In this document: piece after piece, positions 1 through 64,000 of the stretch | How the letters are laid out: each line of letters opens with the position of its first letter | Numbering within the stretch: the stretch's first letter is position 1 | NCBI GenBank assembly: GCA_040902005.1 | Contig: JBBDYA010000114.1 | Coordinates: forward strand, 10,180 to 74,179 | Source: Gemmatimonadaceae bacterium | Lineage (GTDB): Bacteria; Gemmatimonadota; Gemmatimonadetes; Gemmatimonadales; Gemmatimonadaceae | Direction of reading: 5' to 3' | Length of the DNA: 64,000 bases | Position numbers and translations under genes: made by a program | The notes under the pieces: model-generated | Database searches by the model: none | The model's input: the letters and a program-made list of their open reading frames with translations, nothing else | What the model was told of the DNA's origin: nothing

Positions 1-413
1 GGCTGCTGCGTGACCGCAATGTCACGCTCCACCAGGGACGCGAGGAGTTCGTCTGGTGTGAGCCAGTTGTCGACGCTCGCGTGCGATCCGGCGGCGCATG
101 CGCCGGCGAAGGTGATGCGCGGACGGGCGGGCGCATACAGCGCGCGGAGGTACTCGGCCGCCGCCACCGGAGGAGGCACGAGGCACAGGAGCAGGGAAGC
201 GATGGAGTCGCCATGAGGCGCCAGACGGCTCGCCACCAGCGGGCAACTGCACTGCACCATCGGCCCGTCCGCCTGCTGCATGCGATCGAGGGCGCGTGCG
301 GCGATCAACTCGTCACCCCAGCTGGACGGAATGACCAGGTCGTATCCCGCGCGGAGGCAGGCGTGCGCCAACTGCACGGGCGTTGCCGGCCCCGCGGCGA
401 GCACCGCGTCCAT
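1..413 (-). CDS. Partial CDS (first ~137 aa; continues past the window start): Cys-rich protein resembling the C-terminal domain of the [FeFe]-hydrogenase large subunit
   Basis: Hand translation of the minus strand from ATG (413-411) stays open to position 1: MDAVLAAGPATPVQLAHACLRAGYDLVIPSSWGDELIAARALDRMQQADGPMVQCSCPLVASRL...RITFAGACAAGSHASVDNWLTPDELLASLVERDIAVTQQ. It is missing from the ORF track because it runs off the edge. The CSCP ... FAGAC ... VDxxLTxxEL spacing recalls Fe-hydrogenase-like domains, but the motifs are degenerate. Confidence 0.4.
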   Translation of the reverse strand, partial: MDAVLAAGPATPVQLAHACLRAGYDLVIPSSWGDELIAARALDRMQQADGPMVQCSCPLVASRLAPHGDSIASLLLCLVPPPVAAAEYLRALYAPARPRITFAGACAAGSHASVDNWLTPDELLASLVERDIAVTQQ

Positions 414-531
414 GCCAAGGATGAGAAGCGAAGGAGTGGTCGTAGACAGCAAGAGAGGCGCCGAAATCAGGGGCTGTCAAGAGCGGCCCAGACATTGCAA
501 CCCCTTGCCGCGTCACACGAAGCGAGTGAGG

Positions 532-1269
532 ATGGCCCTGGAGCTGCAGCAGCTGGCGAATGTAACGCGACTGTTGCCCACAACGGTGGATGCGTTGCTG
601 GGGTACGCCGCCCGTGCGAACTGGCCATCCGGCTTCGCAATCTATCAGCGGGGTGCGCCAGCGGACGGCATCTTCGTGGTGGTGGAAGGGCGCGTTGTGC
701 TGCGCAGTCGCGTGCGGGCGGGGCGCGCATTCATCCCCTGGATCGCCACCGCACTCGAGACGTTCGGCGCGGAAGGGTTGTCGGCCACGCCGCGCTATTC
801 CACCGAAGCGCGCGCCGACGACGAGAGCACCACCCTGTTTCTCAGCACGACCCGCTTTCGCTCGTTTCTGCGCGAGCAGCCACACCACGCGACGGCACTC
901 GTGGCGCAGGTCATGAGCGAGCGCGCCCTGCTCCTCGAGCGGCTGCGCGAGCTCACCACGATGAGCGTCGAACAGCGCCTCGTTGTCGCGCTCGTTCGGA
1001 TGGCGACTTTCGATACCTTCATGCGGCCGGACGGATATCTCGAGCTCAACACCAGTCGCTATCGCCTGCTCTGTGAGCTGGTGGGAGCCACGCGCGAATC
1101 GGTATCGCTCGTGATCGGGCGGTTGACCGGCGAGGGTGTCATCGAGCGGAAGGGCAGCACGTATCTCGTGCATCCCGAGCGCCTCCTGAGCCGGGTAGAG
1201 GAGTTGCCGATGGACGACCTGCTCACCGCCGGCCCGGACACATTCGCGAGTCTCCTGCCGCGCTCGTGA
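532..1269 (+). CDS. Crp/Fnr family transcriptional regulator (cNMP-binding domain plus C-terminal HTH)
   Basis: This is the internal ATG of ORF 280..1269 (MALELQQLANV...). The cNMP-binding-like segment is YQRGAPADGIFVVVEGRVVLRS. The C-terminal HTH is RYRLLCELVGATRESVSLVIGRLTGEGVI. Confidence 0.8.
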   Translation: MALELQQLANVTRLLPTTVDALLGYAARANWPSGFAIYQRGAPADGIFVVVEGRVVLRSRVRAGRAFIPWIATALETFGAEGLSATPRYSTEARADDESTTLFLSTTRFRSFLREQPHHATALVAQVMSERALLLERLRELTTMSVEQRLVVALVRMATFDTFMRPDGYLELNTSRYRLLCELVGATRESVSLVIGRLTGEGVIERKGSTYLVHPERLLSRVEELPMDDLLTAGPDTFASLLPRS

Positions 1270-1385
1270 GGCAAGGGCGGGGGTGCGCGGCGCGCGCCAC
1301 AGGCGTGCTCCGGTAGTCCAAACGCTCGTTCCGGAGCGGCTGCCGCGATGATCGACGCGCGGTGGACTCCTATATTTATTCCATC

Positions 1386-2510
1386 ATGCTTTCCGCCGAC
1401 GAGCTCGCGAGGTATGGACGCCAACTCGTGTTGCCCGAGCTTGGTGTGGCGGGGCAGGAGCGCATTCGCCGCACCCGCGTGCTCGTCGTTGGCGCCGGGG
1501 GTCTCGGTTCACCAGCGGCGCTCTACCTGGCTGCCGCGGGCGTGGGCACACTGGGCATCGTGGACGACGACGTCGTCGAGATCAGCAACCTGCATCGGCA
1601 GGTGCTGCACGGCACCGCGGACCTTGGGCGCAGCAAGGTGCACTCAGCCGCGGACGCCCTGGCTCGGCTGAATCCGCTCGCCGAGCTGCGTCAACACACT
1701 GAACGGCTCACCGCCGAAAACGCGGAGGGGCTGATCGCGGACTACGACCTGGTCGTGGACGGCTCGGACAACTACGCCACCCGGTATGCGGTGAATGATG
1801 CCTGCGCGGCCCTGGGCACGGTGTGGGTGTACGGCAGCGTGGAGCGCTACTCGGGTCAGGTGTCGGTGTTCGGGGCCCCTGACGGTCCATGCTACCGCTG
1901 CGTGTTTTCAGATCCGCCAGCGGCCGGATCCACCGCCAGCTGTGAAGAGATCGGAGTCCTGGGCGCGGTGCCCGGCGTTGTCGGCTCGCTCCAGGCACTC
2001 GAGGCGCTGAAATGGATCACGGGCATCGGCGAACCCCTCGTGGGGCGCTTGCTTCAGATGGACTTTCTTACCGGCCAGATGCGCACCGTGCGCTTCGGCA
2101 AACGCGCCGGCTGCCGAGCCTGTGGCGGCCGACATCGCAAGGAGAACGCGTCAATGGGCACGAAGGACACCACCCCCAACGTCCCGCTTGACGTGCAACC
2201 GGAGGAGGTCGCGGGTCTCATCTCGGGTGCCCAAGGAGAGGGGGTGGGCATGCGGCTGCTGGACGTCCGCGAACCGTGGGAACTGGCGCGAGCGCGTATC
2301 GGCGACGCGCAGTCCATGCCGATGAGCGCGCTGGGCGACAAGGTGGACTCGCTGGATAAATCGCGCGACTACGTCGTGTACTGTCACCACGGCAGCAGGA
2401 GCCGGATGGCCACGGAGTGGCTGCGCTCGCTGGGATTCCGCGCGCGAAATCTGGCTGGTGGCATCGACCGGTGGAGTCGCGAGATCGACCCTGCCGTTCC
2501 CCGCTACTAG
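1386..2510 (+). CDS. moeZ: ThiF/MoeB-family adenylyltransferase fused to a C-terminal rhodanese domain (MoeZ-type sulfur-carrier activating enzyme)
   Basis: MLSADELARYGRQLVLPELGVAGQERIRRTRVLVVGAGGLGSP is the typical E1-like N-terminus with a GxGxxG motif. CxxC pairs are present (CYRC, CRAC). The C-terminal rhodanese has the active-site loop YCHHGSRS. Confidence 0.85.
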   Translation: MLSADELARYGRQLVLPELGVAGQERIRRTRVLVVGAGGLGSPAALYLAAAGVGTLGIVDDDVVEISNLHRQVLHGTADLGRSKVHSAADALARLNPLAELRQHTERLTAENAEGLIADYDLVVDGSDNYATRYAVNDACAALGTVWVYGSVERYSGQVSVFGAPDGPCYRCVFSDPPAAGSTASCEEIGVLGAVPGVVGSLQALEALKWITGIGEPLVGRLLQMDFLTGQMRTVRFGKRAGCRACGGRHRKENASMGTKDTTPNVPLDVQPEEVAGLISGAQGEGVGMRLLDVREPWELARARIGDAQSMPMSALGDKVDSLDKSRDYVVYCHHGSRSRMATEWLRSLGFRARNLAGGIDRWSREIDPAVPRY

Positions 2511-2517
2511 GTCGGCA

Positions 2518-3429
2518 ATGATCGGCGCGGCGCTCGCCATCGTCGGCGCGTTGGCGGTTGGCGCGCGTGCGGTGTACCCGCGCGTGCTCGAGTACCGAGC
2601 GTCGCGCCGCCGCCCCCCGCGTGCCGATGGCGTGATCGCGGGCGCGGCGAGCATCGCGCGACACCGGGCGGATGCGCCGGGAGTGCTGTTGCTGCATGGC
2701 GGTGGCGACACGCCGCAGGTGGTCGGCGACCTGGCAGAGCATCTGTATTCCGCCGGCTTCTCCGTGCGCGCCCCGCTGCTACCCGGACATGGCAGGGCGC
2801 TGTCAGCCCTGATGGATGTCTCCGCCGCCGATCTGCACGCCAACGTGGAGAAGGAGTATTCCGCGATGCAGGCGACGCATGACTGGGTGGCGCTCATCGG
2901 GCTCTCCATGGGCGGCGCACTGGCTGTTCGCCTGGCGGCGGCGCGTGAGGTTCCCGCGCTCGTGCTGCTCGCTCCGTATCTGGACATGCCCGCGCCGATA
3001 CGGCGGCTGGCGGCCGCGGCCGGGCTGTGGGGCTGGGCGCTACCCTACTTTCCGTCGCGTGGCGACCAATCCATTCGTGACCAGCAGGCGGCGGCGCAGA
3101 CGCTCGGGCACGGCCTCCTGACCCCGGCGCTTCTGCGAGCTCTGTACGACATCACGCGCGCGGTAGACGAAGCGCTCCCGAAGGTGAGCACTCCGACGCT
3201 GTTCATTCAATCACGCGAAGACAATCGCATCTCCGTGGAGAGCGCCGAGCGCGCCTTCGCGCGGCTCGGCTCCCCGGAGAAGCGTCTGGTGATGACCGCA
3301 GGTGCTGGCCACGTGATCACTGTGGACTACGGCCGCGAGCGGGTGATGGAGCTGTGCGCCGAGTGGCTGCACGCGCATCACGTCAATCCGAGCGCACCCG
3401 GTCCACGAGGTTCTCGCCAAGACCCCTGA
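2518..3429 (+). CDS. Alpha/beta hydrolase (esterase/lipase-like) with an N-terminal membrane anchor
   Basis: Start taken at ATG 2518 (MIGAALAIVGALAVG...). HGGGDTP is oxyanion-hole-like and GLSMGG is the nucleophile elbow. A late GAGHV histidine is present. Confidence 0.7.
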   Translation: MIGAALAIVGALAVGARAVYPRVLEYRASRRRPPRADGVIAGAASIARHRADAPGVLLLHGGGDTPQVVGDLAEHLYSAGFSVRAPLLPGHGRALSALMDVSAADLHANVEKEYSAMQATHDWVALIGLSMGGALAVRLAAAREVPALVLLAPYLDMPAPIRRLAAAAGLWGWALPYFPSRGDQSIRDQQAAAQTLGHGLLTPALLRALYDITRAVDEALPKVSTPTLFIQSREDNRISVESAERAFARLGSPEKRLVMTAGAGHVITVDYGRERVMELCAEWLHAHHVNPSAPGPRGSRQDP

Positions 3430-3661
3430 GCGTCTCGACGCCGGCGGACACCGCTCCCGAGGCCTGCGCCACCACCTCACGTGTCACGCGCTTGACGCGC
3501 GCCACGGGCGACTGGCGCTTGCGACGGCTGCTTGCGGACTTCTTTTTCGTGGCGCGGCTCTTCTTCGCTGCGGATGTTCGGCGACGCGCCGTGCTCTTGC
3601 GCGCGGACGGGCGCTTCGGTGCCTTCTTCTTCCCGGACGCCTTCTTTGCCTTTCTTGCCAT
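3383..3661 (-). CDS. Small Lys/Ala/Arg-rich histone H1-like basic protein
   Basis: Internal ATG 3661 follows GGAG: MARKAKKASGKKKAPKRPSARKSTARRRTSAAKKSRATKKKSASSRRKRQSP... with a short structured tail. The upstream part of ORF 3383..3901 is rejected. Confidence 0.6.
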   Translation of the reverse strand: MARKAKKASGKKKAPKRPSARKSTARRRTSAAKKSRATKKKSASSRRKRQSPVARVKRVTREVVAQASGAVSAGVETLRGLGENLVDRVRSD

Positions 3662-3743
3662 GGGGCCAACTCCTTTGACGCGAAATGAGGACCGTACGGC
3701 AACAGCAAGATTCAGGCGCACACCGACGAGCCCGCACGCGCGG

Positions 3744-4475
3744 TCAGGGTTCCAGTCCGAGCGGCCACGGAATCTTCCTGGAAAACGGTCGCCCGAAGAC
3801 CGCGGCGAGCACCGGACTGGGATCCGCCAGTTGTGAGACGACATCGATCCGGTCGGCCAGATGCAGGGGGCGCGTGAACTCGCGGTATCGATCGTAGCCA
3901 TGGCAGAAGCACATGGGTCCGCGGCGCGTGAGGCGGCCCAGCCAGATGTCAGGCAATCCCAGCCAGGTGAACAGGTAGAAGCCGTTGAGCTTTGCGCTGG
4001 CGGGCAGGTCCCTCTCGATGAGCCCTCGCGGAAGCGATCCGTGCTTGCCCCACTGAATGTTGACCAACGCCGGTCCGCGGTTCCCCCACGGCGTGTGCAG
4101 GATCACGCGGTGCCAGTACGTCCACAGGTCCGTGGGCGCGCCGGTGCTGTCGTAGCCCACCCATACCACCTCCTGATCGGTGGGGACGGTGAAGGGAATC
4201 CAGGACCCGTGCACGTCGTCGCGCCAGAGCAGGTGATAGGCGATGACGCGCGCGGTAGGATGTACCACGGCCACCACGCGTTCCAGCGGAAACCACTCGT
4301 CGCGCTGGAGGAAGAGAATGGGCGCGAGCGATCGCGCGATTCTGGCCGCCGGATCGTCGGGCGCGAGTGCGCCTTGGAGCGGGATTGGCTCCACCGGACG
4401 TGGCGGAATTCTGGCCCTCGGCCCGCAGGCCGTGAGCGCGAAGGACGCACAGATGAGCACGTCACGCATCCTCAT
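3744..4475 (-). CDS. Hypothetical secreted lipoprotein
   Basis: MRMRDVLICASFALTACGP carries a signal peptide with a lipobox (LTAC). I recognised no family. Third-position GC bias is good. Confidence 0.55.
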   Translation of the reverse strand: MRMRDVLICASFALTACGPRARIPPRPVEPIPLQGALAPDDPAARIARSLAPILFLQRDEWFPLERVVAVVHPTARVIAYHLLWRDDVHGSWIPFTVPTDQEVVWVGYDSTGAPTDLWTYWHRVILHTPWGNRGPALVNIQWGKHGSLPRGLIERDLPASAKLNGFYLFTWLGLPDIWLGRLTRRGPMCFCHGYDRYREFTRPLHLADRIDVVSQLADPSPVLAAVFGRPFSRKIPWPLGLEP

Positions 4476-4615
4476 GGTACGTCGCAACTTGAATGTTGTC
4501 ATTCCATTAGACGATTAGGCGGTTACTTGAGAGCTTCTCCGGGCGTCCTTCTGGCAGAGGTCCGGTGCCCGTGAATTCCGGACCTGTCGTTCAGCAGCAT
4601 CAGGAGGAAGTCCCC

Positions 4616-4840
4616 ATGCGGAAGCCGCGCCCGGCGACGTTCAATCCCGCGCAAGCATTGCAGCTCATTGCGAGAGATCGAACCGGCTCAGCCCTCAGTT
4701 GTCCCACCTGTTCGGGGCAGATCCACCGACACCCCGAATACCTACCGCCGCCGCCGGGCGCGCCGGTGACGCTGAAGTGCGCGGCCTGCGGCCGCATTGC
4801 CCGCTACGTCGCGGCGCGCGCCGAACAGCTGGCGAGCTAG
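4616..4840 (+). CDS. Small zinc-ribbon-like hypothetical protein
   Basis: ATG 4616 is preceded by AGGAGG. Two CxxC pairs are present (CPTCSG ... CAACG). A clean hairpin terminator follows. Confidence 0.45.
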   Translation: MRKPRPATFNPAQALQLIARDRTGSALSCPTCSGQIHRHPEYLPPPPGAPVTLKCAACGRIARYVAARAEQLAS

Positions 4841-4852
4841 CTAGAGCACACG

Positions 4853-4885
4853 GCAGACCGCGGTTTCGCGGTCTGCTTTCTGCTG
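4853..4885 (+). terminator. Rho-independent terminator
   Basis: The 10-bp stem is GCAGACCGCG / CGCGGTCTGC with a GTTT loop, followed by the T-rich tract TTTCTGCTGTTCT. Confidence 0.6.
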
Positions 4886-4993
4886 TTCTCGGCCCGCCTC
4901 GCGGGCCGCGCAGTGCATGGAACTTGCCTTCACCGCTGTCCGAGTGGCCCCAGCAATTCTTGCGGGGCGCAACAAGGACACGAGGAAGCTCCA

Positions 4994-5203
4994 ATGGCTC
5001 GCATCACCGGCACCGTGAAGTGGTTCAACGACGCGAAGGGCTTTGGATTCCTTTCGCGCGAGGGTGGACCCGACGTGTTCGTTCACTACAGTGCGATCGA
5101 GGGTGGCGGATTCAAGTCGCTTGCCGAGGGTGATCGCGTGGAATTCGAGATCGTGCAGGGACAGAAGGGACCGCAGGCGTCCGACGTCACGAAAGTGACC
5201 TGA
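4994..5203 (+). CDS. cspA: Cold-shock protein, CspA family
   Basis: [62 protein letters not shown] contains the canonical RNP1/RNP2 motifs KGFGF and VFVHY. GAGGAAG lies upstream, and the leader is long and structured. Confidence 0.95.
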
Positions 5204-5229
5204 TAGCGCGAACGCAGGGGGGGGGCCAG

Positions 5230-5535
5230 GTGGAGCAGGAAGCGGTGGGAGGACCCGTGGAGCGCCGGTCTGCCGAGCGCCTTTTTCACCGGGACCTGCC
5301 CGGTGGCGGCTACGTAGCCATCGAGCTCGCTGACCGGGGTCAGATGATTGAAGGGCGCGCCGTGCGCGTCATCGTCGAGCGTCGATCGGACCGGGCGCGC
5401 CGCGCGGGACATCCACCGCCAGTGATCGTCGAGGAAGGTTGGCGTCCGGAGCGCGGGCTCGGCGACCTCTACCGCATTGCCTGCGACAATGTGGCGATCG
5501 CGCGCGGGTTGCTCGGGCTTCCACGCGCGGACTAG
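5230..5535 (+). CDS. Hypothetical protein
   Basis: This is a GTG-start ORF with high third-position GC. I recognised no family, and antisense ORFs overlap it. Confidence 0.35.
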   Translation: MEQEAVGGPVERRSAERLFHRDLPGGGYVAIELADRGQMIEGRAVRVIVERRSDRARRAGHPPPVIVEEGWRPERGLGDLYRIACDNVAIARGLLGLPRAD

Positions 5536-5547
5536 CGCGCCGGGCCG

Positions 5548-6243
5548 CTACTCGAAGAGATCGAAGCGCACGCCGCGCCGCGCTCCGCGCCGCCGCCGTG
5601 GTGCGTAGCGAAACAACTGCGCGGGGCGCCCGCGACCCTCGCTGCGCCACTCGTCCGTGGGTTCCACGAGAAACGCGGACTGGAGCGCTCGGCGAAAGCT
5701 CGCCTTGTGCAACGGCCGGCCGAGGAGCAGTTCGTACACGGACTGCAGGTCGCTGAGCGTGAACGTGTCCGGCAGCAGTCGGAACGCCAGGGGCGACTGA
5801 TCCACCCGCCTCCGAACGGCTTCCACCGCAGCGTCCACGATCGTGCGCTGCCGTGAGGGAAGGGTCGGCAGGGTGCGCACCCCGGTCCATTCCGCGTTCT
5901 CCACGAACCGGTCGTCGAGTCCGTGGGGCACCAGTCCGACGAACGCGATGGACAACTGCGCGTCTCCCGGGTGGCGTCGTGTGTCGCCATGCGTACCAAC
6001 CTGCTCGAGCGCCGCCGGCGCCACGCCAAGCGCGCTCGTGGCCACGCGCACCGCGGCATCTTCCGGCGGCTCGCCGAGCCGGGGCGCGTCCCACGGAATG
6101 GTCCAGCGGTCGCGCGCGCGGGCGTCTCCGCGCAGCAGCAGGACGGCCAGCGTATCCTCTCTCGGGGTGAGCAGCACGACATCGATCGCGGCGGTGAGCG
6201 ACCGGACAGCGGGCCGCGACAGGACGAGCGAGCGCTCACGCAT
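5548..6243 (-). CDS. NrtR-like regulator: degenerate Nudix domain plus C-terminal winged helix
   Basis: Start taken at ATG 6243 (MRERSLVLS...). The Nudix-fold region has a non-catalytic signature (LGEPPEDAAVRVATSALG lacks REx2EE). The C-terminal FTLSDLQSVYELLLGRPLHKASFRRAL...GRGRPAQLFRY matches the NrtR wHTH pattern. Confidence 0.7.
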   Translation of the reverse strand: MRERSLVLSRPAVRSLTAAIDVVLLTPREDTLAVLLLRGDARARDRWTIPWDAPRLGEPPEDAAVRVATSALGVAPAALEQVGTHGDTRRHPGDAQLSIAFVGLVPHGLDDRFVENAEWTGVRTLPTLPSRQRTIVDAAVEAVRRRVDQSPLAFRLLPDTFTLSDLQSVYELLLGRPLHKASFRRALQSAFLVEPTDEWRSEGRGRPAQLFRYAPRRRRGARRGVRFDLFE

Positions 6244-6251
6244 CGGTCGAA

Positions 6252-6272
6252 TTAGTAGCATGTGGCTACTAA
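6252..6272. promoter_or_regulatory. Perfect 8-5-8 palindrome (candidate NrtR autoregulatory operator)
   Basis: TTAGTAGC-atgtg-GCTACTAA is an AT-rich 21-mer. It lies 9-29 nt upstream of the nrtR-like start codon in otherwise GC-rich DNA. Confidence 0.45.
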
Positions 6273-6425
6273 AGTCAAGAGCCCGCCGCACGACAGAAAA
6301 CTTCGTCGCGCGCGGGCTCGAATTGCGGAAGGGGATAATACCGGGAACGTCGGTCGGGAGCAACGACCAAGATCACCAAAAAAAAACGAAACGAGCCTGG
6401 ACTCTTACCGCGGCCGCACGCGCTC

Positions 6426-8258
6426 TCAGCGCGATGTACGCGCCTGGCGCTGTTCTCCGTCGCCGAGTCGCAGAGATGGCGGGATACTGACAGGCAGGCG
6501 GCCGGTAATGTCAGTCAGACCGAGCAGTGCGCGCGCCGCGGCGCGCTGCGACGGAGGAAAGCCGCCCCATGCGACGAGATACGCCGGCACGAACGGGACC
6601 TGCTGATAAAAATATGGATTGCCGAACGCGACGACGATTGTGCGCGGATTGACCGCCACAGATGCGTGCACCAGATCCACGATCGGGCTGGGCGCATTCA
6701 CGTCGGACACGCGCGTGCCCTGCGAGAGATACGATCCGATGATGACGTGCTCCGCGGAGTCCGCGAGCGCGGATATCGCGGCAATGCCGGCAATGGGATC
6801 GGCCGCATCTATCCAGAGCGATCGCACATCCGCGCCCGCGCGCAGCTCGGCATCGAATGTCGCGCCGGCGCCCAGGTCCTGTCGGGAGGAGATGGTCACG
6901 GACAGGACGCGGGGGCGGGAGCCACTGTCTGCTGCGAGGGGAACCAGTCGCAGCGAGTCCCTGGCCAGCGTGATGGAGCGCTCGGCGATGCGATCGGCTA
7001 CCGCGAGATGCGCAGGTATTCCGACGATCGCACGCGCGGCGTCGAGGCTTACCATCGGATTGGCCGCAAGTCCCAGCGAGTGCTTCACTTCGAGAATACG
7101 GCGCACCGACGAGTCGACGCGCGCTTGTGTGAATCGCCCTTCCTGCACGCCGGCGACGACGGCGTCGATCGCCGTGGTCACGTCCAGCGGCATGAGCAGC
7201 ACGTCGTTTCCCGCAACCACCGCCAGCTTCACGACTTCGGCGAGTCCGGGCGAGTTGATCGCGCCATACGTCCCGGTCAGCGAGGCGGTTGTATCCGCGG
7301 GACGCACCCTGGCGAGCACGCCGTTCATGTCGAGCGCGTCGGTGATCAGCAACCCCCGGAATCCGAGCTCGCGCCGCAGCAGGCCCGTCATCACCGTGGG
7401 TGACAGCGTGGCCGGCAACGGGCTGGTGTCGAGCGCCGGAACCACGCCGTGGAATGTCATGATCGCGTCGACGCCGTCGGCGATCGCGCGGCGAAACGGC
7501 GCGAGTTCCACGCTGTCGAGTCTGGAACGGCTGGCGTTGACCTCGGTAATCTGGAGGTGCGAGTTCTGATCGGTGTCGCCATGCCCGGGAAAGTGCTTGG
7601 CGGTGGCGGGCATTCCGTGCTCCTGAAGGCCGCGGATGAGTGCCGAGCCGAGCGACGACACGAGCGCCGGCTCCTCGCCGAAGGAGCGTGGTCCGATGAC
7701 CGGATTGCCCGGATTGTTGTTGACGTCGAGGACGGGGGCGAACGCCATATGCACGCCCAGGGCGCGTCCCTCGATCGCGGTGATCCTTCCCTGCTCGAAC
7801 GCGAGTGCCGCGTCGCGCGTGGCGCCCAGGGCCATCTGCTGCGGAAAGAGCGTGGCGCCGCCGAGGTAGATCCCGTTGGGCAGGAAGTGGCCGCCGCGGG
7901 TGCGGAAGCCAGCACCCGCCTCGTAGTCCGCGCCGAACACCAGCGGCACCGTGGCGAGGCGCTGCATCGCGTTGACCTTCGCCGCCGTTTCGATCGGAGA
8001 GCCGATGGACATGACGAACCCACCGACCCGCTCGGTGGTGATCAACCCGGCAACGCGCTCCCAGCCGCGGGACTGAGCCGGGGTGTAATCGCCGAACAGC
8101 TGCGGCCAGACCAGCTGCGCTGCCCGCTCTCGCGATGTGAGTGTCGCGAGGACCGAGTCGGCCCAGGCGGAAGCCCCTGCGTTGTGGGGGGGCGCCGGCG
8201 CGTGCGCGGGGGTGGCGGGGGTGGTGCACGCCGCCAGGATCAGCGCGACGACGCCCAT
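6426..8258 (-). CDS. Glycoside hydrolase family 3 (beta-N-acetylhexosaminidase/NagZ-like) lipoprotein with a C-terminal domain
   Basis: MGVVALILAACTT carries a lipobox. The GH3 signatures are KHFPGHGDTDQNSH and GFRGLLITDAL. Confidence 0.85.
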   Translation of the reverse strand: MGVVALILAACTTPATPAHAPAPPHNAGASAWADSVLATLTSRERAAQLVWPQLFGDYTPAQSRGWERVAGLITTERVGGFVMSIGSPIETAAKVNAMQRLATVPLVFGADYEAGAGFRTRGGHFLPNGIYLGGATLFPQQMALGATRDAALAFEQGRITAIEGRALGVHMAFAPVLDVNNNPGNPVIGPRSFGEEPALVSSLGSALIRGLQEHGMPATAKHFPGHGDTDQNSHLQITEVNASRSRLDSVELAPFRRAIADGVDAIMTFHGVVPALDTSPLPATLSPTVMTGLLRRELGFRGLLITDALDMNGVLARVRPADTTASLTGTYGAINSPGLAEVVKLAVVAGNDVLLMPLDVTTAIDAVVAGVQEGRFTQARVDSSVRRILEVKHSLGLAANPMVSLDAARAIVGIPAHLAVADRIAERSITLARDSLRLVPLAADSGSRPRVLSVTISSRQDLGAGATFDAELRAGADVRSLWIDAADPIAGIAAISALADSAEHVIIGSYLSQGTRVSDVNAPSPIVDLVHASVAVNPRTIVVAFGNPYFYQQVPFVPAYLVAWGGFPPSQRAAARALLGLTDITGRLPVSIPPSLRLGDGEQRQARTSR

Positions 8259-8271
8259 CGGCGCGGCGCCG

Positions 8272-8550
8272 CTACCAGGTGATCGAGCCCTGCTTGCTGG
8301 TGTCCACATCCTCGGAGTCGCCCGTTCCAAAAAGGAAAGACTGCATGTTCTTCGTGAGGAAACTCCGTGCCTGGGGATCCATGACGTTGAGTCCGTAGTG
8401 GTTGATCAGCATGGTCTGCTGCTTCAGCCACAATCCCCAGCATTCCGTGCAGATCCCCTCGACGACCCGGGCGCCGATCGGCCCGGGAAAGGGCGCGCGC
8501 TCGAATCCGGCGCGCGTCTCCTTGCAGCGGACGCAGGTTACGTCAGGCAA
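8272..8550 (-). CDS. yggX: Fe(2+)-trafficking / oxidative-damage protection protein, YggX family
   Basis: ...VTCVRCKETRAGFERAPFPGPIGARVVEGICTECWGLWLKQQTMLINHYGLNVMDPQARSFLTKNMQSFLF aligns by eye with E. coli YggX (WxxWxxxQTMLINE). A TTG start at 8550 gives about 92 aa. The longer track ORF is rejected. Confidence 0.8.
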   Translation of the reverse strand: MPDVTCVRCKETRAGFERAPFPGPIGARVVEGICTECWGLWLKQQTMLINHYGLNVMDPQARSFLTKNMQSFLFGTGDSEDVDTSKQGSITW

Positions 8551-8582
8551 CGCTGTCGGGGTGGGGCAGTGGAACGCAAAAG

Positions 8583-9332
8583 TTACGAGCGAGCGTACTC
8601 CACCTTGGCCAGGCGAAGCATCTGGAGCAGTCGGATGTAGAGCCATCCGATGTCGAACTCGTACCACTTGGCCTTGAACTTGGCCGACCTGGGATCCGCG
8701 TGGTGGTTGTTGTGCAGCTCTTCACCGCCCAGCCAGATGGCGATAGGCGAGATGTTCCGGCTCTCGTCCTTCACCTCGAAGTTGCGGTAGCCGAGCGCGT
8801 GGCCCACGCCGTTCACGATGCCCGCGGCCCAGAAGGGGATCCAGAGCATCTGCACGCCCCACACGATGGGTCCGACGAAAAAGCCGAACAGGTACACGTC
8901 GATGCCGAGCATCAGCGTGATGCCCACCCAGTTGAGGGGGGTCAGCACGTGACGTTCGATCCAGTCGTTCGGCGTGCCCTTGCCGTACTTCTCCAGCATG
9001 CCCGGCTGGCGGATGGCCTTTCTATAGTAGAACGCACCCTTCAGGACGATGTTGCGGAGCCCCTCCATGAGAGGGCTGTGCGGATCGCCTTCACGGTCGG
9101 CGAACGCGTGATGCTTCCGGTGGCAGGCCACCCACTCCTTGGTGACGATGGCCGTGGTGAGCCAGAGCCAAAGGCGCATCGGCAGCGCTGCGATGGCGTG
9201 CAACTGCACGCCGCGATGCGTCTGTGCGCGATGCAGGAACAGCGTGACGCACACGTTGGTGATGTGGCCGGCAACGACAATGAACAGCACGGGCATCCAC
9301 CACTTCGAAGCCAAGGCCCCAAACTCCAGCAT
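8583..9332 (-). CDS. Membrane fatty-acid (acyl-CoA/acyl-lipid delta-9 type) desaturase
   Basis: Three His boxes are present: HRAQTHR, HRKHHAFAD and HNNHHADP. The N-terminus is hydrophobic. Confidence 0.85.
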   Translation of the reverse strand: MLEFGALASKWWMPVLFIVVAGHITNVCVTLFLHRAQTHRGVQLHAIAALPMRLWLWLTTAIVTKEWVACHRKHHAFADREGDPHSPLMEGLRNIVLKGAFYYRKAIRQPGMLEKYGKGTPNDWIERHVLTPLNWVGITLMLGIDVYLFGFFVGPIVWGVQMLWIPFWAAGIVNGVGHALGYRNFEVKDESRNISPIAIWLGGEELHNNHHADPRSAKFKAKWYEFDIGWLYIRLLQMLRLAKVEYARS

Positions 9333-9523
9333 GTTGATTTCGTCCTTTCTTTTTTGTGATTTTCGACAGCTTGGAAATCTAACCCCGTGCGGGAATTGGG
9401 GCTACGACGCCACCGCCAGCGGAAATCGGACGGGCGACCGCGATCTCCTTGACTCTCGTGCGCGGCTTTCGGTCACCCGGTATGGAGGTTGAAACTGTAG
9501 CGCTGGTCAGGTTACGTCTGAGC

Positions 9524-10648
9524 ATGCCCAGGCGCTCCAATTCTCCCCATGCAGCGCGCTCGACGGTACCCGCCGTGAACACGCGAGCGAGCGCGGCCGG
9601 CACCACCCGCTATGCGGAGCGGTTCGCATCCGGCTTCGTTCCCGATTTCTTCCGCGCCTCGCGCGCGGGGCTCACACTCTCGTCCGTGGCCTTCGGCACG
9701 TACCTGGGCGACAGCGACGACGCCACGGATGATCTGTACGCCGGATCGGCGCGCGAAGCGTTATCGAGCGGGATGAACGTGGTGGACACCGCGATCAACT
9801 ACCGGTGTCAGCGGTCCGAGCGGGTGATCGGGCGCGTGCTCCAGGAACTGATGGGCGAAGGGGTGCTTCGTCGCGACGAGGTGGTGCTATGTACGAAGGC
9901 GGGATACGTCCCGATGGACGGCGCGCCGCCGGAGTCGCGTCAGGCGTACGAGCAGTATCTGCGCACCGAGTATTTCGATGCAGGGGTGCTGCGCCCGGAG
10001 GACCTGGTTGGCGGCGGTCACTCGATCGCGCCCGCGTTTCTCGAGAACCAGCTGCGGCGCAGCATGCGCAACCTGGGCGTGCAGAGCATCGACTACTTCT
10101 ACATCCACAATCCGGAGCATCAGCTCACGGCGATCACGCCGGCGGAGCTTTCGACGCGGCTGCGCGCGGCGTTCGAGACGCTGGAGAATCTCGTGGCCGA
10201 GGGCGCGATCGGCGCGTACGGATGCGCCACGTGGAACGGGCTGCGGCTGCCCGCCGGAAGCAACGGACACCTGTCGCTGTACGAGCTGGCAGCGCTTGCC
10301 GGGGAGGTGGCCGGCACGGACCACCATTTCCGGATTGCGCAGCTCCCGGTGAACCTGTCGATGTCGGAGGCGGTGCGGGTGTCCACGCAGCGGGGCGCGC
10401 GCGGGCGATTGGTGCACGTGGTGGACGCGGCGGCCGAGCTGGGGATCGACCTGGTGGTAAGCGCGCCGCTGTTGCAGGGGCAGCTGGCCGAGGGGATGCC
10501 CGATCAGGTGCGTGAGATGTTCCCCGGGAAGACGGACGCGCAGCGCGCGCTGTCGTTCGCGCGCGGAGTTCCGGCGGCCGTGACCGTGGCAGTGGGGACG
10601 AGGACCGCGGCTCACGTGCGGGAGAATCTCGCGGGCGTTCGCGTATGA
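9524..10648 (+). CDS. Aldo/keto reductase family oxidoreductase
   Basis: GMNVVDTAINYR, CTKAGY and IDYFYIHNP are typical AKR motifs. The start is uncertain (ATG 9524 chosen). Confidence 0.8.
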   Translation: MPRRSNSPHAARSTVPAVNTRASAAGTTRYAERFASGFVPDFFRASRAGLTLSSVAFGTYLGDSDDATDDLYAGSAREALSSGMNVVDTAINYRCQRSERVIGRVLQELMGEGVLRRDEVVLCTKAGYVPMDGAPPESRQAYEQYLRTEYFDAGVLRPEDLVGGGHSIAPAFLENQLRRSMRNLGVQSIDYFYIHNPEHQLTAITPAELSTRLRAAFETLENLVAEGAIGAYGCATWNGLRLPAGSNGHLSLYELAALAGEVAGTDHHFRIAQLPVNLSMSEAVRVSTQRGARGRLVHVVDAAAELGIDLVVSAPLLQGQLAEGMPDQVREMFPGKTDAQRALSFARGVPAAVTVAVGTRTAAHVRENLAGVRV

Positions 10649-10706
10649 CGCGGATGTACGCGGATGGACGCGGATGCACGCGGATGACGCGGATTTACGC
10701 GGATGC
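10648..10706. repeat. Six tandem copies of ACGCGGATG(N), period 10 (one unit of 9)
   Basis: The array reads ACGCGGATGT ACGCGGATGG ACGCGGATGC ACGCGGATG ACGCGGATTT ACGCGGATG. It starts on the last base of the AKR stop codon and ends about 270 bp upstream of the first pilin gene. Confidence 0.85.
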
Positions 10707-10978
10707 GCCCGTTTGCGGGGCGGGCTGTCGGGTGATCGCCCCCCTCTGACCGGTGGCTCGCCACTGGTCGTGAGCCGGTCCGCGCCGTACGTTCTGTACC
10801 CCGCCCCGACGGCGCCCGGATGTGATCGGCTAAGTGCAGATTCCGCGCGTTGTTACGTACCGGAGTGACGGGAGCGCCGAGGCGAGTAACGCCATGTTGA
10901 CGGCGGGGGCGCAGCTTCGGTGCGGAGATTCGGGTCAGGCGACAAAGTCAGTCCAGCACTTCTACCAGGAGTACGGCA

Positions 10979-11650
10979 ATGAGGGCGCAACAGGGCAGGA
11001 AGCGTGGATTCACGCTCGTTGAAACCGTGGTTACAGTTGGGATCATTGCCGCACTTGCGGCTGTGGTGTACCCGAGCGTCGTGAAACAGTTCGACAGTGC
11101 CGATCCCACCAAAGTTGCGGAGGATCTCAACAGCATTCGCACCGGAATGGAGATGTTTGGTGTGAACGTAAGGCCGCAGTCGCCGGGTGACATTGAGGAT
11201 CTTCTCATTCAGCCTGACGGCGCCGACTTCAGCTCGGTGGGCGTGGCCTATACCGCGTCCGAACAAGCGTCCTGGAATGGCCCATATCTGACTGCTTCCG
11301 TGTCGCCAGCGATAGGGCAGTACGACGCCGCAATTGTGACCGGTTTCGGTGGTACAATAGTCAACCGAACACCGCTGTTCGATCTCACTGAGGCGGGCGA
11401 GTTCACAGTGTCTGGAGACACGCTATACGACGTGAGTCCAACGACAGACGCGTCGTTCGTTGCGGTACGTATTACCGGACTGAGCGGCGTCGCCTTCAAT
11501 GCCGTAAACCTGTTACTCGACGGTCCGAACGAGGATGACGTTACTGAGCGGCGGACGCTCGGCAGACTGAGGTGCCCTCAAGTGGCCTACGCGGATAACG
11601 ACGCAAGCTGTGCAAACGCGTATTATCTGGCTGTACCGACCCGTCAATAG
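10979..11650 (+). CDS. Prepilin-type N-terminal cleavage/methylation domain protein, GspG-like (pseudo)pilin 1
   Basis: MRAQQGRKRG/FTLVETVVTVGIIAALAAVVYP is a class III signal with Glu5. The internal motif WNGPYL is present. AGGAG lies upstream. Confidence 0.85.
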   Translation: MRAQQGRKRGFTLVETVVTVGIIAALAAVVYPSVVKQFDSADPTKVAEDLNSIRTGMEMFGVNVRPQSPGDIEDLLIQPDGADFSSVGVAYTASEQASWNGPYLTASVSPAIGQYDAAIVTGFGGTIVNRTPLFDLTEAGEFTVSGDTLYDVSPTTDASFVAVRITGLSGVAFNAVNLLLDGPNEDDVTERRTLGRLRCPQVAYADNDASCANAYYLAVPTRQ

Positions 11651-11762
11651 GACCTGATTCTGTCTATCGCTCGCCGCGGACCATTCTCCGCGGCGAGCCT
11701 CTTCTGCCTGATCGTGTATAGTCCGATGGGCACCCGCACTCAGGCATGTAGTGGTTGAAGAA

Positions 11763-12344
11763 ATGAGACGTCGCACCGGCTTCATGCTGATCGAGATCGT
11801 TGTTGCGATCGCGATTCTTCTGCTGCTCGCCGCCGCGATTACGCCGGTTTTGCTCGGCGGCATCGACGCGGCGCGCATCGAGACAGGCTCCAAGGTGCTG
11901 GCCAACGTCGCCGCCGCCGTGCAGGCGTTCGACGACGACATCGGTTCAGGCGCGGGTCCGCTAGCGAATCGATCCGAGTACCCCGGCGAACTGACGCAAC
12001 TCGTGACGGCGGTCACGACGGCGCAGGACAACGTCTGCAACCGCGCGTACGACACCGGTGACGTGGGCGCGTGGAACGGACCCTACCTCGCGCAGTCCGT
12101 GGCGCCCACCGGAATCAAGGCAGCGATCGGAACGATCAACAACACCACCGTCCTCCTGAACGCCACGACGATGGCGCTGCGGGTTCCCCTCGTGACGTTC
12201 GAGGACGCGGTGGCGTTGAACGACCTCGTGGACGGAGATGGCAACACGGTGACCGGATCGCCCACCGGAAGCGTCCGGTTCGGTGCGGCGGATGGTGACG
12301 GACTGGTGACCGTGGATTACGCGGTGCCGATCCAGTCCTGCTGA
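11763..12344 (+). CDS. GspG-like (pseudo)pilin 2
   Basis: MRRRTG/FMLIEIVVAIAILLL with the motif WNGPYL. The protein ends ...AVPIQSC. Confidence 0.8.
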   Translation: MRRRTGFMLIEIVVAIAILLLLAAAITPVLLGGIDAARIETGSKVLANVAAAVQAFDDDIGSGAGPLANRSEYPGELTQLVTAVTTAQDNVCNRAYDTGDVGAWNGPYLAQSVAPTGIKAAIGTINNTTVLLNATTMALRVPLVTFEDAVALNDLVDGDGNTVTGSPTGSVRFGAADGDGLVTVDYAVPIQSC

Positions 12345-12934
12345 TGGACCGCCGCCGGATTCGTCTCCGTCCGACTCTGGTCGCGCGACGCGGCTTCACG
12401 CTCGCGGAGGTCATTGTCAGCCTGATACTCATCGCTGCGCTCGGCGCGGTGCTGGTGCCGCAAGTGGTACAGCGCCTGCGCGATGGTCAGGCGGCCGCGA
12501 TCGCGAACAACCTGAACGGCATCCGGACGGCACTGCTCGAGTACCGCAAGGCGATCGGACGGTATCCGTCGCAGCTCGCGTATCTGGCGACGCAGCCCAC
12601 CCCGGGAGCCACGGATCTGTGCGCGCGCAACGTTCCGATCGATTGGAGCGCGATGTGGCGAGGTCCGTACCTCCAGCAGGCAATCGGGGCGAGCGGCGTG
12701 AGCGTCAGAGACGCGACAATTCTCAATGCGCTCCGGCGTGAACCGGCCACCATTCCCCTGGGGCTGCTCGCCAACTTGTTCATCGACGTAACGAGCGTGG
12801 ACCAGGACGTGGCGGAGATCATCGAGCGAAGCTTCGATCCCACGGTCGATTTCGCCGCGGGAACGATTCGCTGGGTGGCGACGGGCGGCGGGCAGGGAAC
12901 GCTCAGCCTCGTGATGCCCGTGAGGGGATGCTGA
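12344..12934 (+). CDS. GspG-like (pseudo)pilin 3
   Basis: TGATG coupling to the previous gene. ...VARRG/FTLAEVIVSLILIAALGAVLVP. IRTALLEYRKAIGRYPSQL resembles the GspG core. WRGPYL is present and the protein ends ...MPVRGC. Confidence 0.8.
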   Translation: MDRRRIRLRPTLVARRGFTLAEVIVSLILIAALGAVLVPQVVQRLRDGQAAAIANNLNGIRTALLEYRKAIGRYPSQLAYLATQPTPGATDLCARNVPIDWSAMWRGPYLQQAIGASGVSVRDATILNALRREPATIPLGLLANLFIDVTSVDQDVAEIIERSFDPTVDFAAGTIRWVATGGGQGTLSLVMPVRGC

Positions 12935-12949
12935 TTCGGCCCAGCCGGG

Positions 12950-13516
12950 CTATGCACGCTCCGCGTCGCGAAGTTCACGAACGGAATCCAGTATCCCCGG
13001 CTGGTCCTTTGCCGCGGCCAGCGGCTCCAGCCTTCCCAGGATAGCCTCCCAGTCGAGCTGGTTGCCGCGGCGCCTGGCAATGCCAACCAGGTCGGCCCGG
13101 TCGCGCGGCCGGTCGGCGAACGCCTTGAGCACGAACAGGTCTTCGGCGCTGCACAGCCGGAGAGTGGTACCTGGTTCCAGCTCAGCCAGCGCCGCGCGGT
13201 CGATCATTTCCGATTCGAATGGCAGCGCCGCAAGGGCAACGTCCACTTCGATGCCCTGTGACGTTGCCAGCAGGAGCACCCGGTGCACCAGCGCGAATGC
13301 GCGCGCATCCGCGATGCGGCCCGCGTACGCGCCGAGCAGTGCGTCGACGACCGCTTCCTCACCACCGAATCCGGTGAAGACGGAGATGTCGATATCGCGA
13401 GTTGTGCGGGGCTCGCCCCAGTGTTGCACCGCGATGCCCCCGATGAAGCAGAAGCGCAATTTCCGCGAGTCCAGCGCCGTCTGGAGGGCCGCGGCCTCGC
13501 GAAAGAGATGGATCAC
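12950..13516 (-). CDS. Nucleotidyltransferase-fold protein (AbiEii-like minimal NTase; candidate toxin)
   Basis: FIGGIAVQHWGEPRTTRDIDISV matches the GG-x(n)-R-x-[ST]-x-D-I-D NTase signature of the AbiEii/DUF-type families. Its start overlaps the stop of the upstream small gene by 4 nt. Confidence 0.55.
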   Translation of the reverse strand: MIHLFREAAALQTALDSRKLRFCFIGGIAVQHWGEPRTTRDIDISVFTGFGGEEAVVDALLGAYAGRIADARAFALVHRVLLLATSQGIEVDVALAALPFESEMIDRAALAELEPGTTLRLCSAEDLFVLKAFADRPRDRADLVGIARRRGNQLDWEAILGRLEPLAAAKDQPGILDSVRELRDAERA

Positions 13517-13746
13517 CGCCGCAGCCGCTGAAAGATCGCCTGCTGCATCACGAGTCCGGATGTCTCGGTACGCGGGGCGCCGCGCACGGCGGCGTCGAAT
13601 GCATCGGCGAGCTGCCGCAATGCGTCCGCCGTCCGAAGCCGGCGCAGTTCGTCCCGCTTGACGGATGCCAGTGCCGGACCGGCGTTGCGCCAGGTCTCCA
13701 CCCAGCGGCGCAGATCGGCGGAAGCGGATGGTGTTGGGCGAACCAT
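13513..13746 (-). CDS. Small hypothetical protein coupled to the NTase (candidate antitoxin/partner)
   Basis: ATG 13746: MVRPTPSASADLRRWVETWRNAGPALASVKRDELRRLRTADALRQLADAFD... The call rests on translational coupling to the NTase. I recognised no family. Confidence 0.4.
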   Translation of the reverse strand: MVRPTPSASADLRRWVETWRNAGPALASVKRDELRRLRTADALRQLADAFDAAVRGAPRTETSGLVMQQAIFQRLRR

Positions 13747-13796
13747 GCGCGAAAGATAAACCGTGTCAAGTTGCCCAATGGATGCATCGATCGCCT

Positions 13797-16700
13797 TCAG
13801 GGCGCATCCGATCCCGACGGTCCGACGAGCATGGCGCGCGCACCGAAAACCCAGGCTCGATCGCCTGTTGCCCGCCCGCCAATCCATGCCTGGACCTTCG
13901 CCGCGTGGCTTGGCGTGATGATTCGCAGCGTTGAGCGCCAGCGCCGCTGTCCATCCACGAAGAACGTGACGGTCGAATCGGCCTCGATGAACAGGCGCAC
14001 GTCTACCGACGCACCGACCCCGGGCGCGGGCTCCGTGTGCACTTCGCGTCCCACGGAATAGACGAAGCGCCGTGGGTCGGCGGTCCAGGTGAACGACGCA
14101 TGGCGCAGAAACTGCGGCGCGATGGCGTCGATCGTCTCCTCGGTTTCCGGAGCGACGAGTGCCACGTTCACGCTGGTGGCGGCATCGCCGCCGCTCTCAC
14201 CCGGCAGGGCCAGAGAAGCGGAAAGTTCGAGCGAAGGCAGCAACGGAAACGCCGAGCGCGACAACACGCCGCTGTCCGATTCCCTGTCCGCGCCGAGCGA
14301 GAGCGCGGATCGGCCGCTCACACTGCCGGCCCACGGACGCGGCTCTCCCAAGGCGTGCCACCGCGGGGTGACGTCGCGGCCGTTGAATGACGTCAGCGGT
14401 ACCGGCTCCGAACCGATGCGCACGAACGCCGTATCCGATCGCCAGCGTCCCACGTTCGCGACGATTTGTGCGAGACCGGACCGCCTCGCGATCAACGTGC
14501 GCCGCGTGGCCGTGCTGTCCACGGCCGGCGCGAGTATCGAAAGCGACGTGTCCATCGCCACCCATCGCACGGCATGGGCGCCGATGGAGTCGTCGAGCTG
14601 GTCGAGCGCGACGAGGGTGAGCATCGCTGAATCTCCGATCCCCGACACTCCCCCCCCCTGTACGTGCACGCGAACGCGGTCGAGATAACGCGCCTGCCCG
14701 CCACGCCAGTGCACAAGCGACAGGTTGGCGCCGCCGATGCGCACGGCGTCGCCGCCGAGTCGGGGCATCACGTACACGCCCGCGACGCCACCGCGCGTGG
14801 ACTCGAAGCCGATCAATCGTCCGTTGGGAGCGAAGGCCGCGCGATCGTCCTGCGCGGGATCTCGTGTGAGCCTCCAGAGGCGATTATCGCGAACGCCGTA
14901 TGCGTAGAGCTCCGCATTGCCATCGCGCATGCTGGTGAAGGCGAGCAGTTCCCCGTCGCCGGACCAGGCAATGTGCTGATCATCGGACGGATGCCGACTC
15001 ACGTTCTCCATGCCGCTTCCGTCGGAGAAGCTCACGAAGACCTCGCTCTGCCGATCGCTTCCCGCCAGCGCGACCCACGCGATGCGCGAGCCGTCGGGAG
15101 ACCACGCGGCTTCCGTCACTGTATGGCGCTGCGCGGTGTCGATCGGAGCGACGATGTTGCCGGCGATGTGGTGCGCGTAGAGACCGGTGGTGTAGCCGCC
15201 GCTAGGCAGGGCGTGACTGCCGATCGCGAGAAGCCAGCGGCTGTCCGGTGACCAGCCCGCGCCGACCGCATCGGCAAAAGTCGGCAGAATCGGGAGGGTG
15301 TCGCGGCGGTCCGCCGTGATGACGTACAGTCTGGTGCCCTCGGCTGTGACTCGGCTGGCGGCGACGTACTGCGCGTTCGGCGCCGCGACGCCGTTGCCCC
15401 ATGGCCGGCTAAGCGAGTCCAGCCAGACGGGACGCGACGGCGCCGGCGCGGCGCGCGCGGACAGGGTGAAGCCGGCCCGGAGATCACCGGTCACAAGTCG
15501 CAGCGTTCGTCCACCATCGCCGTCAGCGACGACAAGTGTATCGGTCGCGGACGTCGTTGCCGCTCTCGTCAGGTCACTTCGCGGCGCCAGCGTCACTGCG
15601 GAGATGACGAGTGTGGCAACGGCGGCGCCCAGCAGGAACCGCCAGTGCGGAAGCGCGCGTTCCCACCGTGTGGGTATCGGACCCGGTGGCGCTGCCTCGA
15701 CGTGCGTCGGCTCCGAACTCGCAGGGACGGCCGCGGCACCGTTCGCGGCAGCGGTGGACGAAGCGGGGGTCGCGATTCGCCGCTGCCCGGCGCCAATCGC
15801 GGTCAGGTACGATTCGATTTCCTCGCGCTCTCCTGGCGCCTGCGCGAAGGCGCGCGCCGTGCGCAGAAACTGCAATCCTTCCGGCAGGGCTCCGAATGCC
15901 AGGGCATGAAACGCGGCTTTGCGCGCGCTGTCGAACGCCTCACGGGGGTTTCCCGCCAGTGCATGGAAACGCGCGAGTTCAGCGGGGGCCGCGTGGGGTT
16001 CCCGGGTGAACGCCTCGGCAATCCACCCCCCGAGAAATGCGCGGGTGGCCTGCTCCGCGCTCGCCAGCACGACGTCGGAGGCAAGGTCCGTCGCGACGAT
16101 GCCATCGGACAGGACCTCGACCAGACCCTCGCGCTCCAGCGTTCCCACCAGCTCCGCCGCGGCAATCGAGGACACGTGCGCGGCGGCGGCTGCGGAGTCG
16201 CGGTGCACCGGGCGGCCTATCATCGCAATCACCAGCAGAAGGCGTCGCTGGGCAGAGGAGAGGCGTTGCAGTCGATCGGCGATCAGATCGCGCATCGGCA
16301 CGGGCAACTCGCCCAGTTCGTCGCCGCTCATCGCCCGCCGTGCAAGTTCGGCGAGCGATGCGGGAATCCCCTCAGCGCGCCGCGCGACACGATCGGCAAT
16401 CCGCTCCGCCACGCCAGCCGCCGTCAGTGCCGGACGCACGGCGGAGAGCGACGCCTCGAGACTGAGCGGGGCGAGCGTCAACCGTCGCGCGCGGTCACCG
16501 TGCGGCGGCGCGCTGTTGTCCGTTGGCAGCGCCAGCGCACGGAGCCGCGCGAGCAACGCCGCTCCGGCTTGCGACGCGCGCGCGGTGACCACGAACATCA
16601 CGGCCGAGCCAGCCAGCCTTGCGCTGAGGTAGAAGAGGAGATCGAGGGACGAGGGCGCGATGCTGTGCGCATCTTCCACCACGAGCATGATGCGCTGTTC

Positions 16701-17888
16701 GTACGCGGCGGCATCGATGAGCGCCGCGATCCCCTCGAAGAATCGAAGGCGCGCCGCCTCATCCTCCACGTCACTCACGGCCGGCAGGTCGAAGCTGTCG
16801 CGAAGGTCCGGGAGGAGACGCGCGGCCTCGGCGAGCAGATGACGGCTGGCGCCCGCGATCCCTGGGGCGCGGACGAGCGGGCGAAGTGCTTCGGCGAAGA
16901 CACCGAGGGGCAACTGGGCGCCGGCAGGCCGCTCGCGACCGGTGAGCACGAGCGCGCGACCAAGGGTCCTCGCGTGGCTCGCGAGTTCGCGCGTCAGGCG
17001 GGACTTGCCAGTACCGGGGTCACCTTCGATGAGCGCAAATGCGCCGGAGTCTTCACCGGTGCCGCGCCACAACGCGAGCAACTGCGATAGCTCGGCTTCG
17101 CGTCCGGCGAACGCGAGAAGGTCGGGCGAGCCCGTCGAGCCGGCAGCGGCGGGCCGTTCCGCGATCTGCCGTTGCAGGCGCGCGCCCAGTGCCTGAAGCT
17201 CTGGCGGGAGCGGTATTCCGAGCTCGGCGTCGAGGCGCTGGCCGAACTGCTGGAGCAGCTCGCGCGCCTCGATCCCCCGTCCCGCGGACACCAGCGTGGT
17301 GGCCGCGAGTTCCGCCGCCTGGGCATCGAAGGGCGCCACGCCAAGGAGTCGATTCGACCGCGCGATGGCGTCTGGCCAGTTCCCCGCATCGGCGGCGCGC
17401 GCCACCCCGTCGTGCAGGAGCTGACGGGCCCGGGCACGGAAGCGGGCGCGCTCCTGGTCGGCCCAGGAATCGAACGCCGGCTCGCCAAGCTCGCTCCTTT
17501 CCAGGTACTCACCCGAGTACAGCTCCAGCGCTTCATCGAGGCGCCCCGCGATAGCGGCCGCCTCGAACTGGGCATTGTCAATCCAGAGTTCGGCCGAGGG
17601 CACGAGTCGAACCCATTCGCGGTCTGGCGGGAGCAGATCCTCGCCGAGTGCGCCGCGGAGCCGGTGCAAAGCCTGCCGGAAGGTGTTCCGTGCCTTCGCC
17701 GGGTCGGTGTCGCGCCACAGCAGGTCGACAACCTCCTCCCTGGGCGCCTCGTGTCGTATGGAGAGGAAGCAGAGTAATGCGAGCGGCTTACCCCACCCCA
17801 TGCCCTGGGGTGTCTGGCCGGCCTCGTCAGTGAGCGACGGGACGCCAAATGTGCGGAGCCGCAGCCGACCGGCAGTGACGCGTACCAA
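13797..17888 (-). CDS. Giant bitopic regulator: OmpR/SARP-type winged helix + BTAD + P-loop AAA/STAND NTPase + helical region + one TM helix + periplasmic TolB-like PD40 beta-propeller + C-terminal beta-rich domain
   Basis: The wHTH is KPLALLCFLSIRHEAPREEVVDLLWRD...ARNTFRQALHRLRGAL. The BTAD is LELYSGEYL...FDSWADQERARFR. Walker A is GDPGTGKS and Walker B is MLVVEDAHS. The TM helix is FLLGAAVATLVISAVTLAP (about aa 750-769). PD40 repeats include WSPDSRWLLA, WSPDGSRIAWV, IAWSGDGELLAFTSMRDGNAELY and FAPNGRLIGFESTRGGVAGVYV. The annotated start is TTG, so the start is uncertain. Confidence 0.75.
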   Translation of the reverse strand: MVRVTAGRLRLRTFGVPSLTDEAGQTPQGMGWGKPLALLCFLSIRHEAPREEVVDLLWRDTDPAKARNTFRQALHRLRGALGEDLLPPDREWVRLVPSAELWIDNAQFEAAAIAGRLDEALELYSGEYLERSELGEPAFDSWADQERARFRARARQLLHDGVARAADAGNWPDAIARSNRLLGVAPFDAQAAELAATTLVSAGRGIEARELLQQFGQRLDAELGIPLPPELQALGARLQRQIAERPAAAGSTGSPDLLAFAGREAELSQLLALWRGTGEDSGAFALIEGDPGTGKSRLTRELASHARTLGRALVLTGRERPAGAQLPLGVFAEALRPLVRAPGIAGASRHLLAEAARLLPDLRDSFDLPAVSDVEDEAARLRFFEGIAALIDAAAYEQRIMLVVEDAHSIAPSSLDLLFYLSARLAGSAVMFVVTARASQAGAALLARLRALALPTDNSAPPHGDRARRLTLAPLSLEASLSAVRPALTAAGVAERIADRVARRAEGIPASLAELARRAMSGDELGELPVPMRDLIADRLQRLSSAQRRLLLVIAMIGRPVHRDSAAAAAHVSSIAAAELVGTLEREGLVEVLSDGIVATDLASDVVLASAEQATRAFLGGWIAEAFTREPHAAPAELARFHALAGNPREAFDSARKAAFHALAFGALPEGLQFLRTARAFAQAPGEREEIESYLTAIGAGQRRIATPASSTAAANGAAAVPASSEPTHVEAAPPGPIPTRWERALPHWRFLLGAAVATLVISAVTLAPRSDLTRAATTSATDTLVVADGDGGRTLRLVTGDLRAGFTLSARAAPAPSRPVWLDSLSRPWGNGVAAPNAQYVAASRVTAEGTRLYVITADRRDTLPILPTFADAVGAGWSPDSRWLLAIGSHALPSGGYTTGLYAHHIAGNIVAPIDTAQRHTVTEAAWSPDGSRIAWVALAGSDRQSEVFVSFSDGSGMENVSRHPSDDQHIAWSGDGELLAFTSMRDGNAELYAYGVRDNRLWRLTRDPAQDDRAAFAPNGRLIGFESTRGGVAGVYVMPRLGGDAVRIGGANLSLVHWRGGQARYLDRVRVHVQGGGVSGIGDSAMLTLVALDQLDDSIGAHAVRWVAMDTSLSILAPAVDSTATRRTLIARRSGLAQIVANVGRWRSDTAFVRIGSEPVPLTSFNGRDVTPRWHALGEPRPWAGSVSGRSALSLGADRESDSGVLSRSAFPLLPSLELSASLALPGESGGDAATSVNVALVAPETEETIDAIAPQFLRHASFTWTADPRRFVYSVGREVHTEPAPGVGASVDVRLFIEADSTVTFFVDGQRRWRSTLRIITPSHAAKVQAWIGGRATGDRAWVFGARAMLVGPSGSDAP

Positions 17889-18125
17889 TGTAAGTCGTTT
17901 AGTGATATAGTGTTACAGAATCGTTACTCTACATGATGATGGTATAACATGGCGGATTGGGAGTGGAAAGCAACTTCGCCATGGAAAAGGGACCAGCCAG
18001 CGGCATCGTCAGCCGGCCTCAGGCAGTAGTAACGGCGGAGGCCTGAGGGCTGATGGGCCGGTGACGACCGGGTGCGACCTTGAAGGTCAATAATCGTCAA
18101 TTGTGGACCGCCACACCGGGATCCC

Positions 18126-18740
18126 ATGGCCAGAATGTCTCAGCACGCGCAGGGAAAAGCACCGTCAAAGCGACGTCACGTTCGCGGGTTCACGCTCGCG
18201 GAGATCCTGATCGCGCTGGCGCTGATCGCGATTCTCGCGGCGGTGCTGCTGCCGACCGTGGCCGGCCAGATCCTGAAGGGAGATGCCGCACGGGTGATGC
18301 AGGATCTCGACGCCGTAAGAAGCGGTATGGACCAGTTTCTCGCTGACGTACACAGGTATCCTGGCAAGTACTCCGACCTGACCAAGGCGGTCGTTGCCAA
18401 CGACGTTGCCGACCATTCGGACATCAACGGCAATGCATATACGCCGGGCTTGGCTGGCAGATGGAGCGGGCCGTACGTCACGAAGGACACGATGAGCGGC
18501 GTCGTTGAGACCGGCTTTGGCGGAACAATTCACAACGTGTTCGTCAAGCGGCCGAACACCAACAATGTGGACTACGTCACTGTGCGGATCTTCGGGATCA
18601 CCGAGGCGGATTTTCTCCGGATCGACGAACAGATTGATGGCCCCAGCGCGACCGCCACCATTGCAAAGGAAACGGGTCTCTTCAGGTTCACGGCGGGGGT
18701 GGTAGATACGGTGAAGTTTCTCGCGACGCCGATTCAGTAG
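18126..18740 (+). CDS. GspG-like (pseudo)pilin 4
   Basis: ...KRRHVRG/FTLAEILIALALIAILAAVLLP with the motif WSGPYV. The protein ends ...LATPIQ. Confidence 0.8.
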   Translation: MARMSQHAQGKAPSKRRHVRGFTLAEILIALALIAILAAVLLPTVAGQILKGDAARVMQDLDAVRSGMDQFLADVHRYPGKYSDLTKAVVANDVADHSDINGNAYTPGLAGRWSGPYVTKDTMSGVVETGFGGTIHNVFVKRPNTNNVDYVTVRIFGITEADFLRIDEQIDGPSATATIAKETGLFRFTAGVVDTVKFLATPIQ

Positions 18741-18806
18741 TCATTGACGCAAGCGATCATTCACGCATTTTCCGGTAGCTCACTACACAAGTTCAGGAGA
18801 CAACGC

Positions 18807-19436
18807 ATGTTGAAGAATCGAGCAGGGCGGTCAGGGTTCACGCTTCCAGAAGTGCTGGTGACGGTGGCGATCGTGGCGGTGCTCGCGGCGGCCGTCGTTC
18901 CCACGGTGGTGAATCAGATCGGCAAGGGTGATGCAGCGTCGGTATCCGCAGAAATCAATTCCCTGACCGGTGCAGTGACCCAGTTCGTGACTGATACCCG
19001 GAGATATCCTGACCAGCTGGCTCATCTGAACACGCTCATATTGTCGGGGGACGATGACCTGCTGGGCACCGATTACGGCACGCGTGCCGTGGCCGGATGG
19101 AAGGGCCCCTACCTGGCGACGACGCAGGACATGGCAACCGACGATTTCACGTTCAGCAGCTTTGGCCTGGTGGCCGACAATGTCCTGATCGCCCCCGCTG
19201 CCGGCAACGGCCATCACATCACGCTGAACCTTGGCGCAACGACGACAATGTCACTGGCGACGTTGATTGCAATCGATCAGGGAATCGACGCGGGGGATGG
19301 AGTATTTGACCCTGATTGCGCCATCCCAGCAATATCAGCGAGCTCGACCAGCGGCCGTCTCACCTGGACTGAGGCTGCGGGCACGCCTTGCGTGATCACG
19401 AACATCATCTACCGGTTGGTTCCTGTCGGCTCCTAA
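18807..19436 (+). CDS. GspG-like (pseudo)pilin 5
   Basis: ATG 18807 follows AGGAGA. MLKNRAGRSG/FTLPEVLVTVAIVAVLAAAVVP with the motif WKGPYL. The protein ends ...RLVPVGS. Confidence 0.8.
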   Translation: MLKNRAGRSGFTLPEVLVTVAIVAVLAAAVVPTVVNQIGKGDAASVSAEINSLTGAVTQFVTDTRRYPDQLAHLNTLILSGDDDLLGTDYGTRAVAGWKGPYLATTQDMATDDFTFSSFGLVADNVLIAPAAGNGHHITLNLGATTTMSLATLIAIDQGIDAGDGVFDPDCAIPAISASSTSGRLTWTEAAGTPCVITNIIYRLVPVGS

Positions 19437-19462
19437 AAGAGCTTCAACTCAGTGACTGCGCG

Positions 19463-19486
19463 ACGGGCACCCGTGAGGGTGCCCGT
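19463..19486 (+). terminator. Hairpin terminator after the second pilin block
   Basis: The perfect 10-bp stem is ACGGGCACCC / GGGTGCCCGT with a GTGA loop. The downstream T tract is weak (TCTC). Confidence 0.5.
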
Positions 19487-19769
19487 TCTCGCATGAGCGG
19501 CGTCTACCCGGACAAGGACATCCTGAAAGCGCCGTGACAGGCGGGCGACCGCGGGGCCGCGCCTCCGTCGCGCGCGGGACTCTCCCAGAAAGTTCCACGG
19601 CGGTCGTTGCGGTTGTCGCAGACTCCTTCGGACTTTCCACCCTCGCGGAACCCACGGGAACGCCCGCCTCGCCAGCGGCGCATGCCGATGACGCTGTGGC
19701 GGTACCGGTTCACGCGCGCCACCAAGCGGCGCAGCTCCTCGACTTACCGCGTCGAGGTTCCAATGGAAT

Positions 19770-19799
19770 TTGACATTCATGATGTATCAAACGTACATT
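19770..19799 (+). promoter_or_regulatory. Sigma70-like promoter of vapBC with an embedded palindrome
   Basis: TTGACA (19770-19775), an 18-nt spacer, then TACATT (19794-19799). ATGTA-tcaaacg-TACAT is an inverted repeat over the spacer and -10 element. The vapB ATG lies 8 nt after the -10 element. Confidence 0.4.
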
Positions 19800-19806
19800 T
19801 TGATGT

Positions 19807-20052
19807 ATGAAACGAACCACTTTGAAGCTCGATGAGCCCCTCCTCCGCCGCCTCAAGCAGCGGGCAGCTGCCGAAGGAACGAGTCTCCAGGCTCTCGCCA
19901 ACCGGCTCCTGCGTCTGGCACTGGCGAAGCAGGAGCGCCCTCCATACACGCTCTCCCTGACTGGATGGGAAGCAACCGCGCGGCCAGGCGCGGACATCCT
20001 GGATCGCGACGCGCTGTTCGACCTGATGGACCGGGAAGGGGGAGGACGCTGA
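19807..20052 (+). CDS. vapB: Type II antitoxin, ribbon-helix-helix (VapB-like)
   Basis: MKRTTLKLDEPLLRRLKQRAAAEGTSLQALANRLLRLAL is an RHH N-terminus. The gene sits directly upstream of a PIN gene with a 3-nt gap. Confidence 0.75.
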   Translation: MKRTTLKLDEPLLRRLKQRAAAEGTSLQALANRLLRLALAKQERPPYTLSLTGWEATARPGADILDRDALFDLMDREGGGR

Positions 20053-20055
20053 GCG

Positions 20056-20490
20056 GTGCGCGCCGTGGATACCAATGTTCTCGTGTTCGCGGGGATCACC
20101 TCGAGTTCGCAGCATCTCCGCGCGCTCGAAGTGCTCCGCGAACTGAGCGAAGGCGCAGCCGCGTGGGCCATTCCCTGGCCGTGCCTGTACGAATTTCTGC
20201 GCGTCGTGACGCATCCACGTGTGTACCATCCGCCGATGCCGTACGAAGTGGCGCTACAGGACGTGCAGCGCATCATCGCCTCACCCTCGCTCGTTCTCCT
20301 GAGCGAGACGCCGCGACACGCCGAGGTCATGGCAGAAGTCATCCGTGATGGCGGAGCCACGGGCAACTTGATCCATGACGCGCATATCGTCGCGCTGTGT
20401 CTCGAGCACGGGGTGACTGAGATCGTCACTGGTGACCGCGATTTCCGGCGGTTCTCCGGCCTGAAGACATTCGATCCGTTCAGCGGATAG
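20056..20490 (+). CDS. vapC: PIN-domain ribonuclease toxin VapC
   Basis: VRAVDTNVLV carries the first acidic residue. ...LIHDAHIVALCLEHGVTEIVTGDRDFRRF is the typical PIN C-terminal motif. Confidence 0.85.
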   Translation: MRAVDTNVLVFAGITSSSQHLRALEVLRELSEGAAAWAIPWPCLYEFLRVVTHPRVYHPPMPYEVALQDVQRIIASPSLVLLSETPRHAEVMAEVIRDGGATGNLIHDAHIVALCLEHGVTEIVTGDRDFRRFSGLKTFDPFSG

Positions 20491-20667
20491 TCATCAGGCC
20501 ATCAACCCGATGGAGCAGCGATCAGAGCGGGAAGGGAAGGATCTGGAGTCGCCGTGCACCGTCTCTCCGCCCGCCGCCAGGCGAACGAATTCCCTGAGCT
20601 TGTTCTTGAGGACCTTCAAGCCAACGGCGCGCATCATCGAAGGTAGCTTCCAGAGCTACCTGCCCTC

Positions 20668-21207
20668 TCAGGGACGCGGGCGACTCTCCACGATGAACTT
20701 CCCCATCTCGAGACTCACCCCGAACCGCGCCGCGATGGCTTCCGCGCTCGCCGTGTTGATGTTCACCGCCAGCTGGTAGAACACCACCGGCGGCCACGGC
20801 GCCTGCGCATCACCCACCAGCACGGACAGGCCCGCATCAGCCATCAGCGCGCGCAGCGCGTCCACAGCCCGCACGTCGTGAAAGGCGACGTTCACCCGTG
20901 CGTTCACGTCCTGCGACAGCACGAGACTCACCTCCGCCTGCTGTGCCAGCCAGAGCACGAGGGTGCGCAGGTCGGCGTTCTGCGTGGTCAACGTGACGCG
21001 ACGGTTGCTGGCGCCGGCAAAAGGATCACGTGATGCGCGTTGGAGGGGGGGGAGGGGCACGATCGCCAGCGTATCACCCCCGGACGCGATCTCGTAGACC
21101 GGCAGGTCCGGAAGCGGGGGCCCGACCGTGACCGGCTGTGTGCGCCAGCAGCCCGAAAGACCCGCGGCAACGACAACGAGCATCAGCGCCAGCGGACGAC
21201 GGCGCAT
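20668..21207 (-). CDS. Lipoprotein with a secretin-N0/STN-like domain and a C-terminal ComEA-like helix-hairpin-helix
   Basis: MRRRPLALMLVVVAAGLSGC carries a lipobox. ADLRTLVLWLAQQAEVSLVLSQDVNARVNVAFHDVRAVDALRALMADAGL parallels the N-terminal domain of the adjacent secretin (DLGTVVRTLATRFGLQYQIDPAVHGTVNTTLRNTTLSEALDII). The C-terminal VNINTASAEAIAARFGVSLEMGKFIVESRP matches the ComEA HhH pattern NxNTAsxeeL. Confidence 0.55.
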   Translation of the reverse strand: MRRRPLALMLVVVAAGLSGCWRTQPVTVGPPLPDLPVYEIASGGDTLAIVPLPPLQRASRDPFAGASNRRVTLTTQNADLRTLVLWLAQQAEVSLVLSQDVNARVNVAFHDVRAVDALRALMADAGLSVLVGDAQAPWPPVVFYQLAVNINTASAEAIAARFGVSLEMGKFIVESRPRP

Positions 21208-21210
21208 CCG

Positions 21211-21858
21211 CTAGCGCACCCGCTCGCTCAACGCCTCGACGCGACGCCGCACATGCTCCACGTGGCCGGCAAGCCGGCCGGGCGCGGTGCGCACGAACGC
21301 GTTGTACGACCGGATGGCGCCCGCCCAGTCGCGCTCGAGCTCCAGCACCTGCCCGAGCGCGTAGTGGGCCTCGGCCACCGACGCATCCGACGCGAGCACG
21401 GCCTCCAGCAGCGCGCGAGACTCCTTCAGCGCGCCGACTGCGAGATACTGCTGCGCGAGACTCACGCGCGCGCTTGGATGCAGGGGGTCGATGCCGAGCG
21501 CGTGCTGAAACGCCGCGATCGCGTTGCTCGCCTGGCCGCGCTGCGCCAGCGCGGTGCCAAGGTTGTTCCACGCGCCGGCATTGCGCGGCGACAAACTCAC
21601 CGCTCTACGCAGCAGCGTTTCGGCGCGATCGAACTCACGCGTGGACGACAGTAGCACGCCCATGTTGTTCAGCGCGTCCACGTGATTCGGGTCCGTCGCC
21701 AGCACGCGCTCGTACGCGCCGCGGGCGGTTGCGAGGTCACCCGCGCGATGCGCCGCGACTCCCGCGGCGAATATCTGCGAGAGACTCGCCTCGCGCGCAT
21801 CCACCGCGATGTTGAGACGCCCAGGGCTCTCCGCATGCCGGACTGGCTGCGCCTGCAC
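21211..21858 (-). CDS. TPR-repeat protein (MshN-like position in the operon)
   Basis: There are several TPR units (AHRAGDLATARGAYERVLATDPNHVDALNNMGVLL..., AEAHYALGQVLELERDWAGAIRSYNAFV). The true 5' end is uncertain (see finding). Confidence 0.7.
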   Translation of the reverse strand: MQAQPVRHAESPGRLNIAVDAREASLSQIFAAGVAAHRAGDLATARGAYERVLATDPNHVDALNNMGVLLSSTREFDRAETLLRRAVSLSPRNAGAWNNLGTALAQRGQASNAIAAFQHALGIDPLHPSARVSLAQQYLAVGALKESRALLEAVLASDASVAEAHYALGQVLELERDWAGAIRSYNAFVRTAPGRLAGHVEHVRRRVEALSERVR

Positions 21859-22318
21859 GTCGCCCTGCGGTAGCGCTGCGGCGCTGTCGCGCGCAGGGCC
21901 AGCGGCAACCTGCGGCGCCTCCGGACGATCGGACGGCGCGACCGCCCGGTGCCGGCCGAACCGGCGCGGTCGTAGTGCGCGCCGAAGGCCTCGTCTGCGC
22001 TGGACGGCTGGCCACGTCGCGAAGCACCTGCGCGCTCGAATCGATCGCCGGCAACCCGGCGGCGACGTCGCTGATGAGCGGGGGCGACACGAGCGCCATC
22101 GGCTGGCGTCGCACGTCCTGCATCTTCACGAACACGACCCAGCCGGCGCCGAGGAGCACCGCGCCGCCGATGCCGATCATGAGCGCGCGCTGCCAGTTGA
22201 ACTCCCGCGCCGGTTGCGAACGCAGGGGAACCAACATCGGGGGAACGGCGGCGCTCGAGGCCGCGCGGCGCTCCTTTTCCCGCTGCGCGGCATTGGTGGC
22301 ATCGATGATGAGACTCAC
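21737..22318 (-). CDS. Bitopic membrane protein downstream of ExeA (ExeB/GspB-like position); the 3' part is probably misframed
   Basis: GTGA coupling to the exeA-like stop. MSLIIDATNAAQREKERR... with the TM helix WQRALMIGIGGAVLLGAGWVVFV. The last ~60 aa are R/G/C-rich junk that overlaps the TPR ORF by 122 nt. Confidence 0.45.
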   Translation of the reverse strand: MSLIIDATNAAQREKERRAASSAAVPPMLVPLRSQPAREFNWQRALMIGIGGAVLLGAGWVVFVKMQDVRRQPMALVSPPLISDVAAGLPAIDSSAQVLRDVASRPAQTRPSARTTTAPVRPAPGGRAVRSSGGAAGCRWPCARQRRSATAGRRAGAASPACGEPWASQHRGGCARGESLADIRRGSRGASRG

Positions 22319-23724
22319 GGCTGTGGCTCACCCGCAGGCACGACACGCCGCGTGGTGTCCGCGGTGGCCATGGCGTTGTCGGACACGGAATCCGCGGCCA
22401 GGCGGCGCGACTCGAACGCGACGCACTGCTCGGACATCGACGAATAATCAGCGGGGACTGCGCGCGTCGCGGCGACGGGAACGCGGCCGGCCGCGGCGCA
22501 GGCGCGGGCCGAGTCTCCGGCCGCGAAGAACGCCTTGGCAGTCCAGTACCGACCTTCGCCGATCGCCCATCCCGCAGGGTAATCTCGACCGAGCGTCTCG
22601 AGCGACCGCAGCGCGTCCTCGTTGGAGCCGCGCGTCAATTGCAACTGCGCGAGCCGGAGCAGTGCGTTCTCGCGCTGGCGCGATCCGGCGTAGTCGCGCG
22701 CGATGCGCGCGTAGAACTGTTCGGCCCGCACGGTGGACGGCGCGCGCGCTGCGCGCCACGCCAGCACCTCGGCGTTTCCATCCATTCCGAACCAGAGCGC
22801 GGCGAGGACCGCGGCCACGGCGGCGAGGGAGCCGCCAACCCACCACCGTCGCGAATGGCCTGAGGTGCTGAGCGTTTTCGCCGGCGCGGATGCGGCGGCC
22901 GACTCCATGCCGTCCTCGCCCTGAAGCGATGCGATGGCCTGGCGCACGTGCGCCTCCGAAATGCTGCGCGCCTGATCGGAGTAGCCAGCGAGCAACGCGC
23001 GATCCGTCGTGAGATTGATCAGACGCGGCACGCCCCGGGTGGCCGAGTGGATCAGGCGCACCGCCGTCTCCTGGAAACGCACGCGTCCCTGCGCGCCCGC
23101 CACGTTGAGGCGGTGGTAGAGATAGCGCCCGGTTTCGTCCTGCGTGAGATGCGTGAGCGTGCAGCGCACCGACACGCGCTGATCGAGCTGCGCCATCTGC
23201 GGCGTGCGGATCAGCGCCAGCAGCTCCGGCTGGCCCACGAGCACGATCTGAATCAGCTTTTCGCGCTCGGTCTCCAGGTTCGAGAGCACGCGGATCTGCT
23301 CCAGAAACTCCGTGGAGAGATGCTGCGCTTCATCGAAGATCGCGATGCACGTCCGTCCGTTCGCGAGCTGCTGGAGCAGGTAGGTGTTGAGCCGGTCGAG
23401 CAGCTCCTTGCGCGACGTGATGGTGGTGTCGCCCAACCCGAACTCCGACAGCAGCGCCTGGAGCATCTCCACGCCGTTGAGGAACGGATTGAAGAGCAGC
23501 GCCACGCGGAAGCGTTCCGGGTCCAGCTTCTCGAGTAGGTCGCGGCAGAGGGTGGTCTTCCCCGTGCCGGGCGCGCCCGTGACGAGCATGAATCCTTCCT
23601 TCTGCCCGATGCCGTAGCGCAGCGACTCCTCGGCAACGCGATACTGGTCGGACTGAAAGACGAAGCGAGGATTCGGCGTGAGCGAGAACGGCTTTTCCGT
23701 CAATCCGAAAAACTGTTCGTACAT
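22315..23724 (-). CDS. ExeA/GspA/MshM-type AAA ATPase with a TM segment and a periplasmic TPR-like domain
   Basis: MYEQFFGLTEKPFSLTPNPRFVFQSDQYRVAEESLRYGIGQKEGFMLVTGAPGTGKTTLCR is the hallmark ExeA N-terminus with a Walker A motif. Walker B is CIAIFDEAQHL. A TM helix (WWVGGSLAAVAAVLAALWF) is followed by a YbgF-like TPR region. No peptidoglycan-binding domain is present. Confidence 0.85.
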   Translation of the reverse strand: MYEQFFGLTEKPFSLTPNPRFVFQSDQYRVAEESLRYGIGQKEGFMLVTGAPGTGKTTLCRDLLEKLDPERFRVALLFNPFLNGVEMLQALLSEFGLGDTTITSRKELLDRLNTYLLQQLANGRTCIAIFDEAQHLSTEFLEQIRVLSNLETEREKLIQIVLVGQPELLALIRTPQMAQLDQRVSVRCTLTHLTQDETGRYLYHRLNVAGAQGRVRFQETAVRLIHSATRGVPRLINLTTDRALLAGYSDQARSISEAHVRQAIASLQGEDGMESAAASAPAKTLSTSGHSRRWWVGGSLAAVAAVLAALWFGMDGNAEVLAWRAARAPSTVRAEQFYARIARDYAGSRQRENALLRLAQLQLTRGSNEDALRSLETLGRDYPAGWAIGEGRYWTAKAFFAAGDSARACAAAGRVPVAATRAVPADYSSMSEQCVAFESRRLAADSVSDNAMATADTTRRVVPAGEPQP

Positions 23725-23740
23725 CTGCTGCTCGCTGCTC

Positions 23741-25393
23741 CTACCGGCCGGCCGGCGGCTGGCCGGCGATGATGGTGGGTGTCAGGAAGATCACCAGTTC
23801 GGCCTTGCGCTCGATCTGCACCTCGCGCGAGAAGAGACGTCCCAGCAGCGGAATGGACCGCAGTCCGGGCACGCCGCTTTTCACGGTCTCCACGCGATTC
23901 TGCATCAGGCCGCCGATGACGATCGTCTCCCCCTCGCGCAGGCGTGCCATCGTGTCCGATTCGCGCGTGTCGATGACCGGCGCCTGGAAGAGCGTGCCGT
24001 CCGCGCTGGTAAAGCTCGCGGTGCGGGCCACGCTCGTGACGACCGGGCGGATGTTCATCGTGACGCTGTTGTCGGCCCCGATCTGCGGCAGCACGTCGAG
24101 CACGATGCCGACGTTCACTTGCGTGGGGTTCACCGTGGAGGTGAAGCCGGTGATCGCGCCGGTGGGGCCGATGATGGGCTCGCGCTGGAGATTGAACACG
24201 ATCTCGCCGGTGGTCACGTTGAACACCGCGCGCTGGTTGTTGAGCGCGGAGACGCGCGGGCTGGACAGGACGCGCACGTCGCCCTGCGAGGAAAGCGCGG
24301 TGAGCACGGCGGAGATCTCGGTGGTACCGGCGCTCAGGCGCAGCTCGACATTCGGGCCGAGCCGGCCGCCGCCGGGACTCAGTTTACCGGCGGCGTTGCT
24401 GCCCACCACCACGTTCCAGTCGATGCCGAACTCGTAGCTGCGATCGAGGTTCACCTCGACGATCTTCGCCTCGATCAGCACCTGCCGCTGCACCGACGAC
24501 TCGAACGTGCGGATGAACAGCTCGATCTGGTCGAGGCGATCGGTGAACGCGCTGACGGTGATCGTTCCGGCGATGGGATTGATGATGAGGCGACGGCCGT
24601 CCGGGGCGTTACGGCTGTACGGGCGGCCACCACCCTGGAGCCCCATCCCCGCGGACGCGGCATTCTGCGCCTGTGGCTGACCGGCGCCGTCCGTGGCGCC
24701 ATCGAAGACGAGCGCGTCCATCGCGACGCGAATCTCCTCCCAGACGTCCGCGACCGAGACCGCGCTGATGACGTCCGCGCCGCCGCCGAGACCGCCGCCG
24801 AACCCACCGGCGCCCGCGCCGCCGGCTGCGGCGCCGCCCTGCGAGCCGATGGCACCGCCCTGGTTACCGCCGATTCCGCTGCCGCCCAGGCGGCGCTGGA
24901 TCACGGTGGAGGCCGTGCCCACGCGCGACAAGGCGACGTAGTCCAGCGAAAAGATCCGGGTTTCCATCCGCGACGGCCCGACGCGCAGCACGCCGTTGCG
25001 GATCTCGTACTGCACGCCCTGCGGCATGATGATGTCGAGCGCTTCACTGAGCGTGGTGTTTCGCAGCGTGGTGTTGACGGTGCCGTGCACCGCGGGATCG
25101 ATCTGATACTGGAGCCCGAACCGCGTGGCGAGCGTGCGGACGACCGTGCCGAGATCCTGATTCACGGCGGTGAGGCTCTGCAGGCGCGGCGCGCTCCCCT
25201 GGGAAATCGCGGCTCCCGAAGAGAGCGGGGGCAGACTGGGAAGCGGCGCCTCGCCGGACGACGCGGAGGCGGGTGGCTCGAGGCGAACACTTGTCTGCGG
25301 CGCGACCACCTTCGGCGAGCTCGCGCACGACGCCATGAGTGCCAGTGCAGCGGCGCCCGCGGCACCGGCGATTCGACCTGTCGGGAAATGCAT
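23741..25393 (-). CDS. Secretin (GspD/PilQ/MshL family), lipoprotein type
   Basis: The signal and lipobox are ALALMASCASS. N0-like domains are present, plus a Gly-rich insert. The C-terminal secretin core is VRVLSSPRVSALNNQRAVFNV...VKSGVPGLRSIPLLGRLFSREVQIERKAELVIFLTPTII. Confidence 0.9.
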   Translation of the reverse strand: MHFPTGRIAGAAGAAALALMASCASSPKVVAPQTSVRLEPPASASSGEAPLPSLPPLSSGAAISQGSAPRLQSLTAVNQDLGTVVRTLATRFGLQYQIDPAVHGTVNTTLRNTTLSEALDIIMPQGVQYEIRNGVLRVGPSRMETRIFSLDYVALSRVGTASTVIQRRLGGSGIGGNQGGAIGSQGGAAAGGAGAGGFGGGLGGGADVISAVSVADVWEEIRVAMDALVFDGATDGAGQPQAQNAASAGMGLQGGGRPYSRNAPDGRRLIINPIAGTITVSAFTDRLDQIELFIRTFESSVQRQVLIEAKIVEVNLDRSYEFGIDWNVVVGSNAAGKLSPGGGRLGPNVELRLSAGTTEISAVLTALSSQGDVRVLSSPRVSALNNQRAVFNVTTGEIVFNLQREPIIGPTGAITGFTSTVNPTQVNVGIVLDVLPQIGADNSVTMNIRPVVTSVARTASFTSADGTLFQAPVIDTRESDTMARLREGETIVIGGLMQNRVETVKSGVPGLRSIPLLGRLFSREVQIERKAELVIFLTPTIIAGQPPAGR

Positions 25394-25394
25394 G

Positions 25395-25877
25395 TTATGG
25401 CCTGACCGTGGACATGGTGAGCGCGCGGTGCTGCCCGTTTCGCTCCATCACGGCGACGCGGTCCGCGCGGATGGCGGTGATACGCGCGCCGTCCGACAAC
25501 ATGTCGCCGACACTTACCACGGTACCGTCAATCACCGCGACAGGTCTGTCATCCGCAATAAGGATCGCAGTCAACTGCCGTGTGCGCCTGGATGCACTAA
25601 CAGTAGGAGTGCCCGGCGTCGGCGCAACGTCTAGTTGGCGGCGTGCCGAGACGAATGGGTCGAATTGGAGGCGAACTTCCGGGCGATCGAAGGGCAAACC
25701 GACCAGCCCCGGCGTCATGAACGCACCAACGTCGTCCATCGCGTCGTCGCGTGCCGTCGCCGGCCCGCGCGGGTCGGCCGACAGTTGCTCAACCGTCAGG
25801 GCGACCAGCGCCGCGGTCACCAGTAGCGCCGCGTTCCAGAGATGACCGAAGAGCGTTTGGGGGGGTTGGTGCGCCAT
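25395..25877 (-). CDS. PilP/GspC/MshK-like periplasmic component
   Basis: An N-terminal TM helix (LWNAALLVTAALVALTV) is followed by a C-terminal beta domain, LTAILIADDRPVAVIDGTVVSVGDMLSDGARITAIRADRVAVMERNG, which is typical of the PilP/HR domain. Confidence 0.55.
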   Translation of the reverse strand: MAHQPPQTLFGHLWNAALLVTAALVALTVEQLSADPRGPATARDDAMDDVGAFMTPGLVGLPFDRPEVRLQFDPFVSARRQLDVAPTPGTPTVSASRRTRQLTAILIADDRPVAVIDGTVVSVGDMLSDGARITAIRADRVAVMERNGQHRALTMSTVRP

Positions 25878-26460
25878 TTGGATAGGTGAGTTGAAATACG
25901 GCCAGCGAGATCCGGTGCCTGCTGCCTCCGTCCTGTCGCACCAGACTCAGTTGCGTCGCCGCGGCCGACGGCGGAAGCTGACCGAGAAAGGCAATCACCG
26001 ACTGCATTCCACCGCGACCTTCGACGACGAGACCGAAGGGTGCCGGCGTACGGCCGATCCCCCCGGTAGAAAGACGCGTCTCCAGCCCAGTTGTATCAGA
26101 AGGGCCGACGAGGACCCGCACGTCCTGCAGCCCGGCGGACTCTGCCGCACGTGCCACGGAGCGCGTCACCCCGAGACGCTCTTCCTCCCCGACCCCCAGG
26201 TTCTGGAGCTCCATCCAAGTTCGGCGCCACGCAATGGACTCCGCGGCAACAGCAGGCTCATACCGCCGCCTCAGGTCCGCGAACCCCACGAGTGCCGCCT
26301 GGACCCGGGTAATCTCCGCGCGGCGGGCCGCTCCGCGACGAGTGGCGTTGACCGCGGCCCACGCGAGGACGGCGATCGAGAGCACGGCGGCGACCAGGCG
26401 CGTCCAGGCAGGGTCGATCGGTGGAAGGCGCAGCGCGCCGACGGAGAATGACGGTGCCAT
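25789..26460 (-). CDS. PilO/GspM/MshJ-like bitopic component
   Basis: TGATG coupling. The TM helix is LVAAVLSIAVLAWAAV, followed by a coiled segment and a ferredoxin-like tail (...GMQSVIAFLGQLPPSAAATQLSLVRQDGGSRHRISLAVFQLTYP). The 3' end overlaps the next gene by 89 nt. Confidence 0.5.
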   Translation of the reverse strand: MAPSFSVGALRLPPIDPAWTRLVAAVLSIAVLAWAAVNATRRGAARRAEITRVQAALVGFADLRRRYEPAVAAESIAWRRTWMELQNLGVGEEERLGVTRSVARAAESAGLQDVRVLVGPSDTTGLETRLSTGGIGRTPAPFGLVVEGRGGMQSVIAFLGQLPPSAAATQLSLVRQDGGSRHRISLAVFQLTYPNGAPTPPNALRSSLERGATGDRGAGRPDG

Positions 26461-27920
26461 CAGTCCCGCACGCCCATCGGCAGCTCGAAGGAGAGCTGGA
26501 ACTGGAGACGCGCCGCCCCGCCCGGAGCCGTTGCGTCCCGATAGGCCATCTCGTCGAGCGCCAGCCCTTCGACCGACAGCCGCAGCGGCAGACGGCGATA
26601 GAAATCGTGCAGCCCCTGCACGGCCAGGCCATTGGACTGGGCCGAGACAGTGCCTCTGAGTTGCGCCAGCCAACCGGAGGCGCCTCTATCGAGTTGCAGC
26701 GAGTCCAGTCGGACCGGCCCCGCGACGGCGCCCGCGATGGCCGCGAGCGCGCGCTGGAGCTCGACACGGTCCGCATCGGCGTATCGCAACGCGGTGACCG
26801 CGTCGCGGACGATCTTCCGATGGCTGGCGGTGGCGCGCATGGGCAGCATGGCGAACGATTCCTGCTGCACCTGGCTGCGGGCGTCGCGCAGGTCGTTGGC
26901 AGCGGTTCGCGCCGACAGGGCGGCGAACATCGCCCAGGCGCCGACCAGCGCGGCCGCAGCGACGGCCGCCCATGACGCTTGATGCAGTCGGGTTGCGGCG
27001 CCCGCCGGGCGCCTCCCCGCGGTGGAACCGGCGAGCGCCAACGGATGCGCCGACTGGGCGTCGAGCACGGCGCCCATGGCCGCGAGCGCGGCTGCCGGGA
27101 GTCCATGCACGTCCAGGCGCTGCACGGGCAATCCCAGGCGCTCGGTGAGGCGGCCTTCAACGTCGGCGAAGGAATCGCCGCCGTGCGCGACGGTGACCCG
27201 CTCCACCTGCGCGCCGCGAAACTGCTGGCGCACGAAAATGGCCCCGAGCTCGAGTTCCTCCACGATGGACGCACTGTCCGGACGGTCGTCGGCGTCCGCG
27301 AGCGGCGGTTCCACGGCGAGTCGCAGCGCGCCGGCAAGAAAAAATCCGATAAAGACGCCGTCCGGGAGGGGAGCGACGATGGCTGTGGTCTCGCGCGCAT
27401 CGATCAGCTCCTCCTCCAGGCGCTGAATGGCGGCAGGGAGGGCGGTGAGATGGAGCAGCCGGTGTCCGGCGCCACGCAGCGCGGAGTCGAATGCGTCGAT
27501 CGTCTCGGGCGAACACGCGGCAACGAGCACCTGTCGCTGCGGCATCACATCCGGCGGCGGCGCGGCTTCGGTCGGGAGCGGGGTCCACGCAATGACGGGG
27601 GGGGGATCGGCCAGTTGCGGCTCCAGCCGGCGCAGCTCGCGGTCCACGATGGTCCCGAGCAGGTCGTCGGGAGCGGGCGGAAAGCCGAGGACGTGGTGCA
27701 CGACGTCGAAGCCGCGAAGGGCGATCGCGACGCTGGCGCCGCGAATGTTCTGCGCGGCCAGCGCACCGACGAACCGTGCGGCCGCGTCCCGCGCGCTTCC
27801 GAGGGGGGAGGGCGCCGGCACGCTGAACGTGCGCTCGACCTCCATGCCGGCGCCGCGCCGTCGCGACTCGATCGCGAACACGCCGCGCGGACAGATGTAC
27901 GCGCCGATCACGCGACTCAT
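26460..27920 (-). CDS. GspL / PilM-PilN fusion-like (MshI-like) assembly protein
   Basis: ATGA coupling to gspF. A cytoplasmic actin-like domain (MSRVIGAYICPRGVFAIE...) is followed by a TM helix (AAVAAAALVGAWAMFAAL) and a periplasmic domain. The upstream 193 aa of ORF 26460..28499 are rejected. Confidence 0.6.
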   Translation of the reverse strand: MSRVIGAYICPRGVFAIESRRRGAGMEVERTFSVPAPSPLGSARDAAARFVGALAAQNIRGASVAIALRGFDVVHHVLGFPPAPDDLLGTIVDRELRRLEPQLADPPPVIAWTPLPTEAAPPPDVMPQRQVLVAACSPETIDAFDSALRGAGHRLLHLTALPAAIQRLEEELIDARETTAIVAPLPDGVFIGFFLAGALRLAVEPPLADADDRPDSASIVEELELGAIFVRQQFRGAQVERVTVAHGGDSFADVEGRLTERLGLPVQRLDVHGLPAAALAAMGAVLDAQSAHPLALAGSTAGRRPAGAATRLHQASWAAVAAAALVGAWAMFAALSARTAANDLRDARSQVQQESFAMLPMRATASHRKIVRDAVTALRYADADRVELQRALAAIAGAVAGPVRLDSLQLDRGASGWLAQLRGTVSAQSNGLAVQGLHDFYRRLPLRLSVEGLALDEMAYRDATAPGGAARLQFQLSFELPMGVRD

Positions 27921-29125
27921 CGCCGGATCCCGATGGTGTTGTAGATGTTCAGGATCGGGAGCATGATCGCGAGCGCCACCATCAGAATCACGCCGCCGAG
28001 GATGACGATCATCATCGGCTGGATCAGCGTGATCACGCGGCGCACCGCCGCCGGAATCTCTCTCGCGTAGTACAACTTCGCGCGCTCGAGCGACTGATCG
28101 AGCTGACCCGTGGATTCGCCGAGCGCGAGACTGCGCATGACCACGGTGGGCACGAGTGCGGATTTCGCGAAGGCGGTGGCCATCGTCTCGCCGCCAGCGA
28201 TGGCGGCGCGCGCGTCTCGCACCACCCGCCCGACCACGCGGTTCGTGGCCATCTGCTCCACCAGGAGCAGCGACTGCAACAGGTTCACTCCCGTGCGATA
28301 GAACAGACTCAGGTACGTGACGACGCGCGCCATGTTGACCTCGAGCACGAACTGCCCAATCACCGGCAACTTGAGGATCAGCGCGTCCAGTGCATACCGC
28401 CCGCCCTCGCTGCGACGGATGGCGGCCAACGCGATGACCGTGGCGATGACGCCCAACAGCAGCATCAGCCAGTGATCCCGGACCATCACGGACGACCACA
28501 TGATGATGCGCGTGGGAAGCGGAAGCTCGACCTGGCGCAACTGGAGGATGGGGATCAGCCGTGGAAAGGCGAAGCCGACGAGTCCGACGACGAGCAGCGA
28601 GATCGCGCCGAGCACGACGATCGGGTACATCGTGGCCTGGCGGACGGACGACGTGATGGTCTCCTGCCAGTCGAGATACTCGACGAGCTGCTGGAGCGAG
28701 AAGGCCAGCTGTCCACTGGCCTCGCCCGCCTGGATCGTCGAGATGAAGAGCGGGGGAAATGCCTTCGGATGATCGGCCATCGCGTCGGACAGGCTCTTGC
28801 CCTCGTTCGCGACGGCATCGCGCACCTCGGTGACGATGATCTTGAGTCGCGGGGACTTGATCCGCTTCGGGATGTCGTCGAGGATCGAGAGGAGGGGAAT
28901 GCCGGCAGTGAATGACCCGGCGAGGTACTCGAGGAAGGCGAGCAGCTCCTTGCGGTCCACCTTGCCGTCCGTCACGCGACGCGTTTGCGCGCGCACCCGC
29001 GTCTTGATCAGGAACGATCCCTTGAGGCGCAACTGCTCCTCGAGCTGGATCTCGCTGGGGGCGCTGATGATTCCCTCCTCGACGGTTCCGCTCCCGGTCA
29101 GCGCCTGATACCAGAAATCGGGCAC
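27917..29125 (-). CDS. gspF: Type II secretion / type IV pilus platform protein (GspF/PilC/MshG family)
   Basis: There are two T2SSF repeats (FLEYLAGSFTAGIPLLSIL..., ...LLLVEQMATNRVV.., ESTGQLDQSLERAKLYYAREI) and three TM segments. The start is GTG. Confidence 0.9.
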   Translation of the reverse strand: MPDFWYQALTGSGTVEEGIISAPSEIQLEEQLRLKGSFLIKTRVRAQTRRVTDGKVDRKELLAFLEYLAGSFTAGIPLLSILDDIPKRIKSPRLKIIVTEVRDAVANEGKSLSDAMADHPKAFPPLFISTIQAGEASGQLAFSLQQLVEYLDWQETITSSVRQATMYPIVVLGAISLLVVGLVGFAFPRLIPILQLRQVELPLPTRIIMWSSVMVRDHWLMLLLGVIATVIALAAIRRSEGGRYALDALILKLPVIGQFVLEVNMARVVTYLSLFYRTGVNLLQSLLLVEQMATNRVVGRVVRDARAAIAGGETMATAFAKSALVPTVVMRSLALGESTGQLDQSLERAKLYYAREIPAAVRRVITLIQPMMIVILGGVILMVALAIMLPILNIYNTIGIRR

Positions 29126-29138
29126 GCGGTCTCCGGCC

Positions 29139-30884
29139 TCAGGCGGTGACGCGCAGGATTTCGTCGAGCGTCGTCAACCCCGCCCGCACCTTGCGCAATC
29201 CGTCCTGGAGCAGCGTGGGGCGGCCGGAGTCCGCGTGGATCTGCTCCGGCGCGGTGCGCTCGTGAATCGCGGCCACGATGTCGGGTGACATGGGGAGCAG
29301 CTCGAGGATCGCGATGCGCCCGAGGTACCCCGTGTTGCGGCAGCGCGAGCAGCCGCGCGGGCCGAACAGCGTGACGTCGTCGAGGCCGAACCGCTTCCGG
29401 ACGGCGCCGGGCATGTCCACCTTCGCCTTGCACTCGGCGCACAAGACGCGCACCAGGCGCTGGGACACGAGCATCGTCACCGCGGACGCGATCACGAAGG
29501 GCTCGGCACCCATGTCGAGCAGACGGGGAATCGTGCCCGCCGCCGTCGTGGTATGGAGCGTGGTGAGCACCAGGTGGCCCGTGAGCGCGGCGCTGAGCGC
29601 GATCTGCACCGTTTCATGGTCGCGCATTTCGCCGACCAGGATGATGTCGGGATCGTGTCGCAGGATGGAACGCAGTCCCGTGGCGAACGTCAGTCCCGCC
29701 CGCACGTTCACCTGCGACTGCCGGATCTGCGCCATCTCGTACTCGATGGGATCCTCGAGCGTGATGATCGCGCGGTCGCCGGTGTTGAGCTCGGCCAGCG
29801 CGGCATAGAGCGTCGTCGTTTTGCCGGAGCCGGTGGGTCCGGTGACGGGAATCAGGCCGTGCGGCCGCCGGAGGGCGTTGCGCAGCAGCAGCAGGTCGTC
29901 GGCCTCGATCCCGAGCTTCTCGAGCTGAAGGGGCACGCGCCCGCGGTCGAGGATACGCAGGACGATGTCCTCGCCGTGCAGCGTGGGGAACGTGGACACG
30001 CGCAGGTCCACGCTGTTGTTGCCGGCGCGGACGCGGACGCGACCGTCCTGCGGCAGGCGGGAGTCGGCGATGTCGAGGTTGCAAAGAATCTTCACGCGGC
30101 TGATGAGGGCCGATTGCGCCGCCTTGGGGAAGCTCTGTCCATCGGTGAGCAGCCCGTCGATGCGGTATCGGATGCGCAACTGATCGTCCACCGGCTCGAT
30201 GTGGATGTCGGTGGCGCCCATCTCGATGCCGCGCCGGATCACCTCGTCGATGACGCCGGCCGCGTTCTGCTCGTCGCCCGGGGCGGCGCGCGCGGCCGCG
30301 GGCGCCGGCCATCCCGCGCGCGGGGCGCCGCGCGCTCCGGCGGCTGCGTCCGAACCGCGCGCCAACTCGAGTCGCGGCGCCGACGACGTGGCTGGCGCGC
30401 CGGCGACCGGCAGGGAGACGCCGGCTCCAGCGCCGGCGGCTGCCATGCGCGCTGCGCCGGCATACGCGTGTTCGATGGCGCGAAGCACGACGCTGCGTTC
30501 GGCGCCGACCACCCGAATGGAACGGCCCGCCGCGCGCGTCAGCGAGCGGATGCTCAGCAAGTCGAACGGGTCGGCCATGGCGAGCACGAGATGCCGGCTT
30601 TCGACCCTGGCGGGAACGACTGAGTGCTGGCGGGCGAGCTCGAGGGGGATGAGCGCGACGGCGGCGGCGTCCGGCTGGATCTCCGATTCGGTGACGAACG
30701 GGATCCCGGCGTCAGCGCAGAGCGTCTTGAGCAACGCGGTCTCGTCCAGGTAGCCGAGCGAGACAAGGGCCTGACCCAACTTCTGGCCGCTCGAGTTCTG
30801 GACGGCGAGCGCTTCGTCGAGCTGCTGCTTTGTCACGAGGCCGGCGTTGAGCAGCGTATCGCCGAGCCAACGCCTCACGGCCAT
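29139..30884 (-). CDS. gspE: Type II/IV secretion ATPase (GspE/PilB/MshE family)
   Basis: The N-terminal T2SSE_N domain is LVTKQQLDEALAVQNSSGQKLGQALVSLGYLDETALLKTL. Walker A is GPTGSGKTTT. Asp and His boxes are present, as is the tetracysteine CAECK...CSRCRNTGY. A long Ala/Gly/Pro linker is present. Confidence 0.9.
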   Translation of the reverse strand: MAVRRWLGDTLLNAGLVTKQQLDEALAVQNSSGQKLGQALVSLGYLDETALLKTLCADAGIPFVTESEIQPDAAAVALIPLELARQHSVVPARVESRHLVLAMADPFDLLSIRSLTRAAGRSIRVVGAERSVVLRAIEHAYAGAARMAAAGAGAGVSLPVAGAPATSSAPRLELARGSDAAAGARGAPRAGWPAPAAARAAPGDEQNAAGVIDEVIRRGIEMGATDIHIEPVDDQLRIRYRIDGLLTDGQSFPKAAQSALISRVKILCNLDIADSRLPQDGRVRVRAGNNSVDLRVSTFPTLHGEDIVLRILDRGRVPLQLEKLGIEADDLLLLRNALRRPHGLIPVTGPTGSGKTTTLYAALAELNTGDRAIITLEDPIEYEMAQIRQSQVNVRAGLTFATGLRSILRHDPDIILVGEMRDHETVQIALSAALTGHLVLTTLHTTTAAGTIPRLLDMGAEPFVIASAVTMLVSQRLVRVLCAECKAKVDMPGAVRKRFGLDDVTLFGPRGCSRCRNTGYLGRIAILELLPMSPDIVAAIHERTAPEQIHADSGRPTLLQDGLRKVRAGLTTLDEILRVTA

Positions 30885-31013
30885 CAGGTGCCCTCGGTCA
30901 ACGTGTCACTGGAAGGCCAACCCGGCGGCGGAAGAGCGCCAGCGCCGGCAGGAGATCGACGCGCAAAGTTGGCTCCGGGCAACAGTATAACACATCCCGG
31001 CTCACCCACTGCC

Positions 31014-32093
31014 TCACGGTCTCCAGTCCGCGATGAACACGTCGGTTCCCCCCGGTGTGGGTGAGTTCCGGTTGGAGGCCCAGACCAGCCGAGTGCCGTC
31101 CGGGCTGAACATCGGGAAGCCGTCGAATTCTTCGTGCATCGTTACCTGCTCCAGCCCGGTGCCGTCGAGGTTCACGAGGAAGAGGTCGAAGTTGCGACTG
31201 CGTGGATTGCGGTAGTTCGACGAGAAGATGATCTGGCGCCCGCCCGGCGCGAAAATCGGCGCGAAGTTGGCGCCGCCCAGGTTCGTGATCTGCCGCTGGT
31301 TGGACCCGTCGGCGTCCATGATCCAGAGTTCCATGCGGCTGGGACGCACGAGCCCCCGGCGCAGCAGGTCCCGGTAGGACTCCAGTTCGGGACCGGTGGG
31401 GCGCATCGCGCGATACACGATGTGCCTGCCGTCCGGAGAGAAGAACGCTCCGCCGTCGTAGCCGGGCGTGGTGGTCAGCCGGCGGACGTTGGTGCCGTCG
31501 AGGGCCATCGTGTAGATGTCGAGATCCCCGTCCTTGAGCGACGTGAACACGATGGTGCTGCCGTTCGGGGAGAGCGTGGCCTCCGCGGTATAGATGCCGT
31601 AGTTCGTGAGCCGGCGGCGGTCGGACCCATCGCGGTTGGCGGTATAGAGGTCGAATGAGTCCAGACGCCACACGTATCCACTGGACGCATCGGGACTCGG
31701 CGGGCAGGTGGTGTCCACGGCGTGGGTCGACGCATAGACGATCTTCTGGCCGCCGTCGAAGAAGTATCCGCACGTGGTCTTGCCGGTGCCGTCCGACACG
31801 CGGCGCAGGTCCGAACCGTCCACTCGCATGACGTACTGTTGGTCGCAACTGCGTCCGTCCCGGCTGGACTGAAAGATCAGCCACTGACCATCGGGGCTGA
31901 AGTACGCTTCCGCGTTCTCGCCGCCGTAGGTGAGCTGTCGGATGTTGGCGAGGTGCGACTCGCCCGCGGCGGCGGCGACCATCCTGGGTGTGGCGGTGCC
32001 AGAGGCGGATCCCACCAGTGTGCGCGCGCACGCGCCTGACGTGAAAACCGCCGTCGCGCTGAGCGCGATGGCGGTGAATGCGAACCGTGTCAT
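31014..32093 (-). CDS. Secreted TolB-like PD40 beta-propeller protein
   Basis: A signal peptide (MTRFAFTAIALSATAVFTSGA) is followed by repeated PD40 units (YFSPDGQWLIFQS, LSPNGSTIVFTSLKDGDLDIY, FFSPDGRHIVYRA, IFAPGGRQIIFSS, MFSPDGTRLVWAS). Confidence 0.8.
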   Translation of the reverse strand: MTRFAFTAIALSATAVFTSGACARTLVGSASGTATPRMVAAAAGESHLANIRQLTYGGENAEAYFSPDGQWLIFQSSRDGRSCDQQYVMRVDGSDLRRVSDGTGKTTCGYFFDGGQKIVYASTHAVDTTCPPSPDASSGYVWRLDSFDLYTANRDGSDRRRLTNYGIYTAEATLSPNGSTIVFTSLKDGDLDIYTMALDGTNVRRLTTTPGYDGGAFFSPDGRHIVYRAMRPTGPELESYRDLLRRGLVRPSRMELWIMDADGSNQRQITNLGGANFAPIFAPGGRQIIFSSNYRNPRSRNFDLFLVNLDGTGLEQVTMHEEFDGFPMFSPDGTRLVWASNRNSPTPGGTDVFIADWRP

Positions 32094-32167
32094 GCCCGAA
32101 ATGTATCGCCCTCCGCGGTTCGCATCGACCGACCCGCGATAAAGAAGCAGCGCTGGTATCCCAGCGG

Positions 32168-33763
32168 TTACGGACGCCGCGCGGTGCTCGCCGCTGGCGC
32201 CGCCGCCTCGGCAAGGTTGAAGAGGTCGCGCTGCGTCTGGCCCCTGTTCATCATGTCGATCGCTTTCTGCAGCACGTTGTCATACCTGAGCTGACGTCGC
32301 GCCACGGCGGAATCGCCCATGGCATACCGGAACGCAAACCGCTCGATCTCCTTGTCGAGCCAGCGGCTTCCCCCTTCCCACTCCACCGAATCCACGACGA
32401 GGCCGCGAGCGACGGTGCGTCGGAAGAGTTCCGCGCGCCACGCCGCCTGGTTCTCGCCTTCCCGCGGCAGCCGCTTCGACAGCTCGAGCGCGTAGTCCTG
32501 AAGCGCGTTCGAGAACTCCTGCGCCTTGGGGGACAGCTTCCTGAGCAGCGTCTGTTCCGCGGTCGTGAGCGTGTCGCTCGGCACGATGACGTCTGGCGTG
32601 ACGCCGCCGCCGCCATACACCACGCGGCCGCCGTCCGACTTGAAGGCCGGCCGGTCCTTCTTGCTGGCGTCCGTCTCGAGCGAATCCGTGGCCGTGTCTT
32701 CCACGAACCGGCCGTCAACATACTTGCGTTCCCGCTGAATGGAGCGTCCGCTGGGGGTGAACCACTTGGCCGTGGTAAGCTTGAGCGCGTAGCCGCCGTC
32801 CAGGTTGAAGACGGACTGCACGAGTCCCTTGCCGAACGTCGTCTGCCCCACGATCACGGCACGATCGTGATCCTGAAGGGCGCCGGCCACGATCTCACTG
32901 GCAGACGCCGAGCGACCATCCACGAGCACGATGAGTGGCGTGGTGGGGAGCGCGGGTTGCGAGCGCGCCACGTATGACTGCGATTCGCCGCTGCGAGCGC
33001 GCACCGAAGCGATCTCGGAGCCTGCTGGCAGGAACAGGTTGCTGACCGTGAGCGACTGCTCGAGAATGCCACCTGGATTCTCGCGCAGGTCGATGATCAC
33101 ACCCTTGGCACCCCGCCGCGTCATGTCGCGGATGGCCTTTTCCAGTTCGGTCGCCGCGTTCTCGTTGAAGGTGTTGAGCGGAACGTACCCGACGGAGCCG
33201 AAGAGGATGCCGAATGGAACCGCCGGTACATGCACGATGGCGCGCGTGAACGTGATGTCCAGCGGCTGCGCGACGCCTGGGCGCGAGAACTTGACGCGGA
33301 CCTTGGTGCCCGGCGTGCCGGTCAGGCTGTCGGCCGTGATCGCCGTCGTCCATCCGCGCGTGGAATGCGTGTCCACCTGGATGATGCGGTCACCCTCGCG
33401 AATCCCATTGCGCTCGGCGGGGGAATTGGGGAACACGCGCTCCACGACGATCATCTCGTCGCGTGGCAGAATCGACATGCCCAGTCCGCCGTAGCGGCCG
33501 CCGGTGCGAGAGGAAAACTGCTTCATCTGGCTGGGCGACAGCAGCTCGGTGTACGGGTCGTTCAGCTCGCGCACCAGACCGCGGGCGGCCTTCTCGTACA
33601 TGGCGCCCTGCGGCAGCGTGTCAACGAAGCGCTCCGACACGAGCGAGAGCACCTGCTCCAGCAGCATCGGCCCTTCACGGACGGCACGCGACTGGAGGAG
33701 GAACCCGCCGGCGAGCAGCGGAAGAAGAATGACGCCTACGGCGGCGAGCCTGGGACGACGCAT
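32168..33763 (-). CDS. ctpA: S41 family C-terminal processing peptidase (Ctp/Prc-like) with a PDZ domain
   Basis: The PDZ segment is VFPNSPAERNGIREGDRIIQVD. The catalytic region is IIDLRENPGGIL...LVDGRSASASEIVAGALQDHDRAVIVGQTTFGKGLVQ. An extra C-terminal domain is present. Confidence 0.9.
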   Translation of the reverse strand: MRRPRLAAVGVILLPLLAGGFLLQSRAVREGPMLLEQVLSLVSERFVDTLPQGAMYEKAARGLVRELNDPYTELLSPSQMKQFSSRTGGRYGGLGMSILPRDEMIVVERVFPNSPAERNGIREGDRIIQVDTHSTRGWTTAITADSLTGTPGTKVRVKFSRPGVAQPLDITFTRAIVHVPAVPFGILFGSVGYVPLNTFNENAATELEKAIRDMTRRGAKGVIIDLRENPGGILEQSLTVSNLFLPAGSEIASVRARSGESQSYVARSQPALPTTPLIVLVDGRSASASEIVAGALQDHDRAVIVGQTTFGKGLVQSVFNLDGGYALKLTTAKWFTPSGRSIQRERKYVDGRFVEDTATDSLETDASKKDRPAFKSDGGRVVYGGGGVTPDVIVPSDTLTTAEQTLLRKLSPKAQEFSNALQDYALELSKRLPREGENQAAWRAELFRRTVARGLVVDSVEWEGGSRWLDKEIERFAFRYAMGDSAVARRQLRYDNVLQKAIDMMNRGQTQRDLFNLAEAAAPAASTARRP

Positions 33764-33774
33764 GTTGGGGGCCT

Positions 33775-33829
33775 GGGAACTAGGAACTAGGAACTAGGGG
33801 CTAGGAACTAGGAGCTAGAGGCTGGGAAC
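33775..33829. repeat. CTAG-rich degenerate octamer array (GGAACTAG)n
   Basis: GGGAACTAGGAACTAGGAACTAGGGGCTAGGAACTAGGAGCTAGAGGCTGGGAAC contains six CTAG tetramers in 55 bp. It lies between the ctp start and the RepA-like locus. Confidence 0.85.
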
Positions 33830-33842
33830 GCCACACATGATT

Positions 33843-34040
33843 CTACGCAGCCGGCGAGCGTTCGGTTGAGTTACCCTCCTCATCGGTAGCTCCCTGCCAG
33901 AGCGCGCGCCAGCTGATCCCGCGTCCCGAGCGAAACCGCTTTCGGGTGAGCTTCACCCCGGTCGGTGATATTGCGACGGTAAAGGGTTCGCCGTCGATTT
34001 CGATTTCCCGTCGAATTTCCTTCAGAAGCTTCGTTGCCAT
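33843..34040 (-). CDS. Small hypothetical protein downstream of the RepA-like gene
   Basis: The 65-aa ORF is MATKLLKEIRREIEIDGEPFTVAISPTGVKLTRKRFRSGRGISW.... I recognised no family. Confidence 0.3.
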   Translation of the reverse strand: MATKLLKEIRREIEIDGEPFTVAISPTGVKLTRKRFRSGRGISWRALWQGATDEEGNSTERSPAA

Positions 34041-34097
34041 GTAAGTGATACACCTGCTGAACGAGACGGTTCAATGAGAAGCACGTATTGCGCCGTT

Positions 34098-34949
34098 TTA
34101 CTCGGCTTTCGAGGCCAACACGTACTCCGCATACCACTCCCGCCGGTGCTGCTTGAAGCCCGCGTCACGGACCAGACCGGCTTCCACGAGCATCACATGA
34201 GCCGGCTGTAACACGCGCTGGAGGTGGGAAGGGTACTTCTGCACCAGCGGAAGGATGTCCCGCAACCGCTCGAGTGAGACACGCCAACTGACGATTCCGT
34301 TTGCGCGAGCGATCTCGAGCAGGCGGTATAGCCGCCTCGCAACCGGGGACTGGAGGGCGAAATACCGGACGAGAGACAGAGTGACGACGTGCCGCGCGGC
34401 GATGTTCTCCCGCACCAGCGGATGGAAGACGATCCGCGCAACGCCCGGTTCCGAGGCCGGCACCGCGGCAAAAAGGCCGAGCTGTTCGCGATCCAGCTGC
34501 CGCCGCCTCTCGATCGTGACGGAGGACAGCACGGTGAACTGGCCGGATGTCAGCGCGCCGGCGCTCGCCGAGTAGTAGGCATTGGATGACTCCAGCGTGG
34601 TGCGCTCCAGCCGCCCGAGCGCGGATCGGAGCTGGTCATAGGTGCGTCCGTCCACCCTGCGGTCTATGGAGCGCAGAAAGCTGTGAAGGGTGAACGTGAT
34701 CACGCCGTCCTTGGGCTGCTCGGCTTCGTGAAAGCGGCGGCACAGCTCCACGTAGACGTCCTGGTCGAAGGTGCCGGGAAGCCGGTCGCCGGGCGCCGGA
34801 ATCACCCGCCAGCGGCCGCCGCTGTCGTCCACATACGCGATGATCGCGTCCTCCGCGGAGTCGCTGAGCCGAAACAGGGGCAGCGCCTCCAGGGAGCGAT
34901 CCAGAGCGACCAATCGGGTCGCGGCGCGACGGCGCACGGCGAGCGTCAT
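34098..34949 (-). CDS. Plasmid-type replication initiator protein A (RPA family)-like protein
   Basis: LPLFRLSDSAEDAIIAYVDD.GGRWRVIPAPGDRLPGTFDQDVYVELCRRF......GVITFTLHSFLRSIDRRVDGRTYDQLRSALGRLERTTLES follows the RPA family pattern by eye (hP-F-Ls ... GlpT.fDkDvl ... v.FT..dlL...gr..gG..Y..L..aL.RL..T.i). ATG 34949 was chosen, and a TTG at 34955 is also possible. Confidence 0.6.
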   Translation of the reverse strand: MTLAVRRRAATRLVALDRSLEALPLFRLSDSAEDAIIAYVDDSGGRWRVIPAPGDRLPGTFDQDVYVELCRRFHEAEQPKDGVITFTLHSFLRSIDRRVDGRTYDQLRSALGRLERTTLESSNAYYSASAGALTSGQFTVLSSVTIERRRQLDREQLGLFAAVPASEPGVARIVFHPLVRENIAARHVVTLSLVRYFALQSPVARRLYRLLEIARANGIVSWRVSLERLRDILPLVQKYPSHLQRVLQPAHVMLVEAGLVRDAGFKQHRREWYAEYVLASKAE

Positions 34950-35024
34950 GCTCAAAGCTACGCCGCAAGTCTCGAAGCGTAAGGCGCTTCATGTCCGTGG
35001 CGCAACGCCAAATATTACAACATG

Positions 35025-35723
35025 TTACGCCCGTAAACGGATTGTCTGGCCGGTAATCGCCTGGGCGCCAGGCGAGCACAGGAAGGCGACGGCGGATGCC
35101 ACCTGAGCCCGCTCGATGTATCGGACATCCTGACCCATGGCGGCGACGTTTGCGGCGGTCCGGATCGATCCCGGAGCGAGGGCATTGGCGCGGACGCCGG
35201 TCTGGCGTTCCTCGTCGGCGACGGATCGCATCAGCGCGACCACGGCTGCCTTGGACGCCACATACCCGGAGATTCCTTTCGTGCCGGATCCCTCCAGTAC
35301 CGTGTCGGACGCGAAGTACACAATGGATCCGCTCGCCGAGCGCAGCATCGGGAGAAACGCGCGCGTGGTGAGGTAGGCTGTGGTCAGGTTGATCGCCAGC
35401 ATGCGCTCGAGGGCGGCGAGGAGGCTCGCGTCCATCGGCCCGGACTTGCCAAACCCCCCGGCGAGGTTGACCAGCGCATCGAGACGGTCGCCGTGTTCGT
35501 CGCGGACGCGCCTGGCCAGGGTGGCGACCTGGCTTTCGCTCGACAGGTCGCACGCGTACCCGTGCGCGCGATGGCCCAGTGCGGTGATCTCGGCTGCCCG
35601 ATCCATGGCGTTCTGTTCCGTTCGCGCCGCGAGGAGCACCACGTCTCCGCGTGCCGCCAGCGCGGACCCAACCGCTTCGCCCACCTGTCCCCTGGCGCCG
35701 ATACCTGTGATCAGTGAGAGCAT
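35025..35723 (-). CDS. Short-chain dehydrogenase/reductase (SDR)
   Basis: Start taken at ATG 35723 (MLSLITGIGARGQVGEA..). The catalytic YxxxK is YVASKAAV. NALAPGSI is present. The upstream 129 aa of the track ORF are repeat-derived and rejected. Confidence 0.85.
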   Translation of the reverse strand: MLSLITGIGARGQVGEAVGSALAARGDVVLLAARTEQNAMDRAAEITALGHRAHGYACDLSSESQVATLARRVRDEHGDRLDALVNLAGGFGKSGPMDASLLAALERMLAINLTTAYLTTRAFLPMLRSASGSIVYFASDTVLEGSGTKGISGYVASKAAVVALMRSVADEERQTGVRANALAPGSIRTAANVAAMGQDVRYIERAQVASAVAFLCSPGAQAITGQTIRLRA

Positions 35724-35754
35724 AGTCTTCTCAGAATTGGGTTCTTCACGGAAT

Positions 35755-35923
35755 TTCGGGGAATAGGGGAAGAGGGAAGGGGGAAGTGGGAAACCACAAC
35801 GGCGGGCAATGGGGACTGGAGCGGGAACGGTTTCAGTCACGGCGGTTCCCGCTCCCGGCCCCACTCCCACTTCCCGCCGTTGTGGTTTCCCACTTCCCCC
35901 TTCCCTCTTCCCTATTCCCCGAA
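35755..35923. repeat. 169-bp nested palindromic element with purine-rich (GGGAAG)n arms
   Basis: The outer arms are TTCGGGGAATAGGGGAAGAGGGAAGGGGGAAGTGGGAAACCACAACGGCGGG (35755-35806) and its reverse complement (35873-35923), with one 1-nt indel. The inner perfect 11-bp inverted repeat is GGAGCGGGAAC (35818-35828) / GTTCCCGCTCC (35845-35855). The element sits between the divergent SDR and cls genes. Confidence 0.9.
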
Positions 35924-35982
35924 ACTCCCGGATGAACCCAGTATTGATACTGGGTGGCACGCAATCGGCACAGCGCCCAGCC

Positions 35983-37284
35983 ATGATGTCCCGTCCGAAA
36001 CGCCTGCTGGCCACGCTCGGCGTGGTGATTGCCTCCGTCCTCTCACTGGCGGGTCTGCTTTCGTTTACGCGCGGCACGCCGTTTCGGCATATGGCGTATG
36101 CCCCGGGCACGACGGCGCCTCAGGTGAGCGACTCGGCTTTCATATCGCTCATGTCCCTCTTTTCCGGCGTTCACCTGGTGCCCGGCAACCGTGTCGAGCA
36201 ACTCCTGAACGGGGACGGCACCTATCCCCGGCTGTGGGAGGACCTGAGAAGCGCGCGCACCTCGGTCGCGGTGCAGATGTACTTCTCCAAGCCCGGCGCC
36301 GTTGCGGATACGATGGCCGCGGTGCTCTCCGAGCGCGCGCGCGCAGGGGTGCGCGTTCTGCTGCTGCTGGACGCGTTCGGGTCGCAGTCTCTGCAGAAGG
36401 ATTGGGCGGACGCGCTGACGGAGGCCGGGGTGGAGGTTCAACTGCTGCGCAAGCTGCGGTGGTATTCGGTGGACGATGCCACCGATCGCTCGCATGCACG
36501 CATCGTGGTCGTGGACGGTCGCATCGGGTACACAGGGGGGTTTGGCCTGGCGGATTACTGGTTGGGGGACGGGCGCACGAAGGAGCAGTGGCGCGAGACG
36601 AACGTGCGTTTCGAGGGTGCCGCCGTCATGGCGCTGCAGGCGGCGTTCGCGGCGGGCTGGGTGGAATCCACGGGCGAGCTTCTGGTGGACGAAATATTCT
36701 TTCCGCGTTCCACCTTTCGCGAACAGCCGGGCGCGATGACGGCCGGGCTCCTGTTCACGTCAACGACCACGGGAAGCACGGCGGCGGAGCGGTTCCTTGC
36801 CATGACCATCGCCGGCGCGCATCGCACGCTGTACCTGGCCAACGCCTACTTCGTGCCCGACGATGACTTTCGCGACCTGATCGTTGCGGCGTCGCGCCGT
36901 GGCACCGACGTCCGGCTCCTCGTGCCTGGCCCCAACACCGATGTGCCGATCACGTGGTACGCCGGCCGGGCGCGTTACGAGGCACTAATGCGTGGCGGCG
37001 TGCGGGTCTACGAGTACCAGCCGTCCATGATGCACGCCAAGACGTTCGTTGCCGACGGCATCTGGGGCACCGTTGGCTCGCTGAACTTCGACAACCGGTC
37101 CCTGGCGTTCAACAACGAGACGAACCTGGTGGTCTGGGATCGCGATTTTGGCGCGGTGCTGGACTCGACGTTCATGGAGGACCTTCGCTTCGCGCGCGAG
37201 ATTCTCTTGCCCGAGTTTCTCAGGCGTCCCTGGACAGAGCGACTCGTCGAACTGGGCGCCACCGCGTTGTCCCGGCTGCTCTAG
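35983..37284 (+). CDS. cls: Cardiolipin synthase (phospholipase D superfamily, two HKD motifs)
   Basis: MMSRPKRLLATLGVVIASVLSLAGLL is the TM anchor. HKD1 is HARIVVVDGRIGYTGGFGL and HKD2 is MHAKTFVADGIWGTVGSLNFDNRS. The start is uncertain (35932 or 35983). Confidence 0.85.
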   Translation: MMSRPKRLLATLGVVIASVLSLAGLLSFTRGTPFRHMAYAPGTTAPQVSDSAFISLMSLFSGVHLVPGNRVEQLLNGDGTYPRLWEDLRSARTSVAVQMYFSKPGAVADTMAAVLSERARAGVRVLLLLDAFGSQSLQKDWADALTEAGVEVQLLRKLRWYSVDDATDRSHARIVVVDGRIGYTGGFGLADYWLGDGRTKEQWRETNVRFEGAAVMALQAAFAAGWVESTGELLVDEIFFPRSTFREQPGAMTAGLLFTSTTTGSTAAERFLAMTIAGAHRTLYLANAYFVPDDDFRDLIVAASRRGTDVRLLVPGPNTDVPITWYAGRARYEALMRGGVRVYEYQPSMMHAKTFVADGIWGTVGSLNFDNRSLAFNNETNLVVWDRDFGAVLDSTFMEDLRFAREILLPEFLRRPWTERLVELGATALSRLL

Positions 37285-37344
37285 GAAGCTCTGAAAAACC
37301 GGGGGAGGGGCGAGGTGTTCCGGCCCCGGTTTTTCAGAGCTTCC
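37284..37344. terminator. Bidirectional hairpin between convergent genes
   Basis: The perfect 21-bp arms are GGAAGCTCTGAAAAACCGGGG (37284-37304) and CCCCGGTTTTTCAGAGCTTCC (37324-37344), with a 19-nt loop. A/T runs flank the stem on both strands. Confidence 0.7.
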
Positions 37345-37384
37345 CCGGGGGAAACGCTGACCGGGGGGGGCGGCGGAGTGGCGA

Positions 37385-37927
37385 TCAGCGAATGTCTTCG
37401 CGGCCGAGCGCGGCACGCACTGCTTCGCGCATGGCAATGATGGCGGAGTCGCGGGCCGCGGGGCTGTTTTCGCGCACGTGCAACTCGATGCCATCGGCGA
37501 CGTTGACGCGCCGCCACGCGAGCGAGGCGTCGTCGTCGTGTCGGGCGACAAGGTCGGCGCCGGCGCCCAGGGCCGGAGCCAGTGAGGTGGCGACGCGGCG
37601 CTCGAGGGCATCGCCCACGAAATCCCGCATTTCTCCCTTGATCGTGTCGAGCGTGGCGCCCTCGCGCTGGCGGATCTTGATCGCCAGAAGTTGAAGAAAG
37701 TGCCGGTAATTGTAGGTCGCCGCGGTGCCCGCTCCTTCGGGGCGGTCCAGCAGGCCACTGGCCACGTAGAACCGCACGGCACGGGCGCTTGGCGCGGCGC
37801 GCGCTGACGCGTTGGTTGGACGCATCCCCGCGGCGTCAACGAGCGCGGTGACATGGGCGGCGAGGCCGCGCGCGTTCCAGGGCGCGTGCTTCGAGTGCGC
37901 CCGCAGCAGGATGACGGGTGAGTCCAC
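37385..37927 (-). CDS. MerR-like HTH domain protein
   Basis: ARAVRFYVASGLLDRPEG....YNYRHFLQLLAIKIRQREGATLDTIK matches the MerR wing/helix pattern (vR.Y...GLl.p.......Y......L..I..lr..G.sL..Ik). The C-terminal half is unfamiliar. Confidence 0.55.
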   Translation of the reverse strand: MDSPVILLRAHSKHAPWNARGLAAHVTALVDAAGMRPTNASARAAPSARAVRFYVASGLLDRPEGAGTAATYNYRHFLQLLAIKIRQREGATLDTIKGEMRDFVGDALERRVATSLAPALGAGADLVARHDDDASLAWRRVNVADGIELHVRENSPAARDSAIIAMREAVRAALGREDIR

Positions 37928-38004
37928 GGGGAAGGGAAGTTAGAACAGAACGCGGACGAACGCCGACGTCGTGCGTTCATCCGCGCTCGAGCCTCGACTG
38001 CGGT

Positions 38005-38625
38005 TCAGCGCCTGCCCTTCTTGCCTCCCTTCTTGCCTGCGCCGCCCTTCTTTTTGCCGGCCTTCGTCGCCCCTTTCTTCGCGCCGGCCTTCTTGGCGCC
38101 CCCCTTCTTTTTCGGTGCCTGCTTCTTTTTCGGCGCCTTCTTCGCCTTCTTTGCCGGCTTGCCAGCCGCCTTCCGGGCGGGCTTCGCGGCCGCCTTCTTC
38201 GCGGGCTTCGCTGCCGCGCCGGTGGCCGACGCCTTCGGCGCGGACGCGGCCATCGGCCGGCTCGCGGACGCTCCGCCTGCGGCCGGAGTGCTGGCGGCGC
38301 TGCTCTTCACGCGCGACATCGGCGCCCGGCCAAAGACGTCCTCTTCCTCTTCCGCTTCGACGACGGGAGCGACCTCGCCTTCGGTCTCCTCCTCATCCAT
38401 GTCGTCGGTGCTGTCCCAGAGGTCGTCGGTGGCGCGGTTGGTCGTCCAGCCGCCCTCGTCCTCGTCGTCCTCGTCGTAGTTGCTCCGGCTGCCGCCGCCG
38501 CCGCCGCCGCCGCCGATGCCACCGCCGCCGTAGCCGACATCCTCCGGCTCGTCATCGCGATCCGCGAAACGATACTCGCCGTTCAATCCGTCACCCCGCG
38601 GCATGACCCCGCCCTCCTCTGTCAT
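38005..38625 (-). CDS. Low-complexity bipolar-charge protein: acidic/Gly-rich N-half and Lys/Ala-rich histone-H1-like C-half
   Basis: The N-half is ...DRDDEPEDVGYGGGGIGGGGGGGGSRSNYDEDDEDEGGW...DDMDEEETEGE.... The C-half is ...AAAKPAKKAAAKPARKAAGKPAKKAKKAPKKKQAPKKKGGAKKAGAKKGATKAGKKKGGAGKKGGKKGRR. The gene lies directly upstream of the MerR-like gene on the same strand. Confidence 0.55.
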   Translation of the reverse strand: MTEEGGVMPRGDGLNGEYRFADRDDEPEDVGYGGGGIGGGGGGGGSRSNYDEDDEDEGGWTTNRATDDLWDSTDDMDEEETEGEVAPVVEAEEEEDVFGRAPMSRVKSSAASTPAAGGASASRPMAASAPKASATGAAAKPAKKAAAKPARKAAGKPAKKAKKAPKKKQAPKKKGGAKKAGAKKGATKAGKKKGGAGKKGGKKGRR

Positions 38626-38792
38626 GAAGTATGACCTGCGAATGAGTCAACGTGTCGCGCGGCCCGTCCCGGCATCGCCCGGAGGCCGCGCGCTGCAGCC
38701 CGGTGCCGCACGATTGCGAATGCGACACACGCGTAGCAACACACCCTAGTAAGGGGTCCCGAGTCCAGAGTCAAGCGGATTCAGAACCGCGG

Positions 38793-41700
38793 TCAATCGC
38801 CCACCACTTCGGCTTCCGACCGGGCGGCGCCAAGGGGGTGGGGGTGGCCGACGACCGCGGCCTGGCGCGGCCGCGTGCGGGACGACATCCAGGCCGCGGC
38901 TTCGTCGAGCAGCGTGTAGACCACCGGCACCACGAAGAGGGTGAGGATGGTGGAGGTGATCAGCCCCCCGATCACCGCCCGCGCCATCGGGGCCCGGGTC
39001 TCCGCCCCGGCACCGATCGCGAGGGCCAGCGGCAGCATGCCGAAGATCATCGCCATGGTGGTCATCACGATGGGGCGCAGCCGGACCCGCCCGGACCTGA
39101 GCAGCGCCTCCTTCCTGGCCATGCCTGCCTCGCGCTGCCGGTTCGCGAAGTCCACCAGCAGAATGCCGTTCTTGGTCACCAGCCCCATGAGCATGATGAT
39201 GCCGATCATCGTCATCACGTTCAAATTGCCGTTCGTGAGCAGGAGCGCGAGCGCCACCCCGATGAAGCTCAGGGGGAGGGCGAGCATGATGGACAACGGC
39301 TGGAGGAACGATCCGAACAGCGACGCCAGGATCAGGTAGATGAAGATGACGGCGAGGATGAGCGCCTCGAGCACGTAGCCCTTGGTCTCCTCGAGGTTCT
39401 GCACGTCCCCAGTGAACACGGCGCTGTAGCCGGGCGGCAGCCCGATGCCGTCGATCGCCTTCTGCACGTCGTTGGCGACGTCACCCACGGAGAAGCCGGG
39501 GAGTACGCCGGCCGACACGGAGAACTGCTGCTCCAGCTGACGCCGCTCGATGCGCTGCGGGCCCACGCCGGCGCGCACCTCTGCCACCTGCGAGAGCTGT
39601 ACGCTCCGCGACCCGTCGGTGAGCAGCGCGATCTCGGAGACATCCGCCGCAGAGGTGCGCATCGAGTCGGGATAGACGATCACCACGTCGTGGGTGTACC
39701 CCTGCGGGTCCTCCCAGCGGGTGGCCCGCTGTCCCGTGAACAGCGGGGCCAGCGTGGAGGCCACCGTATTGATGCCCACACCGGCGCGCCACGCTTCCTG
39801 CCGGTCCACGCGGACGTCGAGCTGGGGGAGGTCACCGTCCTCGCTCGAGTTCGGCTCCGCCACACCGCGCACGTCGCGCACGGCCGCGAGCACGTGGTCC
39901 GCCGCGAGTTTGAGCCGGCTGGGCTCGGGCCCCTGCACGTTCACGATGATTGGCTGGCGGAAGCCACCGCCGAACACGGTGCGCTGGCCGGTAATGGATG
40001 GGCGCACGCCCGGAAGGTCGCGCAGCTTGCCGCGGAGCTCATTCTGGATTTCCTGAAGCGTGCGGTTCCGTTCGGAGCGCGGCTTGAGCCGCACGTTGAT
40101 GCGACCGTTGTTGGCCGTGCCGAACAGACCGCCCCCAACGGAGAGATAGGTGCGTTCGATCTCGGGCTGGGCGCGCAGGAATTCCGCGATTTCGCGTCCC
40201 TTGGCCATGGTGTACTCGGGGCGCGAGCCCGGGGGCACGCGGTACTGGAGATTGAATTCGTTGGTGTCCGCGTCGGGCATCCACGTGAAGCCGATGCGCG
40301 GCACCAGCATGAGCGCGATGATGATGGACACCGTGGCGCCGGTCACGACCAGCCATTTCCTGCGCAGCGCCGCGTCCAGCGCCCGGGGGTAGTGATCCGC
40401 CATGCGCTCGAACCACTGGTTAAACGCAAAGACGGCGCGCCTTACGGGATTGCGCGGCCGTTCGCCATGGCCGTGCGCTCCCTCGATTTCCGGATCGAGC
40501 CACACGCTGGACAGCATCGGGTCGAGCGTGAACGCCACGAAGAGGGACACCAGCACCGCGAACGCGACGGTGACGCCAAACTGGAAGAAGACTTTGCCGA
40601 TCATGCCGCCCATGAACGCCACGGGAATGAAGACCGCGACGACCGCGAACGTGGTGGCGATGACGGCCAACCCGATTTCGTCCGTGCCTTCGCTCGCCGC
40701 GCGGTGATGGTCCTTTCCCATCTCCATGTGCCGCACGATGTTCTCGCGCACGACGATGGCATCATCGATGAGCAGGCCGATCGCCAGCGACAGCGCCATC
40801 ATCGTCATGGTGTTCACGGTGAAGCCGAACACCCACATGATGAAGAACGACGAAATGATCGACACCGGCAGCGTCAGTCCGGTGATCACCGTGGAGCGCC
40901 AGGAGTTGAGGAACAGGTAGATGATCGCGATGGTCAGCATCGCGCCCAGGATGATGGTCAACTGCACATCGTGCAGCGATTCCTTGATGCGCTCGGCGTC
41001 TTCGCGGATGACCGTGAGCCGGATGTCCTGCGGGACCAGGCGCTCCAGCTGCGCGAGCACGTGGTGCACCGAATCGGTGACCTGCACGGTGTTGGAGCCG
41101 GAGACCTTGAGGATCTCGACCGACACGGCGGGCGTGCCCTGGATCTCGGCGCCGCCGCGCGCTTCCTCGGAGCCGTCCACGACGGTCGCGATGTCGCCGA
41201 CGCGGATGGGCACGCCGTTGCGCACGGTGACGGCGATGTCCGCGAACGCCCGCGGTTCGCGCACGCGCCCCGTGATGCGCACGAGTTGTTCGGTCTCGCC
41301 GCGCTGCACGCGCCCGGCCGGCACTTCCTGGTTCTCCCGCTGGAGCGCCGCGGACACCTGCGCCGGGCTGACACTGTATGCGCGCATGGCGCTCGGATCG
41401 AGCTGGATGCGGATCTGTCGCGCGTTGCCCCCCACGATGTTGACGCCGCCCACGCCGGGAATCGCCTCCAGGCGCGGCTGAATGATGTCGTCGGCCAGGT
41501 CGGTGAGCTCGCGCAACGAGCGCTCAGTGCTCTGAATCGCGACCGCCATGATCGGCGAGTCGTTGGGGTCGAAATGCCGGACGATCGGATCCTCGATGGT
41601 GGGCGGCAGTTGCCGACGGATGCGCGCGATCTTGGCCTGCACGTCCTGGAGCGCCGTGCCGATGTCCACGCCCAGATTGAACTGGAGACGAACGACCGAA

Positions 41701-41963
41701 TTCCCTTCCTGGGAGGTGGAGGTGATCTCCTTGATCCCCTGCACGGTGTTCAACGCTTCCTCCACCGGCTTGGAGATGTCGCGCATCATCGACTCGGGCG
41801 ACGCGCCGGGAAGCGACGTGCTGACGATGACCACCGGATATGTGATGTCCGGGTACTCGTCGATGGCGAGGCGCTGGTAGCTGATGAGGCCCAGCACCAT
41901 CAGGGCCACCATCATCATGGTGGCGAAGACGGGGCGCTTGATCGAGATGTCCGAGAGAAACAT
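38793..41963 (-). CDS. RND efflux transporter permease (AcrB/HAE-type)
   Basis: The 1056-aa protein begins MFLSDISIKRPVFATMMMVALMVLGLISYQRLAIDEYPDITYP and has the typical 12-TM AcrB organisation. Confidence 0.95.
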   Translation of the reverse strand: MFLSDISIKRPVFATMMMVALMVLGLISYQRLAIDEYPDITYPVVIVSTSLPGASPESMMRDISKPVEEALNTVQGIKEITSTSQEGNSVVRLQFNLGVDIGTALQDVQAKIARIRRQLPPTIEDPIVRHFDPNDSPIMAVAIQSTERSLRELTDLADDIIQPRLEAIPGVGGVNIVGGNARQIRIQLDPSAMRAYSVSPAQVSAALQRENQEVPAGRVQRGETEQLVRITGRVREPRAFADIAVTVRNGVPIRVGDIATVVDGSEEARGGAEIQGTPAVSVEILKVSGSNTVQVTDSVHHVLAQLERLVPQDIRLTVIREDAERIKESLHDVQLTIILGAMLTIAIIYLFLNSWRSTVITGLTLPVSIISSFFIMWVFGFTVNTMTMMALSLAIGLLIDDAIVVRENIVRHMEMGKDHHRAASEGTDEIGLAVIATTFAVVAVFIPVAFMGGMIGKVFFQFGVTVAFAVLVSLFVAFTLDPMLSSVWLDPEIEGAHGHGERPRNPVRRAVFAFNQWFERMADHYPRALDAALRRKWLVVTGATVSIIIALMLVPRIGFTWMPDADTNEFNLQYRVPPGSRPEYTMAKGREIAEFLRAQPEIERTYLSVGGGLFGTANNGRINVRLKPRSERNRTLQEIQNELRGKLRDLPGVRPSITGQRTVFGGGFRQPIIVNVQGPEPSRLKLAADHVLAAVRDVRGVAEPNSSEDGDLPQLDVRVDRQEAWRAGVGINTVASTLAPLFTGQRATRWEDPQGYTHDVVIVYPDSMRTSAADVSEIALLTDGSRSVQLSQVAEVRAGVGPQRIERRQLEQQFSVSAGVLPGFSVGDVANDVQKAIDGIGLPPGYSAVFTGDVQNLEETKGYVLEALILAVIFIYLILASLFGSFLQPLSIMLALPLSFIGVALALLLTNGNLNVMTMIGIIMLMGLVTKNGILLVDFANRQREAGMARKEALLRSGRVRLRPIVMTTMAMIFGMLPLALAIGAGAETRAPMARAVIGGLITSTILTLFVVPVVYTLLDEAAAWMSSRTRPRQAAVVGHPHPLGAARSEAEVVGD

Positions 41964-41991
41964 GCGCGTTTACCCTGGAGTTAACCGCGGG

Positions 41992-43191
41992 CTACTGCCG
42001 CCCGGTGACGGGAGTCTCCTCACCCGCGACGATGATTTGCATGCCGCGGCCGAGCGTGCCGACGTTCCCCACGACGATGCGGTCACCCTCCGCCAGGCCC
42101 TGCAGGACTTCCGCGATGCCTGAGCGGGCATCCACGATGCCCAGCTGCACGGGCGCGACGTCGAGCGTTCGACCCGTGATGCGATAGACGTACGCGCCGC
42201 CGTCACCCACGGCTTGGCGCACGGCGGCGGCCGGAACGAGCAGCGCATCCGATACGAGACGGCTGACGACCCGTCCCGACGCAAAGGTGCCTCCCCGCAG
42301 GGAGAGGTTCTCGTTCGGTACCTGGATGTAGACGGTGACGCTGCGCGTGCTGGGGTCGATGGTCGGACTGACGCGCGCCACCGTGCCGTCGAACACGCGC
42401 CCGTCGGCGGCGAAGTGTACCGTCTGCCCGACGCGCAATCCGCCGGCCTGGCGTGCCGGGACGGCGGCGGCCAGCTCGAGCACGTTGCTGCGCACGAGGG
42501 TGAACAGTTCGGCGCCCCTTGCCACGTGCTCGCCGCTCTCGATCGCCTTCCGCGAGATGATCCCGGTGGTGGGCGCGAGCACACGGGTGTCGCTCACGAG
42601 TGAACTCGTGGCGCGCACGCGCGCCTGCGCGGCCGCCAGGCGGGCCCTGGCCGTGGTCAGTCCCTGCTGGGCCATCTTGAAGTCGCGCTCGGCCACCGCG
42701 CCCGCGCGGAACAACTCGGTGGTCTGCTCGAGATTCCACTGCGCGGTGGCCGTCTCGGATTCGGCGGCGACGCGGTCGGCGCGGGCGCTGGCGAGATTGC
42801 TCTCCTGCTCCGAGGACTCGAATCGCGCGAGCACCTGGCCGGTGCGCACCCGCTCGCCTTCGCGAACGTAGACGCCGGTGAGGTCACCCTCCAGGCGTGC
42901 ACGGACGGTTACGCTCTCGATGGGGCGCAGGTCGCCGGTAATGGCGATGGCCTCTTCAATGGGCCCGCGGCGCACCGGGGAGATGTCCGATGCCGCGAGC
43001 GTGACGCTCGGCGCCGCGCGGCCCGATCCACCGGGCGAGTTGGCAGCCGGTCCGCCGGCCGATGGGGGAACTTGCGGCTGCGTCGCGGCGCGTACCTCCG
43101 CGCTCTGCGGCACGGAATCGTTTCCCGAGCACGCGACGGTGCTCAGCAGCAGCGCGGCCGCGAACGAGTTCAGCGTTCGAATCTTGTGCAC
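41992..43191 (-). CDS. RND efflux periplasmic adaptor (membrane fusion protein), lipoprotein
   Basis: The GTG start at 43191 overlaps the OMP stop (TAGTG). VHKIRTLNSFAAALLLSTVACSG carries a lipobox. Biotinyl-lipoyl-like and beta-barrel regions are present (GDLRPIESVTVRARLEGDLTGVYVREGERVRTGQVLARF). Confidence 0.85.
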   Translation of the reverse strand: MHKIRTLNSFAAALLLSTVACSGNDSVPQSAEVRAATQPQVPPSAGGPAANSPGGSGRAAPSVTLAASDISPVRRGPIEEAIAITGDLRPIESVTVRARLEGDLTGVYVREGERVRTGQVLARFESSEQESNLASARADRVAAESETATAQWNLEQTTELFRAGAVAERDFKMAQQGLTTARARLAAAQARVRATSSLVSDTRVLAPTTGIISRKAIESGEHVARGAELFTLVRSNVLELAAAVPARQAGGLRVGQTVHFAADGRVFDGTVARVSPTIDPSTRSVTVYIQVPNENLSLRGGTFASGRVVSRLVSDALLVPAAAVRQAVGDGGAYVYRITGRTLDVAPVQLGIVDARSGIAEVLQGLAEGDRIVVGNVGTLGRGMQIIVAGEETPVTGRQ

Positions 43192-44630
43192 TAGGTCCCG
43201 GTCCGGCGCGCGACGCGCGAGGTTACTGGCATGGGAATGGGCCGGCCGAGCGCACGCGCGAGCTCGGCGGTTGCGAGATACAGGTCGAACGTGGCGCGCG
43301 CCTGGCCACCTTCGGCGGTGAGGAGGGCGAGCTGGGCGTCGGACACCTCCAGCTGGGTGCTCAGGCCGCGCGAGAACCGCAGGGAGGCAAGGCGGAAGGC
43401 CTCCGTCGCCTCCGTGGAGTTCTGGCCGCGCGCGTCGAACACGGCCTTGGCGCGCCGCAGCTCGGCGTGCGCGCGCGCGACCTCCACCGCCACCTGCTCG
43501 CGCTCCAGGCGCAGCTCGAGTTCCGCGATGCGCGTGGCCGCGCGCGCGAGTTCCAGGGCGCTTCTGGCGCGCAACCCATCGAACACGGGCCACGAGAACT
43601 GCACGCCCAGGTTTCGATCCTCGAACCACCCGCCGTTTTGACAGATGCGACCGGGATCGGAACCCGCGGGACAGGAAGCGGCGTTCAACGCGCCGCGCTG
43701 GCCCGGGAAGCCGAAACCGACGGGTGGAAAGGCCTGAAAGCCGCTCTGGATGAAGGCGGTGACCGTGGGCAGAAACTCGGCGCGTGCGGCGGTAATGGCG
43801 AGACGCCGGCTGTTGGCCACGAGCTCGGCGGCCCGCAACGCGGCGCGGTCGGGCGGAGGAAGCGTAGTGCTGTCGATGTAGGCGGCGACGAACGCCTGCG
43901 CCGCCACGGGATCGATGGTCGTGGTGAGGGCGAGGGGCTGCTGGAGGGGAATGTTGAGCAGCCGCTTGATCTCGAGGTGCGTGATGTCGCGTTCGTTGCG
44001 CGCCTCGATCGTCAGCGGCTCGATGTTCGCCCGCTCCACCCGGGCGCGCAGCACGTCGTAGGTGGCGGCGCGTCCGGCCTGGTGGAACTGCTGCACCTGC
44101 GTGAGCCGCCCCGACGCGAGCTGGAGGTTCGATTCCTGGAGCTCGACGAACCGTTCGGCGAGGAGGGCGGCGAGGTAGGCCCGTTGCACCGCGATCGTGA
44201 ACAGCGCGCGCTGCTCTTCGGCGTCCAGCCGGCTGGCTTCGGCGAGGTTGCCGGCCGCGCGGGCCGTCGCGTACAACCGGCCGCCCTGGAACAGGCTCTG
44301 CGACAGATTGGCGTTCACCGTGTACGTGTTTGGCTGATTGAACACAGCGCTGACCGCGTTGCTTCGGGCGCTCTCGAACGTGCGGCTGTAGGAGCTGTTG
44401 AGGCGCAGCTGCGGCAGCATGGACGCGCGGGCAAAATCCACCTGGGCGCCTGCGATGTCGGCGCGCGCAACGCTGAGGTGGATCTCGTCAGCGACGCGCA
44501 GGCCCGTGGTCACCGCCTCCTGGAGGGAGAGGTGGATTGTGTCCGCGGGGACTTGAGGGCGCTGAGCGGCGGCGGAACCAGTCACGAGCTGCATCGCGCC
44601 GCAGAAGAGGGCGATCGTGCGGTGCATCAT
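43191..44630 (-). CDS. TolC-family outer-membrane efflux protein
   Basis: A signal peptide is followed by two OEP repeats (LSLQEAVTTGL..., coiled alpha-helical repeats). It is the first gene of the OMP-MFP-RND operon. Confidence 0.85.
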   Translation of the reverse strand: MMHRTIALFCGAMQLVTGSAAAQRPQVPADTIHLSLQEAVTTGLRVADEIHLSVARADIAGAQVDFARASMLPQLRLNSSYSRTFESARSNAVSAVFNQPNTYTVNANLSQSLFQGGRLYATARAAGNLAEASRLDAEEQRALFTIAVQRAYLAALLAERFVELQESNLQLASGRLTQVQQFHQAGRAATYDVLRARVERANIEPLTIEARNERDITHLEIKRLLNIPLQQPLALTTTIDPVAAQAFVAAYIDSTTLPPPDRAALRAAELVANSRRLAITAARAEFLPTVTAFIQSGFQAFPPVGFGFPGQRGALNAASCPAGSDPGRICQNGGWFEDRNLGVQFSWPVFDGLRARSALELARAATRIAELELRLEREQVAVEVARAHAELRRAKAVFDARGQNSTEATEAFRLASLRFSRGLSTQLEVSDAQLALLTAEGGQARATFDLYLATAELARALGRPIPMPVTSRVARRTGT

Positions 44631-44748
44631 CAATAGTATACGTCAGCATACGCGGCGACGTTGCCCCCAAGATTGTGTCCCAGACGGGTTTGTGTTATTC
44701 AAGCCGCGTCGGTATTCCACCGTTTGGGCCACCCCGCGCCGGACTCCC

Positions 44749-45411
44749 ATGATGCCCGCACGCTGCATCGCCTTCCTCCTGATCGCGGCCACCAGCCTCG
44801 GCTGTGCATCGCAGCCCGGCTGGCGGCCGTTGTTCGACGAAAAGACGCTGGATGGCTGGCGGGTGTATCGCGGCGTGGCCCCGACCGGGTGGGAGGTGCG
44901 GGATGGCGCGCTGACCAAGATGCAGGCCACCCGGGACATCATCTCGGTGGACCAGTTCGGCGACTTCGAACTGAGTTTCGAGTGGAGAGTGGCCACCGGG
45001 GGGAACGCGGGGGTGTTCTACCGGGCGACGGAGGAATACGAGCGCGTGTACTGGAGCGCGCCCGAGTACCAGCTACTGGACGACGCGAACGCGCGGGATG
45101 GCGCCAGCCGGCTGACCGCGGCGGGATCGGCCTTCGGGCTGTATCCGGCGACGGCGGGGGTGGTTCGGCCAGCGGGCGAGTGGAACACCACGCGCATCGT
45201 CGCGCACGGCGCGCACGTGGAACACTGGCTCAACGGCATCAAGCTCCTCGAGTACGAGTTATGGAGCCCGGAGTGGGACGCCAAAGTGAAAGCCAGCAAG
45301 TTCGGCGCGTGGCCGAACTACGGGCGCGCGGCGCGCGGGCATATCGCTGTGCAGGGCGATCACAGCGGCGAGCTGTCCCTCCGCAACATCCGCATCCGAG
45401 AGATCAGATGA
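44749..45411 (+). CDS. DUF1080 / 3-keto-disaccharide hydrolase family lipoprotein
   Basis: [21 protein letters not shown] carries a lipobox. [16 protein letters not shown]...GWEVRDGAL...[23 protein letters not shown]...[19 protein letters not shown] is the family hallmark. Confidence 0.8.
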
Positions 45412-46619
45412 TCAAGGCGCGTCTGTCGGCCATGATGTTCCTCCAGTACTTCATCTGGGGCGTGTGGTTCGTGACGATGGGGACGTACCTGGGGCAGACG
45501 CGCGGGTTCAGCGGATCGCAGATCGGCGACGCGTACGGCGCGATGGCCATCGCCGCAATCGTCACGCCGTTCTTCATGGGCATCATCGCCGACCGGTTCT
45601 TCGCGAGCGAGAAGCTGCTGGCAATCCTGCACCTGCTGGGTGGGGTGGTGATGTGGTTCGTATCGATGCAGACGGAATGGACCCGGTTCTATCCGTTGCT
45701 GATCGTGTACGCGCTGTGCTACATGCCCACGCTGTCGCTCACGAACGCGATCGCGTTCCAGCACGTGCGGGACTCGGCGCGCGACTTTCCGCTGATCCGC
45801 GTGCTGGGCACGATCGGATGGATCGTCGCGGGGACGCTCGTGGGCCTGGTGCTGCGCGCGGATGCCCTGGCACTGCCGATGCGGATTGCCGCCGGTGCGT
45901 CGATCGTGATGGGGCTGTTCTCCTTCGCGTTGCCGCACACCCCGCCCAGGGCGGCGGGTGCGCCGTTCAGCGCGCGCGACGCGCTGGGACTCGACGCGCT
46001 CTCCCTGCTGCGCAACCGGGACTTTCTGGTCTTTGTCATCGGATCGTTCCTGCTGTGCATCCCGCTCCAGTTCTACTACACGTTCACGAACCTGTTTCTG
46101 AACGAGGCGGGCGCGCCGCGTCCGGCGTTCATCCAGAGTTTCGGCCAGTGGTCGGAGATCGGCTTCATGCTCCTGCTGCCGTTCGCGCTGCGCCGGTTCG
46201 GCATCAAGGTCATCATGCTGGTGGGCATGCTGGCGTGGTCGCTGCGCTACTTCGCATTCGCGAACGGCAACGCGGGCGGTGGCATCTGGATGTTGTACGC
46301 CGGCATCCTGCTGCACGGGATCTGCTACGACTTCTTCTTCGTGAGCGGCCAGATCTACACCGACCAGCGGGCGGGGGAGAAGGTCCGCGCGGCGGCACAG
46401 GGGTTCATCAACTTCGTCACCAACGGGGTGGGTCTCCTGGTGGGCGCCAAGCTGTCCGGTGCGGTGGTCAGCCGGTACACGGACGCGGGTGGCGCGCACG
46501 ACTGGCCGACGATCTGGATGGTACCCGCGGTGATGGCCCTGGTCGTTGCCGTGATCTTCGCGCTCACGTTCCGTCCCGGGGGGAACTCAACGCGGATTGT
46601 CGCGGACGCCACCGGATAG
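45408..46619 (+). CDS. MFS transporter of the nucleoside:H+ symporter (NupG/XapB-like) family
   Basis: ATGA coupling to DUF1080. [28 protein letters not shown] is the typical family N-terminus, with about 12 TM segments. The first 249 aa of track ORF 44661..46619 are rejected. Confidence 0.8.
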
Positions 46620-46673
46620 TCGCGGATGGGCCGCCCTTTTTCAGATCTTCCCTAGCGTTCCATGGGAGAACAC

Positions 46674-48026
46674 ATGTCGAGACATCCGATCACTCGCCGC
46701 ACATTCGTCGACAACGTCGCCAAGGTCGGCGCGGGCCTCTCCGTCTTCAGCATCGTCCCGCGACACGTGCTGGGGCGCGGCTACATCGCGCCGAGCGACA
46801 AGGTAGACATCGCGTGCATCGGTGTAGGCGGGATGGGGTCGAGCGACGTGCGTGGACTCGCCGCGCTTGCCGACGTGAACATCCATACCCTGTGCGACGT
46901 GGACTGGCGCTATGCCGAGTCCACGTTCAACGCGCACCCCAAGGCGATGCGCTATCGCGACTTTCGCGAGATGATCGAGAAGGAGGGGCGGAACGTGGAC
47001 GCGATCACGGTCACCACGCCCGATCACTCGCACGCGGCGGCCGCGATGCTGGGGCTGAAGGCGGGCAAGCACGTCTACACGCAGAAACCGCTCACCCGCA
47101 CGATCATGGAGTCGCGCGCATTGATGCAGGAGGCCGCGCGGCGCCCGCGGCAGGTGACGCAGATGGGGAACCAGGGCCACGCGGGCGAGGGATGCCGGCA
47201 GGTGCGCGAGTGGGTGGAAGCCGGGGTGATCGGCACCGTGCGCACGGTCGAGTTCTGGACGAATCGCCCGGTGTGGCCGCAGGCGATCCACCGGCCCACG
47301 GAGATGCACAATCCACCGCCGACGCTGGACTGGAATCTCTGGCTCGGTCCGGCCGCCGACCGGCCGTACCACCCGTCGTACGCGCCGTTCAACTGGCGCG
47401 GTTACTGGGACTTCGGCACGGGCGCGTTGGGCGACATGGCGTGTCACATCATGGATGCGGCGTACTGGACGCTGGGACGCAAGTATCCCTCGCGCATCAG
47501 CGCCGAGAGCACGCAGCTCTTTCCCGAGACCGCGCCGCGCGCGTCGCGCATCGTGTACGACTTTCCGGCGCGCAACGGCAAGCCGGCGGTGACGTTCGTG
47601 TGGCGCGACGGCGGGCTCACGCCGCCGCGCCCGGCCGACTGGGCCGCCGATCGCGCGTGGCCCTTCGACAACAGCGCGCAGATGTGGATCGGGGACAGCG
47701 GCTCGCTGGTGGCCGGTACGTACGCGGAGAATCCACGCCTGTCGGATGAGAAACGCGATGCGGAGCTCAAGGCCAGTCCGCCGGCCCAGGCCTACCCGCG
47801 CGTGAAGGGCGTGCACGCGGAGTGGATCGAGGCGATCAAGAGCGGCACGCAGCCCGGCTCGAATTTCAGCTACGCGGCGCCATTCACGGAGCTCGTGCTG
47901 CTGGGGAACCTGGCGCTGCGGCTGCAGCGCCCGGTGGATCTCAACCCGGACACCGGCGAGATCCTCACCGCCGGGATTCCGGCCGAGTGGCTGCGTCCCA
48001 CATATCGCGCGGGGTGGACGCTGTAG
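46674..48026 (+). CDS. Gfo/Idh/MocA family oxidoreductase with a Tat signal
   Basis: MSRHPITRRTFVDNVAKVGAGLSVFSIVP carries the twin-arginine motif. The Rossmann segment is IACIGVGGMGSSD. Confidence 0.85.
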   Translation: MSRHPITRRTFVDNVAKVGAGLSVFSIVPRHVLGRGYIAPSDKVDIACIGVGGMGSSDVRGLAALADVNIHTLCDVDWRYAESTFNAHPKAMRYRDFREMIEKEGRNVDAITVTTPDHSHAAAAMLGLKAGKHVYTQKPLTRTIMESRALMQEAARRPRQVTQMGNQGHAGEGCRQVREWVEAGVIGTVRTVEFWTNRPVWPQAIHRPTEMHNPPPTLDWNLWLGPAADRPYHPSYAPFNWRGYWDFGTGALGDMACHIMDAAYWTLGRKYPSRISAESTQLFPETAPRASRIVYDFPARNGKPAVTFVWRDGGLTPPRPADWAADRAWPFDNSAQMWIGDSGSLVAGTYAENPRLSDEKRDAELKASPPAQAYPRVKGVHAEWIEAIKSGTQPGSNFSYAAPFTELVLLGNLALRLQRPVDLNPDTGEILTAGIPAEWLRPTYRAGWTL

Positions 48027-48065
48027 CCCGGTGTTCTCGATCCGTCATCGCGGGTCGCCGGATCC

Positions 48066-48174
48066 GAACCACGGAGGCCGCGGAGGACGCGGAGGAGTTC
48101 GGTCGCGTTGTACACGTCATCGGGCCGTCACCGCCACCTGCTTTCCTCCGTGCCCTCTGCGTCCTCCGTGGTTC
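48066..48174. repeat. 109-bp imperfect palindromic element with 9-mer (CGCGGAGGA-like) arm repeats
   Basis: The left arm is GAACCACGGAGGCCGCGGAGGACGCGGAGGAG. The right arm is CTTTCCTCCGTGCCCTCTGCGTCCTCCGTGGTTC. The terminal 12 bp pair perfectly and the rest has about 4 mismatches. The element lies between convergent genes. Confidence 0.7.
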
Positions 48175-48189
48175 TTTTGAGAGCTTCCC

Positions 48190-49434
48190 TTAGCGTGGCA
48201 CCCAGGTGCCGCGCGCGACGGCGGGCACGAACGTGTCGAGGTCCTTTGGCGGGTATGCCAACGTGCGTCCCTGCTCGGCGCTCTGGTACGCGGTCATGAG
48301 AATCCGCACCACGTCCAGGCCGTCGTCCCAGGTGAGGCGCGGCTTCTCCTTGCGGAGGAACGCGCGCACGAAGTGCCGGTCTTCGGCCTCATATCCGTAC
48401 GCGGCGGCCTCGCTGGGCACGACCGGCATCTGTCCCACCTCCGCGTTCTGCTTTTCCACGAGGTCTTCGCCGGCGCGGCCGCGCACCTCGCGGCTGAAAA
48501 AGAGCTTGAGTCCCGAGTCGAGTGAGTTCCAGGCCATCGAGTACTCGGGGCCCAGCAACTCCGCCGACAGGCGGAGTCCCGCGCCGATGTAGCTCCACGA
48601 GGTGGTGGCCTCGCCGATCACGGTGAGACCGTCTTTCGTCTGGAACTCGATCGTGAGGCTCGCGAAATCCTCCGCCGGCTTCCTGGCGTAGTTGACGTCG
48701 GGCCCCATGGCCTTCCGCAGGCGTTTCGCGTACTCGGGGCGCGTCCACTTGAGACTGGCGATGTGCGCGGTGACGCGTTTCGGTTTCACGGTGCGCAGCG
48801 ACTCCCCCGGCTGCGTGAGCAGGTGCCGGACAACGAGCGCCGAATGGCACATCATGTCGTTCAACACGCCGCCGCCCTGCAACTTGCCCTGCCAGAACCA
48901 GGGCATGTGCGGCCCGCTGTGCTCCTCGGCGGCGCGCGCCAGGTAGGGGCGCCCCGTGGTCGCCGCGCCGCGTGCCCACGCCAGTGAGCGCCCCGCTTCC
49001 ACGTGCGGCGCGAAGAGCTGATTCTCGAGGTACCCGTGCCGGAGGCCTACCCGTTTCACCAACTCGAGCACGTGCCGCGCCTCGGTGACGTTCCGCGCCA
49101 GCGGCTTCTCGCACGCGATGCCCTTCAGTGCTCCCCTGCCACTCTCGATCGCGGCGACGATCTCCTCCACGTTCTCGACGCGCGCGTGATTCGGCCCGGT
49201 GATCCAGAGGGCGTCGATCGCCGGATCGGCCACCATGTCCGTGATGGACTTGTGCGCGCGCGCCTTGCCGACATCGAGTTCGCGCGCGTAGCTGGCGCCG
49301 CTCTCGGCGCGTGCGCGGTTCGGGCTCCACACGCCGAGCACGTCGGCATCGCGCACCCCGCGAAAGGCCTGCATGTGGAAGCGCGCGTTGAAGCCGCTAC
49401 CGATGATTCCGACGCCGAGCCGTTTGCCGTTCAT
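48190..49434 (-). CDS. Gfo/Idh/MocA family oxidoreductase (cytoplasmic type)
   Basis: Start ATG 49434 shows ATGA coupling. MNGKRLGVGIIGSGFNARFHMQAF is the Rossmann N-terminus. Confidence 0.85.
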   Translation of the reverse strand: MNGKRLGVGIIGSGFNARFHMQAFRGVRDADVLGVWSPNRARAESGASYARELDVGKARAHKSITDMVADPAIDALWITGPNHARVENVEEIVAAIESGRGALKGIACEKPLARNVTEARHVLELVKRVGLRHGYLENQLFAPHVEAGRSLAWARGAATTGRPYLARAAEEHSGPHMPWFWQGKLQGGGVLNDMMCHSALVVRHLLTQPGESLRTVKPKRVTAHIASLKWTRPEYAKRLRKAMGPDVNYARKPAEDFASLTIEFQTKDGLTVIGEATTSWSYIGAGLRLSAELLGPEYSMAWNSLDSGLKLFFSREVRGRAGEDLVEKQNAEVGQMPVVPSEAAAYGYEAEDRHFVRAFLRKEKPRLTWDDGLDVVRILMTAYQSAEQGRTLAYPPKDLDTFVPAVARGTWVPR

Positions 49435-50075
49435 TGCGGGGGGACGCGGGAGGACATGAGGTCGTAGCTCACGCCGAGCTTCGCGAGCGCCGCCGGCGGG
49501 CAGCCGTCCCACGCGGGCAGCGAGACGTTGCCGATGTACTGCACGTCCTGCCACCCCATGGCGGACGAGAAGAATCCCGACGCGGTGAAGTCGCGAAAGC
49601 GCGTGAAGAACGCGACGCCCTGGCTCATCTCGGGACGCGCCTTCGCCGGCCAGGCGACGTCGTCGAGAATTGCGCGGCGCTGCGCGTCCGTGGCGGTGAC
49701 GAAATCGCGCCCGAAGCGCTCGCGCGACTCGCTATTGATCCACGCCAGCCCGCCGCGCATGGAGATCTTGCTCGACTCGGTCGCCTCGCGATCGGCCAGC
49801 AGCCAGTCCATGAACTCCGGCACCTTCGCGTCGGTCGCGCTGCCCGAGCGCGCGTCGCGCGGAATGACGTAGTCCGCGAGCATGCGCACGAGTCGCCATT
49901 CGGCGGCGCGGAAGAACCGGGGCGCGTACGCGGGCTGCTGCCCCTCCCCCTCGGCCAGCGTCGCCAGGCCGTCGAGCGCGCGCTCGAGCTGCGGCGGGCT
50001 GAGGTCGAGCGCGGTGGCGAGGGAGATGGCGCCGAAGCTCTTCAGCGCCTGCCGACGGGGAATGGAGTCGCTCAT
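49431..50075 (-). CDS. Gluconate 2-dehydrogenase subunit 3-family small Tat-signal subunit
   Basis: MSDSIPRRQALKSFGAISLATAL is a Tat signal. ATGA coupling to the GMC flavoprotein upstream matches the typical small-subunit arrangement. Confidence 0.75.
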   Translation of the reverse strand: MSDSIPRRQALKSFGAISLATALDLSPPQLERALDGLATLAEGEGQQPAYAPRFFRAAEWRLVRMLADYVIPRDARSGSATDAKVPEFMDWLLADREATESSKISMRGGLAWINSESRERFGRDFVTATDAQRRAILDDVAWPAKARPEMSQGVAFFTRFRDFTASGFFSSAMGWQDVQYIGNVSLPAWDGCPPAALAKLGVSYDLMSSRVPPQ

Positions 50076-51733
50076 AGCGCCCCCGCCTTCCGCTGCTCGG
50101 TGATGTAGTCCGCCGTGCGCCAGGCGAGCGCGAGAATCGTCCACGTGGGGTTCTTGTCCGCCTGGGAGACGAACGGCCCGCCGTCAGCGATGAAGAGGTT
50201 CCGGCAGTCGTGCGCCTGGCAACTGGCGTTCACCACCGAGCTGCCCGCGTCATGTCCCATGCGCGTGCATCCCAGCTCATGGATGATCGCCCCGCCGGGC
50301 GCGATGCCGTAGTTCTGCGCGCGGGTGGGCATGGGCGAAAAGACCTGGCCGCCCATCTCCGCCACCAGCGCGCGGAAGGTCTCGTGCATGTGTTTCACCT
50401 GGTTGTACTCGTGGTCCGCCCATTGCCAGTGGAAGCGCAGCACGGGAATCCCGTACCGGTCCACCACGTTGGGGTCGAGCTCGCAGTATGAGTCCGCGTT
50501 GGGAATCATCTCGCCGCGTCCGGAGAACCCGATCGTGGCGCCGTAGTACCGGCGATAGTCTTCCTTCAGCTGCTGGCCATAGCCGCCGCCGGGAGGATAC
50601 CGGTGAATGCCGCCCATGAAGCCGGCGCCCGGCGCGTGAAGCCCCCCCCAGACTTCGATGTGGTAGCCGCGCGGAAAGTCCAGCCTCCGGTTGTCCAGCC
50701 ACCACGGCATGTACACGTGCAAGCCGCCGACGCCGTCCTCGTTGTGCGGCACGTGATCCGTCATCGCGGGAATGAAGCCAGCGACGTCGGTGCCCGTGGT
50801 GTCCGTGAGGTACTTGCCCACCGTGCCGCTGGAGTTGGCGAGTCCCTGCGGAAAGCGCGCCGAACGCGAGTTGAGCAGGATGCGCGCGGACTCGCACGCG
50901 CTGGCCGCGAGCACCACGATGCGCGCGCGCACGTGGCGGTCCTGGCCGGTGGCCTTGTCGATGTACGAGACGCCGGTCGCGAGTCCGTTCGCGCCGGTCG
51001 TCACCTCGCGTGCCATGGCGTTGGTGATCAGCGTGAGCCGGCCGGTGGCCTGTGCCGGCGCGATGAGCACGTCGGGGCTGGAGAAGTTCGCCTTGACCGT
51101 GCAGCCGCGATTGCACTGGCCGCAGTAGTGGCACACGGCGCGCCCGTTGTGCGCACGCGTGAGGATCGACAGCCGCGAAGGGATGCAGGTGACGTTCAGC
51201 CGGTCCGACGCCTTCTTCACGAGCAGCTCGTAGCAGCGCGGCTTTGGCGGCGGCAGGAAGATGCCGTCAGGGTGATTGTGCAGTCCCTCGTTGCTGCCGA
51301 AAATGCCGACCAGCCGATCCACCCGATCGTAGTAGGGCGCGACATCATCGTAGGCGATGGGCCAGTCGTCGCCGAGTCCGTCGCGCGACTTGCCGCGGAA
51401 ATCATCAGGGCCAAAACGGAGCGAGATGCGTCCCCAGTGGTTCGTGCGCCCTCCCAGCATGCGCGCGCGCCACCAGCGGAACTGCGAGCCGCTCGCCACG
51501 GTGTACGGTTCGCCTTCGATGTCCCACCCGCCGTCGCACGCGTCGAACTCGCCGAAGGGGCGCAACCGCGTCGAGCCGCCCCGCCGGTTGGTGGCGTATG
51601 CCGGCAGCATCATCTGCGCGTTCCTCGACGCGTACCACTCGCCGCCGGCTTCCAGCAGGACGACGCGCGCGCCCGCCTGCGTGAGCGCGTGCGCGGCCAT
51701 CCCGCCGCCGGCACCGCTGCCCACGATGCACAC
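50072..51733 (-). CDS. GMC-family FAD oxidoreductase (glycoside 3-dehydrogenase-like large subunit); the 5' end is disrupted or uncertain
   Basis: (Y)DVCIVGSGAGGGMAAHALTQAGARVVLLEAG is the FAD-binding fold, and a C-terminal GMC domain is present (GTCRMG-like CTRMGHD). The track start (GTG 51733) truncates the first beta strand. The frame stays open upstream through a poly-Pro tract but contains no start codon (see finding). Confidence 0.8.
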   Translation of the reverse strand: MCIVGSGAGGGMAAHALTQAGARVVLLEAGGEWYASRNAQMMLPAYATNRRGGSTRLRPFGEFDACDGGWDIEGEPYTVASGSQFRWWRARMLGGRTNHWGRISLRFGPDDFRGKSRDGLGDDWPIAYDDVAPYYDRVDRLVGIFGSNEGLHNHPDGIFLPPPKPRCYELLVKKASDRLNVTCIPSRLSILTRAHNGRAVCHYCGQCNRGCTVKANFSSPDVLIAPAQATGRLTLITNAMAREVTTGANGLATGVSYIDKATGQDRHVRARIVVLAASACESARILLNSRSARFPQGLANSSGTVGKYLTDTTGTDVAGFIPAMTDHVPHNEDGVGGLHVYMPWWLDNRRLDFPRGYHIEVWGGLHAPGAGFMGGIHRYPPGGGYGQQLKEDYRRYYGATIGFSGRGEMIPNADSYCELDPNVVDRYGIPVLRFHWQWADHEYNQVKHMHETFRALVAEMGGQVFSPMPTRAQNYGIAPGGAIIHELGCTRMGHDAGSSVVNASCQAHDCRNLFIADGGPFVSQADKNPTWTILALAWRTADYITEQRKAGAL

Positions 51734-51755
51734 GTCGTATTCGGTGGCGGGCTGT

Positions 51756-51783
51756 GGGGGGGGGGGGGGGGGCGGGGGGGGGG
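51756..51783. repeat. Homopolymer tract: 17 G, one C, then 10 G (poly-C, encoding poly-Pro, on the coding strand)
   Basis: Counted directly: G run 51756-51772, C at 51773, G run 51774-51783. Confidence 0.95.
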
Positions 51784-51808
51784 CGCCGCGTGGCAGGCGT
51801 TGCTTGCA

Positions 51809-52735
51809 TCAGATCTCCATCCTGTACACGTAGTCGTGGCTCTTCTTCGCAAACGCCATCGCGTCCGCCGGCTGGTCGTGCTCGATGAACAAGTGCTTCA
51901 CCGCCCGCTGTTGCGCGCGGTCCAGGCGCAGGATCGCGGCGAAATCGATCACGCCATCGCCGACGTCCACCTGCGCGTGCTCCGGAGCGCCCGCGGAATC
52001 CTTGATGTGCAGCGTGGTGAACCGCGAGGGATGCGCTCGGAGGTAGGCCAACGGATCCCCACCGGCCTTCACCAGCCAGAAGACGTCCAGCTGGAACTGC
52101 ACGTACGACGGGTCCGTGCGATCCAGCAACAAGTCGAACGGCACCACGCCCCCCTCCCCGACGCGCGTGAACTCGAAGTCGTGGTTGTGATAGGCAAAGG
52201 TCAGCCCGCGGGCCGTGGCGCGCTCGCCGGCGCGATTGAACTCGTCGGCCACGCGGCGCCAGCCATCGAGCGTGCGGCGCGGCTCGGCGGGAAGCCAGGG
52301 GACCGTCACATACTGGTGCCCCATGGCCGCGGCGTCGTCGAGCGCGCGATCCCATTCCGCGGCCAGCAGGTTGTAGCCGACGTGCGTGGATGGCGCCGCG
52401 AGGCCAACCTGTTCCAGCACCGCCCGGATCTGCACAGGCGTCCGGCCGAAATATCCCGCGAACTCCACCTCGTCGTATCCCATCTCCGCGAGCCGCGCGA
52501 GGGTGCCGGGAAGGTCCTGCTGCATCTCGCGGCGCACGGTGTAGAGCTGGATGCCGATGCGCTCCACGCGGCGCTCGGCCACGCGGGAAGTCTCGATGGC
52601 TCCTTGCGACAGACTGGCGCCGTTCCGGGAGCACGCAACGGAGCCGGCGAGCACGCCGAGCGTCGTGAGGAAATCGCGGCGGGAAGTCACGGCGCTATAA
52701 TGCGCCGAGCGCGGCCCCGTCGAAAGGGCCCGCAA
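51809..52735 (-). CDS. Sugar phosphate isomerase/epimerase (xylose-isomerase-like TIM barrel) with a Tat signal
   Basis: ...VTSRRDFLTTLGVLAGSVACS is a Tat signal. GIQLYTVRREM, MGYDEVEFAG, YHNHDFEF and LHIKD are typical AP-endonuclease-2/TIM family segments. Confidence 0.8.
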   Translation of the reverse strand: MRALSTGPRSAHYSAVTSRRDFLTTLGVLAGSVACSRNGASLSQGAIETSRVAERRVERIGIQLYTVRREMQQDLPGTLARLAEMGYDEVEFAGYFGRTPVQIRAVLEQVGLAAPSTHVGYNLLAAEWDRALDDAAAMGHQYVTVPWLPAEPRRTLDGWRRVADEFNRAGERATARGLTFAYHNHDFEFTRVGEGGVVPFDLLLDRTDPSYVQFQLDVFWLVKAGGDPLAYLRAHPSRFTTLHIKDSAGAPEHAQVDVGDGVIDFAAILRLDRAQQRAVKHLFIEHDQPADAMAFAKKSHDYVYRMEI

Positions 52736-52749
52736 CCGCGACGGGCGCG

Positions 52750-53859
52750 CTACGCGTGCATTGGATCGATGAACACGAGGCTCTTGTGGCGCACGACCAC
52801 CACGCGGAGCGCCTCGTACACCCGCGGATCCAGCAGCTTGCCCGAATCGAGTCGCAGCTCCTCGACCGCGGCCTCCAGTGTCAGCGGCTCACGGTACGCC
52901 CGGCGCGACGTCAGCGCATCGAACGCGTCGGCGGCGGCCAGGATACGACCACCGATGGAGATCTCCTCGCCGGAGCGCGCGTGCGGGTACCCCGTGCCGT
53001 CCCAGTGCTCGTGATGCTCCGCGACGAACCTCACCGCTCGCTCGATGTGCTTCAGTGGGCGCAAGATGTCCACGCCGATATGCACGTGGTCCTTCACGTG
53101 CTCGAACTCGTCCGGCTCGAGCCGCCCGGGCTTGTTCAGCACGTTCTCGCGAATGCCGATGTTGCCCACGTCGTGCAGGCGTCCGGCAATACGCACATCC
53201 TCCACCACATCCGGCGCGAGTCCCATGTACTCCGCGACCGACGCCGCCAGCTCGCTGACGCGGGTGGAGTGGCCGCGCTGAAATACATCCCTGGCCTCCA
53301 TCGCGGTGACGAGGCTCTCGGCGATGCCGACCGTCAGGTCGCGCAGGTGGGATTTCTCGCGCTCGAGCTCCCGCGTGCGGGCTTCAACTTCCTCGCGAAT
53401 GGCGCGCTCGGTCCGGCCCTGCTCCTGCTGCAGCGAGCGCTTGTGCAGCGCGCGGGTCACTGCCTCGTACAACTGCTGGAGTTCGATGGGCTTGATCAGG
53501 TAGTCGAGCACGCCCTGCGACATCGCCGAGGTAGCCGTCGGCGCGTCGTTCACGGCGGAGAGCATCACGATCCCGAGGCCGGGTTGCGCTTCCAGGGCAG
53601 CCGGAACGATCTCGACGCCGGACAGCCCGGGCATGCGCACGTCGCAGAGCATCAGGTCGAACCGGCCGCCGGACAGCACCTCGAGCGCGGCGTCACCGGA
53701 TTCGGCAACGGTCACCTCGAATCCGCGTGTGCGGAGGTACTTGGCGAGCACGAGACGTATCGTCGGCTCATCGTCCACGACGAGTACGCGCGCCACCGGT
53801 ACGGGCTGGAGCGATGGGGCGGGCGAAAGGATGGGGTCGAGCACGTCAGTTCGGGTCAT
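52750..53859 (-). CDS. Response regulator with an HD-GYP domain (c-di-GMP phosphodiesterase type, RpfG-like)
   Basis: The REC domain is RVLVVDDEPTIR...DLMLCDVRMPGLSG. The HD-GYP segment is HSTRVSELAA...GRLHDVGNIG...HHEHWDGTGYP. Confidence 0.9.
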   Translation of the reverse strand: MTRTDVLDPILSPAPSLQPVPVARVLVVDDEPTIRLVLAKYLRTRGFEVTVAESGDAALEVLSGGRFDLMLCDVRMPGLSGVEIVPAALEAQPGLGIVMLSAVNDAPTATSAMSQGVLDYLIKPIELQQLYEAVTRALHKRSLQQEQGRTERAIREEVEARTRELEREKSHLRDLTVGIAESLVTAMEARDVFQRGHSTRVSELAASVAEYMGLAPDVVEDVRIAGRLHDVGNIGIRENVLNKPGRLEPDEFEHVKDHVHIGVDILRPLKHIERAVRFVAEHHEHWDGTGYPHARSGEEISIGGRILAAADAFDALTSRRAYREPLTLEAAVEELRLDSGKLLDPRVYEALRVVVVRHKSLVFIDPMHA

Positions 53860-55055
53860 ACGAACGCCCGGTCGGAGGAGGTGGGAGGGGTGGCCTGGGG
53901 GGATCGATGCGGGAGCAGCGCGCGGGGCATGACGAGTGACAGCGTAGTCCCCACCGTCTTCGAGCCACTGACCTCCAGGCGGCCGCCACAGCCGCGCAGG
54001 ATGCTGTTGACCACGCCCAGGTCGGCTTCGGGCAGGCCGTCGTCGCCGAAGTCGGCGTGCGTGAGCGGCAAGTCCGGGTAGCTGTTTTCGATCTCGGGCA
54101 CGTCGCCCGGCCCTGAATCGGTGATCTCGATGCAGAATTCGGATTCACCGCGCGCGCGGACGCGAACGGCGATGCACCGGTTGATGGTCCCGTGCGAGCG
54201 CAGCTCGGCGTAGCGCAACGCGACGAGCAGCGCGTGCTCCAGCCCGCGCATGTCCGCGCGCACGGGCATGAATTCCGGCAGCGTCTCGAGCTCCAGCGCA
54301 ATGCCCTGCTCGCGAATGGCGTAGCCACGAAACCGCAGCACCCGCTCCACGAACGGATTCACGTCGAGCACGCCATCCTGCGCCCGCGTATCCCGATGGA
54401 AGTCGAGCATGTCGTTCAGCACCACGAAGGCACGCCGCAGTTCCATGTGGATGTGGCGCACCGAGTCCTTGTGACGCTCCTCGGGCAGTTCCGCGATCAG
54501 AAGCTCCGCGATGGCCGACGCACCGGTGAGGGGGTTGGCCATCTGATGCGCCATGCTGTCCGCGATGGCGTTGACCGAGCGCAGCTTGTTGGCGCGGCGG
54601 CCCAACTCAGCGTCCGTTCGCGACGCGATGGCGTGCAGCACCGCCGCGGTGGTGTCCAGCACGACTGGAATCCAGGATTCGCGGAGCTGCATCACGGCCC
54701 GCTTCGCATCCGCAAGCAGGAGCGCTCCCACCATGCGGCCGTGCGCGCGCAGCGGCACGACCATGACACCGGTGGCGCGATCCACGCCGGGGGCCGCGCC
54801 GCCCGCGAGGTGCGGATCGATCCGCTCCGGCCAGCGCTGCGGCACGCCCGTCTCCGCGAGCGGCAGCAGCGACACGCCGTCACGATCGCGGAGCACCAGG
54901 GCGGCGTCGGCGTCGTCGAGCACCGGCGCGAGCGCCAGGAGCAGCCGGTCGGCGCCGCTGCGCATGGTGTCGGCGTCCAGCAGCACGCCGAGGAGCGCGG
55001 CTTCGATCTCAGCGCTGGAAACGGCGGTGGCTGTCATACCGATGAGTATCGGCAT
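53856..55055 (-). CDS. Cytoplasmic GAF-domain sensor histidine kinase
   Basis: An N-terminal GAF-like region is followed by an H-box region (IADSMAHQMANPLTGA) and a HATPase_c domain (ITDSGPGD..., GGRLEV). ATGA coupling to the response regulator. The start is uncertain (TTG 55064, ATG 55055 or ATG 55037). Confidence 0.8.
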   Translation of the reverse strand: MPILIGMTATAVSSAEIEAALLGVLLDADTMRSGADRLLLALAPVLDDADAALVLRDRDGVSLLPLAETGVPQRWPERIDPHLAGGAAPGVDRATGVMVVPLRAHGRMVGALLLADAKRAVMQLRESWIPVVLDTTAAVLHAIASRTDAELGRRANKLRSVNAIADSMAHQMANPLTGASAIAELLIAELPEERHKDSVRHIHMELRRAFVVLNDMLDFHRDTRAQDGVLDVNPFVERVLRFRGYAIREQGIALELETLPEFMPVRADMRGLEHALLVALRYAELRSHGTINRCIAVRVRARGESEFCIEITDSGPGDVPEIENSYPDLPLTHADFGDDGLPEADLGVVNSILRGCGGRLEVSGSKTVGTTLSLVMPRALLPHRSPQATPPTSSDRAFV

Positions 55056-55077
55056 GCCCTGCAATTACTTTAACCCC

Positions 55078-55857
55078 TCAACGACCGCCTTGCTGGCGCC
55101 ACCCAGCGAGGGCTGCGTCGATGTCACTCTGATGCAGCAGGTACTCGGGAAGTTGCTTCCGGCGCTCCGCCGTTTCAGCGCGCGAAAGCCGCTCCAGAAA
55201 CCGTCGCGCTTCTACTTCGTCGCCACGCATCCTCGCGGCCAGGGACGCGAGGAGGAGACCGAGCAGGTGCTGGGGTTGCTCGCGGAGGATGCTGTCCGCC
55301 TGTGCCCCCGCGATGCCGGGATCGCCGGCCACCTCGGCCAGGCGTCCCATGTCGTAGCGCTGGTCGGCATTGAGCGTGCCCAGCGCGGCATACGCCTGCA
55401 TCGCCATGGGCATGAAGAACTGCACGGAATCGACGCGGCCGCGTTCAGCAGCCCCCATGATTCGATCGTAGAGCCGCTCGGCGCGCTCTTCGGGAGAGAG
55501 GGAACTGATGTCCGGCGCGCGCGCGCCACCGCCGAGCGGGGAACCCGTCAGGGATGAGAGGGGCGCCTGTGGCTGGGGACCGCGGCCGAAGCGTTGTCCA
55601 GCCGCGAGCGCGATGAGCGCGAGCAGCGCGATGGCCGCGACGGCCCAGGGCAGCGCGTTGCCCACGCCGGAGGCGGCCGGGGCGGTGGCGGCGGCGGCGC
55701 CGGCGCCGGCACGCGTCCCGCACCGGTGGCAGAACTTCGCGCCGGGCGTCAACGGTGCGCGACAGGCGAGGCAGGTGGCCCCCTCCAGGGGAGCGCCGCA
55801 GCCCGCGCAGAATTTTCCCTCAGCCTCCTCGCCGCACGACGGGCAGGGCCTGGTCAT
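55078..55857 (-). CDS. Double zinc-ribbon / TM / TPR-like protein
   Basis: MTRPCPSCGEEAEGKFCAGCGAPLEGATCLACRAPLTPGAKFCHRCG is the double zinc ribbon. A TM helix follows (LPWAVAAIALLALIALAA), then a helical-repeat domain. Confidence 0.6.
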   Translation of the reverse strand: MTRPCPSCGEEAEGKFCAGCGAPLEGATCLACRAPLTPGAKFCHRCGTRAGAGAAAATAPAASGVGNALPWAVAAIALLALIALAAGQRFGRGPQPQAPLSSLTGSPLGGGARAPDISSLSPEERAERLYDRIMGAAERGRVDSVQFFMPMAMQAYAALGTLNADQRYDMGRLAEVAGDPGIAGAQADSILREQPQHLLGLLLASLAARMRGDEVEARRFLERLSRAETAERRKQLPEYLLHQSDIDAALAGWRQQGGR

Positions 55858-55955
55858 CGGCGGAAATCTAGCGTGGCTGGCCGGACCGCTCGGCTTGTTC
55901 TATCGCGTCCGAGGCCTCATCCTCCCTGCTCCAATCTCCCCCCCCTCCGGTTTCA

Positions 55956-57314
55956 GTGACCACACGATCCATCACCCCGGACGTCCAGGGCGCCACCGCG
56001 AAGGACATTCTCGAGCTGACGCAGCGGCACAACGTGCGCTCGATGCGGCTGCAGTTCACGGACATTCTTGGCGTGAACAAGAACGTCGAGATTCCCGCGT
56101 CGCAGTTCGCGAAGGCGCTCGCGGGGGACATCATGTTCGACGGCTCGTCGATCGAGGGCTTCGTGCGGGTGGAAGAATCGGACATGCTGCTGAAGCCGGA
56201 TCTCTCGACGTTCCGCCTGTTTCCGTGGGCGCCGTCGGACGCGCGCATCGCGCGGGTGATCTGCGACATCAGCTCGCCCAACGGCGAACCGTTCGCGGGC
56301 GACCCGCGCGGCGTGCTGAAGCGCACGATCGCGCGCGCGGCGGACATGGGGTTCGCGATGAACGCGGGGATGGAGGCGGAGTTCTTCCTGTTTCGGCGCA
56401 CGCCGGACGGCGCGCCGAGCACGGCCACGCACGACGTGGGCAGCTACTTCGATCTCGCGCCGGCCGATCTGGGGGAGGACGCGCGACGCGCGATGGTGGA
56501 TGTGCTCGAGCAGATGGGGTTCGAGGTGGAAACGTCGCATCACGAGGTGGCGCACGGTCAGCACGAGATCGACTTCCGGTACGCCGACGCGCTGCTCACC
56601 GCGGACAACATCGCGACCTTCCGCTTCGTGGTGAAACACGTGGCGCACCAGTTCGGGCTCAGCGCGTCGTTCATGCCCAAGCCGATCTATGCGCAGAATG
56701 GCAGCGGGATGCACACGCACCAGTCGCTGTTCCGGGGCAAGGACAACGCGTTCTGGGACCGGAAGGCGGAGTGGGAACTGTCGAAGGTGGCGTTGCACTA
56801 CATCGGCGGACTGCTGAAGCACGCGCGTGGCATGTCCGCGATCACCAACCCGCTGGTGAATTCCTACAAGCGGCTGGTGCCGGGCTATGAGGCGCCGGTG
56901 AACGTCGCGTGGTCCATGCGCAACCGCTCGCCGCTCATTCGCGTGCCGGAGCGGCGGGGGGCGGGAACGCGCGTGGAGCTGCGCGCGCCCGACCCGGCGG
57001 CGAACCCCTACCTGGCGCTGAGTGTGATGCTCGCCGCGGGGCTGGACGGCATCGCGACGGACGCGGACTGGCGCGAGCCGGTGAACGAGAACATCCGGGA
57101 CATGAGCCACCGCGAGCGGCGGCGGCTTCGCATCGACGACCTGCCGCACGACCTGAACGAGGCGCTGGACGAGCTGGAGAAGGACGATGTGATCTCCGGC
57201 GCGCTGGGCGAGCACGTGACTCGGCACTTCGTCGAGGCCAAGCGCCGCGAGTGGCAGGACTACGCGACCCAGGTCACCGACTGGGAGCTGAAGAACTATC
57301 TGCTGAAGTACTGA
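55956..57314 (+). CDS. glnA: Glutamine synthetase type I
   Basis: The 452-aa protein has a GTG start. RLQFTDILGVNKNVEIP, FDGSSIEGF, EVAHGQHEIDF, MPKPIYAQNGSGMHTH and NSYKRLVPGYEAP are canonical GSI motifs. Confidence 0.95.
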   Translation: MTTRSITPDVQGATAKDILELTQRHNVRSMRLQFTDILGVNKNVEIPASQFAKALAGDIMFDGSSIEGFVRVEESDMLLKPDLSTFRLFPWAPSDARIARVICDISSPNGEPFAGDPRGVLKRTIARAADMGFAMNAGMEAEFFLFRRTPDGAPSTATHDVGSYFDLAPADLGEDARRAMVDVLEQMGFEVETSHHEVAHGQHEIDFRYADALLTADNIATFRFVVKHVAHQFGLSASFMPKPIYAQNGSGMHTHQSLFRGKDNAFWDRKAEWELSKVALHYIGGLLKHARGMSAITNPLVNSYKRLVPGYEAPVNVAWSMRNRSPLIRVPERRGAGTRVELRAPDPAANPYLALSVMLAAGLDGIATDADWREPVNENIRDMSHRERRRLRIDDLPHDLNEALDELEKDDVISGALGEHVTRHFVEAKRREWQDYATQVTDWELKNYLLKY

Positions 57315-57317
57315 AAG

Positions 57318-57417
57318 TTCGGGAATAGGGAAGAGGGAAGCGGGAAGGGGGAAGAGGGAAACCGAAACCGCCGTTGTGGTTTCCCCTTTCCTCCTTCCCT
57401 CTTCCCTCTTCCCCGAA
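57318..57417. repeat. Second copy of the (GGGAAG)n-arm palindromic element; probable bidirectional terminator
   Basis: TTCGGGAATAGGGAAGAGGGAAGCGGGAAGGGGGAAGAGGGAAACCGAAACCGCCGTTGTGGTTTCCCCTTTCCTCCTTCCCTCTTCCCTCTTCCCCGAA shares the termini and the core GGGAAACCACAACGGCGG with the element at 35755-35923. It fills the gap between convergent glnA and glnN. Confidence 0.85.
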
Positions 57418-57423
57418 GTTAGT

Positions 57424-59646
57424 TCAGACGGGAAAGAGCATCTCCCGGTACTTCGGCAACGGCCAGCAGTCGTCGTCCACCATCCCTTCCAGCTTGTCTG
57501 CCGCCACGCGGACCGCCTGCATCGCGTCGCGGCCCTGCCGCGTGAGGTATGCGGCGCACTCCTCGAGGCGTTCGTCCAGCGACTCGGCCTTGTCGATGAC
57601 CTTGTCCAGCGCGGCGCGCTGTTTCTGCAACGCCTTGATGGCTTTCCCGAGCGTATTCGCCGCTTCCAGCTGCGGAACGATGGTGACCCGCGCGGACTTG
57701 GCCTTCGCGACGGCGTCGAGGAGCGTGCCGTGGTAGCCCAATGACGCCGGGAGCACGAGCGTGTCGATCATTTCGCGCAGCGTGCCCAGCTCGATCAGGA
57801 TGTCCTTGATGTAGCGCTCGAGGCGCACGTGGTAGCGGGAGTCCAGCTCTTCTTCCGTGAGGATCTTCAGCCCGGTGAGGCATGCGCGCGAAGACTTGGT
57901 GACGAGCTGTGCGAGCGCGTCCGGCGTGCGGCGCAGGTTCGGCAGCCCGCGGGCCTCGGCCTCCTTCACCCATTCGGCGGAATAGTTGTTTCCGTCGAAC
58001 CGGATCGGCGTGGTTTCGCGAAAGACGCGGCGCACGACCTTCAGCACGGCGTCGTCCGTTTCGGGGGTCTTCTTCAGCTCCTGGCGCAGCAGCTCCGACA
58101 CCTCGCCGAGCGCGTCGGCGACCGCGGCGTTCAACAGCGCGACGGGAAACGCGATGGACTGCGACGCGCCGACGGCGCGGAACTCGAACTTGGACCCGGT
58201 GAACGCAAACGGGGACGTGCGGTTCCGGTCTGTGCTGTCGCGCTTGATCTCCGGAATGCGGGAGATGCCGAGTTTCATCATCTTCTCCTCGGCGCGCAGC
58301 GGCCCCTTCTCGTGGACGATGGACTCGATCATTCCGGAGAGACTCTCGCCCATGAACACGGAGATGATCGCGGGCGGCGCCTCGTTGGCGCCCAGGCGGT
58401 GCTCGTTGCCCGATGACGCGATGCCGGCGCGCATCATCCCGGCGTGCTTGTGCACTCCCTTCAGCACGGCCGCGAGAAACGCGAGAAACCGCACGTTCTG
58501 ATGCGGCGTGTGTCCGGGGTTCAGCAGGTTGAAGCCGTCCAGATCGGGATCGTCCGCCGCGATCGACAGGGACCAGTTGCAGTGCTTACCCGAGCCGTTG
58601 ATTCGCGCGAAGGGCTTCTCGTGCAGCAGCGCGTGCAGGTCGTGCCGCAGCGCGACGCGCCGCAGCGTGGCCATCACGAGCTGGTTGTGATCCGTGGCAA
58701 CGTCGGTTTCCTCGAACCGCGGCGCCATCTCGTACTGGCTGGGCGCGACCTCGTTGTGCCGCGTCACGATTGGCACCCCGAGCTTGTACAGCTCCGTCTC
58801 CACTTCCGCGATGCAGGCCTGGATGCGCTCCGGAATGCCGCCGAAGTAGTGGTCCTCCAGCTGCTGGCCGCGCGTGGGGGCCGCACCCAGCAGGGTGCGC
58901 CCCGACATCACCAGGTCGGGACGGAGCGCGAAGTGCGCGCGATCGATGAGGAAATACTCCTGCTCCGCGCCAAGCGTGGTGTAGATGCGATGCACGCCCT
59001 TGTCGCCGAGCAGCTCGAGGAGCTCGATGGCCTTCGCGCTCAAGGCATCGCTGCTGCGCAGGAGGGGCGTGACCTCGTCCAGCGCTTCCCCGTCGTAGCC
59101 GACGAAGACGGAGGGGATGCAGAGCGTCTTGACCCCCGCCCACTCCGCGATGAACACCGGGCTCGACGGATTCCACGCCGTGTAGCCGCGCGCTTCCCAG
59201 GTGGAGCGCAGTCCGCCCGACGGGAAGCTCGATGCGTCCGGCTCGCCCTGCACGAGCTGCGATGCGGTGAATGTTTCCATCGGCGCGCCGTCGTCGAACG
59301 ACAGGAACGCGTCGTGCTTCTCCGCCGTCAATCCGGTCTGCGGCTGGAACCAGTGCGTGAAGTGCGTCGCGCCGCGGCCCACCGCCCACTCCCTGATGAC
59401 CGCCGCCACTCGCCCCGCGATGTCCGGATCCAGCGTTTTTCCCTGGCGCACCGCGGCGAGCATCTTCTGGTAGACCTCACGCGAGAGCTTGTCGCGCATC
59501 TGCCGCACACCAAAGGTGTTGATCCCGAAGTATTCGGAGATCTTCGCGGGCTGTCCGTTTTGCATGATGGGCGGCGCTGGTTTGGGGGTCCGACTCGTGA
59601 GTTCGCGGCTCACGTTCTTGCGCATCTGGACTGTTCTGGGCGGCAT
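57424..59646 (-). CDS. glnN: Glutamine synthetase type III
   Basis: The ~740-aa protein includes ISEYFGINTFGVRQMRDKL..., VRFLAFLAAVLKGVHKH and NRTSPFAFTGSKFEFRAVG, typical of GSIII. ATG 59646 follows GAGGAAG. The longer GTG 59697 start overlaps a palindrome and is disfavoured. Confidence 0.9.
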   Translation of the reverse strand: MPPRTVQMRKNVSRELTSRTPKPAPPIMQNGQPAKISEYFGINTFGVRQMRDKLSREVYQKMLAAVRQGKTLDPDIAGRVAAVIREWAVGRGATHFTHWFQPQTGLTAEKHDAFLSFDDGAPMETFTASQLVQGEPDASSFPSGGLRSTWEARGYTAWNPSSPVFIAEWAGVKTLCIPSVFVGYDGEALDEVTPLLRSSDALSAKAIELLELLGDKGVHRIYTTLGAEQEYFLIDRAHFALRPDLVMSGRTLLGAAPTRGQQLEDHYFGGIPERIQACIAEVETELYKLGVPIVTRHNEVAPSQYEMAPRFEETDVATDHNQLVMATLRRVALRHDLHALLHEKPFARINGSGKHCNWSLSIAADDPDLDGFNLLNPGHTPHQNVRFLAFLAAVLKGVHKHAGMMRAGIASSGNEHRLGANEAPPAIISVFMGESLSGMIESIVHEKGPLRAEEKMMKLGISRIPEIKRDSTDRNRTSPFAFTGSKFEFRAVGASQSIAFPVALLNAAVADALGEVSELLRQELKKTPETDDAVLKVVRRVFRETTPIRFDGNNYSAEWVKEAEARGLPNLRRTPDALAQLVTKSSRACLTGLKILTEEELDSRYHVRLERYIKDILIELGTLREMIDTLVLPASLGYHGTLLDAVAKAKSARVTIVPQLEAANTLGKAIKALQKQRAALDKVIDKAESLDERLEECAAYLTRQGRDAMQAVRVAADKLEGMVDDDCWPLPKYREMLFPV

Positions 59647-59680
59647 ATGCTCGGAGCTTCCTCGGTGTGTGTTATCGGAA

Positions 59681-59699
59681 TTGTGCAAAGACTGCACAA
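59681..59699. promoter_or_regulatory. Palindrome TTGTGCA-N5-TGCACAA upstream of glnN
   Basis: The perfect 7-bp arms lie 35-53 nt upstream of the preferred glnN ATG, inside an unusually AT-rich ~150-bp stretch. Confidence 0.4.
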
Positions 59700-59933
59700 A
59701 TCACTGGTCAAAAATGCCAAATCAGGCCAGAAAAAACAACTTTGAGCACCAAGCACTGCAATTGTCACAAATCATGGCAGACACTAGCGACTGGGGAGAA
59801 GTCCGTGTCGTGGGCTGACGACTCCCGCGGAATGTCCGGCGAACTCCATGCCGGGAACCCTGACCACGCAGGAAGCCGGGGCGGCGGCCGCGAACACCTA
59901 CACCTTCACCCCGGCAGCGGACCTGAACCGGGG

Positions 59934-60557
59934 CTACTGCCTCGCGATGACGTTCGCCAGCACCTGTTCGGCGTGCGCGAGGTGCGCGGCGACCGCCGGA
60001 CGCACGGTGTTCAACAGCCCGCGCACTTCGATGTGCTGGGCAGCGGGCAGCATGACGTTGTCGATGGACGCAAGGAACTTCCTGTGGTACGTCACCTCGT
60101 TCGCGATGTACGTGGAATCGAACTTGTAGCCGGACAGTTCGCGGAGCAGGTCGCGCTTTTCGGCGGACTCGTCGCGCATGTCGAGACTGGCGACATTGTC
60201 CACGGCGGCAATGTCGAGTCTGGTCAGCAGGTTGTTCACCAGGCCATTCACGCCGATGTGGTCCGCCAGCATCCGCTCCGCGAACCGCTTGATGTCGTCC
60301 CGCTCGGCGCGCGCCGGCGCGAGGCGCGCATAGCTGATGTCGGTGTTGTTCAACGCCATCACCATTGCCGCGATGTTCGCGTCGGTGACAGCGGCGTTCG
60401 CCTGCGTTCGCGCGGGCGACGACGCCGGCGCCGCTGGGGCGACCGGATCGGCGGGGTGCGCCGATCCCGTGGCGGGATCGATCGGCCGGAAGTATCGGCA
60501 TCCGGTCGTAAGGACGGCGGCGGCGGCGAGCGAGAGCAGCGAACGGCGGAAGAGCAT
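59934..60557 (-). CDS. DUF4142-like lipoprotein
   Basis: MLFRRSLLSLAAAAVLTTGC carries a lipobox. The helical repeats FAERMLADH... / ...YHRKFL... resemble DUF4142. Confidence 0.6.
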   Translation of the reverse strand: MLFRRSLLSLAAAAVLTTGCRYFRPIDPATGSAHPADPVAPAAPASSPARTQANAAVTDANIAAMVMALNNTDISYARLAPARAERDDIKRFAERMLADHIGVNGLVNNLLTRLDIAAVDNVASLDMRDESAEKRDLLRELSGYKFDSTYIANEVTYHRKFLASIDNVMLPAAQHIEVRGLLNTVRPAVAAHLAHAEQVLANVIARQ

Positions 60558-60648
60558 CGCGTGGGCTCCGGGAGAGGCTGGACGATAGTGGCGAGGCAGC
60601 GCCCTGCGGGCAAGCGGGCAAGGGGGGGGGCAAGCGGGCGGGACCGGC

Positions 60649-61497
60649 TCACGGGTTCGGGGCCGGCTCCTCATTGCGCTCCACCTGTGGAGCGCGTCGC
60701 TTGCCGTACAACTGGATCGCCTCCAGCGTGGCCATGCAGAACCCCGCCCACGCCAGTCCGATGATCACGCCGGCGAGGACATCCGAGGGGTAATGGACGC
60801 CGAGGTAGAGCCGCGAGATGCTGATGAGCACGATCAGAATGCCGGCAATGGTCAGGGTGACCGCGCGATGGAGCACTCTCCGCTGAAGGCGGGCCGCCAG
60901 GTACGCCACGGTTCCGTAGACGACGGCTGCGCTCATGGCGTGCCCCGACGGGAATGACCAGCTCACCACCTCCACTCCCCAGTCGAACAGCTGCGGTCGT
61001 GGACGACCGAAGCCCACCTTGAGCAGGTTGTTGAGGAGAATGCCCCCGGTGGTGGCCACAAGCAGCAGCGCCGCGGAGTACTTGTGATTGGAGAGCCAGA
61101 GAAACATTCCGCTCACCGCCACCATCATCAGCGCCACCGATCCGGTGCCCAGGAGGGTGATCTCGAGCATGATGGGCTCGAGTCGCGGTGACCGATGCTC
61201 GGATATCCAGCGCAGCACCGACTCGTCGAACGCCTGCGTGGCGCCGCTGCTGACGTGTCCCGCGAACAGGGCAAAGGCGTACGTGCCGCCCAGCGCCACG
61301 ACCGCTCCGGCAACCAGAAACAGGCCGAAGGTCGCGTAGAAATTGTGCGCATGCGACCCGATGCCGCGGATGAGCGTGAAAAGAATGTCCCAGAATACGT
61401 GGGTTCGTCCGCGCGTCCGGGACCAGACGCCACGCTGCTCGGGCGGCTGGTCGGTCACGCTGATGTCCTGCTCGGAGGGCGGCAGTTGGCTAGCCAT
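60649..61497 (-). CDS. PAP2 superfamily phosphatase (membrane)
   Basis: Start taken at ATG 61497 because the longer track ORF would overrun the tRNA gene. The motifs are KVGFGRPRP, PSGH and SRLYLGVHYPSDV. Confidence 0.85.
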   Translation of the reverse strand: MASQLPPSEQDISVTDQPPEQRGVWSRTRGRTHVFWDILFTLIRGIGSHAHNFYATFGLFLVAGAVVALGGTYAFALFAGHVSSGATQAFDESVLRWISEHRSPRLEPIMLEITLLGTGSVALMMVAVSGMFLWLSNHKYSAALLLVATTGGILLNNLLKVGFGRPRPQLFDWGVEVVSWSFPSGHAMSAAVVYGTVAYLAARLQRRVLHRAVTLTIAGILIVLISISRLYLGVHYPSDVLAGVIIGLAWAGFCMATLEAIQLYGKRRAPQVERNEEPAPNP

Positions 61498-61539
61498 CTT
61501 CTTGAGAAAGTCCTGATACTGGAATAACTTGGAACCTTC

Positions 61540-61610
61540 GGCGCGGTCGCCAAGTGGTAAGGCAGGAGTCTGCAAAACTCCCATCGCCGGTTCGATTCCG
61601 GCTCGCGCCT
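61540..61610 (+). tRNA. tRNA-Cys (GCA)
   Basis: Folded by hand. The acceptor stem is GGCGCGG / UCGCGCC. The D arm is GCC-AAGUGGUAA-GGC. The anticodon stem GGAGU / ACUCC carries the loop CUGCAAA. The T arm is GCCGG-UUCGAUU-CCGGC. CCA is not encoded. Confidence 0.95.
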
Positions 61611-61622
61611 CTCGTTCACCTT

Positions 61623-61640
61623 GCCCCGCCTTGGCGGGGC
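61623..61640 (+). terminator. Short GC hairpin after the tRNA
   Basis: GCCCCGC-cttg-GCGGGGC is followed by ATTGTCGCTTT. Confidence 0.45.
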
Positions 61641-61811
61641 ATTGTCGCTTTCCGAACTGTGGAAGCACCGAGCGTGCCGCACCGCTCGTCCCGCGCGTAT
61701 GGTAGTCGGGGCGTTCGCGAGGTACCTTCGCCGACCGACGGACATAAATCGAACCTTTCCCGGCCGATTCCGATCGGTTTCCGGTCGTTCCGCCGCTCAA
61801 TCATCGAACCC

Positions 61812-63377
61812 ATGGCACAAACACACGTCAGACTGACACTTGGCGCACTGCTTTCGAGTTTCGCGATCGCGTCCACCGGTCACGCGCAGGATGCCGGCCG
61901 CGTGCGGGCGGCGGTTCACGCCTACCAGCAGGCGAACGACGTCACTGTGGTGCGCGAGCTGGCCGAGTTCCTGGCGATTCCGAACCTGGCGAGCGACTCC
62001 GTGAACATCCGGCGGAATGCGCGCCACATCGTCCAGATGCTGGCGCGGCGCGGCGTGGCCGCGCGGCTGCTGGAAACGCCGGGCGCGCCGCCGGCGGTGT
62101 ACGGCGAACTGCGAACGTCGGGCGCCACCCGGACCGTGGTGTTCTACGCGCACTATGACGGGCAGCCGGTGGACACGGCGCAGTGGGCGAACCCACCGTG
62201 GACGCCGACGATGCGGGACCGGTCGCTCACCGACGGAGGCGCGGTCATCCCGATGCCGACCCGGCCGGGGACGCTCCAGGGTGAGTGGCGCATCTATGCG
62301 CGCTCTGCCTCGGACGACAAGAGCCCGATTGTGGCGTTTCTGTCAGCGCTCGACGCACTGCGCGCGTCGGACATCCGTCCCAGCGTGAACCTCAAATTCT
62401 ATTTCGAGGGAGAGGAGGAGGCGGGATCGGACCACCTGCGCGACGCGCTCACCCGCCATCGCGACCTGCTGGGCGCGGACCTGTGGATCTTTGGCGACGG
62501 TCCGGTGCACCAGTCCCGCCGGCAGCAGGTGTCGTTCGGCGTGCGCGGAGTGATGGGACTCGAGCTGACGACGTACGGCCCGGCGCGCACGCTGCACAGC
62601 GGTCATTACGGCAACTGGGCGCCGAATCCGCTGGTGACGATCGCGCACGTGGTGGCCGGCATGCGGGACACCGACGGCCGCATCCTGATCGACAATTTCT
62701 ACGACGACGCGCGCGCGCCAACGCGCGCCGAGCTGGACGCCATTGCCGCCGCGCCCGCGGCCGACTCGGCGCTGCGGGTCGAGCTGCTGCTGCATGCCAC
62801 CGAGGCGGGGAACGCGCGTCTGATGGAGCGCATCATGGTGCCGGCGCTGAACGTGCGCGGCATCCGGGGTGGGGGCGTGCAGCGTCAGGCGGCCAATGCG
62901 GTGCCCACCCTCGCGCACGCGTCCATCGACTTCCGGCTGGTACCCGGCCAGGTGCCGGCCCGCGTCCGCGCCCTGGTGGAAGCGCACGCGCGCAAGCAGG
63001 GGTGGTTCATCGTGCATCGGGACCCCACGGACGCGGAGCGGCTGGCCCATCCGCGGATTCTGAAGATGGAATGGGAGGAGGGCTATCCGGCGTCGCGGGC
63101 GGACATGTCCAGCCCGGCCTCGCGCGCGGTGCTGCGCGCGGTGGAGATGGCGGCGGACCGCCGGCCCATCGTCGTGCCCACGTCCGGCGGCAGTCTGCCA
63201 CTCTACATCTTCGCTGAAGTGCTCGGGGCGCCACTGATCACGGTACCGATGGTCAATCACGACAACAATCAGCACGCCGCGAACGAGAACCTGCGCATGC
63301 AGAACCTGATGGACGGCATGCAGGTCTACGCGGCCATCGTGGCGCATCTTGGGCGGATCTGGACGGACACGCCGTAG
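61812..63377 (+). CDS. Secreted M20-family metallopeptidase (dipeptidase-like)
   Basis: ATG 61812 begins MAQTHVRLTLGALLSSFAIASTGHA, a signal peptide. VVFYAHYDGQP, ARSASDDKSPI and FYFEGEEEAGS are metal-site motifs. Confidence 0.85.
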   Translation: MAQTHVRLTLGALLSSFAIASTGHAQDAGRVRAAVHAYQQANDVTVVRELAEFLAIPNLASDSVNIRRNARHIVQMLARRGVAARLLETPGAPPAVYGELRTSGATRTVVFYAHYDGQPVDTAQWANPPWTPTMRDRSLTDGGAVIPMPTRPGTLQGEWRIYARSASDDKSPIVAFLSALDALRASDIRPSVNLKFYFEGEEEAGSDHLRDALTRHRDLLGADLWIFGDGPVHQSRRQQVSFGVRGVMGLELTTYGPARTLHSGHYGNWAPNPLVTIAHVVAGMRDTDGRILIDNFYDDARAPTRAELDAIAAAPAADSALRVELLLHATEAGNARLMERIMVPALNVRGIRGGGVQRQAANAVPTLAHASIDFRLVPGQVPARVRALVEAHARKQGWFIVHRDPTDAERLAHPRILKMEWEEGYPASRADMSSPASRAVLRAVEMAADRRPIVVPTSGGSLPLYIFAEVLGAPLITVPMVNHDNNQHAANENLRMQNLMDGMQVYAAIVAHLGRIWTDTP

Positions 63378-64000
63378 ATGCAGATGCTGCGGTCCTCCCT
63401 CCTCTGGGCGTCGCGCAACTCGCGCATCGAGCGGCTGGTGCGCTCGAGCCGGGTGATGCGCCCGCTGGTGTCCCGCTTCATGCCGGGGGAGTCGATCGAC
63501 GACGCGCTGCGCGCCGCGCGTGAGCTTGGCAACGAGAAGGGGGGGGGGACGCCGGCGATCATCACGTACCTCGGCGAGAACGTGGCAACTGACGCCGGCG
63601 CGGACGAGACGGTGGCCGAGTACGAGCGGTTGTTCGCCGCGCTCAGGTCGCAGGGTGTGGACGCGCACGTATCGCTCAAGCTCACCCAGTTTGGCTGGGA
63701 TGTGGACCGCGCGCGCGCGCTGGCGCGCGTACGGAGGCTCGCGGATATCGCCGCCGCCAACAACACGGTGCTCGCGATCGACATGGAGTCGTCGGAGTAC
63801 GTGGAGTCCACGGTGGCCGCGTATGAAACGCTCGCGCGGGAGTGCCCCGGCGCCGCGCTGTGCCTTCAGGCGTATCTGCACCGCACGCCGCAGGACGTGC
63901 GTCGCCTGCTGCCGGTGAAGCCCTACATCCGGCTGGTGAAGGGTGCGTACCGGGAAACGCCCAGCGTGGCGCTGACGCGGCGCGCCGACATCGATTCGCG
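63378..64000 (+). CDS. Proline dehydrogenase family protein (partial; continues past the window end)
   Basis: Hand translation from ATG 63378 (TAGATG junction) gives MQMLRSSLLWASRNSRIERLVRSSRVMRPLVSRFMPGESIDDAL...HVSLKLTQFG...LAIDMESSEYVESTV...CLQAYLHRT...IRLVKGAYRE, the typical monofunctional PRODH pattern. It is missing from the track because it runs off the edge. Confidence 0.8.
   Translation, partial: MQMLRSSLLWASRNSRIERLVRSSRVMRPLVSRFMPGESIDDALRAARELGNEKGGGTPAIITYLGENVATDAGADETVAEYERLFAALRSQGVDAHVSLKLTQFGWDVDRARALARVRRLADIAAANNTVLAIDMESSEYVESTVAAYETLARECPGAALCLQAYLHRTPQDVRRLLPVKPYIRLVKGAYRETPSVALTRRADIDS

Follow-up and report, generated by a model that had tools for sequence, protein, structure and literature searches.

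The filament cluster and its candidate regulator gene

The whole 64-kb stretch of DNA analysed, here called the window, carries an MSHA-like type IV filament cluster of about 20 kb, of which a gene coding for a candidate regulator of 1363 amino acids is a fixed member (Table 1). As originally predicted, this gene is divergent from pilin genes 4 and 5, and pilin genes 1 to 3 lie downstream of it, on the opposite strand. The G|F(T/M)L.E N_methyl motif is present in all five pilins; for pilins 4 and 5 the N_methyl matches have E values of 1e-7 and 5e-7, and the T2SSG match is weak. The gene order of the machinery operon is kept in the hold-out locus L036 and in 10-24 other loci, and that of the cluster as a whole is conserved too. 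Among the related loci with enough flanking sequence (n=26), 25 have a divergent pilin gene at 600 nt or less from the regulator gene (26 of 27 with the window), a linkage that is nearly universal. A PD40 lipoprotein (31014-32093), already pointed out as a separate PD40 protein near gspE, and an S41 C-terminal-processing peptidase (32168-33763) directly adjoin the cluster of the window.

The first in-frame start after the TTG of the regulator gene is codon 30. GC3 is about 0.8 in a single frame over the entire length of the ORF, indicating that it contains no frameshift and is not split; the possibility of two genes separated by an undetected stop or frameshift is likewise contradicted by more than 120 full-length homologues, which share 37-59% identity and occur at about one per genome. 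The databases also hold an identical protein (P0001, 'MAG: AAA family ATPase [Gemmatimonadaceae bacterium]'). Homologues were placed at 31 genome loci, all confirmed ones belonging to Gemmatimonadota, and the members from Longimicrobiales (Gemmatimonadota) also possess the complete architecture.

Table 1. Features of the regulator gene and the filament cluster; aa positions are those of the regulator protein
Feature	Position (nt)	Strand	Basis or remark
Pilin gene 1	10979-11650	+	N_methyl motif; convergent with regulator
Pilin gene 2	about 11784-12344	+	N_methyl motif; convergent with regulator
Pilin gene 3	12344-12934	+	N_methyl motif; convergent with regulator
Regulator gene, 1363 aa, TTG start	13797..17888	-	Single ORF, GC3 uniform
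OmpR-type winged helix, aa ~9-103	17580..17864	-	AfsR profile alignment, model secondary structure, Foldseek 8k60/2fez
BTAD helical domain, aa ~104-243	17160..17579	-	Pfam BTAD, model helices 104-243, AfsR/EmbR matches
STAND-type NTPase module, aa ~260-600	16089..17111	-	Pfam AAA_16, Foldseek, model secondary structure
Short helical-repeat arm, aa ~601-697	15798..16088	-	Model helices 601-697, pLDDT ~90
Ala/Pro/Ser-rich flexible tether, aa ~698-750	15639..15797	-	pLDDT <50 from aa 704; low-complexity sequence
Single transmembrane helix, aa 751-769	15582..15638	-	Kyte-Doolittle 2.1; homologue conservation
TolB-like PD40 beta-propeller, aa ~784-1062	14703..15539	-	Pfam PD40, TolB profile, model, Foldseek
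Ig-like seven-strand domain, aa ~1069-1158	14415..14684	-	Model strands 299-388; fold named by us from its strands
C-terminal beta-sandwich domain, aa ~1163-1354	13827..14402	-	Model strands 393-584
Site C, predicted operator/promoter of pilins 1-3	10865..10917	+	Composite match
Site B, triple repeat facing the regulator gene	17896..17948	-	Best matrix match in window, 22.6 bits
Site A, predicted operator/promoter of pilins 4-5	18029..18081	+	Composite match
Pilin gene 4	18126-18740	+	N_methyl; divergent from regulator
Pilin gene 5	about 18807-19436	+	N_methyl; divergent from regulator
Filament machinery operon	20668..30884	-	Pfam and NCBIfam
MshE-type (GspE/MshE) ATPase	29139-30884	-	Machinery operon
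GspF/PilC-type platform protein	27917-29125	-	Machinery operon
Two unknown ORFs	between the neighbouring rows, in listed order	-	Machinery operon
GspC/PilP-like	25395-25877	-	Machinery operon
MshL-like secretin	23741-25393	-	Machinery operon
AAA_22 MshM/ExeA-like	22315-23724	-	Machinery operon
TPR protein	21211-21858	-	Machinery operon
179-aa ORF	last listed member	-	Machinery operon

Architecture of the 1363-residue protein

The protein has a DNA-binding head of the antibiotic-regulator (SARP) type and an NLR-like ATPase switch (STAND), tied by a membrane anchor to a presumed sensor in the periplasm, and this organization is conserved across Gemmatimonadota. Pfam (with matches to BTAD, AAA_16 and PD40), PDB profiles and models (pLDDT 86-88) are in agreement, so that the succession foreseen in the original prediction (OmpR/SARP-type winged helix, BTAD domain, P-loop STAND-like NTPase, single transmembrane helix, and a periplasmic part of about 590 residues with a PD40 propeller and a beta-rich C-terminal domain) stands as a whole.

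The winged helix and the BTAD domain (Pfam match at aa 113-238, E 1.4e-8) together constitute the SARP domain. Pfam Trans_reg_C does not detect the winged helix, which is seen in the model as strands 9-20, helices 34-81 and a wing at 92-103. The profile of the family matches AfsR from the N-terminal strand through the P-loop (E 4e-12) and EmbR with an E value of 8e-4, and Foldseek aligns the model with the AfsR SARP domain at a TM score of 0.66-0.69. No part of the protein is better conserved than the recognition helix, KARNTFRQALHRLR (aa 65-78), in which R67, N68, F70, R71, Q72, L74, H75, R76 and R78 are invariant in 42 sequences. In the profile alignment (residue numbers counted by hand), Q72 and R76 correspond to T88 and R92 of AfsR, two residues that contact bases (PMC10936776).

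The NTPase module is composed of a P-loop domain, a helical domain and a winged-helix domain. It matches AAA_16 at aa 260-430 (E 8e-20), and its Walker A (GDPGTGKS, aa 289-296) and Walker B (VVEDAH, aa ~402-407) motifs hardly vary within the family. One close homologue, P0002, has arginine in place of the Walker A lysine. Foldseek matches include the STAND protein 6mfv, MalT (8bob), plant NLRs and Avs3. The helical arm that follows has no family in a Pfam search. The only clearly transmembrane-like segment, FLLGAAVATLVISAVTLAP (aa 751-769), occupies nt 15582-15638, the earlier estimate having been nt ~15582-15644. In 38 of 42 homologues the most hydrophobic segment lies at this position, whereas the sequence itself has diverged. 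With about three K/R residues before the helix and two after it, the positive-inside signal is weak.

In ExeA/GspA, a cytoplasmic P-loop ATPase is joined by one transmembrane helix to a periplasmic domain that engages the envelope. Since the topology of the regulator is the same, its AAA_22 match reaches 24.2 bits (below the cutoff of 27) and the protein is a fixed cluster member, it might be thought to serve the filament machine structurally or in its assembly, with a winged helix that is vestigial. This is extremely improbable: an AAA_22 MshM/ExeA-like protein has a gene of its own in the cluster, conservation peaks precisely in the recognition helix, and a matching predicted operator is present.

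The model of the periplasmic part (aa 771-1363, pLDDT 88.5) shows a TolB-like propeller and two beta domains. The propeller has about six blades (strands counted by hand in a model region of pLDDT ~90) and matches Pfam PD40 with an E value of 6e-16. TolB of the Tol-Pal system is its best match both in sequence (profile E 1e-32, covering only positions 196-319 of 418) and in structure (top Foldseek matches E 3e-13), and the score against the TolB model is 77 bits, the model cutoff being 343. However, the region that precedes the propeller in TolB is unmatched, and the propeller is here fused to a transcription factor. The Pfam search gave no family for the Ig-like domain or the C-terminal beta-sandwich. 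The latter has 96 matches among 1.84 billion representatives, located at the C-terminal end of proteins of ~1300-1460 aa or in shorter proteins, which we take to be fragments; at the sequence level, this domain is confined to the regulator family. A lectin-like fold is suspected, and sialidases combining propeller and lectin domains were also among the Foldseek matches of the periplasmic model, with large rmsd.

A phased triple repeat at the pilin promoters

The first gene of every pilin operon is accompanied by a conserved predicted operator, which was not contained in the original prediction. The pentamer GTTAC is 17-fold enriched in divergent intergenic regions, and the distances between its copies peak at 11, 21 and 32 nt (31, 28 and 26 pairs), all other spacings being represented mostly by 1-3 pairs and never by more than 5. 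The consensus can be written as GTAAC-N16-GTAAC-N6-GTAAC-N10-xAxxxT, in which the -10-like hexamer begins exactly 10 nt past the last pentamer, with A(-11) conserved in 30 of 32 sites and T(-7) in as many. Because GTWAC is almost a palindrome, the repeats are oriented by their flanking bases and by where the -10 element lies. A matrix built from 22 sites, which score 28-39 bits, finds 46 matches in 527 kb, every one in a region upstream of a pilin gene, and none in shuffled DNA; second genes of pilin operons have negative scores. The sites used for the matrix were chosen by regular expression within the same kind of region, a circularity that is mitigated by matches in front of the more distant pilin operon of 11 loci, sites that did not enter the matrix, and by L036, where both pilin operons have this arrangement of repeats and -10 element.

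According to the published rule for SARP promoters, direct repeats are 11 or 22 bp apart and the 3' repeat is 8 bp from the -10 element; the afs box of AfsR extends from -40 to -19 (PMC10936776). The geometry of the predicted operator matches this rule, its repeats (-38 to -23) falling where AfsR binds.

The composite signature is found at only two places in the window, both of them pilin promoters, and neither pilin-upstream intergenic region contains a canonical -35/-10 promoter. Site A reads GTAAC (18029-33)-N16-CTGAT (18050-54)-N6-GTGAC (18061-65)-N10-GACCTT (18076-81), CTGAT being its second repeat (P2), with the pilin ATG 44 nt downstream; its arrangement and -10 hexamer are the same in L002 and L036. 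Site C reads GTGAC (10865-69)-N16-GTAAC (10886-90)-N6-TTGAC (10897-901)-N10-CAGCTT (10912-17), with the pilin ATG 61 nt downstream. Both are degenerate, scoring 11.0 and 11.6 bits against the 28-39 bits of the matrix-building sites. Site B (GTTAT-N16-GTAAC-N6-GTAAC followed by TAAACG, a -10 element without the final T) holds the only exact GTTAC-N6-GTTAC in the 64 kb, and the transcription start predicted from it coincides with the TTG start codon of the regulator gene. L036 has a comparable element ahead of the ATG of its regulator gene, and autoregulation is a possible, though uncertain, reading of this site.

The proposal that the protein is a candidate regulator of the filament genes is strengthened because a triple repeat of SARP geometry, with a fixed -10 element, sits exactly at the pilin operon promoters. 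Binding of the repeats by the SARP-STAND protein is a prediction, and OmpR/PhoB-type regulators also use direct repeats phased at 10-11 bp. A different protein encoded elsewhere, such as an OmpR-family response regulator, could then occupy them, the SARP-STAND protein having another DNA target or none. We consider this very unlikely, given that motif and gene occur together in every locus examined and the motif nowhere else in the 527 kb, that an invariant recognition helix parallels an invariant motif, and that no second regulator gene was found in the conserved part of the cluster.

With respect to the sign of the control, GSU1771, a SARP-type regulator of Geobacter sulfurreducens, affects pilA expression and binds the promoter of pulF (type II secretion); its loss raises pilA expression in planktonic cells, suggesting repression (PMC10599522), and therefore the direction of pilin control may be either. 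As the repeats overlap the -35 region, the regulator might occlude RNA polymerase and act as a repressor or a dual regulator. This appears quite unlikely, since the pilin promoters lack any -35 element and carry weak -10 hexamers such as GACCTT, as is typical of activator dependence, and since they share their geometry with promoters that SARPs activate (PMC10936776).

Relation to known regulators and proposed mode of action

In Streptomyces coelicolor, the 'large' SARP AfsR (SARP + NOD/STAND + TPR; PDB 8k60, 8hvr) has the same order of winged helix, BTAD, STAND module and helical repeats; the operator predicted here consists of phased direct repeats at the promoter positions of the afs box, at an equal distance from the -10 element (PMC10936776). 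However, AfsR, a soluble protein of Actinobacteria with a long TPR sensor, acts on secondary metabolism under the control of phosphorylation, whereas the regulator described here belongs to Gemmatimonadota, is tied to pilin genes, has an NTPase matching AAA_16 and carries a short helical arm followed by the transmembrane helix and the periplasmic part. Its predicted operator contains three repeats (0, 21 and 32 nt) instead of two. GSU1771 is likewise of the SARP type, comes from outside the Actinobacteria and influences pilA (PMC10599522), but is soluble, has been described with a receiver domain, lacks the STAND module, the transmembrane helix and the periplasmic part, and is a global regulator not situated within a pilin cluster. 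In MalT and other STAND transcription factors the NTPase also controls a DNA-binding domain, although MalT binds DNA through a LuxR-type HTH at its C-terminus and senses a cytoplasmic ligand, in contrast to the N-terminal SARP domain and presumed extracytoplasmic sensor found here.

ToxR, TcpP and CadC possess an N-terminal cytoplasmic winged helix of the OmpR type, one transmembrane helix and a C-terminal periplasmic sensor, and act on DNA from their position in the membrane. The description of the regulator as ToxR-like holds for this topology but not for the head, in which a SARP domain is followed by a STAND NTPase that ToxR lacks; ToxR-type proteins are also smaller (~200-500 aa), with a short linker, neither BTAD domain nor NTPase module, and unrelated periplasmic domains. 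A functional analogue is the PilS-PilR system of Pseudomonas, whose membrane-embedded sensor tunes how strongly the major pilin gene pilA is transcribed. PilS-PilR is a sigma-54-dependent two-component system of no homology to the regulator; here one polypeptide would do both jobs, and the promoters look sigma-70-type.

Regulated proteolysis is known for other membrane-bound transcription factors, and tail-specific S41 proteases participate in the turnover of TcpP in Vibrio. The long disordered tether on the cytoplasmic side of the membrane, and the S41 peptidase and PD40 lipoprotein next to the cluster, would suit a membrane-bound form that is inactive until a periplasmic cue triggers cleavage, the released SARP-STAND part alone binding the pilin promoters. 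This is unlikely: the sequence has no marked cleavage site, and regulators of the ToxR type function without release. In the related loci retrieved, most of which end at mshE, no S41 homologue was found.

We know of no described case in which a single transmembrane helix signals into a STAND NTPase. The regulator is probably a membrane-tethered, one-component SARP/STAND transcription factor that activates pilin transcription upon a periplasmic cue; DNA binding, activation, the role of ATP and the signal are what we infer. The N-terminal ~750 residues, comprising the SARP domain for DNA binding and activation, the STAND switch and the short helical arm, would lie in the cytoplasm, joined by the flexible tether of about 50 residues and the transmembrane helix to the sensor of about 590 residues in the periplasm. 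SARP protomers would bind the three phased repeats of GTAAC, whose centres lie near -57, -36 and -25, at both pilin-operon promoters and, in the presence of a -10 but no -35 element, would recruit RNA polymerase as AfsR does at the afs box. The NTPase module would couple a cue from the periplasm, such as the state of the envelope, the surface or the filament, to oligomerisation and promoter occupancy.

Domain architecture of the regulator

The regulator encoded between the two pilin blocks is, by the defining domain features of both protein classes, a SARP in its N-terminal part and a STAND NTPase in its central part. Its ORF encodes 1363 residues and shows a third-position GC content of about 0.8 in a single frame from end to end, indicating the absence of any hidden frameshift or fusion artefact and confirming the original prediction of one gene instead of two split ones. 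The only start codon ahead of codon 30 is the TTG at 17888, and a start at codon 30 would cost the protein its conserved N-terminal strands. The identical protein is recorded in a Gemmatimonadaceae MAG as 'AAA family ATPase', and database labels for the family are restricted to this one and 'SARP family transcriptional activator'.

The predicted combination of BTAD, NTPase and PD40 domains in one polypeptide was recovered with Pfam, which matched BTAD, AAA_16 and PD40. The BTAD domain (aa 113-238; 35.7 bits, cutoff 22.1) is located directly behind the winged helix and is spanned by the matches to EmbR and AfsR, and AAA_16 follows at aa 260-430 (72 bits). Pfam Trans_reg_C gave no match in the regulator at E≤0.1. 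The closest characterised protein is AfsR, the large SARP of Streptomyces coelicolor, to which the family profile aligns from the first β-strand to the P-loop (E 4e-12); the match of this profile to EmbR has an E value of 8e-4. An AlphaFold2 model covering aa 1-712 (pLDDT 86) contains, in its N-terminal half, an OmpR-type winged helix with the order strand-helix-helix-helix-wing, the BTAD helices and a disordered linker. The rest of the model is composed of a P-loop α/β domain, a helical domain, a second winged helix that belongs to the NTPase module (aa 563-599), and a short helical arm. In Foldseek searches the SARP domain matched AfsR (8k60; TM 0.66-0.69, 26-27% identity) and also EmbR, and the NTPase matched the STAND-TPR protein 6mfv, MalT, plant NLR resistosomes (NRC2/NRC3, Roq1) and Avs3.

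Both the Walker A and Walker B motifs of the NTPase are conserved in the family, and the recognition helix, KARN.FRQALHRLR, is the best-conserved stretch of the regulator. By residue count on the profile alignment, Q72 and R76 of this helix pair with T88 and R92 of AfsR, which are base-contacting residues (PMC10936776). A different role, that of an ExeA/GspA-like assembly ATPase, was considered and rejected as unlikely: AAA_22 does match the regulator, but its 24.2 bits fall short of the cutoff (27) and are far exceeded by the AAA_16 match, and a true AAA_22 protein (95 bits) is separately encoded in the cluster.

One clear membrane-helix-like segment is present, at aa 751-769 (nt 15582-15638; Kyte-Doolittle 2.1), where a single transmembrane (TM) helix had been predicted (about aa 750-769). 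In 38 of 42 homologues the most hydrophobic segment occupies this same position while its sequence drifts, as expected of a true TM helix. The positive-inside bias around it is weak and the topology is deduced from the domain types, giving a ToxR-like layout of cytoplasmic N-terminal winged helix-turn-helix (wHTH), single TM helix and periplasmic C-terminal domain. The term 'ToxR-like' used in the original prediction is appropriate for this topology, the one feature in common with the ToxR/CadC class. In sequence, the regulator showed no homology to ToxR, TcpP or CadC other than that of the wHTH fold in general: AfsR and EmbR gave the best wHTH matches, and neither ToxR nor CadC appeared among the PDB sequence matches or the listed structure matches.

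The model of the periplasmic part (aa 771-1363; pLDDT 88.5) is all-β and consists of a propeller of about six blades, a seven-strand Ig-like domain and a β-sandwich of about 190 residues. TolB is its top structural match in Foldseek. The propeller resembles that of TolB but the regulator itself was rejected as a TolB, since the equivalog TIGR02800 (NCBIfam) reaches 77 bits, its cutoff being 343, and its match is limited to model positions 196-319 of 418, that is, to a few propeller blades. PD40 repeats behind the TM helix and an unassigned β-rich C-terminal domain had both been anticipated. In the periplasmic parts of 16 family members no Pfam family was found for the last ~300 aa, one Big_1 and one Laminin_G_3 being the marginal matches, so that the labels 'Ig-like' and 'lectin-like sandwich' derive from the model only. 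When the whole periplasmic model was used in Foldseek the propeller dominated, and the matches to sialidases (propeller plus lectin) had rmsd values above 20 Å. A word-indexed search with the C-terminal 304 aa returned one fragment and missed the regulator itself; an exhaustive HMMER search of 1.84 billion representative proteins, used instead, detected only 96 relatives of the C-terminal module. They are placed C-terminally in proteins of ~1300-1460 residues or occur in shorter, presumed fragments, and the module thus appears to be exclusive to the regulator family. The short helical arm, the TM helix and the periplasmic part take the place of the C-terminal sensor of STAND proteins, a putative function for this region.

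The filament cluster and its conservation

More than 120 full-length homologues of the regulator (37-59% identity, 1250-1460 aa) were found, and all the named ones belong to Gemmatimonadota. A scan of one genome per species gave 31 confirmed loci, all from this phylum and essentially one per genome, and the complete architecture is kept in Longimicrobiales and other deep branches. Pilin genes were searched for as a class-III signal peptide (G|FTLxE) followed by a hydrophobic helix. A divergent pilin gene was located within 600 nt of the regulator in 26 of 27 loci (those with at least 1 kb of upstream flank, the window included), so the proposed linkage to pilin genes holds in related genomes. 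Further pilin genes, nearly all on the opposite strand, are present within 7 kb downstream of the regulator in 17 of the 23 loci having at least 1.5 kb of downstream flank.

The gene tables of two relatives, together with tblastn of all window genes against all loci, revealed a fixed cluster order: MshE-type ATPase, GspF, two unknown ORFs, a GspC/PilP-like protein and an MshL-like secretin, and then an AAA_22 MshM/ExeA-like ATPase, a TPR protein, a 179-aa ORF, pilins, the regulator and more pilins. The window holds the complete cluster between 10979 and 30884. The domains of its ATPase, MshEN and an MshE-related c-di-GMP-binding motif, suggest that filament assembly is probably gated by c-di-GMP, separately from transcriptional control.

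Coordinates of the regulator, neighbouring genes and predicted operator sites in the window
Feature	Position	Strand	Characteristics
Site C, predicted operator	10865-10917	+	-10 CAGCTT; pilin 1 ATG 61 nt downstream
Toxin-antitoxin pair	12950-13746	-	AbiEii-type nucleotidyltransferase and 77-aa partner
Regulator	13797-17888	-	1363 residues
Site B	17896-17948	-	22.6 bits; only exact GTTAC-N6-GTTAC in the window; faces the regulator gene
Site A, predicted operator	18029-18081	+	-10 GACCTT; pilin 4 ATG 44 nt downstream
Toxin-antitoxin pair	19807-20490	+	RHH antitoxin and PIN toxin
Filament ATPase	29139-30884	-	MshEN domain; c-di-GMP-binding motif NF053729 (58.5 bits, cutoff 38)
PD40 lipoprotein and S41 C-terminal-processing peptidase with PDZ	within 31014-33763	-	Directly upstream of the MshE-type ATPase gene
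ORF with Pfam RPA (replication initiator protein A)	34098-34955	-	E 5e-18; just past the S41 peptidase

Each of the two toxin-antitoxin pairs is located exactly at one of the junctions of the regulator-pilin block. No counterpart of either was detected by tblastn in any of 34 related loci, indicating that they are recent insertions into a conserved cluster. The separate secreted PD40 protein noted earlier upstream of the filament ATPase gene carries five PD40 repeats and a signal peptide that ends in Cys (TSGAC) and looks lipoprotein-type. This protein and the S41 peptidase are neighbours of the filament cluster in the window and, together with the disordered tether of the regulator, they make proteolytic release of its cytoplasmic part a possible alternative to signalling by the intact protein; no S41 homologue was matched in the related loci, most of which end at mshE. 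The RPA ORF hints at a plasmid-derived or integrated element beside the filament cluster. In one clade, a gene lying between two downstream pilin blocks (L035 15293-18100, on the same contig as L008) encodes a 935-aa protein devoid of Pfam matches; it has no equivalent in the window and may be a large tip or minor-pilin-associated protein.

A conserved triple repeat upstream of pilin genes

GTTAC pentamers are prominent when the divergent intergenic regions are viewed side by side, with a density of 6.6/kb against 0.39/kb elsewhere in the loci. The distances between copies peak at 11, 21 and 32 nt (31, 28 and 26 pairs, respectively); other distances mostly occur 1-3 times and never more than 5 times. 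A 46-nt weight matrix was built from 22 of these sites and used to scan 527 kb, corresponding to the 31 loci plus the window. It produced 46 matches of at least 12 bits, compared with 0 in shuffled sequence, and all 46 are located in pilin-upstream regions. Eleven of them, none used to build the matrix, precede the more distant pilin operon, whose lead pilin is of the GFTL(I/V)E type, and pilin genes in second position within operons have negative scores.

Read toward the pilin gene, the operator is GTAAC-N16-GTAAC-N6-GTAAC, with repeats at 0, 21 and 32 nt. Exactly 10 nt past the last pentamer there is a hexamer whose second position is A and whose sixth is T, each in 30 of 32 sites, in a genome where A and T make up about 17% each. 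Positions 2 and 6 are the hallmark pair of the -10 element. With the hexamer numbered -12 to -7, the pentamers are located at -59/-55, -38/-34 and -27/-23. The hold-out locus L036, whose regulator is 54% identical, shows GTAAC-N16-GTAAT-N6-GTGAC-N10-GACCTT before one pilin operon and GTGAC-N16-GTAAC-N6-GTGAC-N10-GACTTT before the other.

Some loci carry more than one copy. Two complete triple-repeat sites about 150 bp apart precede the divergent pilin gene in the clade formed by L005-L008, L013 and L030 (for instance, L005 9700-9894, L008 9688-9883, L013 9681-9883), although in L006 and L007 the proximal copy has a spacing of 10 nt instead of 11 nt. Each site possesses its own good -10 (e.g., GATAAT, GATATT), which implies tandem pilin promoters with a distal 5' UTR of about 200 nt. 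Both sites face the pilin gene, and an autoregulatory role for the second one was rejected on this basis. L020, the only locus with pilin gene and regulator on the same strand, has three near-identical 46-nt operator copies (299-344, 1071-1116 and 1188-1233), an arrangement which suggests that the operator region mediated a duplication or an inversion at this locus.

Within the window, a non-negative matrix score coincides with xAxxxT at the fixed offset in only two positions, counting both strands, against about 0.1 expected from shuffles. These are sites A and C, the predicted pilin promoters, which are weak copies of 11-12 bits; the middle pentamer (P2) of site A reads CTGAT. No canonical sigma-70 -35/-10 promoter was found in either window pilin upstream region, which is read as activator dependence and not as promoter absence. 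Site B lacks the final T of the -10, and its predicted transcription start falls on the TTG codon of the regulator, so a leaderless message is possible. A similar element precedes the regulator of L036 (~9930-10000), but there the gene has an ATG start and a GGAGG ribosome-binding site. Elements of this kind facing the regulator were not seen in other clades. Autoregulation through site B is a possibility for this subclade; it was not adopted as a general feature, given the defective -10 and the absence of the site from other clades.

A proposed membrane-tethered activator of pilin genes

SARP promoters carry direct repeats 11 or 22 bp apart, the 3' repeat being placed 8 bp from the -10, and in the transcription complex formed by AfsR a pair of SARP protomers sits abreast on two 11-bp repeats, from -40 to -19, standing in for a usable -35 element (PMC10936776). 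The predicted pilin sites obey this spacing rule in 30 of 32 cases, since 10 nt after the pentamer equals 8 nt after the heptamer. P2 and P1, the pentamer nearest the -10, are at the positions of the repeats in afs-box promoters, and the third repeat is found two helical turns further upstream. SARP-type sites adjoin the gene of a SARP-type protein, their presumed binder. Binding of the triple repeat by a different protein is unlikely: the recognition helix and the motif are both invariant and no other regulator gene is evident in the conserved cluster, which makes the regulator the obvious binder.

We consider it likely that the regulator is a membrane-tethered SARP/STAND activator of the pilin promoters. 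A disordered tether of about 50 residues would allow the DNA-binding heads to reach promoters close to the membrane, and the NTPase module would respond to a periplasmic cue by driving oligomerisation on the three repeats. The domain anatomy, its conservation, the synteny and the geometry of the operator are in silico observations, from which we infer binding, activation, the role of ATP and the signal. The regulator might instead repress the pilin promoters: in Geobacter, deletion of the SARP-type GSU1771 increases pilA expression in planktonic cells (PMC10599522).

Three aspects of this proposed activator are new. It extends a SARP-STAND regulator by a TM helix and a large periplasmic sensor, the C-terminal module of which is specific to the family; it keeps a constant position within an MSHA-like filament cluster throughout a phylum; and an operator and promoter are now defined for the pilin operons. 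Full-text literature searches turned up neither such a protein nor any account of how Gemmatimonadota regulate their pili. The SARP and STAND regulators described so far are soluble readers of cytoplasmic signals, mostly in actinobacterial antibiotic control. The present regulator is a variant found throughout its phylum that is connected to the membrane and to a periplasmic sensor, with a surface filament as its proposed target. More tentatively, and with somewhat more doubt than confidence, we suggest that it is the first STAND/NLR-like switch whose signal arises outside the cytoplasm and arrives by way of a single TM helix. The state of the cell surface or of the filament itself would be read by the propeller and by the family-specific module, the latter possibly lectin-like, with unassembled pilins, a surface glycan or contact as candidate signals.

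If this is true, one polypeptide holds the whole path from a periplasmic cue to the recruitment of RNA polymerase at pilin promoters, and this route appears to be the standard control of the MSHA-like filament in Gemmatimonadota. The regulator offers a compact and testable model of how a signal may cross a membrane to reach an NLR-like switch, and its predicted output is precise: two promoters, an operator of 37 bp and transcription beginning near 18088 and 10924. The pattern GTAAC-N16-GTAAC-N6-GTAAC-N10-xAxxxT is directly usable for annotating pilin promoters in Gemmatimonadota genomes. Members of this phylum are abundant in soil and have almost no genetics, and the regulator offers a first handle on how they regulate their adhesion or secretion filaments.

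Follow-up and report, generated by a model that had tools for sequence, protein, structure and literature searches.

Type IV filament machines of the MSH class have been described from Gamma- and Epsilonproteobacteria and from Chrysiogenetes, and a prepilin peptidase is missing from all of their loci (Denise et al. 2019, PMC6668835). In the MSHA system of V. cholerae, the retraction ATPase is PilT (PMC7096442), and minor pilins of the MshD/O/P type belong to the system together with MshQ (PMC13533445). The locus analysed here comes from a 64,000-nucleotide stretch of a Gemmatimonadaceae genome (hereafter the window), and thus from a phylum, Gemmatimonadota, outside those in which the class has been published (PMC6668835). 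It shares with the MSH class an MshE-type ATPase carrying an MshEN domain, MshG, a fused MshI as in Vibrio, MshK, an MshL-type lipoprotein secretin, MshM, MshN and, by position, MshJ, as well as the confinement to a single locus devoid of prepilin peptidase and retraction ATPase.

Gene order and core assembly proteins

The machine is encoded by a string of co-directional minus-strand genes running from 30884 to 20668. A sequence-only reading of this DNA had taken it for one coupled operon, and the junctions agree, all of them being short gaps or overlaps: 13 nt separate mshE from mshG, mshG overlaps mshI by 4 nt and mshI overlaps mshJ by 1 nt, the mshJ-mshK overlap of 89 nt is identical in a relative locus (L001), gaps of 1 nt and 16 nt flank the secretin gene mshL on its mshK and mshM sides, mshM overlaps mshN by 4 nt, and mshN is followed after 3 nt by the gene of a lipoprotein with an N0 fold. 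Ten genes had been listed; there are nine, the bitopic and TPR proteins of that list being products of one gene, and the T2SSE/MshEN, T2SSF, Secretin, AAA_22 and TPR assignments were upheld by domain searches. The resulting order, E-G-I-J-K-L-M-N plus the extra lipoprotein, is permuted relative to proteobacterial MSH loci, L-M-(N)-E-G, as had been proposed: the internal I-J-K-L-M-N order common to the class is retained and only the E-G block, which stands behind in MSH loci, is shifted to the front. Firm placement in a described class with the identical order would have spoken against the sequence-only reading; the order is unlike that of described MSH loci, and the ATPase was not firmly placed.

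The mshE-like extension ATPase (29139..30884, minus strand; 581 aa) combines an N-terminal MshEN domain with the Walker A sequence GPTGSGKT and with four cysteines arranged as CxxC...CxxC. In Pfam it scores 418 bits for T2SSE and 71 bits for MshEN, and it also matches the NCBIfam c-di-GMP motif domain (58.5 bits, cut-off 38). The NCBIfam PilB model covers residues 7-580 and that of GspE only 210-580. Among structures in the PDB, PilF scored highest (448 bits), followed by PilB (416-423) and EpsE (365), and the N-terminus resembles the MshE-N structure 5HTL (E 1e-15). The top-scoring solved relatives, PilF of Thermus thermophilus and PilB of Geobacter (448 and ~420 bits), are MshEN (GSPII) ATPases with the same type of N-terminal domain; the window protein differs from them in that it has only one MshEN domain, which departs from the canonical motifs at two residues (W in place of R at position 1 of motif I and D in place of Q at position 24 of motif II), and in that it lies in an MSH-like rather than a pilBCD context. 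Judged by its sequence, the architecture is that of PilB/MshE and not of GspE. The core of the protein is roughly equidistant from all classes (42-52% identity) and, in a rough neighbour-joining tree, grouped with gamma/epsilon MshE in 0.5% of bootstraps, that is, it is not nested in MshE. The inner-membrane platform, mshG/gspF-like (27917..29125, minus strand; 402 aa), matches Pfam T2SSF over two stretches and is 50-72% identical to its Gemmatimonadota relatives; every curated model scored it under cut-off, GspF highest with 293 bits. More generally, none of the class-specific equivalog models for PilB, GspE, GspF, MshL and GspG reaches its own cut-off.

The next gene encodes an mshI-like PilM-PilN fusion (26460..27920, minus strand; 486 aa), predicted to comprise a cytoplasmic actin-like part (residues 1-314), a transmembrane segment (315-337) and a periplasmic remainder. 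A Pfam search with it gave no match; hhalign aligned residues 1-292 to gammaproteobacterial MshI1 (99.1%, E 6.6e-18) and gave a collinear but weak match to MshI2 (17.5%, E 3e-4), and size and architecture are those of the fused Vibrio MshI (479 aa). Relatives with 30-47% identity support the minus-strand reading of this gene. The mshJ/PilO-like bitopic protein (25789..26460, minus strand; 223 aa; TM 18-41), identified by position and topology and kept in relatives at 25-59% identity, aligned weakly with MshJ, collinear at full length (8.8%, E 1e-3), and the mshK/PilP-like protein (25395..25877, minus strand; 160 aa), which starts with a transmembrane segment or signal anchor, aligned well with MshK (97.9%, E 2e-12), its C-terminus giving weak Pfam matches to Y4YQ_C, T2SSC and CdsD_C. 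At the level of sequence, then, homology to Msh proteins is demonstrated for I and K and positional for J. The mshL-like secretin (23741..25393, minus strand; 550 aa) is a lipoprotein with a cysteine after the signal peptide; it matches Pfam Secretin (137 bits) and, weakly, STN-like and Secretin_N_2 domains. Its top NCBIfam model is MshL (217 bits, cut-off 250), ahead of GspD (155) and PilQ (132), and a neighbour-joining tree placed it together with MshL and with secretins encoded next to MshM, in a clade separate from EtpD and the PVC secretins (bootstrap 64.5%).

The MshM-like ATPase, the split mshN and the terminal lipoprotein

Directly after the secretin gene come MshM-like and MshN-like genes, exactly as in MSH loci. 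The mshM/ExeA-like AAA+ protein (22315..23724, minus strand; 469 aa) has a cytoplasmic AAA domain (Pfam AAA_22, 95 bits; NCBIfam pepcterm_ATPase, 286 bits, under cut-off), a transmembrane segment (294-314) and a periplasmic TPR/YbgF-like tail (TPR_6, 26.4 bits; YbgF at 332-384) that is found in some relatives and missing in others. It is 33-38% identical to MshM of MSH loci, from which it is set apart by the transmembrane segment and the TPR-like tail. ExeA and ExeB (GspA and GspB of the Aeromonas/Vibrio T2SS) offer a parallel: a one-TM AAA+ protein with a cytoplasmic ATPase and a periplasmic domain, encoded beside a bitopic partner and a secretin. Unlike ExeA, the window protein has no peptidoglycan-binding domain, its place being taken by the TPR/YbgF-like tail as the sequence-only reading had noted, although the match is weak, and its partner is a TPR protein of the MshN type.

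That partner was read earlier as two genes, a bitopic and a TPR protein, which prove to be the halves of one mshN-like gene (21211..22318, minus strand) that a frameshift near 21942-21948 has cut in two. The ORFs (21737-22318 and 21211-21858) lie in different frames and have 122 nt in common; together they encode a cytoplasmic MSLIxDA motif, a transmembrane segment, a Pro/Ala linker and TPRs. In all relatives tested, mshN is one uninterrupted ORF (358-403 aa) with an N-terminal MSLIxDALK, a motif common to Vibrio and Marinobacter-type MshN, followed by the transmembrane segment and TPRs, and the mended protein aligned with MshN (hhalign 98.6%, E 7e-15). In related contigs from soil metagenomes, the frame is restored by a net +8 nt at 21942-21948. 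The break is reproduced exactly in a 13.9-kb sediment-metagenome contig; it parts the membrane anchor from the TPR domain, while all other genes are intact and full-length. Since mshN is frameshifted, the machine may be impaired in this genome, and its earlier description as complete is doubtful.

The operon closes with a lipoprotein (20668..21207, minus strand; 179 aa) in which a secretin-N0/STN-like domain stands on its own, followed by a short HhH-like tail of two helices at the C-terminus; the gene is an addition relative to MSH loci. Its 140 homologues are all ~180 aa and annotated as hypothetical, two of them with a match to STN (PF07660). An AF2 model (mean pLDDT 87.5) had as top Foldseek matches the PilQ N0 domain (4ar0, E 1e-3), the N0 domains of XcpQ, EscC and GspD, and the lipoprotein DotD; NCBIfam gave weak matches to the PilQ/HofQ N-terminus. 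The lipoprotein and N0 parts of the earlier assignment thus held, whereas HhH was matched only below threshold (Pfam HHH_3, E 0.0099), in a region with the conserved C-terminal motif VNxNTASxExIAxRFGV. DotD, an outer-membrane lipoprotein of the Legionella Dot/Icm system, is likewise small, essentially a single N0-like domain, and encoded with an outer-membrane channel complex; it serves a different secretion system, the likeness is at the level of fold (Foldseek E 0.075), and the window protein adds the HhH-like tail. The gene ends the operon in most Gemmatimonadota relatives and is missing from the Terriglobia relatives.

Pilins, regulator and conserved neighbourhood

Five genes on the plus strand, divergent from the operon, encode pilins. 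Pilin 1 (10979..11650; 223 aa) matches Pfam N_methyl and the GspG model (36.4 bits). Pilin 2 (11751..12344; 197 aa) carries the class III signal GFMLIE, with N_methyl at 18.3 bits (under the Pfam cut-off of 21.2) and an N-terminal GspG match (28.9 bits). Pilin 3 (12344..12934; 196 aa; N_methyl 19.7 bits, likewise under 21.2; GspG 42.1 bits, below cut-off) has an orthologue in the same position in the closest relative (L084/L162) and in other close relatives. Pilin 4 (18126..18740; 204 aa; Pfam N_methyl; GspG 40.7 bits, below cut-off) is the candidate major pilin: a copy adjoins the operon in nearly every relative (32-56% identity), and at least 120 database relatives among the matches listed are 55-96% identical to it. 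Pilin 5 (18744..19436; 230 aa as called, the start probably lying at an internal Met) matches N_methyl, T2SSG (21.8 bits, cut-off 21) and GspG (45.4 bits, below cut-off). All five are collinear paralogues, 24-33% identical, with a common W-x-G-P-Y, and theirs are the only class III signal peptides across all six frames. The span 10979-19436 had been read as all pilins; besides these five genes it includes one that is AbiEii-like and one for a BTAD regulator of 1363 aa. The description of the pilins as GspG-like stands insofar as GspG is the best model, but its scores, 29-45 bits, stay far below the cut-off of 88.85. No GspH/I/J/K was found among the window proteins, nor any recognisable MshD/O/P-type (GspI/J/K-like) minor pilin or MshQ in the locus, a further difference from MSH. 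Among the remaining called genes of the window, Pfam likewise detected neither Peptidase_A24 nor PilT, in keeping with what had been claimed, yet the missing prepilin peptidase, once counted as non-canonical, is a feature of all MSH loci (PMC6668835).

The pilin genes are paired, in another departure from MSH loci, with a membrane-bound regulator (13797..17888, minus strand; 1363 aa) with a BTAD/AfsR-type N-terminus, AAA_16, a predicted transmembrane segment (749-770) and, on the periplasmic side, a PD40 propeller; in over 20 Gemmatimonadota loci this regulator adjoins the pilin genes. VapBC and AbiEii-like genes lie between operon and pilin genes. Upstream of mshE on the same strand, as previously reported, are a PD40 (TolB-like) propeller protein (31014..32093; Pfam PD40, five stretches), 129 nt away and present in many Gemmatimonadaceae loci (63-75% identity), and an S41 C-terminal processing protease (32168..33763; Pfam Peptidase_S41 and PDZ), present in more than 20 Gemmatimonadota loci (52-75%). 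The full layout, with S41 and PD40 genes, divergent pilin genes and membrane-bound BTAD regulator, is kept in at least 45 Gemmatimonadota MAG species, these relatives being uncultured soil and sediment bacteria; Terriglobia have a simpler version of the locus.

Proposed mechanism and alternative readings

In the mechanism that we propose, a prepilin peptidase encoded elsewhere would cleave the five paralogous prepilins at their class III signals, and the hexameric PilB/MshE-type ATPase would drive the MshG platform to polymerise them. The MshEN domain may couple assembly to c-di-GMP, although two key motif residues differ. The fused MshI, the MshJ-like protein and MshK would connect the platform to the MshL-type lipoprotein secretin, the presumed outer-membrane pore. 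To judge from the ExeA/ExeB and MshM/MshN pairs, assembly of this secretin may be helped by the membrane-anchored MshM/ExeA-like AAA+ protein together with MshN, a bitopic TPR protein. Fold and position suggest that the N0 lipoprotein, predicted to reside in the outer membrane, probably docks on the secretin or MshK, and conserved adjacency points to the BTAD-AAA-TM-PD40 protein as the probable regulator of the divergent pilin genes.

A T2SS-like function, in which a short periplasmic pseudopilus of GspG-like subunits would push folded proteins, possibly including the S41 protease or the PD40 protein, through the secretin, appears unlikely. GspG is the best model for all five pilins, the window has no retraction ATPase, ExeA-like proteins also serve as T2SS accessories, and MshEN-type c-di-GMP-binding ATPases are known from T2SS-like clusters (PMC5013675; PMC4624772). 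The most similar plasmid-borne ATPase comes from such a cluster in Comamonas (L160; E-F-G-H-..-K-L-M-D), with 46% identity over the full length, N-terminal domain included, and 51% in the core; this cluster shares the E-F-first order of the window. However, clusters of this kind, including the P. aeruginosa PA14_29490 class, encode GspG, GspH, GspK, a PilN-domain protein, GspM and GspD and no MshK/M/N-type genes, and in hhalign comparisons their L/M proteins showed no resemblance to those of the window. Comparison of the window proteins with EtpL, EtpM and EtpC was equally blank, and neither GspC/L/M nor GspH/I/J/K was found; the assembly proteins resemble MshI, MshK and MshN, and the secretin MshL. 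The GspG scores are sub-threshold and the pilins, at ~200 aa, exceed the 134-position model, while true pilins resembling pseudopilins are already known, to go by the title of PMC5131608. The earlier notion of mixed T2SS hallmarks was therefore overstated, and the resemblance to the MSHA set sustained.

Far less probable still is a DNA-uptake pilus whose terminal lipoprotein would use its HhH tail, in the manner of ComEA, to bind DNA arriving at the secretin. The VNxNTASxExIAxRFGV motif is similar to the ComEA HhH, and the HHH_3 and PilQ/HofQ matches fit this idea, but the former is sub-threshold and concerns a single two-helix element in which GVS replaces ComEA's typical glycine-rich hairpin, comEC, comF and dprA were not found in the window, and the gene is absent from the Terriglobia relatives. 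That the machine is decaying or inactive in this genome, the 8-nt mshN deletion and the toxin-antitoxin genes inserted between operon and pilins reflecting relaxed selection, is a possibility we hold as tentative, if less remote than secretion. The detached anchor, the single mshN ORF of relatives, the +8 nt of related populations, the recurrence of the frameshift in an independent sediment-run assembly (depth 12.8) and the VapBC and AbiEii-like genes where the closest relative has none all point that way; the remaining genes are nevertheless intact, and the frameshift was read from assembled contigs, which can hide minority variants. Decay in this genome would moreover be compatible with an MSH-type machine, not an alternative to it.

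An MSH-type identity is thus the reading we favour. The locus encodes a known machine in rearranged form, not a new kind; by its sequence, it probably represents a lineage-specific form of the MSH-type filament machine carried by uncultured Gemmatimonadota and, in simpler guise, by Terriglobia, the product of which would most likely be an adhesive pilus for attachment to surfaces.

Organization of the operon and of its mshN gene

The window, whose GC content is ~67% and whose nearest relatives are uncultured Gemmatimonadaceae, carries on its minus strand an operon running from 30884 to 20668 in which every junction from the ATPase gene to the last gene is an overlap or a gap of at most 16 nt. 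Pfam and NCBIfam searches recognized among its products a T2SSE ATPase whose N-terminal domain is MshEN, a T2SSF platform protein, a 550-aa secretin, a 469-aa ExeA-like protein of the AAA_22 family, a TPR protein and a 179-aa lipoprotein, and left three proteins (486, 223 and 160 aa) without a confident match. As the sequence-only reading had it, genes for an S41 protease and a PD40 propeller protein are found upstream on the same strand (Pfam), and the protease also has a PDZ domain. A scan for promoters and terminators gave neither a signal above chance level nor a definition of the operon ends. Just upstream of the protease gene lies a gene matching Pfam RPA, "replication initiator protein A" (E 5e-18; 34098-34955, minus strand), and its presence makes one ask whether the region is carried by a plasmid, by a chromid or by an integrated element. 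Farther along is an RND efflux set (38793-44633, minus strand), in which the genes of an AcrB-family pump (1056 aa) and an outer-membrane factor (480 aa) are spaced widely enough to accommodate an adaptor gene; a MerR-type regulator is encoded close to this set (37385-37927). Two glutamine synthetase genes, one of type I (55956-57314, plus) and one of type III (57424-59697, minus), adjoin each other on opposite strands.

A "bitopic protein" (21737-22318) and a TPR protein (21211-21858) had been read as the products of separate genes, a division that we abandon. The two ORFs have 122 nt in common, which they read in different frames; coding shifts between frames near 22000 as judged by codon-position GC, and the region is a single ORF in relatives: 358-403 aa in Gemmatimonadaceae (L001, L002 and others among the loci compared), 423 aa in the Terriglobia locus L003 and 396 aa in Vibrio (MshN, L064). 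Common to these mshN ORFs are an N-terminal MSLIxDALK, one transmembrane (TM) segment, a low-complexity linker and C-terminal TPRs. The "bitopic" ORF is the N-terminal half of mshN, which rules out its identity as a separate GspB-like gene. A net +8 nt at window positions 21942-21948 in contigs of a related soil population restores the single frame, and a 13.9-kb sediment-metagenome contig is identical to the window including the frameshift, with a word depth of 12.8. Because the two ORFs are one in relatives and the sediment contig carries the same sequence, the operon comprises nine genes, with mshN frameshifted in the population from which the window derives; a consistent assembly error is a less likely explanation.

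Long plus-strand ORFs with high third-position GC at 25891-27944 overlap the genes of the 486-aa and 223-aa proteins (mshI-like and mshJ-like) and are preferred by a simple GC3 gene caller. They were ruled out as genes, relatives conserving the minus-strand proteins, and illustrate a trap for the automatic annotation of high-GC DNA such as this.

Relationship of the machine to described type IV filament classes

[quoted passage not shown] 2019, PMC6668835). According to published surveys (PMC6668835), it occurs in Gammaproteobacteria, Epsilonproteobacteria and Chrysiogenetes and is missing from most other phyla. Taken together, the comparisons that follow lead us to interpret the locus as encoding a type IV filament machine of MSH type, in a form specific to its lineage.

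Foremost among these are the scaffold proteins, for which small alignments of Gemmatimonadota and Terriglobia proteins were compared by hhalign with Msh alignments from ten gammaproteobacterial MSH loci. The 486-aa protein matched MshI1 (probability 99.1%, E 6.6e-18), the 160-aa protein MshK (97.9%, E 2e-12) and the mended TPR protein MshN (98.6%, E 7e-15); the matches of the 486-aa protein to MshI2 (17.5%) and of the 223-aa protein to MshJ (8.8%, full-length) were collinear but weak. Counterparts of the accessory genes mshI, mshJ, mshK and mshN thus appear to be present, if with less assurance for MshJ and the MshI2 part. The 486-aa protein has a predicted TM segment at 315-337, which marks it as a PilM-PilN fusion; in this it resembles the fused 479-aa MshI of Vibrio, MshI being split into two genes in most of the other gammaproteobacterial MSH loci compared. 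The lack of Pfam or NCBIfam matches for the MshI-like and MshJ-like proteins, and the sub-threshold matches for the MshK-like protein, are uninformative, since the genuine Vibrio proteins behave alike (no NCBIfam match for MshI and MshK, a sub-threshold one for MshJ, and mostly weak Pfam matches).

The secretin is a lipoprotein whose best curated NCBIfam model is MshL (TIGR02519; 217.2 bits, short of the 250.2-bit cut-off), ahead of GspD (155 bits) and PilQ (132 bits). In a neighbor-joining tree of the secretin domain, built without PilQ references, the Gemmatimonadota sequences fell with 64.5% bootstrap support inside a clade holding all MshL and MshM-adjacent secretins (gamma-, beta- and epsilonproteobacterial MSH loci, Terriglobia, Nitrospirae and Nitrospinales), apart from EtpD and the PVC secretins. 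Adjoining the secretin gene is that of the ExeA-like AAA+ protein (AAA_22, 95 bits in Pfam), which is 33-38% identical over ~265 aa to the product of the gene after mshL in MSH loci such as those of Vibrio and Marinobacter and represents the mandatory MshM. It differs from the MshM of described MSH systems by its TM segment (294-314) and by a tail in the periplasm, the latter absent from some relatives. The earlier description of this protein as carrying a periplasmic TPR-like domain in place of a peptidoglycan-binding domain agrees with our searches, the TPR/YbgF matches of the tail being weak and Pfam and NCBIfam finding no peptidoglycan-binding domain. These results, with those for the MshI-, MshK- and MshN-like proteins, argue strongly that the scaffold proteins I, K, L, M and N are homologous to those of MSH systems. 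The mandatory platform gene mshG is represented, at family level, by the gene directly after that of the ATPase, whose product has two Pfam T2SSF domains.

Turning to the ATPase, the PilB model TIGR02538 covers residues 7-580 (507 bits, cut-off 676), and the GspE model TIGR02533 scores 516 bits (cut-off 630) and covers only residues 210-580, corresponding to model positions 111-486. Among solved structures the ATPase scored 448 bits with PilF, 416-423 with PilB and 365 with EpsE, and its N-terminus matched the MshE N-domain structure 5HTL (E 1e-15). Its architecture is thus that of PilB/MshE rather than GspE, an MshEN domain occupying the place of the GspL-binding N1 domain. A rough neighbor-joining tree of the ATPase core recovered a Gemmatimonadota clade in 100% of bootstraps, with every deeper node below 40% and the backbone unsupported; grouping with gamma- and epsilonproteobacterial MshE occurred in 0.5% of bootstraps, and core identity to all classes was 42-52%. 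Given these deeper nodes, the tree neither confirms nor excludes MshE membership, the class of the ATPase being inferred.

The c-di-GMP receptor formed by MshEN consists of two tandem 24-residue motifs, RLGxx(L/V/I)(L/V/I)xxG(L/V/I)(L/V/I)xxxxLxxxLxxQ, with a 5-residue joint (Wang et al. 2016, PMC5013675). The window's ATPase keeps the motif spacing and all G/L core positions and, at 58.5 bits, exceeds the 38-bit cut-off of NCBIfam's c-di-GMP motif domain. Position 1 of motif I is W (preceded by R) instead of R, as also in the closest subclade, most other Gemmatimonadota having RLG at this site; position 24 of motif II is D instead of Q, and both residues lie outside the relaxed pattern of PMC5013675. 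With the core kept and these two positions changed, control of the ATPase by c-di-GMP, which in V. cholerae works via MshE (PMC7096442, PMC9815625), is plausible but unproven. Elsewhere in the window, 22 kb from this ATPase with its c-di-GMP-receptor-type domain, a response regulator with a fused HD_5 (HD-GYP-type) domain adjoins a histidine kinase (52750-55064, minus strand; Pfam) and is a candidate c-di-GMP phosphodiesterase.

Assignment to a type II secretion system (T2SS) would call for a GspC, GspL and GspM platform and for GspG together with GspH, I, J and K, neither of which appears to be encoded here. No operon protein matched Pfam T2SSL or T2SSM, T2SSC scored 21 bits against a cut-off of 27, and hhalign probabilities with EtpL, EtpM and EtpC of E. 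coli Etp and with the L/M-type proteins encoded in a T2SS-like cluster from Comamonas were at most 5.8%, these references being single sequences of limited sensitivity. The T2SS hallmarks that the locus had been said to mix with those of MSHA come down to a sub-threshold resemblance of its pilins to GspG. Nor does the locus appear to be a type IVa pilus (T4aP) system with PilB, PilT and PilMNOPQ: the PilB score is below its cut-off, Pfam detected no PilT in the window and no PilM_2, PilN, PilO or PilP among the operon proteins, and the secretin scores lower with PilQ than with MshL. A further reading places the E-G-I-J-K-L-M-N systems of Gemmatimonadota and Terriglobia on a deep type IV filament branch of their own, distinct from MSH proper, T2SS and T4aP, in which an MSH-type envelope scaffold is combined with a GspG-type fibre lacking a recognisable I/J/K tip complex and with a free N0 lipoprotein. 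We consider this rather unlikely next to an MSH-type machine of lineage-specific form; if true, the branch could lie close to where MSH and T2SS parted from T4aP and could illustrate how a fibre of pseudopilus type came to be joined to a pilus scaffold.

Pilins and accessory factors

A regular expression run over the six frames of the window picked out five genes whose products bear class III signal peptides, at 10979-12934 (pilins 1 to 3) and 18126-19436 (pilins 4 and 5) on the strand opposite the operon, and no others. Their products, of ~200 aa, are collinear paralogues of one family, 24-33% identical and sharing W-x-G-P-Y. The view that they are GspG-like stands insofar as GspG (TIGR01710) is the best model for all five, and is weakened by scores of 29-45 bits that fall far under the 88.85-bit cut-off. 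The absence of H-, I-, J- or K-type minor pseudopilins from the window was confirmed by profile search: GspH, I and J matches (E 2e-4 to 9e-3) were confined to or near the N-terminal helix, GspK gave none, and none of the five pilins resembles GspH, I, J or K. The strongest candidate major subunit is pilin 4 (18126-18740), which is well conserved and is the copy that accompanies the operon in almost every relative; the AF2 model of pilin 4 is poor (pLDDT 68.8, pTM 0.36), and the Foldseek matches of that model, to kinases at E >0.09, are meaningless. The fibre would be either an adhesive pilus or a pseudopilus. V. cholerae MSHA has the tip pilins MshD, MshO and MshP together with MshQ (PMC13533445); unlike it, the window, which was the extent of the search, has no recognisable MshD/O/P-type tip pilin and no large GspK/PilX-like or MshQ-like gene; other parts of the genome may encode them.

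Pfam likewise found no Peptidase_A24 prepilin peptidase and no PilT in the 64-kb window, in agreement with the sequence-only reading, which had counted the lack of a peptidase and a retraction ATPase as non-canonical. On the contrary, both are expected, since published MSH loci are single loci without a prepilin peptidase (PMC6668835), as this one appears to be, and V. cholerae uses PilT for MSHA retraction (PMC7096442, PMC9815625).

Two insertions lie among these genes. A VapBC-type toxin-antitoxin pair (19807-20490, plus strand; FitA-like RHH antitoxin of 81 aa and PIN toxin of 144 aa) separates the operon end from pilin 5 and has no equivalent in the closest locus, L084/L162. Between pilin 3 and the BTAD regulator gene, an AbiEii-like nucleotidyltransferase (188 aa) and an upstream 124-aa ORF without Pfam match (12950-13887, minus strand) may form a type IV toxin-antitoxin module.

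The 179-aa lipoprotein encoded at the operon end has 140 database relatives, all of ~180 aa and unnamed. Its AF2 model (mean pLDDT 87.5) matched in Foldseek the N0 domains of PilQ, XcpQ, EscC and GspD, the signalling domain of a TonB-dependent receptor and the lipoprotein DotD. Of its earlier designation as an N0-HhH lipoprotein, the N0 part is borne out by these matches; the HhH part is weak, the two C-terminal helices having a conserved ComEA-like sequence with a sub-threshold HhH Pfam match.

Distribution in Gemmatimonadota and Terriglobia

When one genome per species was scanned with three queries (the ATPase, a secretin alignment and the ExeA-like protein), the locus was found in at least 45 Gemmatimonadota MAG species (Gemmatimonadaceae, Gemmatimonadales and Longimicrobiales), with no cultured strain among the matches. 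The common layout is (S41)-(PD40)-E-G-I-J-K-L-M-N-N0 lipoprotein followed by one to several pilin genes on the opposite strand and, in most Gemmatimonadota loci, by a BTAD-AAA-TM-PD40 regulator. L084/L162, whose ATPase is 76% identical, reproduces the window's layout gene for gene without the VapBC and AbiEii-like insertions. In some loci of Gemmatimonadaceae (L101, 14843-16576; L104, 14846-16553), an extra polytopic membrane protein of ~577 aa without Pfam match is encoded between the N0 lipoprotein and the pilins; one guess is that it modifies pilins.

Terriglobia loci run E-G-I-J-K-L-M-N, then a Peptidase_A24 gene, with the pilins further downstream, and those examined have no N0 lipoprotein. 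In L116 (13669-14274) and L120 (13615-14220) the peptidase is a short protein of 201 aa encoded directly after mshN, at the position of the Gemmatimonadota N0 lipoprotein; the next genes in L120 encode a 490-aa membrane protein and a 466-aa protein with a start resembling a response-regulator receiver, and the pilins come after these.

The canonical order mshI-J-K-L-M-N-E-G is replaced by E-G-I-J-K-L-M-N in the window and in all Gemmatimonadota and Terriglobia relatives examined, whereas proteobacterial MSH loci (Vibrio, Marinobacter, Deefgea, Silvimonas, Campylobacterales) read L-M-(N)-E-G. An MSHA-like gene set with E and G placed first, as originally described, is thus upheld, and the permutation is a single move of the E-G block, fixed in the lineage.

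We found in the literature no specific description of MSHA or type IV filaments in Gemmatimonadota, and the phylum is not mentioned in those portions of the supplements of Denise et al. 2019 (PMC6668835) that were available to us. The present results show that uncultured Gemmatimonadota conserve an MSH-type scaffold across the lineage and that such a scaffold also occurs in Terriglobia, with an uncharacterised family of N0-domain lipoproteins at the operon end in most Gemmatimonadota relatives. Gemmatimonadota and Terriglobia are abundant soil phyla. To our knowledge, almost nothing is known of the surface biology of either. The locus offers a natural rearranged MSH operon together with a transmembrane BTAD-PD40 regulator tied to pilin genes; while it reveals no new principle, its value lies in annotation, through better type IV filament models for non-proteobacterial phyla, and in providing candidate adhesion machinery of soil bacteria.
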